Assembly: GCA_041308205.1 (NCBI GenBank)
Contig: JBFZCA010000003.1
Location: 1-31,086, forward strand
Origin: Planctomycetota bacterium
GTDB taxonomy: Bacteria; Planctomycetota; UBA8108; UBA8890; UBA8898
Direction: 5' to 3'
DNA length: 31,086 bases
Part shown: positions 1-31,086 of the stretch, one piece after another
How positions within the stretch are numbered: the first letter of the stretch is position 1
Layout of the letters: every line of letters starts with the position of its first letter
Notes under the pieces: generated by a model
The model's database searches: none
Told to the model about the DNA's origin: nothing
Seen by the model: only the letters and a program-made list of their open reading frames with translations
Program-made: the position numbers and the translations under genes

Positions 1-1389
1 GGCAGCATCGTCCACCTCGCGCCGGCCACGACCTACGAGGTCCGGCTCGCGCTCGACGGAACGGACACGACGGCGAACCTGACGGCCGCGACCTGGAGCG
101 AGGAATTTCCGGCCGGCGAGACCCTCCGCGCAAGCGACCGCGAGACGCCTCTCGCCGTGACCGAGTCCGGCACGCCGGCGGCCTGGCGCGTCTACGACGG
201 CCGGGGAGCGGCCATCGACGTGCGCCACCGGCACGATGCCTGCATCACGATCGACGCCTCCCACGTGATCATCCGCGGCTTCACGCTCCGGGGCGCCGGC
301 GCCGACGAGCCTCTCTCCGGAGGAACCATCGGCGCGATCCGGATCGATGGCGGGCACGACATCGTCATCGAGGATTGCAACATCTCCGGCTGGGGCCGGC
401 GCAATCCCGAGACCGGCTTCGGCGTCAACTACGACGCGGCCATCTACTCGCACAGCGCCACGCTGGAGCGCCTCATCGTCCAGCGCTGCAAGCTCCACCA
501 TCCCGCCCGGGACTGCAGCACGTGGCACGAGCCCGTCTATCCCACGCACACGGCGGGCCCGCAGTGCATCACGATGTTCAACACCGCGGGGAACCACGTC
601 ATCCGCTACAACGAGTGCTGGAGCGACCTCGAGCACATGTACAACGACGGCATCGGCGGCGGCAGCAACGGGAGCTTCAAGGGCGCGCCCGGCCCCGACT
701 CGGACATCTACGGGAATCTCGTCAGCCACTGCTGGGACGATGGCATCGAGGTGGAAGGCGGCAGCCGCAACGTGCGGATCTGGAACAACTACGTCACGCA
801 GTGCATGATGATGATCGGCAATGCGGCGGGGTCGATCGGACCGCTCTACATCTGGCGCAACGTCGTCGCGCGGAGCCAAACCCAGCCCGGGGCCGGCGGT
901 GGGAACTTCCTCAAGATGGGCTACGCGGGCGGCGAGGAATGGATGACCGGCACGATGTACATTTTCCACAACACGCTCTTCCGGGCGGACGAGTGGCTCC
1001 CGACGGGCGGCCTCGGAGGCTCGCGCATCGTCAAGCACACCGTCTCCCGGAACAACATCCTCCACGTGCGCTCGCCGCAGAACTACAGCGCCAGCGATGA
1101 CAGGCGAAACGCCGACAACGACTTCGACTACGATCTCTTCAACGGCCGCGTTCCGCAATCGCAGGAAGCGCACGGCGTCCGCGGCGAGCCCGTGTACGCG
1201 GCAGGCGCCGGGTTCGATCGTGCGACGATGACCGGGCGTTTCCAGCTCGATCCTCGCAGCCCCGGCGCGGGCGCCGGCCGGCCGATCCCGAACTTCAGCG
1301 ACGGCTACGCCGGCGACGCTCCCGATATCGGCGCGCATCAGCGCGGCAGGCCTCCAATGCGGTTCGGCGTGCGCACGGCGCAACCGTGA
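1..1389 (+). CDS. Right-handed parallel beta-helix (pectate-lyase-like fold) protein, 5' end outside window
   Basis: Frame 1 is open from base 1 (GSIVHLAPATTYEVRL...) to TGA at 1387-1389. Repeated beta-helix coils such as IVIEDCNISGW, VIRYNECW, DDGIEVEGGSRNVRIWNN, PLYIWRNVV, MYIFHNTL. Confidence 0.7.
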   Translation, partial: GSIVHLAPATTYEVRLALDGTDTTANLTAATWSEEFPAGETLRASDRETPLAVTESGTPAAWRVYDGRGAAIDVRHRHDACITIDASHVIIRGFTLRGAGADEPLSGGTIGAIRIDGGHDIVIEDCNISGWGRRNPETGFGVNYDAAIYSHSATLERLIVQRCKLHHPARDCSTWHEPVYPTHTAGPQCITMFNTAGNHVIRYNECWSDLEHMYNDGIGGGSNGSFKGAPGPDSDIYGNLVSHCWDDGIEVEGGSRNVRIWNNYVTQCMMMIGNAAGSIGPLYIWRNVVARSQTQPGAGGGNFLKMGYAGGEEWMTGTMYIFHNTLFRADEWLPTGGLGGSRIVKHTVSRNNILHVRSPQNYSASDDRRNADNDFDYDLFNGRVPQSQEAHGVRGEPVYAAGAGFDRATMTGRFQLDPRSPGAGAGRPIPNFSDGYAGDAPDIGAHQRGRPPMRFGVRTAQP

Positions 1390-1417
1390 TGGCGGCAGAC
1401 GCAGGCCCAGGAGAACC

Positions 1418-2882
1418 ATGAGACGCAACACACCCCTCTCGCTGACGGCGCTGACTCTCGCCCTCGCGCTGGCGAGCGCCGGACTCCCGGCCGCCCGCGC
1501 GGCCGCTCCGGCGGCGAAGCCCAACGTCATCTTCATCCTCACCGACGACCAGGGGTGGGGCGATGCGCGCTTCGCGGGGCATCCGTACGTCAAGACGCCG
1601 AACCTCGACCGGCTCGCCGCCGAGGGGACGTGGTTCAAGCAGTTCTACGTCGCGGCCACGGTCTGCTCGCCGAGCCGGTGCGCGTTCATGACGTCGCACT
1701 GCCCGGCGCGGCACGAGATCCACGGCCACTTCGCCGACCACGCGCTCAACGCCGCGCGCCACATGCCCGACTGGCTGGACCCGAGCACGGTCACGGTCGC
1801 GCAGCTTCTGCGCGGGGAGGGCTACGCCACCGCGCATTTCGGGAAGTGGCACCTGGGGAACGGCGCCGGCGCGCCGGCGCCGTGCGAGTACGGCTTCGAC
1901 GTTTCCCGAGTCGTCAACGGCAACGGGCCGGCCCTCGGCGAGAAGGAGCCGGCGCCGGCCGGCGCCGGGAAGAAGCGCCCCGAGCAGGCAGACCCCTACT
2001 TCCGGGCCAAGTCGACCGCGATGATCGTCGACGCAACGATCGAGTTCATCACCGCGCACAAGGACCGCCCGTTCTATGTCAACGCGTGGACGCTGCTCCC
2101 GCACGCGCCGCTCAAGCCGACGCCCGAGCAGCTCGCGGTCTACGAGGGGCTCGCGCCGCGCGCGGACGATCCGGCGTTCGGGGCGTGGATGCGGAAGTAC
2201 CTGGCGGAGGCCAAGGACCTGAAGAGCCAGATGCAGGTCTTCTGCGCATCCCTGACGGACCTCGACACGCAGGTGGGGCGGCTGCTGCGGGCGCTCGATG
2301 CGCTCGGGCTTTCCGAGAGAACGATCGTCTTCTTCTCGAGCGACAACGGCCCCGAGGACTATCGCATCGGCAATGCCGCCAACGCGGGCGTGGGCAGCGC
2401 CGGGCCGCTCCGGGCCCGCAAGCGCAGCATGTACGAGGGCGGCATCCGCACGTTCGGGCTCGTGCGCTGGCCGGGGCGCGTGGCCCGACGGCGAGGATGT
2501 GAGCGACATCTGGCTCGGCAAGCCGCGCGCCCGGCGGACATCGCTTCACTGGGAATGGCTCTTCCGCGTGTGGGGCGAGGAATACCAGCCGCCGATGCTC
2601 GCGGTTCGCGACGGCCCGTGGAAGCTCTTCGTGAATCACGACGGCGGCGGCGCCCGGCTTTTCAACATTCCCGAGGACCCGGCCGAGCACCGCGACGTCG
2701 CGGCCGAGCATCCGGACGTCGTCGAGGCGCTCGCGGCCAAGGCGCTCGCATGGCAGCAATCGCTGCCGCCGAGCGTGGCGCGCGACGACGCGGCCGCGAC
2801 GCGCGCGCCGATCGACGGACCGCGCCGGGCCGCGAAGGCGAAGAGCGGCGCGCAGGCGAAACGCTCCGAGACGGCGCGCTGA
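1418..2882 (+). pseudogene. Formylglycine-type (aryl)sulfatase, frameshifted by an apparent internal deletion at 2483/2484
   Basis: Signal peptide, PNVIFILTDDQGWGD, CSPSR, GKWHLG, SSDNG, KRSMYEGG. After WPGRV the sulfatase C-terminus (PDGEDVSDIWLG...LAVRDGPWKL...LFNIPEDPAEHRDVA) continues in another frame and stops at 2882. Confidence 0.8.
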
Positions 2883-2947
2883 ACCGGGAGGAATTCCTCT
2901 CCGTGGGCGCGCGGTGAGGGCAGCCGTATCGGCAGGACGGAACGCAC

Positions 2948-3943
2948 ATGCAGGAAGACCGACTCGACAGGCAGCGCTTCGAACCGGCGGCTCCCGAACC
3001 CGTCGCCGAGCTCCGGGCCGGGGCGCTCCCGATCTACATCTACCGCAACGCGGAGGACATGGGGCTCGCGACGGCCCTCGCGATCGCGGCGGAGCAGACG
3101 CGGCTCGTCGAGACGCACGGCCGGACGAGCCTCATGCTGATGGCGGCGCCGTCGGCCTTCCCCTTCTATCGGGCGTACATTTCCCTGGCGCGCGAGTCGC
3201 CGGAGCTCAGGCGCGCGCTGCAGCGCACGCACTTCTTCCAGTTCGATGACTACGCGCTGCCGGCGGACCACCCGGCATCGTTCCGGTTCCTTCTCGCCCG
3301 CCACTTCTTCGCGCCGCTCGCCGAGTACACGGACCCCGGCGCGATTCACCTCCTGCCGGCGGACGGCGCCCATCCCGACGCCGCCACCCGCGACTACGGC
3401 CGGCTGGTCCTCGATCACGGGCCGGATCTCCAGGTCAAGGGCGTCGGCGAGAACGGCCACTGGGGGTACCACGAGCCCGGCATTCCGCTCGACGGCGAGC
3501 CCGCGTTCATCAAGGTCCGCCTGAGCGCCGCGAACGCCCTCCAGCAGATGCGCGACCACCCGGGGCTCTTCGCGACGCCCGACGCCGTGCCGCGCGACGC
3601 CTACACCGCGAACGTGCCGCTCTTTCTGAGGACGCGCTTCCTCATCGAGGACAACGTACCGCAGCCCTCCAAGGCGCTCGCGCTCCTTGCCGCCTACGGC
3701 AGCGATCGCGTCGATTCGTGCGTGCCGTCGAGCGCGCTCAAGCGCCACGGGCGCGCCGCCGTCAGGACGACGGAAGCCGCCGCATGGGCCCTGCGCGAGT
3801 ACCGCGACAGGGGCTTCGTCTCCGCCGGCGCGATCGAGCGGCTCGCCGAGATTGTGAGGAACGCGGATCTCGGCGGCGCGACGCCCGCGGAGCACGTGGC
3901 CCGCATCCTCGACGCGATGGACATCGCCGCGAAGCGGCCGTGA
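2948..3943 (+). CDS. Glucosamine-6-phosphate deaminase / sugar-phosphate isomerase (NagB-like) family protein
   Basis: QFDDYALPADHPASF resembles NagB xLDEYxGLxxDHPxS; GVGENGHWGYHEPG resembles GIGxNGHIGFNEPG. The C-terminal region extends beyond the usual NagB length. Confidence 0.65.
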   Translation: MQEDRLDRQRFEPAAPEPVAELRAGALPIYIYRNAEDMGLATALAIAAEQTRLVETHGRTSLMLMAAPSAFPFYRAYISLARESPELRRALQRTHFFQFDDYALPADHPASFRFLLARHFFAPLAEYTDPGAIHLLPADGAHPDAATRDYGRLVLDHGPDLQVKGVGENGHWGYHEPGIPLDGEPAFIKVRLSAANALQQMRDHPGLFATPDAVPRDAYTANVPLFLRTRFLIEDNVPQPSKALALLAAYGSDRVDSCVPSSALKRHGRAAVRTTEAAAWALREYRDRGFVSAGAIERLAEIVRNADLGGATPAEHVARILDAMDIAAKRP

Positions 3944-3966
3944 GCACGGCTCACTTCCTCCGGGGC

Positions 3967-3982
3967 GGCGCGGACGCGGGTC
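3967..3982. repeat. 16-bp direct repeat, copy 1 (GGCGCGGACGCGGGTC)
   Basis: Identical 16-mer at 4585-4600. Confidence 0.6.
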
Positions 3983-4116
3983 CAGCCACAACATACCGAG
4001 ACGCGTTGCGTATTGCCTGCAACCTGACTGGCGAGTAAGATCGACCACCCAATGGAAGGCCAAGGCGGTTCTCCCGACCTTCTTCAACGCGAGGAACTCG
4101 AGGAAGAGACACGCTA

Positions 4117-4224
4117 ATGCAGTATGATTTCGAGTGGGATCCGGAAAAAGCGCGGCTCAATCGAAGCCAGCACGCGGTGAGCTCCGAGCAGGGGGCGACC
4201 GTGTTCATGGACCCCGTATGGTGA
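4117..4224 (+). pseudogene. BrnT-family toxin N-terminal fragment
   Basis: Manual translation MQYDFEWDPEKARLNRSQHAVSSEQGATVFMDPVW* matches the BrnT pattern FEWDxxKAxxNxxKHGVSFExAxxVFxDP; truncated at 35 aa. Confidence 0.75.
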
Positions 4225-4356
4225 AGAAACTCAGCCGACGCATAACAAACCATCCGCATTGTATTTGCGCCCGCTGTCGCCGTCCAGATCTCGGCCGGTT
4301 GACACCGAATCCGCCACGGTCCATGCTGGGAGTCTCCTGCCTTCATTTCCAATGAG

Positions 4357-4434
4357 ATGGTATTGGCTCCGATTCGGCGACCCTGGCGCCTCCCGGTCAT
4401 CGCCCTCGCCGCCTGGATCAATCGTGAATTGCAA
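4357..4434 (+). pseudogene. Possible N-terminal stub of an integrase-core-domain transposase
   Basis: PWRLPVIALAAWINRELQ recalls the PWxLLxxALAGWxNRxQQxVIxYL start of such transposases. Recognition from memory only. Confidence 0.3.
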
Positions 4435-4545
4435 CGCGTCCGTTACGCAATTGCGGCTCTGCCGGCGCTATGGAGGTGGGGACCGGAGGTCTCAACGGCG
4501 GCAATCGCTCGGCATCCCTGCTGTCTGAGACAATCCCCCTTCCGT

Positions 4546-4567
4546 CCCCCCTTCAGGGGAAGGGGGG
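4546..4567. repeat. Perfect REP-like hairpin CCCCCCTTC-AGGG-GAAGGGGGG
   Basis: 9-bp perfect stem and 4-nt loop read directly from the sequence. Confidence 0.55.
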
Positions 4568-4584
4568 AAACGCCGGCTACGGCC

Positions 4585-4600
4585 GGCGCGGACGCGGGTC
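4585..4600. repeat. 16-bp direct repeat, copy 2
   Basis: Identical to 3967-3982. Confidence 0.6.
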
Positions 4601-4815
4601 GAAATCTATGCCGAGAGTATGCCACAGCGCCGGCGGTGTCAGCGCCTATCTTGGCGTCCAATCAGCGCAACGAAAGTACAGAGTACAAGTCAGCGGCCTC
4701 ACGGAGACCCGCGAGTGAAGGACCAGACTCCTCCGGGATTCCGTTCACGGCCAATAGTGAGCCCTGGCTCCGTGGGTACTATAATGATTGATAGAGACGT
4801 GCTCCTGGTAAGATC

Positions 4816-4965
4816 ATGAATCAACAGATTTATGTGACGCTGGATGCCGACGGGGTCATGCGGGTGGCGCAGACGCGTGTCATGCGTGACTCCGTTGTCG
4901 CCGCTTTCGAGGAGGGGCATTCGGCCGAGACGATCCAGCAGCAGTATCCGGTGCCGCTGCGGTGA
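4816..4965 (+). pseudogene. DUF433-family (putative antitoxin) fragment
   Basis: Manual translation MNQQIYVTLDADGVMRVAQTRVMRDSVVAAFEEGHSAETIQQQYPVPLR* fits the DUF433 pattern RVxxTRVxxxxVxxxxxxGxSxExIxxxYP. The usual LxxxxVxxAxxY tail is missing. Confidence 0.7.
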
Positions 4966-5008
4966 AGCGCACGCTCCCGCCCAGCGTCTTGATGCGGCCG
5001 TTCGCGCC

Positions 5009-5188
5009 TCATAGCTCCCGCAGTCTGGCGAGGTCACGACCGGGCCTGTCCTTCACAGGGGCAGGCCCGTCCTCTATCTCACCTTCGCCCGTTGATCTCT
5101 CACCGATCCTGGCTAAACGCCGTCTCGTCCTCCCCTTGCCGCCGGTCCTCTTCGGGGCCTGCTCTTGGGACTCGTTCTTCGCCGACAT
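5009..5188 (-). CDS. Small hypothetical protein (59 aa)
   Basis: AAGGAGG (5201-5195) lies 6 nt before ATG 5188. MSAKNESQEQAPKRTGGKGRTRRRLARIGERSTGEGEIEDGPAPVKDRPGRDLARLREL*. No recognisable family. Confidence 0.3.
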   Translation of the reverse strand: MSAKNESQEQAPKRTGGKGRTRRRLARIGERSTGEGEIEDGPAPVKDRPGRDLARLREL

Positions 5189-5263
5189 GACAAACCTCCT
5201 TGAAAAAGGGTTGCTGCTGCCGACTCGACGAGCCCAACGTGCTTCCGACTGTTATCCCGCCTT

Positions 5264-5482
5264 AGGGGCCGCGCAACAATAACTTCACATTTTGGTCTCC
5301 CTGGCTCGCGCCATCTTCGACCGCTCCTCAATCTCGAATTCCTCGACGTATCTTCACTACGCCTGCGGATTCGCTCAATCGTCGCGGCCGCGACGCGACC
5401 GAATAGGGAGCGTTGCCCCCGTTCCCACAGACGGTGTGTGCTCCAGGGGCCCAAAACGAAAAGTTATTGTTGCGCGGCCCCT
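5264..5482. mobile_element. Non-autonomous MITE-like element, 219 bp
   Basis: Perfect 22-bp terminal inverted repeats AGGGGCCGCGCAACAATAACTT (5264-5285) and AAGTTATTGTTGCGCGGCCCCT (5461-5482), extending imperfectly to about 40 bp. Internal 16-bp palindrome CGTCGCGGCCGCGACG at 5380-5395. No transposase inside. Confidence 0.75.
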
Positions 5483-5586
5483 TTGCGCGGTTTCCGGCGG
5501 CGGTCCGATGGAGAGCGCCGTTCGTCGCGTCATCAACATGCGCCTCAAGGGACCCGGCATCGCGCACCGCGCGCCCGGTCGCGGCG

Positions 5587-6966
5587 TCACGATTCCTCCG
5601 CCTCCCGCACGCGCGGCAGCGGAATCGTCACGGTGAAGGTGCTGCCCTTGGACACGACGCTCCGGACGGCGATTGCGCCGCCGAGCTCGCGCGCGATCCT
5701 GTCCGCGATCGCCAGGCCGAGGCCCGTGCCGACGGCGACGTGGGCCTTCGCGTTCGGGGCCCGGTAGAACTCGCCGAAGATCTTGTCGATGGCGTCGGGG
5801 GGGATGCCGATCCCCGTGTCCCGCACGGCGACCGTGGCCGTGTCGCCGTCGGCGGCGGCAACGACCTCGACCTCGCCGCCGGCGGGCGTGTACTTGAGCG
5901 CGTTCTCGACCAGCACCGTGAAGAGCTGCTCCACCTTGCGGCGGACCGCGGGAATCGCGGGCAGCGCCGGGGCGAGCCTGGCTGAGAGCGTGACGCATCG
6001 CTCCTGGGCCGCGTTCTGCAGCCCCTCCACGACATCATCGAGAAGGGGTCCGAGTGCCAGCGACTCGCAGGCTTCGTCGCCGCGGGATTCCCGGATGCGC
6101 GTGAGGCTCAGCATGTCGTTGATCAAGGCGAGCATGTGCTGCGCCTGGCGGTCCGCCCGCCCGACGAGCTCCGTCACCTTCTCGGGTTCCTCGGCGTACC
6201 CCGAGGTCACGAGCCGCAGCACGGTCTGGATCGAGGTGAGCGGCGCGCGCAACTGATGGCTGACGAGCCGGAAGAAGGCGTTGCGCTCCTCGTCGAGCTT
6301 CTCGAGCCGCGCGTGCGCCGCCTCGATCTCGGCGGCGTGGCGCTCGAGCTGCGCGCGCGCCTCGTCGAGCTCGCGCTCGCGGTGCCTGAGGCGGTTCGCG
6401 ATGCCGCCCACGAGCACGGCGACGGTGAGCAGCGTGATGCCCGTGACGCTGCCGACGGTCAGGAGGTGGAGCGTCGCGTCGATGGGGCGCGCGGCCTCCT
6501 CGTCGATGGGCGGGTGGTGCCGCAGCCAGCCGTGCGACTCGGCCACGCCCATGACGATCAGGGAGGCGAGCACCCAGAAGGCGTGGATGACCGTCGTGCG
6601 CCGGCCGACGAGGAGCCCGCAGATGACGAGGTGGAAGACGAAGAACGCGAGGAACGGGCTCAGGGGGCCGCCCGTGAAGTGGATCCACACGAGCAGGGCG
6701 AAGAAATCGGCGCCGATCTGAGCGTTGACGTAGGCGTGAATTCGCCGCAAGTCGACGGGCGGGGCGAGCAGCCGCGGCGCCGCGAGCGCGAAGAGCACGT
6801 TGTACGCCGCGACCGCGATGGCGATGCCGAGGAGCGGCCACGGCGGATAGGTCAGGCCGATCGCATGAGCGGCCAGCGCGCCCAGAGCCATGATGCCGGC
6901 GACGATCCACCTGACACGAACGAGCCAGCGGCTCCGAAAGACGAGCTCTTCTTCGCGTGGAATCAT
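5587..6966 (-). CDS. Membrane-bound sensor histidine kinase (HisKA + HATPase_c), RegB/PrrB-like membrane domain
   Basis: Several hydrophobic segments, H-box HQLRAPLTSI, N-box ENALKYT, DTGIGI, GTGLGLAI. Start placed at MIPREE (6966); the ORF is open to 7041. Confidence 0.9.
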   Translation of the reverse strand: MIPREEELVFRSRWLVRVRWIVAGIMALGALAAHAIGLTYPPWPLLGIAIAVAAYNVLFALAAPRLLAPPVDLRRIHAYVNAQIGADFFALLVWIHFTGGPLSPFLAFFVFHLVICGLLVGRRTTVIHAFWVLASLIVMGVAESHGWLRHHPPIDEEAARPIDATLHLLTVGSVTGITLLTVAVLVGGIANRLRHRERELDEARAQLERHAAEIEAAHARLEKLDEERNAFFRLVSHQLRAPLTSIQTVLRLVTSGYAEEPEKVTELVGRADRQAQHMLALINDMLSLTRIRESRGDEACESLALGPLLDDVVEGLQNAAQERCVTLSARLAPALPAIPAVRRKVEQLFTVLVENALKYTPAGGEVEVVAAADGDTATVAVRDTGIGIPPDAIDKIFGEFYRAPNAKAHVAVGTGLGLAIADRIARELGGAIAVRSVVSKGSTFTVTIPLPRVREAEES

Positions 6967-7107
6967 ACGGCGTTCACGGGTCGCAGCGTCATGCCGGCGG
7001 GCACGACGGGGTTCACTCGCCTGCGCCTGAGACGCCTTCAACTGTAATTGATCGGAGAGACGAAGGCAATTCGGCGCACGCCCCGATTCCGCGGGCCGCC
7101 AATAATA

Positions 7108-7128
7108 TCATTACAAGGATGTAATTGA
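7108..7128. promoter_or_regulatory. Operator-like dyad TCATTACA-AGGA-TGTAATTGA; second TGTAATTGA copy at 7043-7051
   Basis: TTACA-N4-TGTAA palindrome and a repeated 9-mer in an AT-rich patch of the divergent intergenic region. Confidence 0.4.
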
Positions 7129-7149
7129 CTTGATGCCGGCCCTCCGCTG

Positions 7150-7164
7150 TGGCACCATGGTTGT
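7150..7164 (+). promoter_or_regulatory. Possible sigma-54 -24/-12 promoter for the hdr operon
   Basis: TGGCAC-CATGG-TTGT has correct spacing but GT instead of GC at -13/-12. Confidence 0.4.
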
Positions 7165-7178
7165 GAAAAGAATCACGA
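7161..7178. promoter_or_regulatory. Rex- or CRP-type operator
   Basis: TTGTGAAAAGAATCACGA has 2 mismatches to Rex TTGTGAA-N4-TTCACAA and 1 mismatch to CRP TGTGA-N6-TCACA. Confidence 0.55.
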
Positions 7179-7290
7179 ATCAAGGCGGCAGGCGATGGCC
7201 CGCCGCCTAAGGGCGCGGACGCGTGGGGTTGGCGCCGTTGTCGGAGACAGTGGAGCTGCTGAAGCGAATTCGAATGCGGGAGGAATGCCC

Positions 7291-7863
7291 ATGTATGCTC
7301 CTCCGGTCGATGAGCGGTTTCTCGCGGAAATAGGATCCCTGCCCGGCGGCGACCGAGTGGCGCAGTGCATCCAGTGCGGCTCTTGTTCGGGGAGCTGTCC
7401 GACCGCGCACTGGATGGATCACTCCCCGCGCCGGATCTTCGCGCTGATCCGCTGCGGCATGCGCGACGAGGTCCTGCGCTCGAACACGCCCTGGACGTGC
7501 GCGTCCTGCTACACCTGCTACGTGCGCTGCCCGAAGGACATCAAGATCACCGATGTGATGTACGCCTTGAAGCGGCTCGCGATCAAGAACGGAAAAACCC
7601 CGCCGGAGGCGCGGCCCGCGCGCGTCATGGCCGAATCGTTCGTTGCGAACGTCCACCGGTTCGGCCGGAACTGGGAGACCGGCCTCATGCGGAGCATGTA
7701 TCTGAAGGGAACGCGGTTCGGCAAGCTCTTCCGCGATCTGCCGCTCGGCATGAGACTCTTTCGTCTCGGCCGCATGCCGCTGCGTCCCACGCGCATCAGC
7801 CCCGAAGGCCGCGCACAGATCGAGAAGATCATCAACGCCGTCGAAGAGACAGGCGGTTTGTAA
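7291..7863 (+). CDS. hdrC: Heterodisulfide reductase subunit C-like 2x[4Fe-4S] protein
   Basis: CIQCGSCSGSCP and CASCYTCYVRCP. GGAGG lies 7 nt before ATG 7291. Directly precedes hdrB. Confidence 0.88.
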   Translation: MYAPPVDERFLAEIGSLPGGDRVAQCIQCGSCSGSCPTAHWMDHSPRRIFALIRCGMRDEVLRSNTPWTCASCYTCYVRCPKDIKITDVMYALKRLAIKNGKTPPEARPARVMAESFVANVHRFGRNWETGLMRSMYLKGTRFGKLFRDLPLGMRLFRLGRMPLRPTRISPEGRAQIEKIINAVEETGGL

Positions 7864-7980
7864 TCAACTGCGAAGGAGACAAACACCGCACGGAGAGAAT
7901 CGCCGGGAAGAGAAAAGAACGAAAACCACGCGAACGACAACAACCAGGCCAATCCGCGTACTTCGCGAAGGAGGAACGGC

Positions 7981-8868
7981 ATGGGCTTCGCGTATACCTA
8001 CTACCCGGGATGCTCGTTGGATGCCACGAGCCGCTGGTACGGGCGATCGATTGAAGCGTCCGCCAGGGCGCTCGACGTCGAGCTGTGCGAGCTTGCGGAC
8101 TGGAACTGCTGCGGCGCGACCGCGTACATGAGCGTTCGAGAGCTCATGAGCTTCTGCGTGACGGCGCGCAATCTCGCCCTCGCCGAGCCCTACAGGCGCG
8201 ACATCGTCTCGCCCTGCAGCGCGTGCTTCACCGTGCTCTCCAAGACGAACCGCTACTTCGCGCAGATTCCCGAGGTGCGCGAGAAGGTGAGCGCGGCGCT
8301 CGCGGCGGCGGGGCTCGCCTACGGGGGGACGGTCAAGGTCCGCCACATCCTCGATGCCTTCGTCAACGATGTGGGCGTCGATGCGATCAGGCATCGAGTG
8401 ACGCATCCGCTCGGCGGGCTCAAGATCGCGCCCTACTACGGCTGCCAGATCGTTCGGCCCGAGACCGGCTTGGACAGCCCGGAGTATCCCACGATGCTCG
8501 AGCGGCTGCTCGCGGCGCTCGGCGCCGAACCGGTCGAGTACGAGATGCGCGCCCGCTGCTGCGGCGCATCGCTGATCGTGAGCCGCGAGGACGTGGCGCT
8601 GGAGCTGATCGCCGATCTCCTGCGGTGCGCCCGCGACGCCGGCGCCGAGGCGATCGCGACCGTGTGCCCGATGTGCCACATCAACCTCGAGAGCCAGATG
8701 GCGCGGATCAACGCGCGCTACGGGCTCGATGTCCGCCTCCCCGTGCTGTTCTTCTCGCAGCTCATGGGCGCGGCGCTCGGGGCGGACGAATCCGATCTCG
8801 GGCTCGGCAAGGGTTTTCTCGATGCGCGGCCGCTTCTCGAGCGCCGCGGCGCGGGCGTGCGGGTCTGA
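7981..8868 (+). CDS. hdrB: Heterodisulfide reductase subunit B (two CCG domains)
   Basis: YYPGCSL, WNCCGA, SPCSAC, YYGCQ, RCCGAS, TVCPMC. AAGGAGG RBS upstream. Confidence 0.92.
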   Translation: MGFAYTYYPGCSLDATSRWYGRSIEASARALDVELCELADWNCCGATAYMSVRELMSFCVTARNLALAEPYRRDIVSPCSACFTVLSKTNRYFAQIPEVREKVSAALAAAGLAYGGTVKVRHILDAFVNDVGVDAIRHRVTHPLGGLKIAPYYGCQIVRPETGLDSPEYPTMLERLLAALGAEPVEYEMRARCCGASLIVSREDVALELIADLLRCARDAGAEAIATVCPMCHINLESQMARINARYGLDVRLPVLFFSQLMGAALGADESDLGLGKGFLDARPLLERRGAGVRV

Positions 8869-8884
8869 GAAGAGGAGGAGCACG

Positions 8885-9760
8885 ATGCAGGACACGCCGG
8901 CATGCAGAATAGGCTGCTACATCTGCCACTGCGGCACCAATATCGCGCAGATGGTCGATGTGGAGGAGGTCACCGCCTTCGCGGCCGGGGAGCCCAACGT
9001 GGCCGTGGCGCGCCACGACAAGTACATGTGCTCCGATCCGGGGCAGGCGATGATCATCGCCGACATCAAGAGCCTCGCGCTCGACCGCATCGTCGTCGCC
9101 TCCTGCTCGCCGCGCATGCACGAGCCGACCTTCCAGCGGGCGTGCGAGCGCGCCGGCCTCAACAAGTACCTCTTCGAGATGGCCAACATCCGCGAGCACT
9201 GCGCGTGGGTGCACGAGGAGCGGCGCAAGGCCACCGACAAGGCCAAGGCGCTCGTCAATGCCGCGCTCAAGCGCGTGGCGTTCCACGAGCCGCTGCAGGA
9301 CCGCAAGGTGCCCATCCACCCCGACGCCGTCGTCGTGGGGGGCGGCATCGCCGGCATCACCGCGGCGCTCACGATCGCGGACGGCGGCTCGAAGGTCTAT
9401 CTCGTCGAGAAGGAGCCCTCGATCGGCGGCCACATGAGCGAGTTCGACAAGACCTTCCCGACGCTGGACTGCTCGGCGTGCATCCTGACGCCCAAGATGA
9501 CCGCCGTGGGCCAGCATCCGAACATCGAGCTGCTCACGAACGCGGAGGTGGCCAAGGTCGAGGGCTCGATCGGGGACTTCACGGTGACCATTCGCAAGAA
9601 GGCGCGCTACGTGGACGAGGAGGCGTGCACGGGCTGCGGCCAGTGCTGGACCCTGTGCCCGTCCCGCACCACGCCGCGCAGGAAGACGATACGCATCAGG
9701 ACCAAGTTCGGCGACCAGATCGTGAGGAGGGCGCGCAATGGCGACGAGAACCGCGCGTGA
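8885..9760 (+). CDS. hdrA: HdrA N-terminal half (291 aa), ending after the first half of the inserted ferredoxin
   Basis: IGCYICHCGTNIA, SCSPRMHEPTF, NIREHCAWVH, VVGGGIAG, DKTFPTLDCSACILTPKM, RYVDEEACTGCGQCWTLCP, then stop. AGGAGG RBS before ATG 8885. Confidence 0.9.
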   Translation: MQDTPACRIGCYICHCGTNIAQMVDVEEVTAFAAGEPNVAVARHDKYMCSDPGQAMIIADIKSLALDRIVVASCSPRMHEPTFQRACERAGLNKYLFEMANIREHCAWVHEERRKATDKAKALVNAALKRVAFHEPLQDRKVPIHPDAVVVGGGIAGITAALTIADGGSKVYLVEKEPSIGGHMSEFDKTFPTLDCSACILTPKMTAVGQHPNIELLTNAEVAKVEGSIGDFTVTIRKKARYVDEEACTGCGQCWTLCPSRTTPRRKTIRIRTKFGDQIVRRARNGDENRA

Positions 9761-10220
9761 ACCGGCGGTCGATCTCGCTCCCGCCGAGGGACTCATCAAC
9801 GCGTACGTTGAAAGCCGGGAGGCGACGATCGCGCTCCTGCAGGACGTCCAGAAGCTCTACGGCTATCTGCCGCGCCCGGTGCTCGATCTCATCGCGCGGC
9901 GTCTGGACCTGCCCCGCACGCAGCTCTACGGCCTGGCGACGTTCTACAAGGCGTTCAGCCTCGTGCCGCGGGGGCGGCACTGCATCACCGTGTGCACGGG
10001 GACAACCTGCCACGTGAAGGGCGCGCCGCACTTGCTCGCCACGCTGGAGAGGGAACTGGGATGCCGGTGCGGGGAGACGACCAAGGACGGCCGCTTCACG
10101 CTCGAGCGCGTGAACTGCGTGGGCGCCTGCGCGCGCGCCCCGATCGTCGTCATCGACGAGAAGCCGCACGGGCGGCTCTCGCCGGCGAAGGTCATCAAAA
10201 CCATCGAGCGTTACGAGTGA
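9738..10220 (+). CDS. NuoE/HydC/HoxE-like [2Fe-2S] subunit
   Basis: LLQDVQKLYGYLP, ATFY, VCTGTTCHVKGA, NCVGACARAP. GAGGAGG RBS lies inside the 3' end of hdrA-N. Confidence 0.9.
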   Translation: MATRTAREPAVDLAPAEGLINAYVESREATIALLQDVQKLYGYLPRPVLDLIARRLDLPRTQLYGLATFYKAFSLVPRGRHCITVCTGTTCHVKGAPHLLATLERELGCRCGETTKDGRFTLERVNCVGACARAPIVVIDEKPHGRLSPAKVIKTIERYE

Positions 10221-10237
10221 GACGGGAGTTCGCGCAG

Positions 10238-12268
10238 ATGAAGATACGAAGCATCGCAGACCTTGACCGGATCAAGGAGGAGGGCCTCGGGCTCCTGTAT
10301 CCGAACCGCACGAAGATCGTCGTCGGCACGGCGACGTGCGGCCTGGCGGCCGGCGCGGGAGAGGTGCTGGAGGCGTTCCGCCGGGCGGCCGGCGAGGGCG
10401 GGCTCGACGCCGTCGTCGAGGAGAGCGGCTGCATCGGGTTCTGCCAGATGGAGCCGCTCGTCACGGTCCACCGGCCGGGAACGCCGAAGATCGTGTACCA
10501 CGCGATGACGCCGAAGAAGGCCGAGGCGCTGTGCCGCGAGCTGCGCGAGGGCAGGCTGAGCAGCGCCGGGGCGCTCGGCGAGATCCGGTGCGAGACAGCG
10601 CTCCTGACCGGCGAGGAGCGGCGCTTTGCGGCGAACGGGGGCGGCGGCGCCGGGGCGGCGCTTCCGGATTTCGACGATCTGCCCTTCTACCGCAAGCAGC
10701 TCAAGATCGCGCTGCGCAACTGCGGCTACATCGACCCGGAGGACATCCGGCACTACATCGCGCGCGGCGGGTACTACACGCTCCGCGCGGTGCTCGCCGA
10801 GCGCACGCCCGACGAGATCATCGACGAGATCACGAAGAGCGGGCTTCGCGGCCGCGGCGGCGGGGGATTTCCGACCGGGCGCAAGTGGCGCTCGTGCCGC
10901 AACGCGCCCGGCGCGCGGCGCTACGTGATATGCAACGCGGACGAGGGCGACCCGGGGGCGTTCATGGATCGCAGCCTGCTCGAGGGCGACCCCCACGGCA
11001 TGCTCGAGGGCATGATCATCGGCGCCTTCGCGATCGGGAGCGACCGGGGTTACATCTACGTCCGCAACGAGTATCCCCAGGCCGTCAAGAAGCTCATGCG
11101 GGCCCTGGAAGAGTGCCGCGCCTACGGGCTTCTCGGGGCCGACATCATGGGCTCCGGCGTCTCCTTCGACGTCACGATCAACCGCGGCGGCGGCGCGTTC
11201 GTGTGCGGCGAGTCGACCGCCCTGATGGCATCGATCGAGGGCAAGGTCGGCGAGCCCCGCGCGAAGTACATTCACACGGTCGAGCAGGGCCTCCACAACC
11301 TGCCCACGTGCCTGAACAACGTCGAGACCTGGGCGAACGTGCCCGTCGTGATGCACAAGGGCGCGGCCTGGTTCGCGTCCATCGGGACCGAGGGGAGCAA
11401 GGGCACCAAGGTGTTCAGCCTGGTGGGCGATGTGAAGCACTCGGGGCTCATCGAGGTTCCGATGGGGATCTCGATTCGCGAGGTCCTGTACGACATCGGC
11501 GGCGGCATCGAGGAGGGGCACCGCTTCAAGGCGGTGCAGACGGGCGGGCCGTCCGGCGGCACGATTCTCGTCGACGAGAAGGGCGCGACGGTGAGAACGA
11601 GCACCCCGTCGGAGGACGGCGCTCCCCTCGGCTTCGTCCCGGAAAGCCTGCTCGATCTGCCGGTCGATTTCGACAGCCTCACCGAGGCCGGCTCCATGAT
11701 GGGCTCGGGCGGCATGATCGTCATGGACGAGAAGAACTGCATGGTGGACATCGCGCGCTACTACATCAGCTTTCTCTGCGAGGAGAGCTGCGGCCGATGC
11801 CTGCCCTGCCGCGAGGGGCTCCGCCAGATGGCGGCGATCCTGGACCGTATCACCTCCGGCCGCGGGGAGCACGGCGACATCGAGCTCCTGGAGGAGCTGG
11901 GCGCCGTCGTCATGGACACGTCGCTGTGCGCGCTCGGCGGCACGGCCGCGAACCCGCCGCTCTCGACGATCCGCTACTTCCGCGACGAGTACGAGGCGCA
12001 CATCTACGACAAGAAGTGCCCGGCCGGCGTCTGCAAGGCGCTGATACGATTCGTCATCGACCCGGCGGCGTGCACGGGCTGCGGCGCGTGCCGCGCGGCG
12101 TGCCCCGTGGGCGCGGTCAAGGAAGGCGCCGCACTGCCGGCGCCGGTCGAGGGCGACCCCGCGGCGCCGAGGAAGGCGCGGCTGCTCCACGAGATAGAGC
12201 AGGCCGCGTGCATCAAGTGCGGCGCCTGCGCCGATGCCTGCAAGTTCAACGCCGTGCGCAAGGAGTGA
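10238..12268 (+). CDS. HydB-type (long NuoF) FMN/NADH subunit with N-terminal [2Fe-2S] thioredoxin-like domain and C-terminal 2x[4Fe-4S]
   Basis: TATCGLAAGA...GCIGFC, GLRGRGGGGFPTG, CNADEGDPGAFMDR, FVCGESTAL, NNVET, GGPSGG, ESCGRCLPCREG, SLCALG, CTGCGACRAACP, CIKCGACADAC. Start at ATG 10238 (MKIRSIADL). Confidence 0.92.
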   Translation: MKIRSIADLDRIKEEGLGLLYPNRTKIVVGTATCGLAAGAGEVLEAFRRAAGEGGLDAVVEESGCIGFCQMEPLVTVHRPGTPKIVYHAMTPKKAEALCRELREGRLSSAGALGEIRCETALLTGEERRFAANGGGGAGAALPDFDDLPFYRKQLKIALRNCGYIDPEDIRHYIARGGYYTLRAVLAERTPDEIIDEITKSGLRGRGGGGFPTGRKWRSCRNAPGARRYVICNADEGDPGAFMDRSLLEGDPHGMLEGMIIGAFAIGSDRGYIYVRNEYPQAVKKLMRALEECRAYGLLGADIMGSGVSFDVTINRGGGAFVCGESTALMASIEGKVGEPRAKYIHTVEQGLHNLPTCLNNVETWANVPVVMHKGAAWFASIGTEGSKGTKVFSLVGDVKHSGLIEVPMGISIREVLYDIGGGIEEGHRFKAVQTGGPSGGTILVDEKGATVRTSTPSEDGAPLGFVPESLLDLPVDFDSLTEAGSMMGSGGMIVMDEKNCMVDIARYYISFLCEESCGRCLPCREGLRQMAAILDRITSGRGEHGDIELLEELGAVVMDTSLCALGGTAANPPLSTIRYFRDEYEAHIYDKKCPAGVCKALIRFVIDPAACTGCGACRAACPVGAVKEGAALPAPVEGDPAAPRKARLLHEIEQAACIKCGACADACKFNAVRKE

Positions 12269-12272
12269 TGCG

Positions 12273-14027
12273 ATGGCGGACAAGAGCGTGAAGCTGACGA
12301 TCGACGGGAAGGAGATCGAGGTCGAGCCGGACATCTACATCCTGGAGGCCGCCGAACGGCTCGGCATCTGGATCCCCACGCTGTGCAACTACCGCGGGCT
12401 CACGCCGTTCGGCGTCTGCCGCATGTGCACGGTCGAGGTCGCGCGCGGAACGCGCGTGCGTCTCGTGACCTCGTGCAACCACCCCGTGAGCGACGGCCTG
12501 GTCGTCAGGACCAACACCGAGCGGGTGCGCACGGCGCGGCGAATCCTGGTCGAGCTCCTGTGCGCGCGCCACGGCAAGGTGGGCGTCATCAAGCGGCTCG
12601 CCGAGAACGTCGGCGTGACCAAGCCGCGCTTCGGCGAGGGCGACGAGCCGTGCATCCTGTGCGGCCTGTGCGTGCGGGCCTGCGACGAGATGGCGAAGGC
12701 GAACGCCATCGGCTTCGCGCAGCGCGGCACGGACAAGATCGTGACGACGCCCTACCACGAGGAATCCGAGACGTGCATCAACTGCGGCGCGTGCGCGAAG
12801 GTCTGCCCCACGGGGGCGATCTACATCGAGGGCGCGCAGGAGCTGCGCCACGACGAGCTCGCCCTGGGCCCCAACGCGGCCATCGCCGTGCCCACGATGC
12901 AGGCCGTGCCCAACGTGCCGCGCCTCGATGCCGATGCGTGCCTCCACTTCACAACGGGCGGCTGCGGGATCTGCGCGACGAACTGCCCGGCCAAGGCCAT
13001 CGACTACGAGATGCAGGACAAGGAGATCGAGGTCAAGGCCGGCACCGTGGTGGTGGCGACGGGGTTCCAGGTCTTCGACCCCTCGGTCGCCGAGCAGTAC
13101 GGGTACGGGCGCCTTCCGAACGTCATCACATCGCTCGAGTTCGAGCGCCTGTCGAACGCCGCGGGCCCGACGGGCGGCAAGATCCTCCTGCGCAACGGCA
13201 CGCCGCCCGCGTCGGTCGCGATCCTGCACTGCATCGGCAGCCGCGACGAGCACTACCACCGCTACTGCTCGCGCGTGTGCTGCATGTACTCGCTCAAGTT
13301 CGCGCACCTCGTCCACGAGAAGCTCGGGGCGCGGGTCTACCAGCTCTACATCGACATGCGGACGTTCGGCAAGGGCTACGAGGAGTTCTACGACCGCCTG
13401 CTCAAGGAGGGCGCGCTCTTCATCCGCGGCAAGGGCGCGGAGGTGACGCCGGGCGTGCCGGGCGGCGCCGAGGCGGGCAAGCTCGTCGTCAAGTGCGAGG
13501 ACACGCTCGCCGGCGTCCAGCGCCGCATCCCGGTCGACATGGTCGTCTTGTCGGTGGCGCTCGAGGCGCGGTCCGATGCGCGCGAGGTCGAGCGGCTCTT
13601 CAACCTGTGCCGCAGCGAGGACGGGTTCTTCCTCGAGCAGCACCCGAAGCTCGCGCCGGTCGAGACCACGACCGACGGCGTCTTCCTCGCGGGGTGCTGC
13701 CAGAGCCCGAAGGACATTCCCGACACCGTCGCGCAGGGAGGCGCCGCGGCCAGCCAGGCCCTGAGCCTGATCCTGCGGGGGGAGACCACGCTGAGCGGCG
13801 CCTGCGCGGAGGTCAACCCCGACCTGTGCAGCGGCTGCCGCGTCTGCAACGAGCTCTGCCCCTACAGCGCGATCTCCTACGACGCGGAGAAGAAGGTGAG
13901 CGCCGTCAACGAGAGCCTGTGCAAGGCCTGCGGCACGTGCGTGGCGGCCTGCCCGAGCGGCGCGATCAAGGGCAAGCACTTCACCAAGGAGCAGATCCTC
14001 GCCGAGATCGAGGGGGTGTTGCGATGA
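12273..14027 (+). CDS. Fusion: NuoG/HoxU-like [2Fe-2S]+2x[4Fe-4S] module joined to the HdrA C-terminal half (584 aa)
   Basis: N-part PTLC...CRMC...[26 protein letters not shown]. Then HdrA motifs [76 protein letters not shown] and a C-terminal ferredoxin. Confidence 0.9.
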
Positions 14028-14479
14028 GCCAGGACTTCGAACCGGTGATCGTCGGCTTCCTCTGCAACTGGTGCAGCTACACGGGCGCCGACCTGGCGGG
14101 CACATCGCGGAGCCGCTACCCGCCGAACCTGCGGATCATCCGCGTGATGTGCAGCGGCCGCGTGGAGCCGGCGTTCGTGCTCAAGGCGTTGCGGGAAGGC
14201 GCCGACGGCGTGCTCGTCGCCGGCTGCCACCCGGGCGACTGCCACTACCAGGAAGGCAACTACAAGACGATGCGCAGGATGGCGCTGCTCGGGCCGCTCC
14301 TCGATCAGTTCGGCATCGAGCGCGCGCGCGTGCGCCTGGAGTGGATCAGCGCGAGCGAGGCCGGCCGGTTCGTCGAGGTCGTGAAGGAGATGACGAGCCG
14401 CATCAAGGCGCTCGGGCCGCTGCGGCTCGGGCATGCGCAGGATGCCGAACCGATCGCGGAGAAGCTGGCGCCCGCGTGA
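14024..14479 (+). CDS. mvhD: MvhD/FlpD-type [2Fe-2S] adaptor subunit
   Basis: [41 protein letters not shown] overlap with the upstream gene. Confidence 0.93.
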
Positions 14480-14496
14480 GGGGGGAGGACAGTGCC

Positions 14497-15474
14497 GTGG
14501 GCAAACCCAAAGTCGCGTTCTACTGGTGTGCGAGCTGCGGCGGCTGCGAGGAGGCCGTGGTCGACCTTGCCGAGGGCATCCTCGAGGTCGTCGGCGCGGT
14601 CGACATCGTGCTGTGGCCGGTCGCGCTCGACTTCAAGCTCAAAGATGTCCACGCGCTCCCGGACGGCGCGATCGCCGCGAGCTTCATCAACGGATCGGTG
14701 CGCACCTCGGAGCAGAAGGAGTGGGTCGAGCTCCTGCGCCGGAAATCCGGCCTCGTCGTCGCGTTCGGGTCCTGCGCCCACATCGGGGGCGTGCCGGGCC
14801 TTGCCAATCTGTACGATCGCGCCGGCATCTTCGAGCGCGCCTACGACCTGGTGCCGACGGCAGACAACCCGGGCCGCGTGCACCCCCAGACCTCGACGAA
14901 GGTCGCCGAGGGCGAGCTCAGGCTTCCGGAGTTCTTCAACACGGTCAGGACGCTCGACCAGGTGATACCGGTCGACTACTACCTGCCGGGCTGCGCGCCG
15001 CCCCCGGATCTCATCTTGAACGCCGTGCAGGCGATTCTCGCCGGCACGCTGCCGCCGAAGGGCAGCGTGCTCGCGCCGGCCAAGGCGCTGTGCGACACCT
15101 GCCCGCTCAAGGAGTCCAAGCCCGAGAAGATGGCCATCAAGGAATTCAAGCGCATCGCGACGAGCGCGCCCGATCCCGCGGTCTGCTACCTGGCCCAGGG
15201 CTACGTGTGCCTGGGCCCGGCGACGCGGTCGGGGTGCGGAGAACGCTGCATCAAGGCCAACATGCCGTGCCGGGGGTGCTTCGGCCCGACGCCCGAAGCG
15301 ACCGACCTGGGCGCGAAGGCGCTGGGGGCGCTGGCATCGATGGTCGACACGAAGGACCCGGACGAAGCGGCGCGGATCATGGCGATGCTGCCCGACCCCG
15401 CGGGAGCCCTGTACATGTACGCGCTTCCCAGCTCCCTTTTGCAGCGCAAGAAGATGGAGGCGGCGCATGGCTAA
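14497..15474 (+). CDS. mvhG: Group 3c-type [NiFe]-hydrogenase small subunit
   Basis: WCASCGGC, AFGSCA, LPGCAPP, LCDTC, CLGPATRSGC, CRGCFGP. GGAGGA RBS before GTG 14497. Confidence 0.9.
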   Translation: MGKPKVAFYWCASCGGCEEAVVDLAEGILEVVGAVDIVLWPVALDFKLKDVHALPDGAIAASFINGSVRTSEQKEWVELLRRKSGLVVAFGSCAHIGGVPGLANLYDRAGIFERAYDLVPTADNPGRVHPQTSTKVAEGELRLPEFFNTVRTLDQVIPVDYYLPGCAPPPDLILNAVQAILAGTLPPKGSVLAPAKALCDTCPLKESKPEKMAIKEFKRIATSAPDPAVCYLAQGYVCLGPATRSGCGERCIKANMPCRGCFGPTPEATDLGAKALGALASMVDTKDPDEAARIMAMLPDPAGALYMYALPSSLLQRKKMEAAHG

Positions 15475-16927
15475 GCGCATCACGATCGATCCCGTCACGC
15501 GCCTCGAGGGCCACGGCAAGATCGAGATCTTCCTGGACGATGCCGGCAACGTGGCGAACGCCTACCTGCAGATCCCCGAGCTGCGGGGCTTCGAGAAGTT
15601 CGCGGAGGGGCGCCTCGTCGAGGACATGCCGCGCATCACGCCCAAGATCTGCGGCGTGTGCCCGACCGCCCACCATATGGCCTCGGGGAAGACCGTGGAC
15701 GCGGTGTACCACGTCGATCCGCCGCCCGCGGCGAAGAAGATCCGCGAGCTCATCAACTCGGCGTTCGCGGTCGAGGACCACACGCTGCACTTCTACTTCC
15801 TCGGCGGGCCCGATTTCGTCGTGGGGCCCGAGGCGCCGGCCGCCGAGCGGAACATCCTCGGCGTCATAGGCAAGGTCGGCGTCGAGGCCGCGACGAGGGT
15901 GATCGGCATTCGCCGCCGCCTGCGCGCGATCATCACGGCGCTCGGCGGCCGCGTCATTCACCCCGTGTGCAACGTCCCGGGGGGCGTGTCCAAGGGCGTC
16001 ACGAAGGAGATGCGCGAGGAGTTCATCGCGGCGGCCGAGGATGCGGTCGAGTTCGCGAAGTTCACGCTGGGGGTGTTCGGCAAGATCGTCCTCGCGAACA
16101 AGAGCTACGTCGACCTCGTCGTCGGCGACATCTACCTTCACCGCACGTACTACATGGGGCTCGTCGATGCGCAAAATCGCCTGAATCTGTACGACGGCAT
16201 GATCAGGGTCGTCACGCCGTCCGGCAAGGAATTCGCGAAGTTCCCGCCGAGCGAGTACGTCGAGCACATCGCCGAGCACGTCGAGCCCTGGAGCTACATC
16301 AAGTTTCCGTACCTCAAGAAGGTGGGGTGGAAGGGCTTCACGGACGGCGAGACGAGCGGCGTTTACCGGGTTGCGCCGCTCGCCAGGCTCAACGCCGCCG
16401 AGGGCATGGCGACGCCGGCCGCCCAGGAGGAGTACGAGCGCATGTACGCGACGCTCGGCGGGAAGCCCGCCCACAATACGCTCGCCTACCACTGGGCGCG
16501 CCTCGTCGAGCTCCTCTACGCCGCGGAGCGCCTGCGCGAGCTGGCGCGGGACGAGGAGATCCTCGATCCGCACATCCGCACGCTGCCGACCGCGACGCCG
16601 ACCGAGGGCGTGGGCGTCGTCGAGGCCCCGCGCGGGACCCTGTACCACCACTACAAGACCGACGAGCGCGGGGTCGTCACGGAGGCCAACCTCATCGTCG
16701 CGACCGTCAACAACTCGGCTGCGATCTCGATGTCGATCGCGCGCGCGGCCAGGAAGCTCATCACAAACGGCGAGGTCCGGGACGGCCTTCTCAACATGGT
16801 CGAGATGGCCTTCAGGGCCTACGACCCCTGCTTCGCGTGCGCGACGCACGCGGCGGGGCAGACGCCGCTCATCGTGACGGTGCGGGACGCGCGCGGCGCG
16901 CCCCTCCGGGTCCTCCGCAGGGACTGA
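15467..16927 (+). CDS. mvhA: Group 3c-type [NiFe]-hydrogenase large subunit
   Basis: TRLEGHG, L1 KICGVCPTAH, EAPRGTLYHHY, L2 RAYDPCFACATH followed by a 25-aa C-terminal extension. Adjacent to mvhDG and hdr genes. Confidence 0.93.
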   Translation: MAKRITIDPVTRLEGHGKIEIFLDDAGNVANAYLQIPELRGFEKFAEGRLVEDMPRITPKICGVCPTAHHMASGKTVDAVYHVDPPPAAKKIRELINSAFAVEDHTLHFYFLGGPDFVVGPEAPAAERNILGVIGKVGVEAATRVIGIRRRLRAIITALGGRVIHPVCNVPGGVSKGVTKEMREEFIAAAEDAVEFAKFTLGVFGKIVLANKSYVDLVVGDIYLHRTYYMGLVDAQNRLNLYDGMIRVVTPSGKEFAKFPPSEYVEHIAEHVEPWSYIKFPYLKKVGWKGFTDGETSGVYRVAPLARLNAAEGMATPAAQEEYERMYATLGGKPAHNTLAYHWARLVELLYAAERLRELARDEEILDPHIRTLPTATPTEGVGVVEAPRGTLYHHYKTDERGVVTEANLIVATVNNSAAISMSIARAARKLITNGEVRDGLLNMVEMAFRAYDPCFACATHAAGQTPLIVTVRDARGAPLRVLRRD

Positions 16928-16991
16928 GCGCGGCGCGCCGCCTCAGCAGCCGGGAAGCCGATCCTTCGTGAACTCGAATCCCGCCTCGGGG
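16884..16991. repeat. 108-bp direct repeat, left copy
   Basis: 107/108 identical to 23654-23761; the single difference is 16909 G vs 23679 C. Confidence 0.97.
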
Positions 16992-17104
16992 CAGGGGGGC
17001 CGGTATGCTCACGCGGCCCCGCGCCACACGCGCGCCCGCACACACGCCGCGCGGGATGTGCACGGGCTCGCGCGCGGCGCTTCGAGAGCTCCCGCGCCTC
17101 TCGT

Positions 17105-17133
17105 TTGACAGCCGGAATGCTCGCGATTAGGAT
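17105..17133 (+). promoter_or_regulatory. Sigma-70 promoter for the giant gene
   Basis: TTGACA (17105-17110), 17-nt spacer, TAGGAT (17128-17133). Confidence 0.6.
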
Positions 17134-17280
17134 CGTGGATGACAAGGACGCGAACGAGATTCCCTGCCCGCAGAAGGCGCGCCGCTCAGGCCTGATTCAC
17201 GCAGGCAGCGCGCGATTCCCTGCGACTTTCGCCTCGGCTGTCCATGCGGGCAGGACGCGCCAGGCAAGGAGGGCTTCCCG

Positions 17281-20200
17281 ATGCGCATCTTCCCCTCGCC
17301 AGCACCGTTCCTTCTCTTCGTGCTTCTGGCACTCATCACGGCGTTGCAGGCTTGGGGGGCCGAACCTCAAAGCCGTTCCGTCGCCGAGTGGGCGGCGGAG
17401 TTGCGGGCGCCGAATCCGAAAGTCCGCTCGAATGCGGCGACGGCGATAGGGCGCATGGGGCCTGCCGCGGCGCAGGCGGTCCCCGACCTGGCCGCTGCCC
17501 TCGGTGACGCCGATACGGAGGTCCAGGCGAATGCCGCGTGGGCGCTGGCGCAGATGGGCAAGGAGGCCAAGTCCGCGGTTCCCGCCCTGGAGAAGGCTCT
17601 GGGAGACGCCAACTGGCAGGTGCGGGGCCGGGCGGCGGTGGCGCTCGGAGCGCTGGGAACGGAAGCCGGCGCCGCTCGAGAGGCGCTCCGGCGAGCGCTC
17701 AATGACGGCAATGCAAACGTTCGGGCTGCCGCGGCCGGCGCGCTCTGGTCGGTCACCGGCGACGCGACCGAGCCGCTTCCCGCCCTGAAAGGGCTGCTCT
17801 CGAATCCGGACGCGCATACTCGCAGACAGGCCGCTCAGGCGCTCGCCAGAGTGGGCCCGCCTGCCGCCGTTCTCGCGCCCCAGTTGATTGCCAAGCTGGA
17901 CGACTCCGACTCCGGCGTTCGCCTGGCCGCTGCCAGGGCGCTGATGCCGGTCGGCCGGGAGAACGCGGCCGTGCGGGACGCGCTCGAGAAGCGCTTGGCC
18001 GTGGAGAGGGAACCGGTGGTGCGCGAGGCGATGGCCTCGACGCTCGATCAGCTTCGGAAGGAGCCGGCCTCCGGGCCGGCGGGGCGGCACGCGGAACCGC
18101 GCGAGGCGACGGGCGTCGGCCCCGCCGCCGGAAAAGAAGAGGCCGCCGGCGCTCCTGAGCCTGCCGCCGCGACGGCCGGCGCACCTGCGGAGCCAACCGC
18201 GAAGGCCGGGCAGCCCTCCGGCGGCGGCGCGCCGGGCGCCGAGCCCGCCGGCGCAAGCCCGCCTCGATCGGCCGATGCCGAAGGCGGGGCGGAGGCGCGT
18301 CCTGCGGCAAAGGCGCCCGCGGCTCCACGACAGCGACCGCCCGAGCCGGCGTACGAAGGCAGAACCCTCACCGAGTGGATTGTCCGGCTGGACGGCAAGG
18401 ATGTCGGCGAGCGTCGCTTGGCGTGCGTGGCGCTGGGGGAGATCGGCCCTCCGGCCCGGCCGGCCGTCGGACCGCTCAACCGATTGCGCCTCTATGATAC
18501 GCACGACATGGTGCGGCACCAGGCCGCCTATGCCCTGGCGAGGATACTCGGCGTGGCGTTGGGAGACATGCTGCCCAGACCGCCTGCGCCGGCCAAAGGC
18601 GCCGGCGAGAGCGCGGGACCTCCCCCGGAAGGCCGGATCTTCTACCTGTTCGGAGTGCACTCCGTCTCGGAGAAGGGGGTGGAACCGCGCCCCGATCTGA
18701 CGCGCAGAGACACCACCTACAGGCAGTTCCTGTTCGGCTTCACCAACGGGGCGCTCAACTACCTCGATCTTGCGGAAGCCCACAAGTACCGGGAGGACGC
18801 GCGCACGCGCGGCCTGAACGTCGCTCTACCGCTTCCCGAACTGCTCAAGTCGGAGCCGGAGGCGGAGCGGGACCGGATTCGCAAGGAGTACACGTTCTTC
18901 TACAAGTACAAGAAGGATTATATCGTCCGCATCACCTGCAACCGGCAGACCCGTTACGCCTACTACCGCTGGATCGGAGACGAGTACGACTCGTACGGGA
19001 GCGGATCGCACTGGGCCATGACGCCGGGCAGGTATGTCGCCGAGATCACGGTCTGGGTGCGCGACGGTTTCCGCCTGGACTACGAGGCTCCCTTCACCTG
19101 CACGTCCGACGTCTACACCGCCGGCGGAGATCACCTGCAGGCGGCCAAGGCTCACGGCCCGCAGGATCTCGCCGGGGAAGAGCGTGAATACGAGGCCTCC
19201 ATCACGCCGGGAAACACCGACTACAGCCGCCGGATGTTCCCGGGAAGGAAAGCAGGAGCGACCAAGAGGATCGGCGAGAGGATCGCCGGATTGCTCTCGA
19301 AGCTCGCCAATTGCCAGCCGATGATGCCCGACGAGATCTTGCCGTACATCCGCGAATCGCTTGTCTTCTACGACAAGGCCGCGCGCATCGACCCCGCGGC
19401 GCACAAAACCAGGGCCGGTGACCTGAGCATGCTCGTCGATGTGTGCGCCATGGCGGCCTCGCGCGATACGTACGCCATGGCCATCCGGCTCATCGGCATG
19501 CTGGAGAAGGTGATGGCCGACCCGGAGTCGAAGAGCTCCCAGGCGGAGCTGCGAAACGCCCACCATGATCGGGCGGTCTGTTACATGAAACTCGCGGATC
19601 TGGCGTTGACCTATCAGATGGACATTCCCGCCTCCCTCCGGTTCCGGATCGAGGCGTTGCGATACAAGGAGCTGGCCGACGGGACCTTCGGCGACGTGCT
19701 GCGCTCGATGGATGTCGAGAAGAAGATGACCGAGTGGCCGCAGCCGGACTGGTGGAATCCGGCCTGGGACGAGCGGCAGCCGCCGGTCCCCGCGGAGCTG
19801 ACCGAGGAAGGGGAGGGCAAGGGGGAAGAGGCGGCTGAACCGCGGGAGAACGCGGAGCAGGAAGTTGCGGTTGTGAACGCGCAAGAGCTCGAGGAAGCCG
19901 TCGCCGAGGTGGACGAGGAGCGCGCCGAACAGGTGTCGTGGCTCATTCAATTGCGGGGGCAGATGACCAGCGCCAACGCGGAGCTGGGCGCGGCTCTCGC
20001 CAAGCTGGTCGCTCTCCACCGCGCGCTGCTCGCGGTCGAGCAGAAGATGAGCTACTTCGGGAAGCTGCTGGGCGAGGCCTCGGCGCGTCCCGACGATGCA
20101 GACTGGTTCGAGGAGCAGATCTTCAACGCCATCAGGAACAGCGAGGCGATCCGGGACGATCTGGCGGGGCAGGCGCGCGGCGGCGCGGAGGCGATGCGGG

Positions 20201-23200
20201 CGGTCCTGAAGAAGATCGTGGACGATCTGTCGAAACGGCAGGCCGAGCTCGAGGGGGAACGCACCGCGATCATTCAGGACGCGATGCTGAACTACGCGAG
20301 CATCGCCCAATCGCTGGAGAAGCGAGGCCCGCAGTGCTCGGAGCCCGCGATGCGGGAGGTCGCGGAGAACACGCTGCACAGCGTGCGCACGATCATGGCG
20401 CTGCGCAAGGCGGAGCTCTACACGGCGGCCGGCATGGGCGACGAGTTCCGGGTGGCGGCGCGCGAATGCATCGAGGCGGGCGGCGAAGCCTTCGACTATC
20501 AGGTCCGCCTCATGGAATCGGCGCACATGGAGTCGCAGGGGAAGCTGAGCCTGGCCCTGAAAGCGGCCAGGCTCGCGCTGGACGCGCGAAAGGAATCCGC
20601 CGAACCGCCCCGCAAGAAGCTCGCGGATGGAACGGAAGTGCGCGTGCCGACGCCGGCGCAGGCGCTCGTCAAGCGGCTGGAGCTGGACGCGCTGGAGGCG
20701 ATCACGGCCAAGACCGCCCGGGACTCGACCATGGTCCGCAAGATGTGCGAGCAGCAGATCGGCGTGCACGGCGATCGCGGGGTCACGGGGTTCGCCTACG
20801 ACGTGCTCTTCATGGGGCGGTTCATCAGCGCCGTGGGCGACAACAATCTCGTCGACTCCTTCCACAGTTGGATCACCGGCCCGGCGGGGCGGCCTTTCTG
20901 GGGCACTCCGATCGAGAAGGAGGAGACGCTGGCCGGCAAGCCGGAAAGCCAGTCGCGCGAGATGGGCTTCGTTCTGGACGACGCCACGCGCACCACGTTG
21001 GGATTGAACATGATCCGCAAGCTGCGCGAGCACGATGTCCCGTTCTCGAAGATCGGAAGCATGAGCGCGGCGGAGTTCCGCCGCGTGGTGGCAGAGACCC
21101 TGGGCCGGGAGCCGCTGGGAGAACGGTGGAAGAGTCTGACGGACGCGCAGGTTTCCACGATGCGTTCGGAGCTCCATTTCGCAATGCAGCAAGCCGACGT
21201 GGAGCGGTTGATGGAGGGCAAGTCCCAGGTCCTCGATCTGGAAAGCGGCAAGAGCTACTACGATACCGAATCGTTCACCGGCAACTGGCGCGACGCCGTG
21301 GAGGACCAGGTGAACGTCGCCAACCTGCTCCTGTTTGCGCTGCCCAACGCCCAGGTGGCGCGGGCGGGCCGTCAGGTGGGCCTGCTCAAGTGGGCCGGCC
21401 CTGCGGCGGGGGGAGGCGAGTCCGTCGCGCTCAAGCAGGCCTTCTCCGAGGCCATCGGCGTGGGTCGCGGCCTGAAGTGGATCAGCGAGCACAAGCTCGG
21501 GGGCCGGATCGTGGCCGATCTGGTGGACACCCACTCCCGCATGTCATGGTTCGGCCAGGCCATGACGGATTCCATGATCCAGAGCGACGTGACGCAGATG
21601 GCGAGATACGGAACCGAATATGTGGTGGGCCGGCTCGGGTACGACGAGGTGACGCAGGAGAAGGCGGGACGCGTGGCGGAGGTTCTGACCCAGATCGGCA
21701 CATCGTTCGCAGGGGACTTGGACGTCACGGTCGGAATCGCCCGGGACGTCCTCAATCCTGCGCAGGCCCGCGTCATCGGGGAGTCCCTCGCCGGAGCGCT
21801 CAAGAGCGCCGACGAAATGGCGGAGATCGCGGAGTCGCACCAGCGCATCCTGCGGAAAGCGCTGGCGGAAACGGACGGCGGGCGGATCACGCCCGAGAAT
21901 CAACGCCTGGTGAAGGCCGCGGCCGAAGGGCTCGAGGAGCAGATGGACTCGCTGCGCAAGGCTCTGCCCGAGGCCGGCAGCGCGCACCCCATCGTCAACG
22001 AGCACTATGACCGGCTTCAGGCGCTCTTCGATGGGCTTCAGGGCGCGGCGGACGGAATGGCGTCGGATGCGAAGCGGTTCAGCGCCTTTGCGGAGGATCT
22101 GGCCGAGAGACTCGCCGAGAGTCGGACCTCGCTCGTCAGGCAGATCAGCGTCGTTCAAGGAGCGGGCAAGCCCCTGGCCACGAAGCAGGACCTGGCCGGG
22201 AGGCCCCTCTTCAACGACGATGTGGACTTCCGCACGCCGTCCGCCCTGCCCATCGCGGACGAGCTTGCGCAGAAGGGGCAGTACACGCAGGCCTCCAAGC
22301 TCTATGAGGCCGGGTACTACGTGTACGACGAGCTGGGGATGTCGAACAACCCGGCGGCGCAGATTCTGGCGAAACGATGGCGCCTCGCAAAGCAACTGGA
22401 CCAGGCGCAGGACTTCTTCGCCCGGATGAGAGCCAATCCCGATCCGAACCTCGCCATGGCGCGGCCGATCAGCGAGGCGGAGCTCGAGAACATGCGGAAG
22501 TCGCCGGATTTCCGGCTTGTGCCCATCGGCAAGGGGGCCTCGACTCCCTACTGGGTGGAGATCGCGGGCACGCGCGCCGGCGTCTTCAAACCGGCGCGCG
22601 CGGACTTCCCGTTCGGGCGGGAGGCCGAGAGGATTGGCGCGAACTTCGCGAAGGAGCTCGACATTCCCGCGGCCGCCGCCGCCCGAACGACCATGCCTCT
22701 GGAGCAGGACATGCAGGGCGCATTCGCGAGATACTTCGAGGCGGCTGAAGCGCAGGGCCTGGAATGGCGCAGGACCGTGGACGACCTGTTGCAGCTCAAG
22801 TCGAAGGGGAAGCTGGAATTCGTACCCGTGGGCGCCGAAGCGCCCGACACTTTCTGGGCGGTGTCGGAGGGCAGGCGCGTCGGCCTCTTCACGCCGGAAT
22901 ACGCCCGGTTGCCGCAGGGCACGAGCGCCCAGGATCTGTTCGAGCGCATCGCCAAGGCGAGCGGGGGTGAAGTCCTCGAGACGGTGCCGACGACAATGCG
23001 CATGAAGGAGGCGGACGGCGTCTTCGTGCGGTTCATCGAGGGGCAGGACCTCATCAATTTCACGGACGCGGAGCGGATCGTGCTGAAGCGCGAGGTCGCC
23101 AAGGACTGGGTGTTGAGACTGCTCATCGGCGACTATGACGCGCATGCGCTCAATTTCAAAGTGGCGCCGAACGCAGAGGTCATCCCGCTGGATCGCAACC

Positions 23201-23652
23201 TGGCCGACATTCTGGAGATACGCGAAGGGATGCTGCAAAGGGTCCTGGGCACGTCGGCCCTTTCGACCAACCCACCGGAGATGCAGATCGAGATCGAGAA
23301 GCTGATGCGCGCCCGGTTGCAGATCCTGTGCGGCCGGGTGGGCGGGAACAACCGCCACTATCAATGCATGGGCCGCATCGCGGAGCAGATGACGTACGAG
23401 GATTTCAAGGGTGCGGTGGAGAAGGTGCAGAAATGGGATCGTGATTTCCTGCGGAAACAGGTGGGTGACGCCATGGGCGGTGATACCGAGCGGGCGCTGG
23501 ACGTCCTGGAAGCGAGAGTGCGTTGCATGAAGAAGGTGCTGGAAGCGCTTCCGGAGGTCATGACGGAACCGGTGACGTCGTTCCTGCCCCGCTGCATCAG
23601 ATGGCCGGTGGCGTTGCGGTCGCCGGAGGAGGTGCGCCTGCTGGCGGCATAG
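17281..23652 (+). CDS. 2123-aa secreted protein: signal peptide, HEAT repeats, Pro/Ala linker, helical/coiled-coil core, C-terminal PI3/PI4K- or HipA-like kinase domain
   Basis: Hydrophobic signal ending in ALQAWG; VRxxAAxALG HEAT units; GVFKP (K1770), RE/AE, LLIGDYDAHALNF (D1953, H1955, N1958) and IPLDRNLA (D1971). Confidence 0.8.
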   Translation: MRIFPSPAPFLLFVLLALITALQAWGAEPQSRSVAEWAAELRAPNPKVRSNAATAIGRMGPAAAQAVPDLAAALGDADTEVQANAAWALAQMGKEAKSAVPALEKALGDANWQVRGRAAVALGALGTEAGAAREALRRALNDGNANVRAAAAGALWSVTGDATEPLPALKGLLSNPDAHTRRQAAQALARVGPPAAVLAPQLIAKLDDSDSGVRLAAARALMPVGRENAAVRDALEKRLAVEREPVVREAMASTLDQLRKEPASGPAGRHAEPREATGVGPAAGKEEAAGAPEPAAATAGAPAEPTAKAGQPSGGGAPGAEPAGASPPRSADAEGGAEARPAAKAPAAPRQRPPEPAYEGRTLTEWIVRLDGKDVGERRLACVALGEIGPPARPAVGPLNRLRLYDTHDMVRHQAAYALARILGVALGDMLPRPPAPAKGAGESAGPPPEGRIFYLFGVHSVSEKGVEPRPDLTRRDTTYRQFLFGFTNGALNYLDLAEAHKYREDARTRGLNVALPLPELLKSEPEAERDRIRKEYTFFYKYKKDYIVRITCNRQTRYAYYRWIGDEYDSYGSGSHWAMTPGRYVAEITVWVRDGFRLDYEAPFTCTSDVYTAGGDHLQAAKAHGPQDLAGEEREYEASITPGNTDYSRRMFPGRKAGATKRIGERIAGLLSKLANCQPMMPDEILPYIRESLVFYDKAARIDPAAHKTRAGDLSMLVDVCAMAASRDTYAMAIRLIGMLEKVMADPESKSSQAELRNAHHDRAVCYMKLADLALTYQMDIPASLRFRIEALRYKELADGTFGDVLRSMDVEKKMTEWPQPDWWNPAWDERQPPVPAELTEEGEGKGEEAAEPRENAEQEVAVVNAQELEEAVAEVDEERAEQVSWLIQLRGQMTSANAELGAALAKLVALHRALLAVEQKMSYFGKLLGEASARPDDADWFEEQIFNAIRNSEAIRDDLAGQARGGAEAMRAVLKKIVDDLSKRQAELEGERTAIIQDAMLNYASIAQSLEKRGPQCSEPAMREVAENTLHSVRTIMALRKAELYTAAGMGDEFRVAARECIEAGGEAFDYQVRLMESAHMESQGKLSLALKAARLALDARKESAEPPRKKLADGTEVRVPTPAQALVKRLELDALEAITAKTARDSTMVRKMCEQQIGVHGDRGVTGFAYDVLFMGRFISAVGDNNLVDSFHSWITGPAGRPFWGTPIEKEETLAGKPESQSREMGFVLDDATRTTLGLNMIRKLREHDVPFSKIGSMSAAEFRRVVAETLGREPLGERWKSLTDAQVSTMRSELHFAMQQADVERLMEGKSQVLDLESGKSYYDTESFTGNWRDAVEDQVNVANLLLFALPNAQVARAGRQVGLLKWAGPAAGGGESVALKQAFSEAIGVGRGLKWISEHKLGGRIVADLVDTHSRMSWFGQAMTDSMIQSDVTQMARYGTEYVVGRLGYDEVTQEKAGRVAEVLTQIGTSFAGDLDVTVGIARDVLNPAQARVIGESLAGALKSADEMAEIAESHQRILRKALAETDGGRITPENQRLVKAAAEGLEEQMDSLRKALPEAGSAHPIVNEHYDRLQALFDGLQGAADGMASDAKRFSAFAEDLAERLAESRTSLVRQISVVQGAGKPLATKQDLAGRPLFNDDVDFRTPSALPIADELAQKGQYTQASKLYEAGYYVYDELGMSNNPAAQILAKRWRLAKQLDQAQDFFARMRANPDPNLAMARPISEAELENMRKSPDFRLVPIGKGASTPYWVEIAGTRAGVFKPARADFPFGREAERIGANFAKELDIPAAAAARTTMPLEQDMQGAFARYFEAAEAQGLEWRRTVDDLLQLKSKGKLEFVPVGAEAPDTFWAVSEGRRVGLFTPEYARLPQGTSAQDLFERIAKASGGEVLETVPTTMRMKEADGVFVRFIEGQDLINFTDAERIVLKREVAKDWVLRLLIGDYDAHALNFKVAPNAEVIPLDRNLADILEIREGMLQRVLGTSALSTNPPEMQIEIEKLMRARLQILCGRVGGNNRHYQCMGRIAEQMTYEDFKGAVEKVQKWDRDFLRKQVGDAMGGDTERALDVLEARVRCMKKVLEALPEVMTEPVTSFLPRCIRWPVALRSPEEVRLLAA

Positions 23653-23653
23653 G

Positions 23654-23761
23654 GGGACGCGCGCGGCGCGCCCCTCCGCGTCCTCCGCAGGGACTGAGCG
23701 CGGCGCGCCGCCTCAGCAGCCGGGAAGCCGATCCTTCGTGAACTCGAATCCCGCCTCGGGG
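23654..23761. repeat. 108-bp direct repeat, right copy
   Basis: Contains an orphan copy of the last 14 mvhA codons and the true 3' end of the ELWxxDGT gene. Confidence 0.97.
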
Positions 23762-26700
23762 TGCGGAGGCCGCGGGGGAGGCCCGTTGACGAAGAGGAAG
23801 CTCAGGAGCCAGATCGGATCGGCGATGTCCACGGCGCCGTCGTCGTTGACGTCGAGCGCGTCGGCGCAGGCGGCCGTTGTGGTCTGGCCGGCGAACAGGT
23901 GGTTCAGGATGCTGATCGGATCGGCGATGTCGATCGCGCCGTCCTCGTTCACGTTGCCGCGCACGAACACGCTTTCGCTGTCCGGCAGCGGCACCGCCCA
24001 GAGGCGCGGCGGGCCGCCGGCGCTCTCGCTCACCCAGTAGTAGAGGAGGTCGCCGACCATGATCGGCTCGGAGCGGGGCTTGTTCATGAACTCGCAGAAG
24101 CTCGAGGCCACGGCGGGATCGGTGTCGTGGGCGACGTACATGCCGCCGCGCGTCCGCGAGCTCTGGAAAAGCCCGAGCGGCTTGGTCAGGAACGCGCGCC
24201 TTTCGGCCCCGAAAAGATCCGGAGCCCCGTAGCCGCTCGCAGGCGGCGCATACACGAGGCTCTCCGTATCCTCCGCCGCGCCGTCCGCCATCCAGACGTC
24301 GCCCTGGATTCCGGAGGCGCCGTCCGTGCTCACGAAGTAGAAGCGGCCGCCGCCGAGGACTCCCCGCATCACCGACTTGGCGCTCACGCGCATCGTGCCT
24401 TCCGCCGTGCCGTCCGTGACCCAGGGATGGATGCCGACCTCGAAGAAGCAGCGCCCTTCCGCGGCGCCGTAGAGACGGGGCCCGAGCTGGAACACGCCGA
24501 GATCGCGCACGAAGCGCGCGCCTCCGCACGTTCCGTCGAGACTCCAGAGCGCGTCGCCGTCGATCCCGGCGCGCTCGCCGATGCACAGCAGGCGGTCGTT
24601 CAGCACGACGAACGGCTTGGGGCAGGACGCCAGCTCCTCGAGACCGTCGCTGCAGACGCGGCGGGTTCCATCGACGGTGCCATCCGTCTGCCACAGGCAG
24701 CCGGAGGGGGACGCATCTCCGACGCCCGCCCAGAAGAAGAGGAGATCCCCGAGCCGCACCCACACCTGCGGCCAGGAGGAATCCGCGCCCTCCGCCAGGT
24801 CGAGGAACAGACGCGTGCCCTCGACCGTGCCGTCGGTCACCCACAGCTCCGTGCCGTGAACGCCGTCGTTGCCCGAGAAGTAGAAGCGGCCGTTCAGTTC
24901 CATGCCGTGCCACAGGGAGACGAACGGCGTCGCCGGCGTGAAGGTCCGTAGGAGCCGCGTTCCCGCGGCCGTGCCATCGGTGATCCAGAGCTCGTTGCGC
25001 GCCGATGCGATGTCGGGGAGGAAGAGCTCGAGGTCGCCAAGCGTGCCGAAGCGCGTGATCGCCGCGCTGCCCGGCGCCGCGGGTCTGTCCGCGAGAAGCG
25101 CGGCGTCCCCGTCCGTCCCGTCGCTCGCCCACAGCTCCTCGCCGTGCTCGCCGTCGTCGGCGCTGAAGAGCACTCGCGTCCCGCACGGTCGCAACGCGGC
25201 GGGCATCGAGCCCTCGGCGCCCGGGCGGATGTCCGCGCAGAGGCGCGTGCCGGTCGCCGTGCCGTCGGTCACGTACGGCTCGCTTCCGGTTTCGTCCGCG
25301 TACGCGCGGAAGAAGAGCCGTCCGTCGGGCGCCGCGCACCATTCGGGGTTCTCGACCGGCGTGGCGTCGAGATCCGCGAGGATCGCCGTCCCCTCCGCGG
25401 TGCCGTCGCTCGTCCACGGCTCGCTGCCGTGGACGCCGTCGTCGGCCCACACGACGACGCCGTTGCGCCCCTCGCGAAAGTCCCGCGCGGACGATCCTCC
25501 CGACCCGGGGCGTACGTCGCGGACGAGCCGCGTTCCCGCCGCCGTGCCATCGGTCGTCCACGGCTCGGCGCCGTGTGCCGCATCCTCCGCGACGAAGACC
25601 AGAAAGCCCGGCGCTCCGAACGACGCGCAGGTCGTCCCCGGGCGTGTCGAGAAGAGCGCGAGATCGGCGATCATGCGAAGCCCCGCGGGAGTCCCATCGG
25701 TCGCCCACAGCTCCGTTCTGTCCGGGACGGCTCGAACGGCAAGGACGAGCTCGCCGGCCAGCGTGCCCAGGACGCAGGGAGAGGAGCCCTCGCCGCCCGC
25801 GCGGAAATCGCGCAGAAGGAACGTCTGCTCGGGCGTGCCATCGGTCGCCCACGGCTCGCGCCCGCTCGCGCCGTCATCGGCGAAAAACACGGCGCTCGCG
25901 CCGGCGGTTGCGAAATCGGCGGGCATGGAGCCGTATGTGCCGGGCTTGACATCGGCGAGCATCACCGTGCCCTCGGGCGTGCCGTCGCTCACCCAGGGCT
26001 CCAGGCCGTGTGTCGCGTCCCAGCCGTTGAAAACCAGCCGATCCCCGACCGCGGCATGCTCGCGCATCACGGCGGTGCACGGGGAGGTGTCGGACGGCGT
26101 GGGCAGGAACTCCCGCACGAGACGCGTGCCGTCGGCCGTGCCGTCGGTCACCCAGAGGCCGATGCCGGCGCAGAAGGGCGCGACCGCCCCGGGCACGAAG
26201 AGCATGCGTCCCGGGGCCGCGATCGCCGCGCGCTCCTCGTCGATCGCCGTGATGTCGTCGCGCAGGCGGCGCGTGCCCTCGGGCGTGCCGTCGGTCGCCC
26301 ACAGCCCTCCGGCCACGAACACGACCCGGTCGCCGAGATCGAACATGGGGCCGAACGGCGAGCCCACCGCGGCCAGCATGCGCGTGCCGTCCGGCGAGCC
26401 ATCGCTCGACCACAGCTCCCGTGTGCCGTCGGCGGCCTGGCTGAAGAAGAACAGGCGTCCCGGCGCGGCGAGGAGCGGAGAGGAGTACACGCCTTCCTTG
26501 AGCGTGACGGCGCCTTCCTCGGTCCAGTCCGTGAGGAGGAGGTCGCCGAAGTCGGTCACGACCGCCGTGCGGTCACCGAACGGCACGGCCGCCGCGGGAT
26601 ACGAGACGGGGTACAACTGGAGCTCCCTCGTGCCGCCGGCCGTGCCATCGGTGAGGAAGAACCTGCCCGAAGCGGCCAGGAACACGTCGCCCGCGGTTGT

Positions 26701-26877
26701 CGTCACGGCCAGGGAGAGGTTCGATGACCCGGTGTTCCCCTCGAGGACATCGCTTACCTGGTAGGGAGTCGCGGCGCCGGCGAGGGCTCCGGCGGCCAGG
26801 AGAGCACACACGCGCGCGCAGGCGATCCCGCGTGTCCGGACCCGATTGCTGCGAGTGGCTTGGCAATGGTCTTGCAT
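23713..26877 (-). CDS. ELWxxDGT-repeat secreted protein with C-terminal dockerin-type-I-like domain
   Basis: About 17 (E)(L/P)WxxDGTxxGT repeats. Tail VRGNVNEDGAIDIADP...DVNDDGAVDIADP. Start chosen at ATG 26877 (GGAGG 5 nt upstream); ATG 26889 is an alternative. Confidence 0.88.
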   Translation of the reverse strand: MQDHCQATRSNRVRTRGIACARVCALLAAGALAGAATPYQVSDVLEGNTGSSNLSLAVTTTAGDVFLAASGRFFLTDGTAGGTRELQLYPVSYPAAAVPFGDRTAVVTDFGDLLLTDWTEEGAVTLKEGVYSSPLLAAPGRLFFFSQAADGTRELWSSDGSPDGTRMLAAVGSPFGPMFDLGDRVVFVAGGLWATDGTPEGTRRLRDDITAIDEERAAIAAPGRMLFVPGAVAPFCAGIGLWVTDGTADGTRLVREFLPTPSDTSPCTAVMREHAAVGDRLVFNGWDATHGLEPWVSDGTPEGTVMLADVKPGTYGSMPADFATAGASAVFFADDGASGREPWATDGTPEQTFLLRDFRAGGEGSSPCVLGTLAGELVLAVRAVPDRTELWATDGTPAGLRMIADLALFSTRPGTTCASFGAPGFLVFVAEDAAHGAEPWTTDGTAAGTRLVRDVRPGSGGSSARDFREGRNGVVVWADDGVHGSEPWTSDGTAEGTAILADLDATPVENPEWCAAPDGRLFFRAYADETGSEPYVTDGTATGTRLCADIRPGAEGSMPAALRPCGTRVLFSADDGEHGEELWASDGTDGDAALLADRPAAPGSAAITRFGTLGDLELFLPDIASARNELWITDGTAAGTRLLRTFTPATPFVSLWHGMELNGRFYFSGNDGVHGTELWVTDGTVEGTRLFLDLAEGADSSWPQVWVRLGDLLFFWAGVGDASPSGCLWQTDGTVDGTRRVCSDGLEELASCPKPFVVLNDRLLCIGERAGIDGDALWSLDGTCGGARFVRDLGVFQLGPRLYGAAEGRCFFEVGIHPWVTDGTAEGTMRVSAKSVMRGVLGGGRFYFVSTDGASGIQGDVWMADGAAEDTESLVYAPPASGYGAPDLFGAERRAFLTKPLGLFQSSRTRGGMYVAHDTDPAVASSFCEFMNKPRSEPIMVGDLLYYWVSESAGGPPRLWAVPLPDSESVFVRGNVNEDGAIDIADPISILNHLFAGQTTTAACADALDVNDDGAVDIADPIWLLSFLFVNGPPPRPPHPEAGFEFTKDRLPGC

Positions 26878-27073
26878 CAGCGCCTCCATTCCTGATCGAC
26901 CGGCTCGATACGTTCCATTGTAGGCGGGGCGTGAATGAAAGACAAGCAAGAAACTGCGGGCGCACGCGCCGGCGCCGCGCGGAGCCGCCGCCGCGGACGG
27001 CGCTTTCTCGAGGGTTCCGCTGCCGCTATACTGAAAGGCGAGGTTGCCCGTCCCCGGCGGAAAGGCATGCACG

Positions 27074-28525
27074 ATGGTTGCGTTCGTTCTCGCTCTCGGC
27101 ACGCTCGTCCTGGGCGGCGAGGCGCCGCGCATCGATCTCGCCGACTGGCCCGTCCGGATCGGCGGCGAGGCGCAGCTCTTCGCCGACGACTTTCTCGTCG
27201 CCCGCGGCGAGCGCATCGAGTACGCGCTCCACCGGCCCGAGAAGCATCCCGCGAATCCGCTCGTGACGCCCGCGCCGTCCGTGGAGCGGCTCGTCCTTGC
27301 CTATGGCTCGGTCATCCGGGAGAAGGAGGGCGGCCCGTTCCGTCTCTGGTACACGAACGACACGGGCATCGCCTACGCGGAGAGCGCCGATGGAGTGCGC
27401 TGGGAGAAGCCCGCCGTGGGAATCGCACGCGACGGCCGGCCGACGAACATCCTGACGCGCGGGCATCGCGGCCGCTCCGACACCCTGACCGTGTTCCTGA
27501 ACCCGGATGCGTCCGACATCGAGCGGAAGTACCTCGCGTACGTCTTCGAGTACCGCTTCCCCGACCGCGACGGCGTGCGCGAGGAGCGGCGCGAGGGGCT
27601 CTACCTGCGCGCGTCGCCCGACGGGATCGCGTGGCGCGAGCGGCCGGAGCCGGTCATGTACAGCATGTGGCGGAACCCCGCCGACCGGCCCGCGGGGACC
27701 GAGGGCGACCTGGGCGATGTCCACCACGTGAGCTGGGATCCCAAGCTCGGGAAGTTCATGGGGCACGTCAAGCTCTCGCTCGGCGGCGTCCGGAAGCGCG
27801 GCCTGACCGAGAGCGACGACGGGATCCACTGGTCGCACCCGCGCCTCATCCTCGAGGCGGACGAGCGCGACCGACCCGGCGACCAGACGTACTCGATGAT
27901 CGCGTTCCCGTACGAGAGCGTGTGGCTCGCCTACGTCGGCCTGTATCACAAGGGGACCGATGACCGGATGGACATCCAGCTCGCCGTGAGCCGCGACGGG
28001 CGGAACTGGTCGCGGCCGCTGCGCGGCGCGTTCCTCGCCAACGGGCCGGCCGGCGCCTTCGACTGGGGCGTTCTCCACATGGCGGCCAATCCTCCCATTC
28101 GCGTCGGAGATGCGCTGTGGATCTACTACGGGGGCTACGACACCGTGCACGGGACGAAGCTTCCCGACGTGCGGCAGTTCGGCATCGGGCTCTCGATGCT
28201 CAGGCCGGACGGCTTCGTGTCCGTGGACGCGCGGGGGACGCCGGGATCGCTCGTGACGCGGCCGCTCTGCTTCGAGGGCGGGAAGCTCGCCGTGAACGCA
28301 TCGATCGGCGCGGGCGGGTCGCTCGCGGTCGCCGTGCTCGACCGCTCCTACCGCCCCCTCGAAGGCTACCGGCGCGAAGACTGCGCGCCGCTCTCGGGCG
28401 ACGGGCTCGGGCTGCCCGTGCGCTGGAAGACAACGAACACGCTCCCGCCCGCCGGCGAGGAGCGCCACGTGCGCCTCCAGTTCTTCCTGGCCGACGCGTC
28501 GCTCTACTCCTTCCGCATCGAGTGA
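27074..28525 (+). CDS. Secreted five-bladed beta-propeller glycoside-hydrolase-like protein (GH32/GH43 clan-like)
   Basis: Signal peptide, LFADDF, KHPANP, FRLWY, AESADGVRWEKP, SDDGIHWS, QLAVSRDGRNW, LRPDGFVS. The family call is pattern-based. Confidence 0.55.
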   Translation: MVAFVLALGTLVLGGEAPRIDLADWPVRIGGEAQLFADDFLVARGERIEYALHRPEKHPANPLVTPAPSVERLVLAYGSVIREKEGGPFRLWYTNDTGIAYAESADGVRWEKPAVGIARDGRPTNILTRGHRGRSDTLTVFLNPDASDIERKYLAYVFEYRFPDRDGVREERREGLYLRASPDGIAWRERPEPVMYSMWRNPADRPAGTEGDLGDVHHVSWDPKLGKFMGHVKLSLGGVRKRGLTESDDGIHWSHPRLILEADERDRPGDQTYSMIAFPYESVWLAYVGLYHKGTDDRMDIQLAVSRDGRNWSRPLRGAFLANGPAGAFDWGVLHMAANPPIRVGDALWIYYGGYDTVHGTKLPDVRQFGIGLSMLRPDGFVSVDARGTPGSLVTRPLCFEGGKLAVNASIGAGGSLAVAVLDRSYRPLEGYRREDCAPLSGDGLGLPVRWKTTNTLPPAGEERHVRLQFFLADASLYSFRIE

Positions 28526-28550
28526 GGGAACCATGCGACATCTCGGCGAC

Positions 28551-28577
28551 AAATCAGTGACTGTCCCCGGATTCCCC
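28551..28577. repeat. Possible REP-like half element (…GTGACTGTCCCCGGATTCCCC)
   Basis: Resembles GGGGACAGTCAC-type interspersed repeats recalled from other genomes. Single copy here. Confidence 0.25.
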
Positions 28578-28607
28578 TGACGCACGGCTGGCCTGCCGTG
28601 ATGCTCC

Positions 28608-28639
28608 ATGTAGACAATCGATGGTCTCTACATTAGACT
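28608..28639 (+). promoter_or_regulatory. TA operon promoter with overlapping inverted repeat
   Basis: TAGACA (28611-28616), 17-nt spacer, TAGACT (28634-28639). ATGTAGA-N12-TCTACAT dyad at 28608-28633. Confidence 0.5.
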
Positions 28640-28684
28640 GTGGGCGTGGAGCACGCCGCACGAGCGTGTGCCGGGAGGCTTGGG

Positions 28685-29002
28685 ATGCAGCGGCCTGTCG
28701 AGACGAAAGAGGAGGTGCTGGAGGCGCTCCGAGGAGCGCGGCAGGCGCTTCGAGAACTCGGCGTGCGACGCCTGGGACTCTTCGGTTCTTTCGCCCGCGG
28801 CGAGAGCTCCCGCGACAGCGACGTCGATCTGCTCGTGGAATTCGAGCCGGGCCGGAAGACGTTCGATCGCTTCATGGACGTGGCGTTCCTGCTCGAAGCG
28901 GTCTTGCGGCGGCGCGTCGAGATGGTCACGCCTGAATCGCTCAGCCCCTACATAGGCCCTCATATCCTTCGGGAGATCGAGTATGTCCCTGTCGCCGCTT
29001 GA
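28685..29002 (+). CDS. mntA: Minimal nucleotidyltransferase (MNT) antitoxin
   Basis: [24 protein letters not shown] (GSxARG...DxD). GGGAGG RBS. Confidence 0.9.
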
Positions 29003-29366
29003 GTACCTGCGGCATGTGCTCGATGAGGCAGATTACCTGTGCCGAGAGGCGACGTGCTTGACCAGGGCGCAGTTCCTTGCCGACGACAGGGCCAAGCGTG
29101 CGTTCGTGCGGAGTCTCGAGATCATCGGCGAGGCGGTGAAGAAGGTTCCCCAGGACCTGCGGTCTCGATACCCGGAGATTGCCTGGCGCGCCATGGCGGG
29201 GATGCGCGACAAGGTGATCCACGACTACTTCGGAGTCGACTGCGAAATCGTCTGGGACGCTGCCGCAACAAAGGTGCCCGTGCTGCAGAAACAGATCCGG
29301 ACGCTTTTGGCTCGAGAGGAACCGCCGGCCCTCAGAGGCTCCAGCCCCGGCGGTATTCCCACCTGA
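28983..29366 (+). CDS. hepT: HEPN (DUF86) RNase toxin
   Basis: [32 protein letters not shown] (R-x4-H). Overlaps mntA. Confidence 0.9.
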
Positions 29367-30675
29367 CCCAGCGCTGCGCCTCCGGGTTGTTCGTGACCTT
29401 CAGGTTCTCCGGGTCCCAGGCGATGCGGCCGTCGGCGCGCTGGGCGACGTTGCCCAGGCAGCAGGTCTCCGTGACCGGGCCGGAGATGTCGAAGTTGGAG
29501 CACGCGGGCGGGCCGCCCTTGCAGGCGCGGACCCAGTCCATCTCGTGGCAGTCGGGCACGCGCGGCAGGGTCTTGGGCGGCGGCGCGAACTCCTTCATGC
29601 GCGCCTCGGGGAGCAGCCGCGCGCCGTTGCCGTAGACGCCGCAGGTGAGCATGCCGTTGGAACCCTTGAAGGTGACGCCGCCCTCGGACTCGCCGACCGC
29701 GGCCGCGTCATCGATGCCCTCGGGAAGCGGCGCGCGCATGCCCTCGTACCAGTTGAGCGTCACGGGCGGGAGGCTGCCGCGCGCGGGGAACCGGTAGGTG
29801 ACGATGGCCGAGAGCGGGTGCACCTCCTCCGAATTGCCGCACGTCGCGGCCTCGACCGTCGCCGGCGCGCCGAGCTTGAGCGCCGCGAACACCGGACCGA
29901 GGGTGTGCGCGCCGCGGTCGCCCATCATCCCCGAGCCGAAATCCCACCAGCAGCGCCAGACGCGCGGGTGATAGGCCGAGTGATACGGCCGCATCTTCGC
30001 CGGGCCGATCCACACGTCCCATTCGAGGCCCGGCGGCGGCGCGGGCGTCTCGGCCGGCCGGACGCCGACGGGCGCGCTCCAGCTCGCGTGGCCCCACGGG
30101 TAATACGTGAGGCTGCACCAGGCGTCGACCTCGGTGACCTCGCCGATGGCGCCGCTCCAGATCCACTCGCAGACGAGGCGGTGGGCCTCGCTCGACATGC
30201 CCTGGTTCCCGGTCTGCGTGGCGACCTTGGCCTCGCGGGCCGCGAGCGTCAGCGCCCGCGCCTCGTACACATCATGCGTGAGCGGCTTCTGGCAGTAGAC
30301 GTGCTTGCCCGCGCGCATGGCCGCCATCGAGATGACCGCGTGCGTGTGATCCGGCGTCGCGATGACGACCGCCTCGATGTCCTTCTGCCGCTCGAGCATG
30401 ACGCGGTAGTCCTTGTACGTCGCGGCGGCGGGATAGCGCTTGAACGTCCCCGCAGCGTACTCGAAGTCGACATCGCAGAGCGCGACGATGTTCTGCGACG
30501 CCACGCCGGCGAGGTTGGCGGCCCCCATGCCGCCGACCCCGATGCCGGCGATGCAGAGCTTGTCGGACGGGGCCGCGACCGTGCCGCCGAGCACGTGGCG
30601 CGGCACGATGGTGAGGGCGGACGCCGCGGCGGCCGCGCCGATGAACTTTCGCCGAGAGAACGCGCGTGCTGACAT
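29332..30675 (-). CDS. Gfo/Idh/MocA-family oxidoreductase with Tat signal
   Basis: [42 protein letters not shown]. Confidence 0.9.
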
Positions 30676-30840
30676 GCGAAGCTCCTTTCCTCGAGGCTCC
30701 CGCGGGCGCGGCCCGCCGCGCGCGGAGGCCTCGCGTGCGTGCCTTCATGCAGGATGCTATCCGAGGACGCGCGGGCGATCAACACGCGCGAGGGCGCTCC
30801 CTTCTTCAACACGGCGCCGATCTCGGGTACCATCGAGAGC

Positions 30841-30996
30841 ATGTCGCTCCAACGAACCGCATTCGTGCTGCTGCTCTGGGCGGCCTCGGCCGCCGCCGCC
30901 GAGGAACGCGCGGCCGCCGCCCTCGGGGCGGCCGAGGGCGGCGCGCGGTACGTGAGCGACATTGCCGATCGCGTCGCGCTTGCATGCGAGCAGGGC
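30841..30996 (+). pseudogene. 5' part of a secreted NPCBM/NEW2-domain protein, interrupted at 30994-30997
   Basis: Signal peptide MSLQRTAFVLLLWAASAAAA, then RYVSDIADRVALACEQG, which fits the NPCBM start xYLSDL...QGWG. Confidence 0.6.
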
Positions 30997-31086
30997 CGGG
31001 CGCGTGGTGCCCGAGGCCCTTGGCGTACTGCATGTCCCCCAGCCTGAGCGGCGTGGCCGGCCGGCCGTCGGGCGGCTTCACGGCCG
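30995..31086 (-). pseudogene. Next segment of the NPCBM domain, in inverted orientation
   Basis: Minus strand reads (T)AVKPPDGRPATPLRLGDMQYAKGLGHHAPG, which fits the NPCBM core PLxLxGxxYxKGLGxHAxS. Confidence 0.65.

Follow-up and report, generated by a model that had tools for sequence, protein, structure and literature searches.

The closest precedent for a HydBC/Bfu-type module joined to an HdrA-type module is Bam[(BC)2DEFGHI]2 of Geobacter metallireducens ('Bam-Bfu', PMC9304861), the sole characterised complex of this kind, whose two-module organisation is now structurally established (bioRxiv 10.64898/2026.04.10.717634). BamGHI forms the Bfu-type module, and the HdrA-type module BamE, a fused HdrA dimer, is partnered by the MvhD-like BamF and the HdrBC-like BamD. 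Electrons from the Bfu module reach the HdrA flavin on its input side, by way of BamI, the C-terminal ferredoxin domain and BamF, while the inserted ferredoxin domain feeds the tungsten subunits. Each module is also known from other systems: the Hdr module from MvhADG-HdrABC of methanogens (PDB 5ODC; Hdr complexes 8RVU/9SW2), and the Bfu module from NiFe-HydABCSL of Acetomicrobium mobile (7T2R) and FeFe-HydABC (8A6T, 7Q4V, 7P5H). In the Bfu hydrogenases, the hydrogenase feeds BfuA directly, without Hdr. NAD(H) is linked to an HdrABC/MvhD core in the non-methanogens Desulfovibrio (FlxABCD-HdrABC) and Moorella (HdrABC-MvhD-MetFV), with NAD(H) subunits unrelated to NuoF/HydB, without a hydrogenase and with HdrA unsplit.

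The locus described here lies on contig JBFZCA010000003.1 of a Planctomycetota bacterium (GCA_041308205.1), of which we analysed a window of 31,086 nucleotides. Nine genes run along its forward strand from 7285 to 16927 in the order hdrC, hdrB, hdrA(N-half), nuoE/hydC-like, nuoF/hydB-like, a FeS::hdrA(C-half) fusion, mvhD, mvhG and mvhA (Table 1). The window has a G+C content of ~69% and contains many spurious open reading frames; true frames were chosen by GC3 (0.8–0.96) and by start codons with Shine–Dalgarno-like sequences. Families were assigned by Pfam/NCBIfam profiles, with the operon proteins scoring under the NCBIfam curated cutoffs for methanogen Hdr/Vhu equivalogs. An earlier sequence-only reading had named all of these genes correctly and had placed the end of the operon where we find it; its start, 7291, is the second ATG of hdrC. 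Gene spacings range from −23 to +17 nt, except for a 117-nt gap between hdrC and hdrB. The nuoE-like start overlaps the hdrA-N end by 23 nt, mvhD starts 4 nt before the fusion gene ends, and a search of the forward strand of the operon for internal promoter- or terminator-like sites found none. A divergent histidine kinase gene belongs to the conserved block linked to the operon, and its product is thus a possible regulator.

Table 1 Features of the operon and the adjacent kinase gene (window coordinates).
Feature	Position	Strand	Evidence
Sensor histidine kinase, divergent from operon	5587..7041	-	HisKA + HATPase_c + PilS-like TM domain
hdrC	7285..7863	+	Fer4_8/Fer4_17; TIGR03290 CoB-CoM-SS_C E 8e-26, under curated cutoff
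hdrB	7981..8868	+	PF02754 x2 (CCG domains); TIGR03288 E 8e-60
hdrA-N, 291 aa	8885..9760	+	Positions 1-257 of 777-position HdrA2 profile, E 4e-115
nuoE/hydC(bfuC)-like, thioredoxin-like [2Fe-2S] subunit	9738..10220	+	PF01257 E 1e-48; HoxE/NuoE NCBIfam models
nuoF/hydB(bfuB)-like FMN/NAD(H) subunit, 676 aa	10238..12268	+	PF01512 + PF10589 + C-terminal 2x Fer4
FeS::hdrA-C fusion gene	12273..14027	+	Fer2_4 + Fer4, then HdrA2 profile match
Fusion N-terminal third, BfuA/HydA-N/NuoG-N-like, type-2	12273..12830	+	Fer2_4 + Fer4
Fusion C-terminal two thirds, HdrA C-half	12831..14027	+	Alignment to methanogen HdrA
mvhD, [2Fe-2S] adaptor hydrogenase/HdrA	14024..14479	+	PF02662 FlpD E 1.5e-56
mvhG, [NiFe]-hydrogenase small subunit	14497..15474	+	PF01058; VhuG model E 8e-60, under curated cutoff
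mvhA, [NiFe]-hydrogenase large subunit	15467..16927	+	VhuA model E 9e-125; 5odc_F E 1e-120

Six subunit types and their cofactor ligands are common to this operon and MvhADG-HdrABC, and the order hdrC-hdrB-hdrA...mvhD-mvhG-mvhA is identical to that of unsplit bacterial hdrCBA-mvhDGA operons, which we found in Krumholzibacteriota, Chloroflexota, Bacteroidota, Zixibacteria and others. The HdrA halves share ~45% identity with methanogen HdrA and 51–58% with unsplit bacterial HdrA. Unlike in MvhADG-HdrABC, HdrA here consists of two polypeptides, with a Bfu-type NAD(H)/ferredoxin module inserted and fused at the cut. All predicted cofactor ligands of the operon proteins are intact. HdrC carries two [4Fe-4S] motifs (C28/31/34/38 and C72/75/78/82), and HdrB aligns with methanogen HdrB (8rvv_B, 5odc_B) over 270 residues with every CCG-motif cysteine matched; it is complete, whereas the distal cluster of BamD is degenerate. 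MvhD also hits the HdrA2 profile, in the MvhD part at its C-terminal end. MvhA contains the motifs RLEGH (12), CGVCPTAH (62) and DPCFACATH (453), followed by a C-terminal extension of 25 residues for proteolytic maturation. Its closest solved relative is the methanogen MvhA, and by sequence it shows an affinity to group 3c; the match to the A. mobile large subunit has an E of 4e-117.

Both halves of HdrA retain the motifs on which the sequence-only reading had judged them intact (GGGIAG, LEFERL, CCMYSLK and GVFLAG). HdrA-N aligns with 5odc_A residues 5–258 (E 9e-95), the match ending at a CTGCGQC...CP motif. It comprises an N-terminal [4Fe-4S] domain (C14, C16, C49, C74), the beginning of the FAD/TrxR fold with GGGIAG, a CxxC pair (C196/C199) and, ahead of a short tail, motif a (C248–C258), the first CxxCxxCxxxCP of the inserted ferredoxin domain. 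Its ligand cysteines are kept in 16–18 of 18 type I homologues. The fusion protein supplies the rest: residues 159–582 correspond to positions 233–640 of the HdrA2 profile (E 4e-131), and residues 153–583 align with HdrA 228–642 (8rvv_A, E 5e-109; 5odc_A, E 3e-107). In this half, a linker precedes motif d (C223, C231, C234, C238), the second motif of the inserted ferredoxin domain, and both linker and motif can be aligned with canonical HdrA of bacteria and methanogens. The remaining TrxR/FAD fold, with its [4Fe-4S] site (C320/332/336/337), and a C-terminal 2x[4Fe-4S] ferredoxin domain (C519–C560) follow. HdrA is split, then, between the two cysteine motifs of the inserted ferredoxin domain, and its C-half is translationally fused downstream of a BfuA-like [2Fe-2S] + 2x[4Fe-4S] domain.

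Neither half could bind FAD by itself; together they would reassemble the FAD/TrxR fold, with motifs a and d jointly binding the two clusters of the inserted domain across two polypeptides. Motif c of the BfuA-like domain also aligns at the position of HdrA motif 1, so that pairings a+b and c+d may be an alternative. In HdrA, the inserted ferredoxin domain is the low-potential output and reduces external ferredoxin (bioRxiv 10.64898/2026.04.10.717634). With the cut exactly in this domain, the Bfu module sits where low-potential electrons leave the HdrA flavin, and free ferredoxin is therefore probably not the direct acceptor of that branch.

The HydB- and HydC-like subunits are closely related to those of the Bfu hydrogenases (E ~1e-190), whose set of domains and signature residues they share. 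The best solved relatives of the NuoF-like subunit are all Bfu B subunits of biochemically bifurcating enzymes (9bov_B, 7t2r_B, 8a6t_B, 9n5u_B, 9mqx_B; E 1e-191 to 1e-177), and the match reaches from the N-terminal through the C-terminal domain, whereas complex I NuoF matches the core only (1e-108). An N-terminal Trx-like domain is followed by the NuoF core with the B1 cluster (C518/521/524/564), a Zn/'B2' signature (C501, T, H588, C594, C599) and, at the C-terminus, a 2x[4Fe-4S] ferredoxin-docking domain (C612–C668), the ligands being conserved in 15 of 15 type I loci. The His/Cys signature is missing in non-bifurcating homologues of BfuB (PMC9304861), and the minimal bifurcating site, B1-FMN-C1 + B3/B4 (PMC11829005), has its full set of ligands in this module. 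Judged by architecture and signature residues, the NuoF-like subunit is of the bifurcating HydB/BfuB kind, and the assignment of the module to HydBC/Bfu rather than to complex I NuoEF stands.

These features bear on a reading in which the complex is real and the HydBC-like module is a plain diaphorase, its FMN site having no energy coupling; NAD+ would replace free ferredoxin on the low-potential branch, or NADH would be an alternative donor. Many non-bifurcating enzymes contain NuoF homologues (PMC5861303), and for a module on the low-potential exit of HdrA the reduction of NAD+ and ferredoxin could be exergonic without a second bifurcation. An HdrA low-potential branch at ≤ −500 mV would make the second bifurcation thermodynamically needless. 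In the HydB-like subunit, the N-terminal Trx domain is also one cysteine short (three of four canonical), and by analogy with C. saccharolyticus NfnB it probably binds Zn rather than [2Fe-2S]. However, bifurcation tolerates the loss of this B5 [2Fe-2S] cluster in C. saccharolyticus NfnABC (PMC11829005), and the HydB-like subunit keeps all features that set bifurcating BfuB apart from NuoF/HoxF, with the docking domain, the Zn-site signature and the BfuC partner conserved throughout the 15 loci. We consider a diaphorase unlikely.

The BfuA-like part of the fusion (residues 4–186, Fer2_4 + Fer4) is of the HoxU/NuoG/HydA-N type. C38/49/52/68 form its [2Fe-2S] site, and a 2x[4Fe-4S] ferredoxin domain follows (motif b, C127–137; motif c, C168–178). 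This part is without the His-ligated cluster of NuoG/HydA; the Bam BfuA homologue is likewise type 2, with clusters A1, A2 and A4 only. Unlike in the Bfu hydrogenases, only the first 186 residues of BfuA remain, and these are joined to HdrA. Residues 6–186 align to 9mqx_A residues 5–184, and an AlphaFold model superimposes on 9mqx_A at 1.8 Å over 182 columns (block pLDDT ~71–94), from which a 9mqx_A-like fold built on motifs b and c is confidently predicted for this part. The linker ahead of motif d is disordered in this partnerless model. In some related loci, hdrA-N and nuoE are separated by a HydS-like sensor/DRTGG/PHP/HATPase gene set, which is typical for HydABC operons. The cassette appears to derive from a HydABC-type operon; a nuoE-nuoF-hydA(N) cassette of HydABC/Bfu type would have been inserted into hdrA of a bacterial hdrCBA-mvhDGA operon.

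A true interruption of hdrA could also mean a pseudogene by insertion, an assembly chimera or two adjacent independent enzymes, and in one public MAG copy (L081) both hdrB and nuoE are damaged. This is very improbable and already contradicted by the comparative data. The sequence-only reading had taken a layout unique to this assembly and unsupported by reads as grounds for doubt; the gene order recurs in independent assemblies at ~95% nucleotide identity, and the block 5481–16937 is common to L081/L082 at the same identity while the flanks diverge. As that reading had suspected, similar clusters occur in other uncultured anaerobes: the same split with intact frames is present in four independent assemblies and in at least 20 species-level genomes from at least 8 phyla, every member found coming from a MAG. 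Across these assemblies and genomes the same frames have their own ribosome-binding sites and overlapping stops and starts. Identical order was found in Ignavibacteria, Zixibacteria, KSB1, Eisenbacteria, Acidobacteriota, Verrucomicrobiota/Planctomycetota and one Pseudomonadota MAG, often with hycI/hyp maturation genes downstream. The BfuA::HdrA-C fusion is present in all 121 homologues (57–98% identity), with 28 of 28 fusion ligand cysteines invariant. In a neighbour-joining tree, split HdrA forms mostly one clade, without clean separation. Additional fusions join the parts: HdrA-N::NuoE (L018, L193), BfuA::HdrA-C::MvhD in a single protein (P0135) and HdrA-N-fragment::BfuA::HdrA-C in another (P0143). 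Gene fusions and conserved synteny thus support a single physical complex, as had been proposed. In the literature searched, we found no description or biochemical characterisation of this split-HdrA/NADH-module layout.

The Bam precedent invoked by the sequence-only reading holds for a two-module complex but not for its wiring, the Bfu module being on the input side in Bam and on the output side here. The input side in this locus is a [NiFe]-hydrogenase; the inserted ferredoxin domain, which feeds the tungsten subunits in Bam, is fused to the Bfu module; HdrA is a single split protein rather than a fused dimer; and BamBC is absent. Compared with Bfu hydrogenases, a whole HdrABC with its own predicted bifurcating FAD intervenes between the hydrogenase and BfuA. 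We lean towards one soluble oxidoreductase in which H2 electrons would bifurcate at the HdrA FAD, with HdrBC as the high-potential branch and the Bfu module as the low. H2 would be oxidised at MvhA and electrons passed via MvhG and MvhD to the FAD, as in methanogen Mvh-Hdr. The high-potential electron would travel through HdrC to the non-cubane clusters of HdrB and a disulfide-type acceptor; in a non-methanogen host, CoM-S-S-CoB is unlikely to be the substrate. The low-potential electron would enter the Bfu module instead of free ferredoxin, the inserted-domain clusters joining directly onto the chain of BfuA clusters, which would lead to the BfuB [4Fe-4S]-FMN-BfuC [2Fe-2S] site, with NAD+ served at the FMN and ferredoxin at the HydB-like C-terminal domain. 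The net reaction would be 4 H2 + 2 RSSR + NAD+ + 2 Fd(ox) → 4 RSH + NADH + 2 Fd(red), and is probably reversible. Electron-flow direction, stoichiometry, the substrate of HdrB and the coupling at each flavin are inferred, and bifurcation may take place at both flavin sites.

The Bfu module could instead confurcate NADH and reduced ferredoxin and drive electrons into HdrA, as BamGH (HydBC-type) does for BamE in class II benzoyl-CoA reductase, with either H2 evolution for fermentative redox disposal or reduction of the HdrB substrate by NADH/ferredoxin, the hydrogenase serving as a valve. HydABC enzymes often evolve H2, and the insert seemingly comes from such an operon, its sensor genes kept in some relatives. 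The hosts are mostly heterotrophs with sulfatases and sugar oxidoreductases, and Bfu and Nfn reactions are reversible (PMC5861303). Nevertheless, the input side used in Bam (MvhD-like adaptor and C-terminal ferredoxin domain) is here taken by MvhD-MvhGA, and the Bfu module lies on the HdrA output domain. H2 evolution would also demand simultaneous thiol oxidation at HdrB, with no thiol source evident, and the closest solved MvhA is an H2-oxidising enzyme. Such operation therefore seems improbable.

Overall, the observation of the sequence-only reading is confirmed and its interpretation as a whole partly supported. The design is widespread in uncultured anaerobes, and combines modules that are each known, with Bam as a two-module precedent. 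On textbook potentials, the net reaction proposed above would remain feasible down to an H2 partial pressure of ~1 Pa, against roughly 60–70 Pa for plain Mvh-Hdr, a threshold that would fit sediment heterotrophs.

The operon comprises nine forward-strand genes, hdrC to mvhA, in which HdrA is split in two and an NADH module is inserted. Because the window has a G+C content of ~69%, long spurious open reading frames (ORFs) occur in every frame; the genuine frames were chosen by a third-position G+C (GC3) of 0.8-0.96 and by starts behind Shine-Dalgarno-like sequences. These frames, together with Pfam and NCBIfam, confirm the split-HdrA/NADH-module operon proposed in the sequence-only reading, and the two databases concur with its gene names. 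The extent of the gene block is likewise upheld, except that hdrC likelier starts at 7285 than at the 7291 first proposed. The largest spacing in the operon is the 117 nt between hdrC and hdrB, and the others are -23, -8, -4, +4, +16, +17, and +17 nt. No promoter- or terminator-like sites were found on the + strand inside the nine-gene block, and scanning the window for Rfam families and tRNAs gave no matches.

Coordinates of the operon genes and of the genes 3′ of mvhA
Feature	Position	Strand	Remarks
hdrC	7285-7863	+	from GC3 and start choice
hdrB	7981-8868	+	
hdrA N-half	8885-9760	+	
nuoE-like	9738-10220	+	
nuoF-like	10238-12268	+	676 aa
FeS::hdrA C-half fusion	12273-14027	+	
mvhD	14024-14479	+	
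mvhG	14497-15474	+	
mvhA	15467-16927	+	
HEAT-repeat protein	17281-23652	+	2123 aa
1167-aa protein	23713-27216	-	no Pfam match
493-aa protein	27044-28525	+	no Pfam match

The stretch between hdrC and a divergent histidine kinase gene (5587-7041) contains a candidate sigma-54 site, TGGCACCATGGTTGT (7150-7164, +), ~120 nt ahead of hdrC. This site has one mismatch to the -24/-12 consensus TGGCAC-N5-TTGC; chance matches this good are expected in the window, which makes it weak evidence. Sigma-54 activators adjoin the operon in two related loci, L165 and L166.

The Hdr and Mvh subunits carry the ligands of their methanogen counterparts. MvhA has RLEGH at position 12, CGVCPTAH at 62, and DPCFACATH at 453; both NiFe-binding motifs are present, as is the C-terminal extension for maturation. 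Its closest solved relative is MvhA (5odc_F, E 1e-120), and it matches the NCBIfam model of VhuA with an E-value of 9e-125 but only 416 bits against a cutoff of 800. The small subunit MvhG matches PF01058 and the VhuG model, and the adaptor MvhD (PF02662, E 1.5e-56) is encoded alongside the hydrogenase subunits. HdrC contains the Cys motifs for two [4Fe-4S] clusters, and HdrB, aligned to methanogen HdrB (8rvv_B), has lost none of the ten Cys in its two CCG motifs. This complete set distinguishes HdrB from BamD of class II benzoyl-CoA reductase (Bam), in which the distal cluster is degenerate (BCRII preprint, bioRxiv 10.64898/2026.04.10.717634). For MvhA, MvhD, MvhG, HdrB, and HdrC, the operon shows the Mvh-Hdr sequence features examined; the departure is HdrA, whose four domains, with ligands intact, are distributed over two polypeptides rather than one. 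The role of bacterial Hdr/Mvh clusters has been described as unknown (PMC5317091).

The HdrA N-half (HdrA-N) aligns to residues 5-258 of M. thermolithotrophicus HdrA (5odc_A) and stops just past the first CxxCxxCxxxCP of the inserted ferredoxin domain, CTGCGQCWTLCP (motif a), which is followed by a 33-residue tail. The second polypeptide is a fusion. Its residues 6-186 align to 9mqx_A, the type-2 BfuA subunit of a tungsten aldehyde oxidoreductase Bfu complex, and to the N-termini of HydA, HoxU, and NuoG; this front domain combines a single [2Fe-2S] site with a pair of ferredoxin motifs, b and c. A single-protein scan with the N-terminus returned mostly complex I NuoG matches, and little was gained from it. 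Residues 153-583 align to HdrA 228-642 and supply the linker of the inserted ferredoxin domain with motif d, the remaining FAD/TrxR fold with its [4Fe-4S] cluster, and the C-terminal ferredoxin domain. In an alignment with unsplit bacterial HdrA, motif c stands at the place of HdrA motif 1 and the sequence downstream is HdrA-derived, which places the junction within a ferredoxin motif.

The two polypeptides together carry four CxxCxxCxxxC motifs (a on HdrA-N; b, c, and d on the fusion), enough for four predicted [4Fe-4S] clusters. The fusion was modelled with AlphaFold: residues 1-185 have block pLDDT values of ~71-94 and superpose on 9mqx_A at 1.8 Å via motifs b and c. Linker 196-215, before motif d, is disordered in this model of the fusion alone, which has a pTM of 0.50 and leaves the relative orientation of the two halves undefined. 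The simplest reading would pair b with c in cis and a with d in trans, so that shared clusters would hold HdrA-N and the fusion together.

The fusion has 28 presumed ligand Cys, every one of them invariant across 121 homologues (57-98% identity). Of 18 HdrA-N homologues, 16-18 conserve C14, C16, C49, and C74, the CxxC pair C196/C199, and motif a. At two loci (L180:2634-3386 and L194:1645-2397), the C199 codon of the LDCSAC pair is an in-frame TGA after which the frame continues (LDCST-TGA-ILGPKM). This TGA probably encodes selenocysteine, giving a CxxU variant, and argues that the C196/C199 pair is catalytically relevant.

The NADH module was compared with the HydABC-type bifurcating (Bfu) family. 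The best solved relatives of the NuoF-like protein are B subunits of enzymes shown biochemically to bifurcate: 9bov, 7t2r, 8a6t, 9n5u, 9mqx, 8oh5, 7q4v, and 7p5h (E 1e-191 to 1e-150). In the alignments examined, its N-terminal Trx-like domain aligns to 9bov_B and 7t2r_B, and its C-terminal 2x[4Fe-4S] domain to each of 9bov_B, 7t2r_B, and 8a6t_B; the match to complex I NuoF is confined to the core. This core (PF01512 and PF10589) has GGGGFP at 207 and B1 ligands C518/521/524/564, conserved in 15/15 window-type (type I) loci. The B3/B4 domain (Fer4 at 606-671) conserves seven of its eight Cys in 15/15, and C615 in 14/15. The minimal Bfu site consists of B1-FMN-C1 plus B3/B4 (PMC11829005), and is fully ligated in the window protein and conserved in 15/15 window-type loci.

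The Zn/B2 signature of the A. mobile enzyme comprises C438, C476 or Thr, H525, C531, and C536, of which the His is absent from non-bifurcating homologues (PMC9304861). Mapped by hand on the 7t2r_B alignment, the window protein has C501, Thr, H588, C594, and C599, with Cys and His conserved in 15/15. Only the B5 site in the N-terminal Trx domain is atypical: the window protein has three Cys (C34, C65, C69), compared with the canonical four in most other type I members. C. saccharolyticus NfnB has three Cys like the window protein, binds Zn there, and keeps bifurcation (PMC11829005). The BfuC counterpart is the nuoE-like protein (PF01257, E 1e-48), and the BfuA-like domain has the A1 [2Fe-2S] and A2 sites and lacks the His-ligated A3 cluster, as in type 2 BfuA. 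The B2/Zn signature that includes the His and the complete minimal site speak against the rival reading of this module as a plain diaphorase, and the Cys missing from the B5 region speaks for it. By its solved relatives and its ligand set, the NADH module belongs to the bifurcating Bfu/HydBC type.

In Mvh-Hdr, electrons from H2 pass through MvhG and MvhD to the FAD of HdrA, which bifurcates them to HdrC/HdrB and to ferredoxin. The inserted ferredoxin domain of HdrA is the low-potential output (BCRII preprint), and the BfuA chain of Bfu enzymes is the mid-potential path to B1-FMN-C1, which serves NAD(H) and ferredoxin via B3/B4 (PMC9304861, PMC11829005). The inserted ferredoxin domain is the exact place at which the BfuA-like domain is joined to HdrA, and from this we infer that the low-potential branch of HdrA is wired into the Bfu mid-potential path. 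H2 oxidation, coupled to reduction of the HdrB substrate, would then drive the reduction of NAD+ and ferredoxin. Tentatively, and with confidence short of even, we propose a two-device bifurcation cascade in one hydrogenase complex. The low-potential electron from the HdrA FAD would pass along the fused cluster wire to the Bfu FMN/FeS site and be split between NAD+ and ferredoxin. Such a complex would handle four substrates (H2, disulfide, NAD+, and ferredoxin) and allow non-methanogenic sediment bacteria to use H2 at ~1 Pa.

Our own illustrative arithmetic uses potentials of -414 mV for H2, ~ -280 mV for NAD, ~ -500 mV for ferredoxin, and -140 mV for heterodisulfide (PMC9304861). Plain Mvh-Hdr has a mean acceptor potential of -320 mV and a calculated H2 equilibrium pressure of ~66 Pa; for 4 H2 + 2 RSSR + NAD+ + 2 Fd, these values become -265 mV and ~1 Pa. 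The calculated shift would provide a rationale for such a gear change in low-H2 habitats.

Fusions in related loci are evidence for one complex. The BfuA::HdrA-C fusion is universal in the family, and HdrA-N::NuoE forms one ORF in L018 (6631-7923) and L193 (ORF ending at 5021). Two homologous proteins extend the series: P0135 is BfuA::HdrA-C::MvhD (706 aa), and P0143 is an HdrA-N fragment::BfuA::HdrA-C (660 aa). The L018 locus lacks nuoF and has meaB next.

Variant loci keep the split core and exchange peripheral modules. A Dehalococcoidia locus (L167:4504-18008) has a molybdopterin (formate-dehydrogenase-like) subunit in place of MvhGA, and behind it come another hdrA, this one unsplit, and hdrCB. 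Here and in Zixibacteria (L007:4776-7955), NuoF is C-terminally fused to a GltD/NfnB-like NAD(P)H domain (Fer4_20 and Pyr_redox_2), giving proteins of ~1045-1059 aa in these two scanned loci; the NuoF ORFs of L005 and L006 are similarly long. A ~4-kb gap separates hdrA-N from nuoE in four loci (L003, L004, L173, and L179). In L003, the only one in which the gap was annotated, it holds five genes (1673-5117) for a HATPase, a HydS-like sensory [FeFe]-hydrogenase (Fe_hyd_lg_C + FeS), DRTGG, PHP, and a second HATPase. HydS-like, DRTGG, PHP, and HATPase genes are the typical accessory set of HydABC operons, which suggests the source of the insert.

A type II family has the order short hdrA fragment-nuoE-nuoF-BfuA::HdrA′ (truncated)-hdrA-like-mvhD (L174, L176, L178, L181-L183, L185, L187-L189, L191, L196, L197, L199, L010, and L080). 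It is common in Desulfobacterales and Spirochaetia, also occurs in two archaeal genomes, one of them from Altiarchaeales, looks possibly closer to Bam, and, as far as we have seen, has no prior characterization. At three further loci (L088:2964-9279, L205, and L198), an unsplit hdrA-mvhD adjoins a separate nuoE-nuoF-bfuA; these may represent either relatives lacking the fusion or intermediates of the fused arrangement.

The layout is not confined to one assembly: a fusion 98% identical to that of the window occurs in the same gene order on NCBI, ENA, and two Logan-run contigs. The region 5481-16937 has ~95% nucleotide identity to independent assemblies, and both flanks differ. Among GTDB species representatives, all nine genes stand in this order in Verrucomicrobiota/Planctomycetota, Ignavibacteria, Zixibacteria, Acidobacteriota (including Bryobacterales), and unclassified metagenome-assembled genomes (MAGs). 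Contig look-ups add KSB1, Eisenbacteria, and a Pseudomonadota MAG, whose loci have hycI after the operon and, in two of them, further hyp maturation genes. The GTDB scans for a cultured carrier of the window-type operon gave MAGs only, and every carrier found is a MAG. In the public MAG copy closest to the window (L081:6091-7951; GCA_003452155.1, DMJR01000117.1), hdrB lacks residues 97-176 and nuoE is shortened relative to the window and to the related L082; the cause is probably a faulty assembly or consensus in that record.

Clustering at 50% reduces the main family to one representative and leaves ~10 further clusters with the BfuA::HdrA architecture. Matches to the HdrA C-half otherwise come mostly from ordinary unsplit hdrCBA-mvhDGA operons, and the split operon is best seen as such an operon plus an insert. 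In a neighbor-joining tree of the HdrA C-half, drawn without support values, most split forms fall in one clade. The tree does not settle a single origin of the split, with unsplit Krumholzibacteriota nested inside this clade and both L018 and the split Ignavibacteria form L002 outside it.

Both sides of the operon vary among close relatives. The relatives L081-L083, ~95% identical, lack the 10.6 kb directly 3′ of mvhA (16938-27536) and have in its place ~1.1 kb with DUF6922 and AbiEii genes; the segment is a strain-level insertion or deletion beside the operon. Upstream, a ~1.6-kb stretch (3950-5590) has a G+C content of 0.61 compared with ~0.69, and holds neither a convincing ORF nor a match to a tRNA or an Rfam family. 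The close relatives share only the final ~110 nt (from 5481); upstream of the kinase they instead encode an SSF transporter and the pair RelB/ParE.

The operon is not Bam, as neither it nor the window contains an AOR-type or BamC gene. BamE consists of two fused HdrA units, whereas HdrA here is single and split, and in place of the separate BamI of Bam there is a BamI-like domain joined to HdrA. The Bfu module also lies on the opposite side of the HdrA flavin, which speaks against the rival reading of Bam-like reverse operation. Before the 2026 Bam structure, two bifurcation modules in one complex were unreported (BCRII preprint), and Bam is the only Hdr/Mvh-linked type in the Schut 2022 Bfu catalogue and its supplement. 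We found no description of the split-HdrA/NADH-module layout in the full-text literature, in which reviews on HdrA were covered incompletely; the operon is widespread and apparently so far undescribed. Databases currently mislabel the two HdrA halves and the fusion ('4Fe-4S dicluster protein') or leave them unnamed.

If the two-device cascade is true, Bam would be joined by a second known class of complexes with two bifurcating modules; no earlier class would include a hydrogenase or carry its second module on the output branch. The family would be a second, independently assembled dual-module solution with a different topology, in which the output-branch module is fixed by gene fusion. It shows the inserted ferredoxin domain of HdrA to be a site at which modules have docked and been inserted during evolution. 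Bacterial MAGs commonly encode Hdr-linked [NiFe] group 3c hydrogenases, and the routine annotation of these enzymes is 'H2 -> heterodisulfide + ferredoxin'. This widespread variant suggests NAD(H) as a partner of bacterial group 3c hydrogenases, and a specific wiring.

Follow-up and report, generated by a model that had tools for sequence, protein, structure and literature searches.

A divided HdrA that probably couples two electron-bifurcating modules in one bacterial complex

An HdrA subunit encoded in two pieces probably couples two electron-bifurcating modules in one complex of a bacterium of the Planctomycetota. Within the window, which is the whole stretch of 31,086 nucleotides analysed here, we found a nine-gene operon that, judged by its sequence, is that of an Mvh-type [NiFe]-hydrogenase/HdrABC complex with hdrA interrupted by a Bfu cassette. 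We assign a probability of roughly 0.7 to the whole model, in which the split HdrA is rejoined around the Bfu module and wired to it at the low-potential branch. If true, two bifurcating modules would operate in series, in an arrangement which recurs across many phyla of uncultured anaerobes. A limited literature search found no earlier description of such a split HdrA/Bfu arrangement.

Open reading frames, Pfam matches and PDB alignments gave the gene order hdrC-hdrB-hdrA_N-bfuC-bfuB-bfuA'::hdrA_C-mvhD-mvhG-mvhA (Table 1). The interrupting cassette consists of three Bfu genes of the HydABC type, which resemble NuoE, NuoF and the N-terminal part of NuoG. A ribosome-binding site (GAGGAGGAG) lies upstream of hdrA-N, the start of the bfuC-like gene overlaps the stop of hdrA-N, and mvhD starts within the stop of the fusion gene (ATGA). 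Orthologues of the hdrC-like gene were found at the matching operon position in related loci. Pfam and gene neighbourhood revealed that mvhD and the genes of the small and large hydrogenase subunits adjoin the hdr genes, as in Mvh-type (group 3c) hydrogenases. No AOR-type gene is encoded within the window. The sequence stems from a metagenome-assembled genome with about 70% G+C and contains abundant spurious ORFs.

Table 1. Genes and sequence motifs of the interrupted hdr/mvh operon, with positions in the window.
Feature	Position	Strand	Basis
hdrC-like gene, 2x[4Fe-4S] ferredoxin-type subunit	7288..7863	+	Pfam Fer4_8/Fer4_17 dicluster domain; start codon approximate
hdrB-like gene, two CCG domains	7981..8868	+	Pfam CCG, two stretches, E=1e-27
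hdrA N-terminal half, 291 aa	8885..9760	+	aligns to 5odc_A residues 5-258, E=9e-95
FAD dinucleotide-binding motif VVVGGGIAGITAA (GxGxxG), N-half	9329..9367	+	Pfam FAD_oxidored, FAD_binding_2, Pyr_redox at residues 147-185
M1 CTGCGQCWTLCP, first Cys motif of HdrA inserted ferredoxin domain	9626..9661	+	translation; alignment to solved HdrA
N-half tail SRTTPRRKTIRIRTKFGDQIV..., 32 residues after M1	9662..9757	+	conserved pattern
nuoE/bfuC-like gene, thioredoxin-like [2Fe-2S]	9738..10220	+	Pfam 2Fe-2S_thioredx, E=1e-48
nuoF/bfuB-like gene, 675 aa	10241..12268	+	Pfam Complex1_51K, SLBB, NADH_4Fe-4S, C-terminal Fer4 x2
Fusion gene, BfuA'/NuoG N-terminal module + hdrA C-terminal half, 584 aa	12273..14027	+	PDB alignment, Pfam
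[2Fe-2S] ligands, cluster A1 of BfuA'	12384..12476	+	Pfam Fer2_4; four Cys at 100% in 121 sequences
M2, first motif of BfuA ferredoxin-like domain (clusters A2/A4)	12651..12683	+	Pfam Fer4_Nqo3, residues 127-183; invariant
M3, second motif of BfuA ferredoxin-like domain	12774..12809	+	Pfam Fer4_Nqo3; invariant
HdrA inserted-domain linker, homologue of G.RKAIYKPFPQAVP	12864..12911	+	alignment to 5odc_A and 8rvu; conservation profile
M4, second Cys motif of HdrA inserted ferredoxin domain	12939..12989	+	translation, alignment; four Cys invariant in 121 sequences
HCIGSRD...YCSRVCCMY, [4Fe-4S] site of TrxR-like domain, C-half	13227..13289	+	invariant Cys; aligned to solved HdrA
Putative C-terminal FAD-binding motif of TrxR-like domain (DGVFLAG), C-half	13674..13715	+	aligned to DGVYLAGACQGPKD of 5odc_A
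C-terminal 2x[4Fe-4S] ferredoxin domain of HdrA, entry side from MvhD (predicted)	13827..13955	+	alignment, Pfam, conservation
mvhD gene (FlpD)	14024..14479	+	Pfam FlpD, E=1.5e-56
mvhG-like [NiFe]-hydrogenase small subunit, GTG start	14497..15474	+	Pfam Oxidored_q6
mvhA-like [NiFe]-hydrogenase large subunit	15467..16927	+	Pfam NiFeSe_Hases

HdrA is present here as two polypeptides rather than as one chain of about 650 aa carrying both Cys motifs of the inserted ferredoxin domain. Besides motif M1 and the tail behind it, the N-half comprises the N-terminal cluster domain and the initial part of the FAD/TrxR-like domain, while M4 follows 2.5 kb and two genes downstream, so that the motif set is complete across two chains. 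The cut falls within the inserted ferredoxin domain, in the loop that separates its two Cys motifs. Because this domain is itself inserted in the TrxR-like FAD domain, the latter is divided too, with GxGxxG on the N-half and the HCxGSRD/YCSRVCC cluster site and DGVFLAG on the C-half. The original prediction had proposed both a break inside the inserted ferredoxin and a divided FAD site, and the alignments to 5odc_A and the distribution of motifs over separate halves bear this out; its placement of the two motifs at 9626-9661 and 12939-12989 agreed with the translation of the ORFs ending at 9760 and spanning 12273-14027.

Alignment to 5odc_A and 8rvu revealed in the N-half the N-terminal [4Fe-4S] site and the FPTLDCxxC pair of the Cys197 type. 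C14, C16, C49, C74, C196, C199 and the cysteines of M1 were invariant among 25 N-half orthologues, and all four Cys of M1 were kept in each of the 27 loci with both halves. M1 corresponds to C246/C249/C252/C256 of 5odc_A (numbering counted from the printed alignment). As predicted, the chain has this one CxxCxxCxxxCP motif, but it does not end there, since the 32-residue tail follows. Most split forms and each of the ten listed single-chain forms share the tail pattern CP-x4-P-x2-R-x-[ILV]-x-[LIK]-G-x2-[IV]. In NuoE fusions of the N-half, a linker stands in place of the tail, which may be a docking strand. Remnants of an RKAIxI linker had been proposed on both sides of the break. NAAIAV, on the C-half, is homologous in position to RKAIY. 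RRKTIRI belongs to the separate conserved tail of the N-half, and no homology with RKAIY can be shown for it. The proposal of a remnant on both sides is not supported. On the C-half of two archaeal fusions, L042 and L050, the canonical linker is present in full (SEFNAG..R.AIYVPFPQAVP in L042).

The fusion protein aligns to residues 233-651 of 5odc_A (E=3e-107) and with its first ~186 residues to NuoG/BfuA-type proteins. Its full-length homologues, about 584 aa long, number more than 120, and in 121 of these all Cys of A1, M2, M3 and M4 were invariant, with the spacing after the first Cys of M4 differing in other lineages (x7, x12 or x16). Fer4_Nqo3 spans both M2 and M3, and the modelled BfuA' region superposes on WorA (9mqx_A) with an rmsd of 2.3 A and 40% identity, in agreement with the predicted NuoG-type pair. 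WorA binds clusters A2 and A4 through the two motifs equivalent to M2 and M3 (PMC12318220). As this pair matches the A2/A4 domain of WorA, M1 and M4 are left as orphans, and neither half offers a spare conserved Cys able to complete a cluster (121 fusion homologues, 25 N-half orthologues). Fer2_4 and two Fer4 motifs were detected in BfuA' and a NADH-G_4Fe-4S_3 match was absent; the sole Cys where A3 would lie (C110, 597-aa numbering) is not conserved. By these sequence features BfuA' is of Type 2, with sites for A1, A2 and A4 and without the His-ligated A3; the type is defined by the absence of A3 and A5 (PMC9304861). The bfuB-like protein is predicted to carry an N-terminal extension, an FMN/NADH site, a [4Fe-4S] cluster and a C-terminal 2x[4Fe-4S] domain. 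Its best PDB matches were all of the BfuB type (9bov_B, 7t2r_B, 8a6t_B, 9n5u_B and 9mqx_B; E 1e-183 to 1e-191), some spanning residues 60-674, and complex I Nqo1 matched more weakly (E=1e-108). In the HdrA part of the fusion, the DGVFLAG stretch would contact FAD on our own reading of the motif.

In 2x[4Fe-4S] ferredoxins the fourth Cys of each motif ligates the cluster of the other motif. That the inserted ferredoxin and FAD domains are completed in trans by two chains appears well supported by homology, because the cysteines are invariant, M1 and M4 are orphans, single-chain forms exist and one pair of M1/M4 residues covaries. This pair consists of the residue after Cys-I of M1 and the residue two positions after Cys-IV of M4: N is paired with K/R in 12/12 split pairs and T/S with A/P in 11/11, counts which ignore kinship; from a crude tree we estimate roughly four independent switches. 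The same trend was seen within single-chain HdrAs. The single-chain forms and the covarying pair argue for a joint role of M1 and M4; overall, the original prediction is partly supported. A religated sequence (N-half 1-267 joined to the C-half from LRHDEL, 661 aa) was modelled with pLDDT values of 84-88 at M1 and 82-91 at M4 and aligned end-to-end with 5odc_A/5odh_A (663 columns, 48-49% identity, TM 0.70), a confidence that partly restates homology because the model is built on an alignment of intact HdrAs. The full concatenation model aligned to whole HdrA with TMt 0.74-0.75; M1 and the tail (residues 249-293) had pLDDT values below 50 in the unmodified concatenated AlphaFold model. Cluster ligands shared in trans would make assembly of the two chains obligatory.

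Both halves were found in 27 species-representative genomes of about ten bacterial phyla, the lineages being Verrucomicrobiota, Zixibacteria, Ignavibacteria, Armatimonadetes, Calditrichaeota, Aminicenantes, Bryobacterales (Acidobacteria), Anaerolineae, Planctomycetes and Desulfobacterales. The related archaeal forms lie on two contigs, that of L042 with the fusion only. A natural single-chain family of 773-811 aa (L033, P0121 and relatives) has the order M1-tail-M2-M3-linker-M4, and one 883-aa chain (P0469) joins HdrA-N, a full BfuA' and HdrA-C. No NuoE/F genes were found near the latter, so the BfuA' insert may sometimes act without BfuBC. HdrA-N is fused to NuoE in L018, L022, L023 and L050. 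The split forms did not group as one clade in a crude NJ tree. In some lineages the cassette is accompanied by sensory [FeFe]-hydrogenase-like, DRTGG, PHP and HATPase genes, which are typical of HydABC operons.

According to the model proposed here, the two HdrA pieces would reassemble non-covalently, the FAD domain being rebuilt from both chains. M1 and M4 would together make up a 2x[4Fe-4S] ferredoxin fold, with each cluster bound by three Cys of one chain and the fourth of the other. In solved HdrA, low-potential electrons leave only through the inserted ferredoxin domain (PMC9012536, PMC13518236), and the M1/M4 domain would likewise be the low-potential exit of the bifurcating FAD. With less certainty, it would pass electrons via A4, A2 and A1 of BfuA' to the BfuBC core, with its FMN, NAD(H) site and C-terminal ferredoxin-reducing clusters, and not to free ferredoxin. 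High-potential electrons would then reach a disulfide at HdrBC, and low-potential electrons the Bfu module, where NAD+ and ferredoxin would be reduced.

The assignment of the motifs might be drawn differently, with M3 and M4 as a complete inserted ferredoxin domain on the fusion and M1 and M2 as the orphans. With the fusion alone as query, phmmer matched M3, and not M1, to the first inserted-domain motif of solved HdrAs, and M3 and M4 share one chain with 44 residues between them. However, any CxxCxxCxxxCP motif aligns locally to another, and M1 sits on the first motif of HdrA in a collinear alignment of 253 residues. Together with the match of M2 and M3 to the NuoG/BfuA domain and the many stand-alone BfuA proteins (~250 aa) which match fusion residues 6-187 only, the stretch bearing these two motifs, this makes the alternative very improbable. 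It is also rather improbable that the halves rejoin via the FAD domain only, with M1 and/or M4 as relics that lack a cluster, or have one incomplete cluster in which a ligand is not Cys, and with electrons moving from FAD to BfuA' by another route. The low confidence of M1 in the model of the natural concatenation would fit this idea, as would two further observations: some lineages have L, F, M or V instead of the proline after Cys-IV of M1, and NuoE-fused forms have the tail sequence exchanged altogether. Yet the eight Cys of M1 and M4 are invariant despite 53-66% overall identity across phyla, both motifs are retained in the single-chain relatives, residues flanking Cys-I of M1 and Cys-IV of M4 covary, and in solved HdrA low-potential electrons have no other exit.

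In a metagenome assembly of this G+C content and with this number of spurious ORFs, one could suspect that hdrA was split by a frameshift or by mis-assembly, or that it is a pseudogene beside an unrelated nuoEFG operon. Such an artefact or decaying gene is effectively refuted by the identical gene order and break point in 27 independent loci of many phyla, by start/stop overlaps typical of translational coupling, by the strong constraint on both halves and by lineage-specific fusions that join the same neighbour genes. The direction of electron flow might also be the reverse: the Bfu module would be the input, confurcating NADH and reduced ferredoxin into HdrA as in BCRII, and the complex would evolve H2 or reduce a disulfide with NADH, with the hydrogenase not acting as donor. 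BamGHI of BCRII confurcates NADH and Fd_red and feeds the HdrA-like BamE (bioRxiv 10.64898/2026.04.10.717634). Many of the host lineages probably live by fermentation and would benefit from evolving H2. Nevertheless, MvhD/MvhAG take the BCRII-type entry position here, and the fusion partner of BfuA' is the inserted, low-potential domain; by our own estimate, H2 formation (-414 mV) from electrons at about -400 mV plus thiol-derived ones would be uphill. We consider this direction doubtful and prefer the model with the Bfu module on the output side.

The MvhAGD-HdrABC complex of methanogens, reportedly described by Wagner et al. in 2017 as PDB 5ODC (PMC9012536), shares HdrA, HdrB, HdrC, MvhD, MvhG and MvhA with the operon analysed here. 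Over the full length, the two halves together are 48-50% identical to solved HdrA (48-49% in the religated alignment) and have all its cluster-binding Cys sets including the Cys197-type pair; Pfam matches and invariant Cys likewise identified the C-terminal 2x[4Fe-4S] domain and the partners HdrB with its two CCG domains, HdrC and MvhD. In contrast to the methanogen system, HdrA is cut inside the inserted domain, the BfuCBA cassette fills the gap and the C-half is fused to BfuA'. The low-potential exit would lead to an NAD(H)/ferredoxin module instead of free ferredoxin or polyferredoxin, and the host is a non-methanogenic bacterium. Inter-subunit [4Fe-4S] clusters with ligands from two polypeptides occur in the nitrogenase Fe protein and as F_X of PSI, whereas here a whole 2x[4Fe-4S] fold would be divided and both clusters shared 3+1. 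We know of no natural precedent for such a division between chains, as far as a limited literature search could tell. In HdrA itself, the N-terminal cluster is completed by Cys197 of the partner protomer (PMC9012536).

The only described complex with HdrA-type and HydABC/Bfu-type modules is BCRII, BamBCDEFGHI of Geobacter metallireducens (bioRxiv 10.64898/2026.04.10.717634; Schut et al. 2022, PMC9304861). Both module types are encoded together here too, and BCRII likewise has a BfuA without A3 (Type 2) and an MvhD-like adaptor. Its Bfu arm enters HdrA via this adaptor and the ferredoxin domain at the C-terminus, with the output going to a tungsten AOR-type reductase (bioRxiv 10.64898/2026.04.10.717634). 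Here, BfuA' instead directly precedes the inserted-domain linker and M4 in one chain, a graft into the inserted ferredoxin domain on the putative output side, and mvhD is followed by the [NiFe]-hydrogenase, on the putative input side; HdrA is split, whereas it is duplicated and fused in BCRII. An NfnB-like domain interrupts the inserted ferredoxin domain of ANME-1 HdrA (PMC9012536, S8 Fig), and we found HdrA proteins of ~1125 aa with a large insertion at the same site in Dehalococcoidia and Syntrophobacter fumaroxidans, which, from the sequence, we read as probably GltD/NfnB-like. These proteins share with the split HdrA the insertion site and an NAD(P)H-handling module joined to the low-potential branch, but they received a single domain that replaces M4 within one polypeptide, whereas a three-gene cassette broke the protein here and M1 and M4 were both kept. 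On the Bfu side, the closest structure to BfuA' is WorA of WorABCSL (9mqx; PMC12318220), in which WorA has A1, A2 and A4 without A3/A5, as does BfuA', and BfuB and BfuC are close homologues. A4 is the port of that complex to its partner module, which WorA recruits by a C-terminal helix (PMC12318220); in the split HdrA, the partner is the HdrA C-half, which follows A4 on the same polypeptide as a covalent fusion.

Translation of the window placed the Cys motif of the HdrA N-terminal half (N-half; motif M1) at 9626-9661 (CTGCGQCWTLCP) and the last of the three Cys motifs of the fusion protein (M2, M3 and M4, in that order) at 12939-12989, exactly as in the original prediction, which has to be corrected in that the N-half extends past M1 by a 32-residue tail (9662-9757). 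The N-half is collinear with residues 5-258 of 5odc_A, the HdrA of Methanothermococcus thermolithotrophicus (E = 9e-95). The fusion aligns to residues 233-651 of the same protein (E = 3e-107), and its first ~186 residues align to the NuoG/BfuA-type subunits 8a6t_A, 9mqx_A and 7t2r_A. The inserted ferredoxin domain of 5odc_A contains the Cys sets C246/C249/C252/C256 and C293/C296/C299/C303 (numbering counted from the fusion alignment), which are joined by a linker containing NEFDMGIGMRKAIYKPFPQAVP. In the alignment, M1 corresponds to the first set, a 16-residue stretch of the fusion (12864-12911) to the linker and M4 to the second set; the break is thus located in the loop directly after the first motif. 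As the ferredoxin domain of HdrA is an insertion within a thioredoxin-reductase-like FAD domain (domain limits: PMC9012536, bioRxiv 10.1101/2024.09.26.615249), the FAD domain is cut as well, with the GxGxxG element (9329-9367) on the N-half and both the cluster site (13227-13289) and the motif at 13674-13715 on the C-half.

ORF and Pfam analyses assigned M1 and M4 to different genes within a single plus-strand operon, in which start and stop codons overlap or abut in a pattern of translational coupling.

Genes of the operon carrying the divided hdrA
Gene	Position	Strand	Remark
hdrC	7288-7863	+	start approximate
hdrB	7981-8868	+	two CCG domains
hdrA N-half	8885-9760	+	291 aa
nuoE-like	9738-10220	+	
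nuoF-like	10241-12268	+	
NuoG-N-like module fused to hdrA C-half	12273-14027	+	584 aa
mvhD	14024-14479	+	
mvhG	14497-15474	+	GTG start
mvhA	15467-16927	+	

Immediately 3' of mvhA lies an ORF of 2123 aa (17281-23652) with HEAT repeats confined to its first ~230 residues; neither the remaining ~1900 residues nor the large ORFs encoded on the minus strand (23713-27216 and 27026-28609) gave a Pfam match. A membrane histidine kinase (PilS-like 6TM, HisKA and HATPase domains) is encoded divergently upstream of hdrC on the minus strand (5587-7041) and may regulate the operon. No gene for a hydrogenase maturation protease of the HycI/HoxW type and no hyp genes were found after mvhA (16927-17281 and the rest of the window); a variant locus (L081) has an adjoining HycI.

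Altogether, the two HdrA halves carry four CxxCxxCxxxC-type motifs, M1 on the N-half and M2, M3 and M4 on the fusion, where M3 and M4 are separated by 44 residues of the same chain. A pairing of M3 with M4 and of M1 with M2, raised by phmmer, which placed M3 over the first motif of HdrA, was rejected on four grounds. The Pfam family Fer4_Nqo3 covers M2 and M3 together; the modelled BfuA-like region superposes on the BfuA-type subunit WorA (9mqx_A) with 2.3 A over 187 columns at 40% identity; WorA itself was reported to bind the BfuA clusters A1, A2 and A4 without A3 (PMC12318220); and stand-alone BfuA proteins of ~250 aa match residues 6-187 of the fusion only, that is the stretch of M2 and M3. 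M2 and M3 hence form the BfuA pair, and M1 and M4 are orphan motifs, as had been claimed from the sequence alone. The NADH-G_4Fe-4S_3 signature of a His-ligated A3 was not found in the fusion by Pfam, which classifies its BfuA module (BfuA') as 'Type 2' as defined by Schut et al. 2022 (PMC9304861). We consider the split architecture together with the orphan status of M1 and M4 as very probable.

Judged by their sequences, the genes between the two halves are the core of an enzyme of the HydABC-type bifurcating family (Bfu) and not parts of complex I. The NuoF-like protein has an N-terminal extension and a C-terminal 2x[4Fe-4S] domain (Pfam), and its top matches among solved structures are without exception BfuB subunits (9bov_B, 7t2r_B, 8a6t_B, 9n5u_B and 9mqx_B; E values of 1e-183 to 1e-191), as compared with only 1e-108 for Thermus Nqo1. 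Several lineages have a block of ~3.7 kb between hdrA-N and nuoE (e.g. L012, 3531-7225; similar gaps in L009, L011, L013-L016 and L029), which encodes a DRTGG protein, a HATPase, a sensory [FeFe]-hydrogenase-like protein (Fe_hyd_lg_C), a DRTGG-like protein, a PHP protein and a second HATPase. This set of DRTGG, HATPase, sensory [FeFe]-hydrogenase and PHP genes is the usual companion of HydABC operons. Its presence is consistent with a cassette derived from an operon of this kind and hints at H2-sensing regulation.

Database searches retrieved more than 120 full-length homologues of the fusion (~584 aa, 57-98% identity), the closest among the matches listed (98%) being from a Planctomycetes MAG, presumably of the lineage from which the window derives, and all named organisms among the host-search matches are MAGs. 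Some 17-20 representative clusters at 50% identity span the junction between BfuA' and HdrA. A locus scan with one genome per species yielded at least 80 loci; both halves occur in the same order in 27 of the 80 listed, all MAGs labelled as Verrucomicrobiota, Zixibacteria, Ignavibacteria, Armatimonadetes, Calditrichaeota, Aminicenantes, Bryobacterales, Anaerolineae, Planctomycetaceae or Desulfobacterales. Related forms were found on two archaeal contigs, one with the fusion (L042) and one, from Thermoplasmata, with the fusion and an HdrA-N::NuoE protein (L050). Loss of the orphan Cys motifs in orthologues had been named in the original prediction as an observation that would contradict it; instead, the four Cys of M1 are kept in 27/27 two-half loci and those of M4 in 121/121 aligned fusion sequences, in which M2, M3 and all four Cys of the [2Fe-2S] site are likewise invariant. 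The invariant Cys residues in an alignment of 25 N-halves are those of canonical HdrA and of M1, with no others, and no extra conserved Cys was found in the C-half among the 121 sequences. Thus, neither half has a spare ligand with which to complete a cluster alone. With this spread and conservation, the split is no artefact.

Within the HdrA N-half of three loci, two of them labelled Anaerolineae, the second Cys of the motif FPTLDCsxC is replaced by an in-frame TGA (…LDCST*ILGP…; L025 3207-3209, L026 2090-2092, L028 2218-2220), which probably represents a putative selenocysteine beside the Cys197-type ligand. At another locus (L005, 9502-11985) the fusion ORF continues into MvhG-like sequence to give 828 aa and mvhD was not detected; this may be due to a deletion, a gene fusion or an assembly error.

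One detail of the original prediction was not borne out, namely that a remnant of the RKAIxI linker occurs on both sides of the break. According to alignment and conservation profile, RKAIY has its homologue by position in NAAIAV, on the C-half only. RRKTIRI in the N-half tail was compared across canonical, archaeal, Krumholzibacteriota-type intact, single-chain and split forms and was rejected as a remnant; the likeness is limited to three or four residues, and a faint h-x-L-G similarity within the tail is of too little length for a claim of homology. In the archaeal fusions (L042, L050) the entire canonical linker is located on the C-half (SEFNAG..R.AIYVPFPQAVP in L042), and the archaeal N-half (L050) ends directly after CPV. 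The tails of bacterial N-halves are conserved in a pattern of their own, CP-x4-P-x2-R-x-[ILV]-x-[LIK]-G-x2-[IV]. Single-chain forms with four motifs keep it, whereas N-halves fused to NuoE have a linker in its stead. By its conservation the tail is a functional element, perhaps a docking strand.

Natural variants join the same parts in different ways. HdrA-N::NuoE translational fusions occur in Planctomycetaceae, Verrucomicrobiota, Desulfobacterales and Thermoplasmata (L018 2872-4593, L022 6715-8088, L023 5155-6546, L050 214-1494). Single-chain HdrAs of 773-811 aa carry all four motifs in the order M1, tail, M2, M3, linker, M4, lack the [2Fe-2S] domain and have no NuoEF between the parts (L033 2820-5150; P0121, P0122, P0145, P0150, P0153, P0159, P0177, P0189, P0196, P0223, P0226 and P0227); those with names belong to Syntrophobacteraceae and Polyangia. 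The 883-aa P0469 (L081, 4787-7438) unites the N-half, a complete BfuA' and the C-half in one chain; its neighbours are a fused hdrCB, a HydS-like sensor kinase, two response regulators, a 215-aa FlpD/NiFe fragment and HycI, with neither nuoE nor nuoF found nearby in this locus. Since neighbours that are separate genes in one lineage are fused in another, these variants argue that all belong to one complex. Intact HdrAs of Krumholzibacteriota-type MAGs contain CWEKCPGTRVPRKGNVHEKLSLGPTTSIYMPFMQAVP, the start of the N-half tail and the C-half linker within one chain. HdrAs of ~1120-1130 aa (L051, L067, L073, L074 and the P0123-P0240 series), very common in Dehalococcoidia and Syntrophobacterales and including P0149 of Syntrophobacter fumaroxidans, carry a large insertion at the inserted-ferredoxin site that replaces M4; read from sequence without Pfam, it appears NfnB/GltD-like. 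An NfnB-like insertion at this site was reported for ANME-1 HdrA (PMC9012536). Evidently, the inserted ferredoxin domain is a hot spot for the grafting of redox modules. A neighbour-joining tree built from the C-part of HdrA (loci L001-L080; crude, no bootstraps) does not show the split forms as monophyletic; they fall into at least four separate groups (main bacterial, Anaerolineae, Archaea and Desulfobacterales), each adjoining intact or single-chain HdrAs. More than one origin, re-fusions, gene conversion or an artefact of the tree could account for this scatter.

Each cluster of a classical ferredoxin fold is bound by three Cys of one motif (Cys-I to Cys-III) together with Cys-IV of its partner. 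With this swap, residue 249 of the N-half (9629-9631, after Cys-I of M1) and residue 240 of the fusion (12990-12992, two past Cys-IV of M4) are expected to be neighbours. In the inter-chain covariation analysis proposed as a check, this was the one clean pair; a mutual-information scan of the M1 against the M4 region in 35 paired sequences was otherwise dominated by phylogeny. In the 23 split pairs, Asn at 249 occurs with Lys/Arg at 240 (12/12) and Thr/Ser with Ala/Pro (11/11), with 0/23 exceptions. At the equivalent positions, Asn is combined with Lys/Arg in 9/12 single-chain four-motif forms, and intact HdrAs combine Thr mostly with Ser, Ala, Thr or Pro and Asn with Arg. On a crude tree the covariation corresponds to about four independent switches; it is suggestive of an M1/M4 contact, short of proof.

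AlphaFold2 modelling of the natural halves placed end to end (875 aa) gave a mean pLDDT of 77.8, with M1 and the tail below 50, and the model aligns with whole HdrA (TMt 0.74-0.75). A 'religated' model of 661 aa, from which cassette and tail were removed, reached pLDDT values of 84-88 at M1 and 82-91 at M4; built on an alignment of intact HdrAs, it demonstrates compatibility rather than assembly in trans. It matches 5odc_A/5odh_A from end to end (663 columns, 48-49% identity, TM 0.70), which means that the two halves sum to one complete HdrA with no part missing. The cofactor-binding motifs are complete across the two chains and the architecture is conserved. Presumably, the halves associate and hold FAD at their interface, and M1 and M4 would together bind two clusters, each with three ligands from one chain and one from the other. 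We assign a probability of about 0.7-0.75 to such a trans-completed ferredoxin and FAD domain.

The inserted ferredoxin domain serves solved Hdr complexes as the exit by which low-potential electrons leave the bifurcating FAD (PMC9012536, PMC13518236), and Type 2 Bfu enzymes connect to their partner modules through A4 (PMC9304861, PMC12318220); with 44 residues between M3 and M4 on one chain, the simplest route would lead from the M1/M4 clusters to A4. Electrons from H2 would pass via MvhAG, MvhD and the ferredoxin (Fd) domain at the C-terminus to FAD, from where the high-potential ones would reach some disulfide via HdrC and HdrB, and the low-potential ones would flow through the M1/M4 clusters, A4, A2 and A1 to BfuBC, where NAD+ and ferredoxin would be reduced. 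We regard this route as tentative, with slightly less than even chances. The reverse direction, or a Bfu arm serving as input as in the supercomplex BCRII, appears rather improbable, because the input port is here taken by MvhD and the hydrogenase. Extending the H2-driven route, one can speculate about a widespread Mvh-Hdr-Bfu supercomplex with two bifurcating modules in series: H2 electrons would be split at the HdrA FAD, and the very low-potential half would enter, via two [4Fe-4S] clusters that are each ligated by two chains, a HydABC-type core that splits them again to NAD+ and ferredoxin. The split of HdrA would then be a whole-operon insertion in a loop that makes module assembly obligatory. 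Taken as a whole, this picture is doubtful.

The split HdrA with Bfu is apparently an undescribed and widespread variant of Hdr-Mvh and Bfu. Schut et al. 2022, who excluded metagenomic sequences and left 18/57 BfuB clades unassigned, described no Hdr-Mvh-Bfu class (PMC9304861). The 2013 genome paper on Desulfotignum phosphitoxidans lists units 'nuoEFGmvhD', 'nuoGEFmvhDhdrA' and 'hdrAmvhDnuoEFG...' and does not mention a split (PMC4046663). A split HdrA or a class of this kind did not turn up in a full-text literature search, although an earlier mention may exist. The two halves are a predicted natural example of a 2x[4Fe-4S] ferredoxin fold and a FAD domain divided over two polypeptides, useful for studying how Fe-S clusters are assembled at interfaces, for the engineering of split proteins and for annotation, where such genes currently appear as 'hypothetical', '4Fe-4S dicluster protein' or 'HdrA'. 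The H2 metabolism of Zixibacteria, Aminicenantes, Ignavibacteria, Planctomycetes and other uncultured phyla may be misread if the complex is scored as ordinary Mvh-Hdr plus a separate NuoEFG.

Among the closest known systems, methanogen MvhAGD-HdrABC has the same parts as the operon described here, but its HdrA is intact and Bfu is absent. HdrAs with an NfnB insertion share the insertion site, but consist of a single chain. Both module types are present, as here, in BCRII/Bam; a 2026 preprint on this supercomplex states that no earlier report existed of two distinct bifurcation modules coexisting in a single oxidoreductase supercomplex. In BCRII/Bam, the Bfu arm has its entry through an MvhD-like adaptor together with the C-terminal Fd domain; instead of being split, HdrA is duplicated and fused, and a tungsten enzyme forms the output (bioRxiv 10.64898/2026.04.10.717634). 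The operon predicts a second mode of joining an HdrA-type with a HydABC-type module, which, compared with BCRII, appears phylogenetically much broader, places Bfu on HdrA's low-potential branch and has a [NiFe]-hydrogenase as a further part.

Follow-up and report, generated by a model that had tools for sequence, protein, structure and literature searches.

A 6.66-kb single-gene insert flanked by direct repeats of two convergent gene ends in a planctomycete, a probable insertion with long target duplication

How can a large gene come to lie between two convergent genes, leave both of them complete, and yet bring no recombinase with it? This question is raised by a single metagenomic contig from a Planctomycetota bacterium (31,086 nt, analysed in its entirety and called the window below), in which a 6.66-kb insert separates mvhA, a gene for a [NiFe] hydrogenase large subunit, from a gene whose product carries ELWxxDGT repeats (ELW gene). 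We consider the structure probably a genuine recombinase-free insertion with long target duplication. As the route by which it arose, we tentatively prefer a single crossover of the Campbell type.

The most distinctive feature of the locus is a pair of 108-bp direct repeats, identical on alignment at 107 positions and spaced 6770 bp from start to start. This pair is the sole long two-copy repeat of the window, and the remaining repeat families (ELW repeat units and Fe-S cluster motifs) are confined to single genes. Each copy begins at the second base of mvhA codon 473, spans about 14 codons and the TGA stop, crosses the spacer between the two stops, and closes with 49 nt (16943-16991 in the left copy) that read on the reverse strand as 15 codons (PEAGFEFTKDRLPGC) and the stop of the ELW gene. 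Since the 108 bp straddling the spacer are present on each side of the insert, the reading frames of both neighbours are complete: the left copy finishes mvhA and the right copy finishes the ELW gene. The only mismatch, G at 16909 and C at 23679, is a synonymous third-position change in an Arg codon (CGG/CGC). A sequence-only reading of this DNA had described flanking repeats built from two convergent gene ends, their anatomy, the lone silent mismatch and the completion of both genes, and our coordinates agree with it throughout. The axis of the spacer palindrome has 50 nt of repeat to its left and 58 nt to its right, no more than 4 nt from the repeat centre, and on folding its hairpin is not more stable than that of shuffled sequence.

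Table 1. Features of the locus, in coordinates of the window.
Feature	Position	Strand	Basis or remark
mvhA-like group 3c [NiFe] hydrogenase large subunit, 486 aa	15467..16927	+	Pfam NiFeSe_Hases; NCBIfam VhuA
Left repeat copy	16884..16991		Functional mvhA tail, 15-bp spacer, orphan 49-nt ELW-gene tail
Inter-stop spacer, 15 bp (GCGCGGCGCGCCGCC)	16928..16942; second copy 23698-23712		Contains palindrome GCGGCGCGCCGC
Strain-specific block	16934..27536		blastn of window against L004-L007; 1.1-kb DUF6922/AbiEii module there in relatives
Cargo upstream region, 289 bp	16992..17280	+	GC-rich stem-loop at left edge (16996-17020); promoter-like site 17105-17133
Cargo ORF, 2123 aa	17281..23652	+	Pfam HEAT_2; TAG stop 1 nt from right repeat
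Right repeat copy	23654..23761		Orphan mvhA tail, spacer, functional ELW-gene tail
ELWxxDGT-repeat gene, call of 1054 aa	23713..26877 (ORF reaches 27216)	-	TIGR04534, 11 repeats, E 9e-141
493-aa gene of unknown function	27044..28525	+	Relatives hold a 133-bp internal remnant only
MNT (nucleotidyltransferase)/HepT toxin-antitoxin pair	28685..29366	+	First block common to relatives again
GFO_IDH_MocA oxidoreductase	29332-30675	-	Next after MNT/HepT

The neighbour on the left ends an hdrCBA-nuoEF-like-mvhDGA cluster. Its best NCBIfam match is VhuA (E 9e-125, under the equivalog cut-off), its C-terminus at residues 441-461 is VhuU-like, and its product is 98% identical in amino acid sequence to P0105; given the VhuA match and the hdr-mvhDGA cluster, mvhA appears to be a fair name for it. 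[NiFe] large subunits mature by cleavage after the His of DPCxxCxxH, which corresponds to H461 in this predicted product, and the duplicated mvhA part would accordingly encode only putative propeptide, as the sequence-only reading had proposed. The 25-aa tail is conserved among relatives. The ELW gene is convergent to both mvhA and the cargo gene, and its protein has a dockerin-like C-terminus (a weak Dockerin_1 match). No homologue of it above 37% identity, and no orthologue, was present in the collections searched.

The insert itself (16992-23653, 6662 bp) consists of 289 bp of upstream DNA and one ORF. The upstream DNA opens with a stem-loop of -14 kcal/mol whose advantage over shuffled sequence is modest (z -1.7), and includes a promoter-like TTGACA-17-TAGGAT that matches at 10 of 12 positions, where 0.3 such sites are expected in the region. 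The description of the cargo as a promoter and one gene, with its stop 1 nt short of the right repeat, was borne out, the promoter being a predicted site. The predicted protein begins with a signal-peptide-like segment, carries HEAT repeats at residues ~40-260 and ~360-425, and continues through a low-complexity linker into a long uncharacterised region. A C-terminal module of ~230 aa contains a PI3K/PI4K-like catalytic-loop motif (G1950-D-x-D-x-H-x-x-N1958 ... D1971-R-N), and a profile of this module matches PI3K/PI4K catalytic loops only, at E ~0.02. HEAT repeats are the only domains that Pfam, NCBIfam and PADLOC report in the insert, and neither a nuclease nor a methyltransferase domain was found in the cargo by Pfam, PADLOC and profile searches.

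Is the cargo gene a long-standing resident of this locus? Among 1.84 billion representatives it has 81 matches, and across all collections searched no relative exceeds 37% identity. That value belongs to P0002, the lone full-length homologue, to which the ORF aligns as far as the final residues (..LAA and stop), indicating that it is of full length. The relatives lie in unrelated contexts and without flanking repeats, a survey that the sequence-only reading had proposed, and the cargo gene is thus not tied to the mvhA locus. Its codon-usage distance from the host pool is 0.090 against an expected 0.033 +/- 0.006 (z = 10; GC3 0.86), a significance that owes something to gene length; once sampling noise is allowed for, a few host genes (a sulfatase and hdrC) show an excess of similar size. 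By the same measure, the ELW gene (z 0.7) and the 493-aa gene (z -0.1) resemble the host pool. This pattern fits the addition of the cargo to a resident mvhA-ELW junction.

The earlier description of the insert as integrase-less also proved correct. Searches that included Pfam and NCBIfam revealed no integrase, transposase, tRNA or RNA family anywhere in the contig, no recombinase gene lies in the 10-kb flanks of four related contigs, and within the element we found no genes for integration or transfer. Terminal inverted repeats are likewise missing from the insert: its ends were compared by eye, and no reported inverted pair joins them.

Comparison with the closest relatives, whose flanks are ~95-96% identical on the left and ~96% or more on the right, reveals that the region is strain-specific. 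These relatives lack the cargo, the ELW gene and with it the ELW half of the repeat, and carry a DUF6922/AbiEii pair after mvhA instead. Homology to them stops at 16933/16934, inside the palindrome GCGGCGCGCCGC, and resumes at 28606; in between, only window positions 27537-27669 persist, as a 133-bp remnant that is 99% identical. Because this remnant is an internal piece of the 493-aa gene, the relatives must have lost DNA there. No repeat flanks their AbiE module, whose other end falls inside the deleted gene; the module is a substitution or deletion rather than a clean site-specific insertion. More distant relatives have a different gene downstream of mvhA in each case, and by this comparison the predicted ELW gene is not a conserved mvhA neighbour.

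The same comparison dates the duplication. The two copies of the repeat differ by 0.9%, as opposed to ~4-5% between the flanks and the sister lineage, so the duplication is younger than the split from that lineage, or else the copies have been homogenised by gene conversion. The mvhA part of the right copy matches the relatives' mvhA tail at every position (100%), including the C at the mismatch site. Conversely, the G at 16909 in the resident mvhA is a private allele, preceded within 27 nt by three further private changes. The sister-lineage C in the orphan tail weakly suggests a junction that might have been imported from another strain, with the crossover to the right of the mismatch, but a single later synonymous mutation in mvhA would explain the difference equally well.

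How might such a structure form by host functions alone? When a suicide vector integrates by a single crossover, the homologous segment is duplicated around the insert, the target genes stay intact if that segment spans their ends, and the event is reversible by RecA. The locus resembles such a product: the shared segment flanks the insert at either end, and the target genes are intact. By the route that we tentatively prefer, a circular, non-replicating DNA of 6770 bp carrying one copy of the mvhA-ELW junction would have recombined once with the chromosomal junction of an empty ancestor, and the resulting repeats would allow RecA to release the unit as a circle or to amplify it in tandem. In E. 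coli, the shortest homology that RecA recombines efficiently, studied by Shen and Huang in 1986, is reportedly below 108 bp. Integration of non-replicating circles in this manner is familiar mainly from the laboratory or from plasmids.

This proposal, which the sequence-only reading had also made, fared unevenly. A duplicative insertion that preserves both convergent genes stands. Neither the empty mvhA-ELW junction nor the 6770-bp circle that the proposal implies appeared, however: none of the collections searched contains an empty site, a circle junction or a second copy, and searches of metagenome, genome and viral collections with the junction 28-mer gave no match. This counts against the Campbell route, as does the prior event required to produce a circle that already bears the 108-bp junction (50 nt from mvhA, 58 nt from the ELW gene), which makes a single event in place more parsimonious. 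In addition, a crossover anywhere within the 108 bp predicts neither the near-central palindrome nor the break inside that palindrome in the relatives.

These objections lend some weight to a second account, which we nonetheless judge rather unlikely, wherein the duplication was made during repair of a broken chromosome, with neither a circle nor an earlier copy of the junction. The inter-stop palindrome would have suffered a double-strand break, followed by copying from the sister chromosome, the left end acquiring the ELW tail and the right end the mvhA tail (a few tens of nucleotides). The extended ends would then have been ligated not to one another but to a captured 6.66-kb fragment; a replication template switch would have an equivalent outcome. 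This account agrees with the sequence as well as the Campbell route does, and better with the near-central palindrome and with the break inside it in the relatives. One event suffices, which makes this the most parsimonious explanation for a structure seen once, and it accommodates the position of the palindrome within the repeat. The sister-lineage rearrangement breaks in the palindrome as well, suggesting a recurrent break site, but that position is partly forced, because a replacement that spares mvhA must begin after its stop. Similarly, the 12 nt just past the right boundary of each repeat (16992-17003 and 23762-23773) match at 8 positions and could represent junction microhomology, although such a match is marginal in sequence of 70-90% GC (estimated p ~0.01-0.06). 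DNA breakage is suspected in the literature on long target duplications (PMC2853133), but outcomes of the kind required here are documented mainly in eukaryotes. Moreover, a 12-bp palindrome that folds no better than shuffled sequence is short for breakage by way of a hairpin or cruciform, and a captured fragment that happens to run from a terminator-like hairpin to 1 nt past a stop would be a coincidence.

An improbable alternative is that the repeats are attL and attR, acted on by a recombinase whose gene lies at another place in the genome or on a helper element, such that the insert would be a CIME-like or satellite element with the palindrome as its core site. An integrase classically leaves direct repeats that restore the 3' end of its target gene, and an imperfect inverted repeat (CTGAGCGCG-N5-CCGCCTCAG) resides near the middle of the identity segment. 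Furthermore, CIMEs by definition have lost their integration and transfer genes and kept attL and attR (PMC6323972). Against this stands the lack of any recombinase gene in the contig or the related flanks, and an integration within the spacer would disrupt neither gene, so that there would be no need for 50 + 58 bp of coding identity. The DUF6922/AbiEii module of the relatives does begin at the same point, but its one-sided, repeat-free structure is not that of an att-flanked element, and three collections contain no further occurrence of the junction sequence.

Finally, it is very improbable that the contig mis-states the arrangement, the assembler having picked one path through a 108-bp repeat node that in reality joins an empty junction and a separate 6770-bp circle, a collapsed tandem array or mixed strains: although the strain has been assembled once, as one metagenomic contig, and the 82 identical bp after the mismatch keep short k-mers from pairing entrance with exit, the joints of ELW tail to cargo upstream DNA and of cargo stop to mvhA tail are needed on any path, so a duplication or permutation is real; the mismatch indicates that the copies are not collapsed, the left and right flanks fall in the same divergence class relative to the sister lineage, which argues against a chimera with it, and a 6.8-kb circle lacking a replication gene is implausible as a stable replicon.

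Whatever its origin, the near-identical repeat pair is a usable substrate for homologous recombination, and on this point the suggestion that the insert could be excised or amplified by RecA holds. The repeats predict appreciable loss or amplification of a giant, predicted secreted HEAT/PI3K-like protein within the population, and hence a variable trait. A further reading, quite improbable, takes the 6770-bp unit to be a mobile cassette of one gene, free of any recombinase, that carries its own target copy and cycles between circle and chromosome through host recombination alone. It would then follow the 'virus-like life cycle' that has been proposed for restriction-modification units with long target duplications, but with a cargo unable to cut DNA. 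In that case, this mode of mobility would be independent of restriction-induced breaks and would operate in Planctomycetes with non-cutting cargo. Should the unit move, a poorly understood recombinase-free route of gene gain and loss would extend to non-restriction cargo and to an uncultured Planctomycete, and the locus would offer a clean natural substrate of one gene and one 108-bp repeat. By a related reading, the short palindrome between convergent stops might be a programmed insertion hotspot. At present the locus is a single instance on one metagenomic contig, and thus a well-documented example rather than a discovery.

Several known classes of insert can be set aside. An integrase-mediated island or prophage is rejected for want of a tyrosine or serine recombinase in the window or the flanks of related contigs, and a DNA transposon or insertion sequence because there are no inverted ends (by eye) and no transposase, and the duplication is 108 bp rather than less than ~15 bp. 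An integron gene cassette is excluded by the lack of attC-type RYYYAAC/GTTRRRY boxes and of an integrase, by a fold not beyond that of shuffled sequence, and by a repeat that is mvhA/ELW coding sequence. Heterocyst elements, including the hupL element with xisC, have short repeats, interrupt the gene in which they lie and carry a recombinase gene themselves (PMC4874684). The hupL element is similar in that direct repeats bracket DNA at a [NiFe] hydrogenase large-subunit gene, but here mvhA is complete and no recombinase is present.

Two further systems share part of the architecture. The minimal mobile elements described for Neisseria (Saunders and Snyder, 2002; via PMC3787668) are exchanged through double crossovers in the flanking genes and lack a flanking duplication. 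The interval 16934-28605 likewise varies between conserved mvhA and MNT/HepT-GFO in close relatives, with DUF6922/AbiEii there and the cargo, ELW gene and 493-aa gene in the window, but a concept that involves no flanking duplication leaves the 108-bp repeat unexplained. CIMEs (ICEberg 2.0, PMC6323972) resemble the insert in their direct-repeat flanks, their lack of integration and transfer genes and their movability in trans. However, CIME repeats are att sites of a known ICE/IME family with a cognate integrase, whereas this repeat is ordinary coding sequence of two host genes. It has no known ICE/IME family, cognate integrase or second att-like copy, and it occurs nowhere else in the collections.

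The closest match is insertion with long target duplication, described by Nobusato et al. 2000 (Gene 259:99) and by Furuta, Abe and Kobayashi 2010 (PMC2853133). Units of this kind are under 20 kb, have no mobility genes and are bounded by direct repeats of the target that exceed 30 bp (the tabulated cases have 45-423 bp) and overlap the 3' ends of flanking genes; they have been seen to amplify through these repeats, and single genes are among them, such as an mcrA homologue (PMC2853133). Non-RM DNAs are mentioned as well (PMC3457768). Published cases are defined by a genome with the single-copy empty site, whereas the insert described here is known without one. It further differs from most of them in that its cargo is a predicted secreted HEAT-repeat/PI3K-like giant and not a restriction-modification system, and from the published cases in that its target spans two convergent gene ends and its host is a Planctomycete. 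With 6662 bp, one ORF, no mobility genes, and 108-bp repeats over the 3' ends of the flanking genes, the insert matches in structure what has already been described under this name.

The 6662-bp insert downstream of mvhA is bracketed by two 108-bp direct repeats, which by repeat scan and alignment are 107/108 identical and lie 6770 bp apart. Each copy consists of the mvhA tail, a short palindromic spacer and the tail of the convergent ELWxxDGT-repeat gene (the ELW gene). The left copy supplies the end of mvhA and the right copy that of the ELW gene, and the sole mismatch (16909 G, 23679 C) is synonymous, falling on the third base of an Arg codon. The sequence-only reading had described the locus in these terms, and had also described an integrase-less insert with a single cargo gene that stops against the right repeat. 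This description proved accurate in every detail that could be checked in the window, which is one entire contig (P0001, 31086 bp).

Features of the mvhA-ELW locus and its surroundings (positions in the window)
Feature	Position	Strand	Detail
Truncated BrnT toxin fragment	4117-4224		Pfam positions 1-27 of 77
DUF433 fragment	4816-4965
37-nt inverted repeat pair	5264-5300 / 5446-5482		86% complementary
hdr-mvh cluster	7195-16927
HdrA, N-terminal part	8885-9760
NuoE-like gene	9738-10220		between HdrA halves
NuoF-like gene	to 12268		between HdrA halves
HdrA, C-terminal part	12234-14027		fused to 2Fe-2S domain
mvhA ORF	15467-16927	+
108-bp repeat, left copy	16884-16991
Repeat part 1		+	last ~14 codons of mvhA and TGA
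Repeat part 2			15-bp spacer GCGCGGCGCGCCGCC, holds palindrome GCGGCGCGCCGC
Repeat part 3		-	ELW gene stop and last 15 codons (PEAGFEFTKDRLPGC, then stop)
10-mer GCGGCGCGCC	16893-16902, 16930-16941, 17176-17185, 18224-18233		plus right-repeat copies
Insert, left part			289 bp
GC-rich stem-loop	16996-17020		left edge of insert
Promoter-like TTGACA-17-TAGGAT	17105-17133		motif match
Cargo ORF	17281-23652		TAG stop 1 nt from right repeat copy
108-bp repeat, right copy	23654-23761
ELW gene	23713-26877	-
493-aa gene	27044-28525	+
Interior matched by relatives' 133-bp fragment	27537-27669
MNT/HepT toxin-antitoxin pair	28685-29366

The 108-bp sequence is the only long repeat with two copies in the 31-kb window, all other repeat families (144-bp ELW repeat units and Fe-S cluster motifs) being internal to one gene each. 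Beyond the 108 bp, homology is at chance level on the left side and marginal on the right (8/12 matches). An attC-like (integron) or terminator-like structure was rejected because the repeat folds no better than shuffled sequence. The contig holds no integrase, transposase, tRNA target or structured RNA family. The insert ends show no inverted repeats by eye, and no reported inverted pair joins them. Xer/dif-type integration was likewise rejected, since no dif-like 28-mer is seen by eye and GC skew does not change sign in the window. The repeat copies differ by 0.9%, as against 4-5% in the flanks between this contig and its sister lineage, so the duplication is probably young, or the copies could have been kept alike by gene conversion. 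As a separate observation, the window has 10 occurrences of the 10-mer GCGGCGCGCC, in which the 8-bp palindrome GGCGCGCC is embedded, against an expected 3.0 +/- 2.1. The two repeat copies account for six of them, with the 10-mer occurring twice in each repeat at a distance of 37 bp, and the insert for another two.

The resident gene mvhA encodes a Mvh/Vhu-like hydrogenase large subunit (group 3c; NCBIfam VhuA, E 9e-125) and stands at the end of the cluster hdrC-hdrB-hdrA(N)-nuoE-like-nuoF-like-hdrA(C)/2Fe-2S-mvhD-mvhG-mvhA. Its VhuU-like stretch ends at H461 of DPCFACATH, and the 25 residues that follow, conserved in relatives, would presumably be the C-terminal extension that is cleaved on maturation, as known for [NiFe] large subunits. 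Across the repeat, the ELW gene has 11 repeats of TIGR04534 (E 9e-141), and its C-terminus is weakly dockerin-like. HdrA is split in two in this cluster, an arrangement common to all relatives examined.

The 2123-aa cargo protein begins with a signal-peptide-like N-terminus, followed by HEAT repeats (Pfam) and a Pro/Ala-rich linker, and ~1700 of its residues have no match in Pfam, NCBIfam, PADLOC or PDB sequences. We rejected assignment to a known defence system, because defence-system models match only the generic HEAT model. An exhaustive HMMER search with residues 1101-2123 shows the family to be rare (81 proteins among 1.84 billion representatives), and most matches are 1200-1850 aa long with N-terminal HEAT repeats. 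The cargo ORF is complete, since the only full-length homologue found aligns throughout (37% identity), to the common last residues LAA and stop. Within the C-terminal module (residues ~1840-2100), the motif G-D-x-D-x-H-x-x-N ... D-(R/H) is invariant, and in the PDB a profile of the module finds nothing but PI3K/PI4K, at the catalytic loop and DFG region (E ~0.02), with the top ~50 matches all of this kind. Because of this motif and these matches, we call the cargo a predicted secreted HEAT-repeat protein with a PI3K/PI4K-like putative kinase module. An AlphaFold model of the C-terminus, built on a two-sequence alignment, was set aside for its low quality (pLDDT 44). The module is also found alone in proteins of 230-500 aa, and the cargo family is without a Pfam model.

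Under a length-aware null with pooled host genes as reference, cargo codon usage departs from the host pool (distance 0.090 versus 0.033 +/- 0.006; GC3 0.86), an excess similar in size to that of a few host genes. The ELW gene and the 493-aa gene that follows it are host-like. Atypical usage in the cargo, while the ELW gene is host-like, fits a scenario in which a resident mvhA-ELW junction received the cargo later.

The locus in relatives bears on this history. The closest MvhA relative (98% aa) is found on contigs of four sources, one of them "Planctomycetes bacterium" GCA_003452155.1 and the others ENA ERZ27315071, SRR6485749 and JGI 3300002703. These contigs match window 5553-16933 at ~95-96% identity and 28606-30788 at ~96%. 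Between the shared blocks they carry only a DUF6922/AbiEii toxin-antitoxin pair (1.1 kb), without flanking repeats, and a 133-bp fragment 99% identical to the interior of the 493-aa gene; the cargo and the ELW gene are both absent from them. In two of these contigs (L004 and L005) the region compared is 11468-12739, versus window 16934-28605 with cargo, ELW gene and 493-aa gene. Homology on the left stops at 16933/16934, six bases past the mvhA stop and within the spacer palindrome. The 133-bp remnant shows that the closest relatives have lost DNA here. Its identity exceeds that of the flanks (~96%), a hint that this strain-variable spot following mvhA underwent a recent exchange and then deletion. 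Among more distant relatives (MvhA 79-81%) a different gene follows mvhA in each (pntA, cyclase/kinase, peptidase S9, PIN toxin pair, unknown gene), so the end of the hdr-mvh operon adjoins a variable region. An ancestral cargo at this position was rejected because seven mvhA relatives (79-98% identity) have other genes downstream. The orphan mvhA tail in the right copy is identical to the relatives' allele, and the resident mvhA has a private G and, within the 27 nt that precede it, a further three private changes.

Several other features of the surroundings were observed. Codon usage is atypical in the MNT/HepT pair adjoining the variable block (z 4.1 and 2.6; GC3 0.76-0.79), and the identity of the pair to relatives (~98.5%) exceeds the flank average. 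Closely spaced convergent gene ends turn up repeatedly near these genes: a convergent pterin-4a gene lies 4 nt beyond a cargo homologue (L011 7741-7745), and convergent peptidase or PIN genes come after mvhA (L040 7458-7540; L042 5171-5243), with no duplication at any of these ends. At 3950-5550 the window is low in GC (~0.61) and without intact genes; this stretch resembles toxin-antitoxin loci in decay, perhaps accompanied by a small hairpin element.

Public collections were searched for an unoccupied junction, a circular form and further copies of the unit. Exact-protein look-ups of the mvhA and cargo products yielded no record, and a junction 28-mer had 0 matches in metagenome, species-representative genome and viral collections. 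Among 5.8 billion proteins, no relative of the ELW protein or of the cargo exceeds 37% identity, and homology search returned no ELW orthologue. A scan of species-representative genomes found no member of the cargo family, and a scan of metagenomes found only distant fragments without a link to mvhA or ELW. The two cargo homologues whose surroundings are available sit among unrelated genes and have no flanking repeats; for these two, flanking repeats as a family trait were rejected.

The earlier interpretation survives in part: the event appears duplicative, preserves both neighbours and involves no integrase in the contig, but the ELW gene is not a conserved neighbour of mvhA, being missing from the closest relatives and replaced by different genes in the others. 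A circular form and mobility of the unit are what we infer. If M and E denote the gene bodies, m and e their tails and C the cargo, the product reads M-m-e-C-m-e-E, which needs either a target duplicated at insertion or an incoming circle already with m-e. We tentatively place first a Campbell-type event, in which a circle carrying m-e would recombine with the chromosomal mvhA-ELW junction by one crossover, using host enzymes of homologous recombination; this would need only known bacterial enzymology. The minimal efficient recombination length in E. coli, reportedly determined by Shen and Huang in 1986, is below 108 bp. Such a crossover would also fit the cargo's atypical codon usage beside a host-like ELW gene, and the relatives' allele in the orphan mvhA tail.

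We regard as rather unlikely a duplication in place at a break in the palindrome, with both ends extended past the break on the sister copy and joined to a captured fragment, or with a template switch. One event would be enough, and it would explain why the two edges of the repeat are 50 nt (left) and 58 nt (right) away from the palindrome axis, and why the break site is shared in the relatives. A recombinase acting in trans, in CIME-like fashion (PMC6323972), seems improbable. Least credible of all is an assembly path choice that misrepresents either a collapsed array or a chromosome with the empty junction accompanied by a circle. Whichever biological model holds, the Campbell-type crossover included, RecA could now use the two 108-bp copies to delete or amplify the gene.

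Among known systems, we tested the defining features of integrase islands, transposons, integron cassettes and the heterocyst-type hupL element (PMC4874684), and rejected each as the locus lacks them. The "insertion with long target duplication" is a class that Nobusato et al. (2000) defined by comparing genomes and that Furuta et al. (2010; PMC2853133) later surveyed. It consists of units <20 kb without mobility genes, flanked by target duplications >30 bp (45-423 bp) that sometimes overlap the 3' ends of neighbour genes. Its mechanism is described as unknown, with a break suspected, and its repeats permit amplification (PMC2853133). Most published cargos are restriction-modification systems, with "other DNAs" mentioned in PMC3457768, and the cargo is sometimes one gene, mcrA (PMC2993543). 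The present locus shows the structural features of this class and, judged by sequence, would join it as a single instance on one contig. It differs in its cargo, its host phylum and a target that spans two convergent gene ends; published cases rest on an empty-site genome, and none was found for this locus in the collections searched. In its behaviour the wider block (16934-28605) resembles a "minimal mobile element" as the term is used for Neisseria (PMC3787668).

Follow-up and report, generated by a model that had tools for sequence, protein, structure and literature searches.

Does the gene at the end of this contig carry a short inversion in the genome of its organism, or does its last piece owe its orientation to the way in which the DNA was prepared and read? 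The stretch analyzed here, referred to as the window, is the complete sequence of a 31,086-nt contig, and the feature under study is its terminal 93 nt, which encode part of a gene on the strand opposite to that of the part preceding it. An earlier note, made from the sequence alone, had proposed that a segment inside an NPCBM-domain gene was flipped, switching the gene off, and had offered a phase-variable intragenic inverton, a one-off lesion, and an assembly chimera as possible origins. From a comparison of the locus with its relatives, with public sequencing runs, and with documented inversions and artifacts, we conclude, with a probability of roughly 0.68, that the head-on junction reflects a strand-switch chimera at the level of the reads, one that arose in vitro while the library was prepared or amplified, and not a rearrangement of the genome.

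Two opposing reading frames meet at the 3' end of the contig

On the plus strand, an open reading frame begins with the ATG at 30841 and reads MSLQRTAFVLLLWAASAAAAEERAAAALGAAEGGARYVSDIADRVALACEQG as far as 30996, beyond which it continues as junk (RARGARGPWRTACPPA) to its stop codon (Table 1). The part of this frame that precedes the junction, termed U, comprises a signal-peptide-like N terminus followed by the first NPCBM residues (...RYVSDIADRVALACEQ). The minus strand, read from 31086 to 30995, encodes AVKPPDGRPATPLRLGDMQYAKGLGHHAPG and then also runs into junk (PARMQ...), and the two opposing frames meet at the tetranucleotide GGCC at 30994–30997. Our re-reading of the sequence agreed with the coordinates and translations that the earlier note had given for both frames. 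When a hand-made composite of the N terminus was used in a homology search, the sole match was the window's own 102-aa protein, and exact-protein look-ups found no record of the neighboring oxidoreductase, of the 68-aa ORF, or of the 102-aa called protein.

Table 1. Features at the 3' end of the window
Feature	Coordinates	Strand	Remarks
U, true 5' part of the NPCBM/HZS_alpha gene	30841..30993	+	Collinear with orthologs
Junction with microhomology GGCCGGG	30994..31000	.	Only GGC (30994–30996) exactly common to both breakpoints
S', 93 of the 118 nt that natively follow U, as reverse complement	30994..31086	-	Encodes AVKPPDGRPATPLRLGDMQYAKGLGHHAPG
Truncated 68-aa ORF as assembled	30841..31047	+	Junk after the Gly at 30994–30996; ends with TGA at 31045–31047
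Perfect 12-nt palindrome, (GGCC)x3	31055..31066	.	Within the flipped piece, in a GC-rich stretch; away from the breakpoints
Gfo/Idh/MocA oxidoreductase neighbor (Pfam)	29332..30675	-	Synteny anchor for the orthology of the relatives' loci

The gene is uninterrupted in related loci

A degenerate DNA pattern for the peptide YAKGLGHHAPG retrieved 13 loci, three of which are syntenic orthologs (L002, from the Planctomycetes MAG contig MWEK01000004.1, together with L009 and L013) with 85% identity across the oxidoreductase gene, the 5' part of the NPCBM gene, and the region between the two. Also compared were an ENA MEGAHIT contig (L014), which has 96.4% nucleotide identity to the window in the shared genes, an NCBI MAG (L015), and a Logan contig (L016). 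The oxidoreductase gene is collinear with L002 (85%) and L014 (96.4%), and the same gene order is found in L014, L015, and L016. U is collinear with the three syntenic orthologs at 85 to 90% nucleotide identity and, from 30911 on, with L014, L015, and L016 at 95%.

Against L002, L009, and L013, the window aligns in the forward direction over 29331–30995 and in the reverse direction over 30994–31084. The same switch appears in all six related loci: the stretch of U from 30911 to 30993 matches on the gene strand with 90 to 95% identity, 30994–31086 matches on the opposite strand with 87 to 92% identity (E values from 1e-27 to 1e-35), and a gap of 25 nt separates the two matches in every case. 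The opposite-strand match is far beyond chance. In the same six loci, as well as in a contig from the sister sample X2 described below, the gene runs without interruption (...ACEQGWGSLGLDTAVKPPDG...HAPGRITIECGGKY), and the protein of the L002 ortholog is likewise continuous (...YVSDIAERVALACEQGWGSLGLDTAVKPPDGRPAAPLRLGEKEYAKGLGHHAPGRIAIRCNGKY...).

The flipped segment measures 118 bp, extending from 30994 to about 31111 in window terms, and its remaining 25 nt would fall past the end of the contig. The flipped geometry proposed in the earlier note therefore stands against the six relatives and X2, and its size of roughly 110 bp is to be corrected to 118 bp. When filled in from L014, the missing 25 nt would encode WGSLGLDT, and the 93 nt flipped back and joined to these 25 nt give one open frame, EGGARYVSDIADRVALACEQGWGSLGLDTAVKPPDGRPATPLRLGDMQYAKGLGHHAPGRITIECGGKY. 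The in silico flip suggested as a check thus restores a continuous NPCBM reading frame. It had also been predicted that the reverse complement of a WGxLGx(D/N)-like stretch would lie past the window end and that the gene would then resume on the plus strand; the native gene does contain such a stretch, WGSLGLD, and the resumption was never observed.

The Pfam profiles give a consistent picture. The flipped composite matches NPCBM positions 4 to 58 with 31.8 bits against a cut-off of 23.9, the minus-strand piece alone reaches profile positions 29 to 47 weakly (E = 0.0086), the ORF as assembled has no Pfam match, and the L002 ortholog protein scores 105 bits (E = 3.7e-30). With matches that lie 25 nt apart in the relatives and a composite that passes as NPCBM in Pfam, the two frames are consecutive parts of one NPCBM domain, as the earlier note had recognized. 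The underlying gene, for which the Pfam gathering score is exceeded, encodes an NPCBM/NEW2 domain protein (PF08305). A protein search with the L002 ortholog returned more than 400 homologs of ≈1100 aa that combine PF08305 with PF18582 (HZS_alpha), one cluster of which includes the much closer relatives L014, L015, and L016. The real gene encodes an intact, exported NPCBM and HZS_alpha protein of ≈1100 aa with C-terminal CxxCH motifs, and it is an ordinary member of a large, exported NPCBM-HZS_alpha family present in Planctomycetota and Hydrogenedentes.

The breakpoints share a short inverted microhomology

The native left side reads GGCTGGG (Gly-Trp-Gly), and the native segment ends on the right with CCCGGCC. 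In the L014 sequence, which reads GAGCAGGGCTGGGG at the junction site, the left breakpoint is GAGCAG/GGCTGGGG, where the slash marks the break; the same native sequence would apply to the window's species because the X2 contig has exactly one mismatch within 30994–31000. The native right breakpoint is ...GCGCCCGGCC/GCATC. The inverted sequence common to the two breakpoints is therefore GGC when counted exactly, or 6 of 7 nt (GGC[T/C]GGG). In the contig, 0.4% of positions have a 6/7 match at the two ends of a 118-nt segment, which makes this one better than 99.6% of random positions, and the microhomology is probably meaningful for how the join formed.

As a sequence, this microhomology looks nothing like a recombinase site. 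The 80-nt flanks contain no inverted repeat longer than 6 nt, none at the breakpoints, and nothing beyond chance, and the breakpoint match is not conserved, with L002 reading GGATGGG versus GGCCGGG (5/7). The hairpin potential of the native DNA is no better than that of shuffled sequence (z = 0.55), and Pfam found no recombinase domain among the 17 main ORFs of the 31-kb contig. The earlier note had attributed the flip to GC microhomology; the short homology is indeed there at the breakpoints, as GGC or 6 of 7 nt, but an inversion in the genome is not borne out, its reciprocal junction never having been seen.

The junction occurs in one sequencing run beside a native junction

The locus is present in four soil-metagenome runs of one study (X1 to X4), which we examined as Logan contigs. 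Logan assembles with k = 31, drops singleton k-mers, clips tips, and simplifies the graph with Minia3 in a SPAdes-like manner (PMC12424806). The junction support reported for X1 derives from contigs and not from read counts, and is a lower bound of at least two observations per 31-mer. X1 matches the window without mismatch over kilobase contigs at ≈10 to 12x, which evidently makes it the source sample. Of all the runs in the Logan index, only X1 contains the sampled junction-spanning 31-mers.

Two contigs of X1 reach the junction. The first, of 516 nt (mean depth 6.6), covers 30528 to 31023, crosses the junction, and is identical to the window; because this k = 31 assembly is independent, the junction exists in the reads and is not an assembler error. 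The second, of 2629 nt (10.6x), ends with the same 30 nt (30994–31023), here preceded by the reverse complement of ...HAPG-RITIECGGKY, that is, by the native junction between the segment and the downstream sequence (S/D). This contig follows L002 collinearly from 6161 past 8000 and differs from L014 at no fewer than 9 sites in 200 nt, so it represents the window strain's own downstream gene. An assignment to an L014-type strain was rejected on the same differences, that type not being seen in the adjacent gene in X1. The full depth at which X1 shows the native S/D junction of the window strain excludes a fixed inversion, leaving a mixed population or a chimeric molecule as the options.

The 25 missing nt (x) and the inner part of the segment are absent, in either orientation, from the X1 contigs, and the native junction U/x is unobserved there. 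The reciprocal right junction of an inversion (x'/D) is found in no contig of any run. In X2, a 171-nt contig consists of 30930–31000, a further 18 nt, and the reverse complement of 31086..31005; it aligns collinearly to L002 over 6012–6179 and shows the native U-x-S order in the same species as the window. The flipped piece differs from this native copy by a single mismatch in 82 nt. Along 20 kb covered by X1 contigs, there are no other opposite-strand joints, a result that is uninformative because interior chimeras get pruned.

Over 30995–31054, a second homolog, ≈90% identical (6 mismatches in 60 nt), occurs in X2, X3, and X4, at up to 10.7x in X3. It continues as ...HAPG-EIAIDCAGKF, exactly as the protein P0004 does, which means that these soils also contain a related species with this gene.

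The junction lies at the edge of a coverage hole

Toward the contig end, the depth in X1 falls from 10.4x, within the general range of about 10 to 12x, to 8.1x, then to 6.6x, and finally below 2, the two-observation threshold. The native sequence around the junction has 78.7% GC, which places it at the 99th percentile of the contig's 150-nt windows, and the GC fraction of 30994–31086 is 0.80. A second coverage hole in X1 lies at 30485–30527. Beside it, abutting 30528, the 516-nt contig starts with 20 nt of Illumina adapter (TACACGACGCTCTTCCGATC); adapters were therefore untrimmed before that Logan assembly, and joins that are not genomic do persist at the edges of holes in these data. The two X1 contigs end at the same position, exactly 31023, a shared stop that, given the Logan method, is best explained by clipping of a short common dead-end unitig spanning 30994 to ≈31086.

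Other features of the contig and its relatives

Several further observations concern the surroundings of the gene. Next to the oxidoreductase, a nucleotidyltransferase gene (PF01909, 28640–29002) overlaps a gene for a HepT-like RNase (PF01934, 28983–29366), forming an MNT/HEPN-type toxin-antitoxin module that adjoins the oxidoreductase in L014, L015, and L016 too. These three loci also carry an insert of ≈1.35 kb between the oxidoreductase and the NPCBM gene (window 30789–30910 versus L014 4688–6040), which includes an Unstab_antitox gene and two small ORFs. The N terminus of the NPCBM protein reads MNVSIRAIVLSVVPAAALGAAEGG... in L014, L015, and L016 versus MSLQRTAFVLLLWAAS... in the window and L002, and the 5' end of the gene has therefore been replaced in one lineage. 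In L015, the orthologous NPCBM/HZS_alpha gene (5013–8349; GCA_003452155.1, DMJR01000117.1) is called as two pieces, one of 311 aa without a Pfam match and the other a 782-aa "partial" protein (HAK94363.1), a split that would fit a frameshift or an assembly error within it.

Farther from the 3' end, a strain-variable island of ≈10.6 kb occupies 16934–27536 of the window, where L014 has 1228–2353. It includes a 2123-aa HEAT-repeat protein (17281–23652), a 1167-aa protein encoded on the minus strand (23713–27216) with a weak, sub-threshold dockerin match, and a 493-aa protein (27044–28525) with only a faint BNR-like match; between the same flanks, nothing but DUF6922 and AbiEii genes is found in L014, a strain with 96% identity. 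A gene cluster at 7195–16927 encodes a soluble NiFe hydrogenase together with a NuoF-like diaphorase. It contains Fer4 and CCG-domain proteins, a Complex1_51K/NADH_4Fe-4S fusion (9992–12268), a 2Fe-2S/4Fe-4S subunit (12234–14027), and an NiFeSe_Hases large subunit (15467–16927) that is annotated as HoxH-like in L014.

Discussion

The geometry of the junction, its occurrence in a single run, the missing repeats, the native junction alongside, and the coverage hole are direct observations, and from them we infer an origin in vitro and a step of pairing and fill-in. A DNA end, either ...CAGGGC (from U) or ...CCCGGCC (the end of the 118-bp segment), would pair with the other site on the opposite strand, 118 nt away, through 3 to 7 nt of complementarity, and would then be filled in. 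The resulting molecule would read U and then the downstream segment backwards. Assemblers usually prune junctions of this kind as tips of low coverage. In this sample, however, the native path is missing, since the next 25 nt fall in the coverage hole, among the GC-richest parts of the contig; the chimeric path would thus have been the only available extension, and the contig dead-ends 93 nt later. Nowhere but at a dead end would an assembler retain a path of this sort. Because two sightings of a 31-mer suffice for Logan to keep it, one duplicated or mate-overlapped molecule would be enough. A chimera explains with one event the opposite strands, the confinement to one run, the lack of a reciprocal junction, and the dead end.

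Molecules of this kind are well documented. Chimeras with inverted arms from the same locus, joined at short complementarity, are described both as library artifacts (PMC10908179) and as amplification artifacts (PMC1855051). PDSM and IVS artifacts occur in libraries prepared by sonication and by enzymatic fragmentation, the IVS type at near-perfect inverted repeats of 8 bp or more (PMC10908179), and over 85% of MDA chimeras are inverted, with priming at 2 to 21 nt (Lasken & Stockwell 2007; PMC1855051). As in strand-switch chimeras, the second arm at our locus is the reverse complement from the same locus, 118 nt away, and as in MDA chimeras, the join lies at a few complementary bases, here 3 to 7 nt versus the reported 2 to 21 nt. 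The locus also resembles library and amplification chimeras in being confined to one library, in lacking a reciprocal junction, and in having the native form in the same DNA (S/D at 10.6x in X1). It departs from IVS artifacts in that the complementarity is only 6/7 nt where those have near-perfect inverted repeats of at least 8 bp.

Some observations count against a chimera. Each junction 31-mer occurs in X1 two or more times, and the native U/x junction is absent from the X1 contigs despite a depth of ≈11x, an absence that would also fit a mostly inverted subpopulation. The 20 kb covered by X1 contigs gave no direct sign of an especially chimera-prone library, and the 6/7 microhomology fits template switching in vivo as well as in vitro.

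These points bear on the strongest alternative, a genuine one-off inversion of the 118 bp, mediated by microhomology or by template switching during replication, present in part of the S1 population and knocking out the NPCBM/HZS_alpha gene; such an event would involve no dedicated enzyme and would not be reversible by design. Template-switch inversions at quasi-palindromes or microhomology are rare mutations that arise in vivo from replication slippage and need no recombinase. The locus is like them in that a few bases of inverted microhomology, of a quality found at 0.4% of random positions, flank a short inversion, and unlike those at quasi-palindromes in that the native DNA here lacks unusual hairpin potential. 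The repeated junction 31-mers, the native U/x path missing from the X1 contigs, and a flipped piece that is the gene's own segment, with 1 mismatch to the native copy in X2, would all be expected of such an inversion. We nevertheless consider it unlikely. The native S/D junction of the same strain stands at full depth in X1, the reciprocal junction was never seen, and the flipped junction is confined to one run. The inversion would have had to fall by chance within 93 nt of a coverage hole and the contig end, precisely where alone an artifact is retained, and a loss-of-function variant would have had to reach an appreciable frequency with its second junction unseen, in a gene that is conserved and intact in all relatives. 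A rare template-switch variant needs drift or selection to reach a detectable share of an environmental population.

Much less probable still is a programmed, phase-variable intragenic inverton, in which a site-specific invertase would reversibly flip the segment and thereby turn the exported protein off and on. Invertons within genes are real and can bring premature stops; they are described by Chanin et al. in "Intragenic DNA inversions expand bacterial coding capacity" and detected with PhaseFinder or PhaVa (PMC10028968). They are bounded by flanking inverted repeats (11 nt in thiC), are attributed to invertases, and have been verified in both orientations in one population (PMC10028968). 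The segment in the window shares with them a short reversal wholly inside coding sequence that produces a premature stop, its size of 118 bp falls within the reported range (which includes a 57-bp case; PMC10028968), and the native and flipped left junctions do occur in two samples of one study. Unlike them, it lacks a repeat, an invertase in the contig, and a second junction, and it does not recur. The site has no flanking inverted repeats and is not conserved in the orthologs (5/7 in L002), and no recombinase is found among the contig's genes. The flipped form does not recur across runs or relatives, being seen in 1 run, with six loci and X2 native; in the contigs, X1 combines the flipped left with the native right junction, X2 shows the left junction in its native form, and a flipped right junction appears nowhere.

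A minus-strand piece derived from a convergent NPCBM paralog or from another strain, through a larger rearrangement or an inter-strain chimera, is hardly credible. A ≈90% homolog over 30995–31054 is present in X2, X3, and X4, and the 96%-identical strain type L014 exists elsewhere, but the piece matches the native U-x-S contig of X2 with 1 mismatch in 82 nt and the orthologous segment of all relatives with 87 to 92% identity, in line with the flanks; the L014 type is absent from X1 in the neighboring gene, and the ≈90% homolog has 6 mismatches and another continuation (EIAIDCAGKF). A pure assembler (graph) error, a strand switch at a repeat without any junction read, would suit the contig-end position and the 12-nt palindrome nearby, but it is essentially refuted by the exact junction in the 516-nt contig of the independent k = 31 Logan assembly of X1, with every junction 31-mer present in the reads at least twice (PMC12424806) and a junction homology of 3 to 7 nt, far below any k.

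Of the three origins put forward in the earlier note, the chimera thus fits best, at the level of the reads and not as an error of the assembler. The biological flip that was thought to switch the gene off, possibly in a phase-variable manner, is not supported, given the lack of repeats, the lack of a recombinase in the contig, the confinement to one run, the native S/D junction in X1, the unseen reciprocal junction, and the position at a dead-end terminus in a coverage hole. The biological reading is weak, and the feature is most likely not a real genomic one.

With a strand-switch chimera as the preferred reading, the locus carries a caution: when the last ≈100 nt of a metagenomic contig with low coverage hold a piece of the right gene in reverse, a single chimeric molecule can be the source. 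The consequence is a falsely truncated gene call, and the 68/102-aa "protein" sits in public protein collections. A feature of this kind should be scored as an inverton only with both junctions and read-level support.

A real flip is, on the whole, rather unlikely. It would be a recombinase-independent, microhomology-bounded 118-bp inversion that segregates in soil Planctomycetota and inactivates a conserved exported NPCBM-HZS_alpha-cytochrome protein or, less likely, a reversible inverton with minimal repeats. If true, it would represent an intragenic inversion without recognizable inverted repeats, in a phylum in which phase variation is little studied, and scans for invertons that rely on repeats would miss such events.
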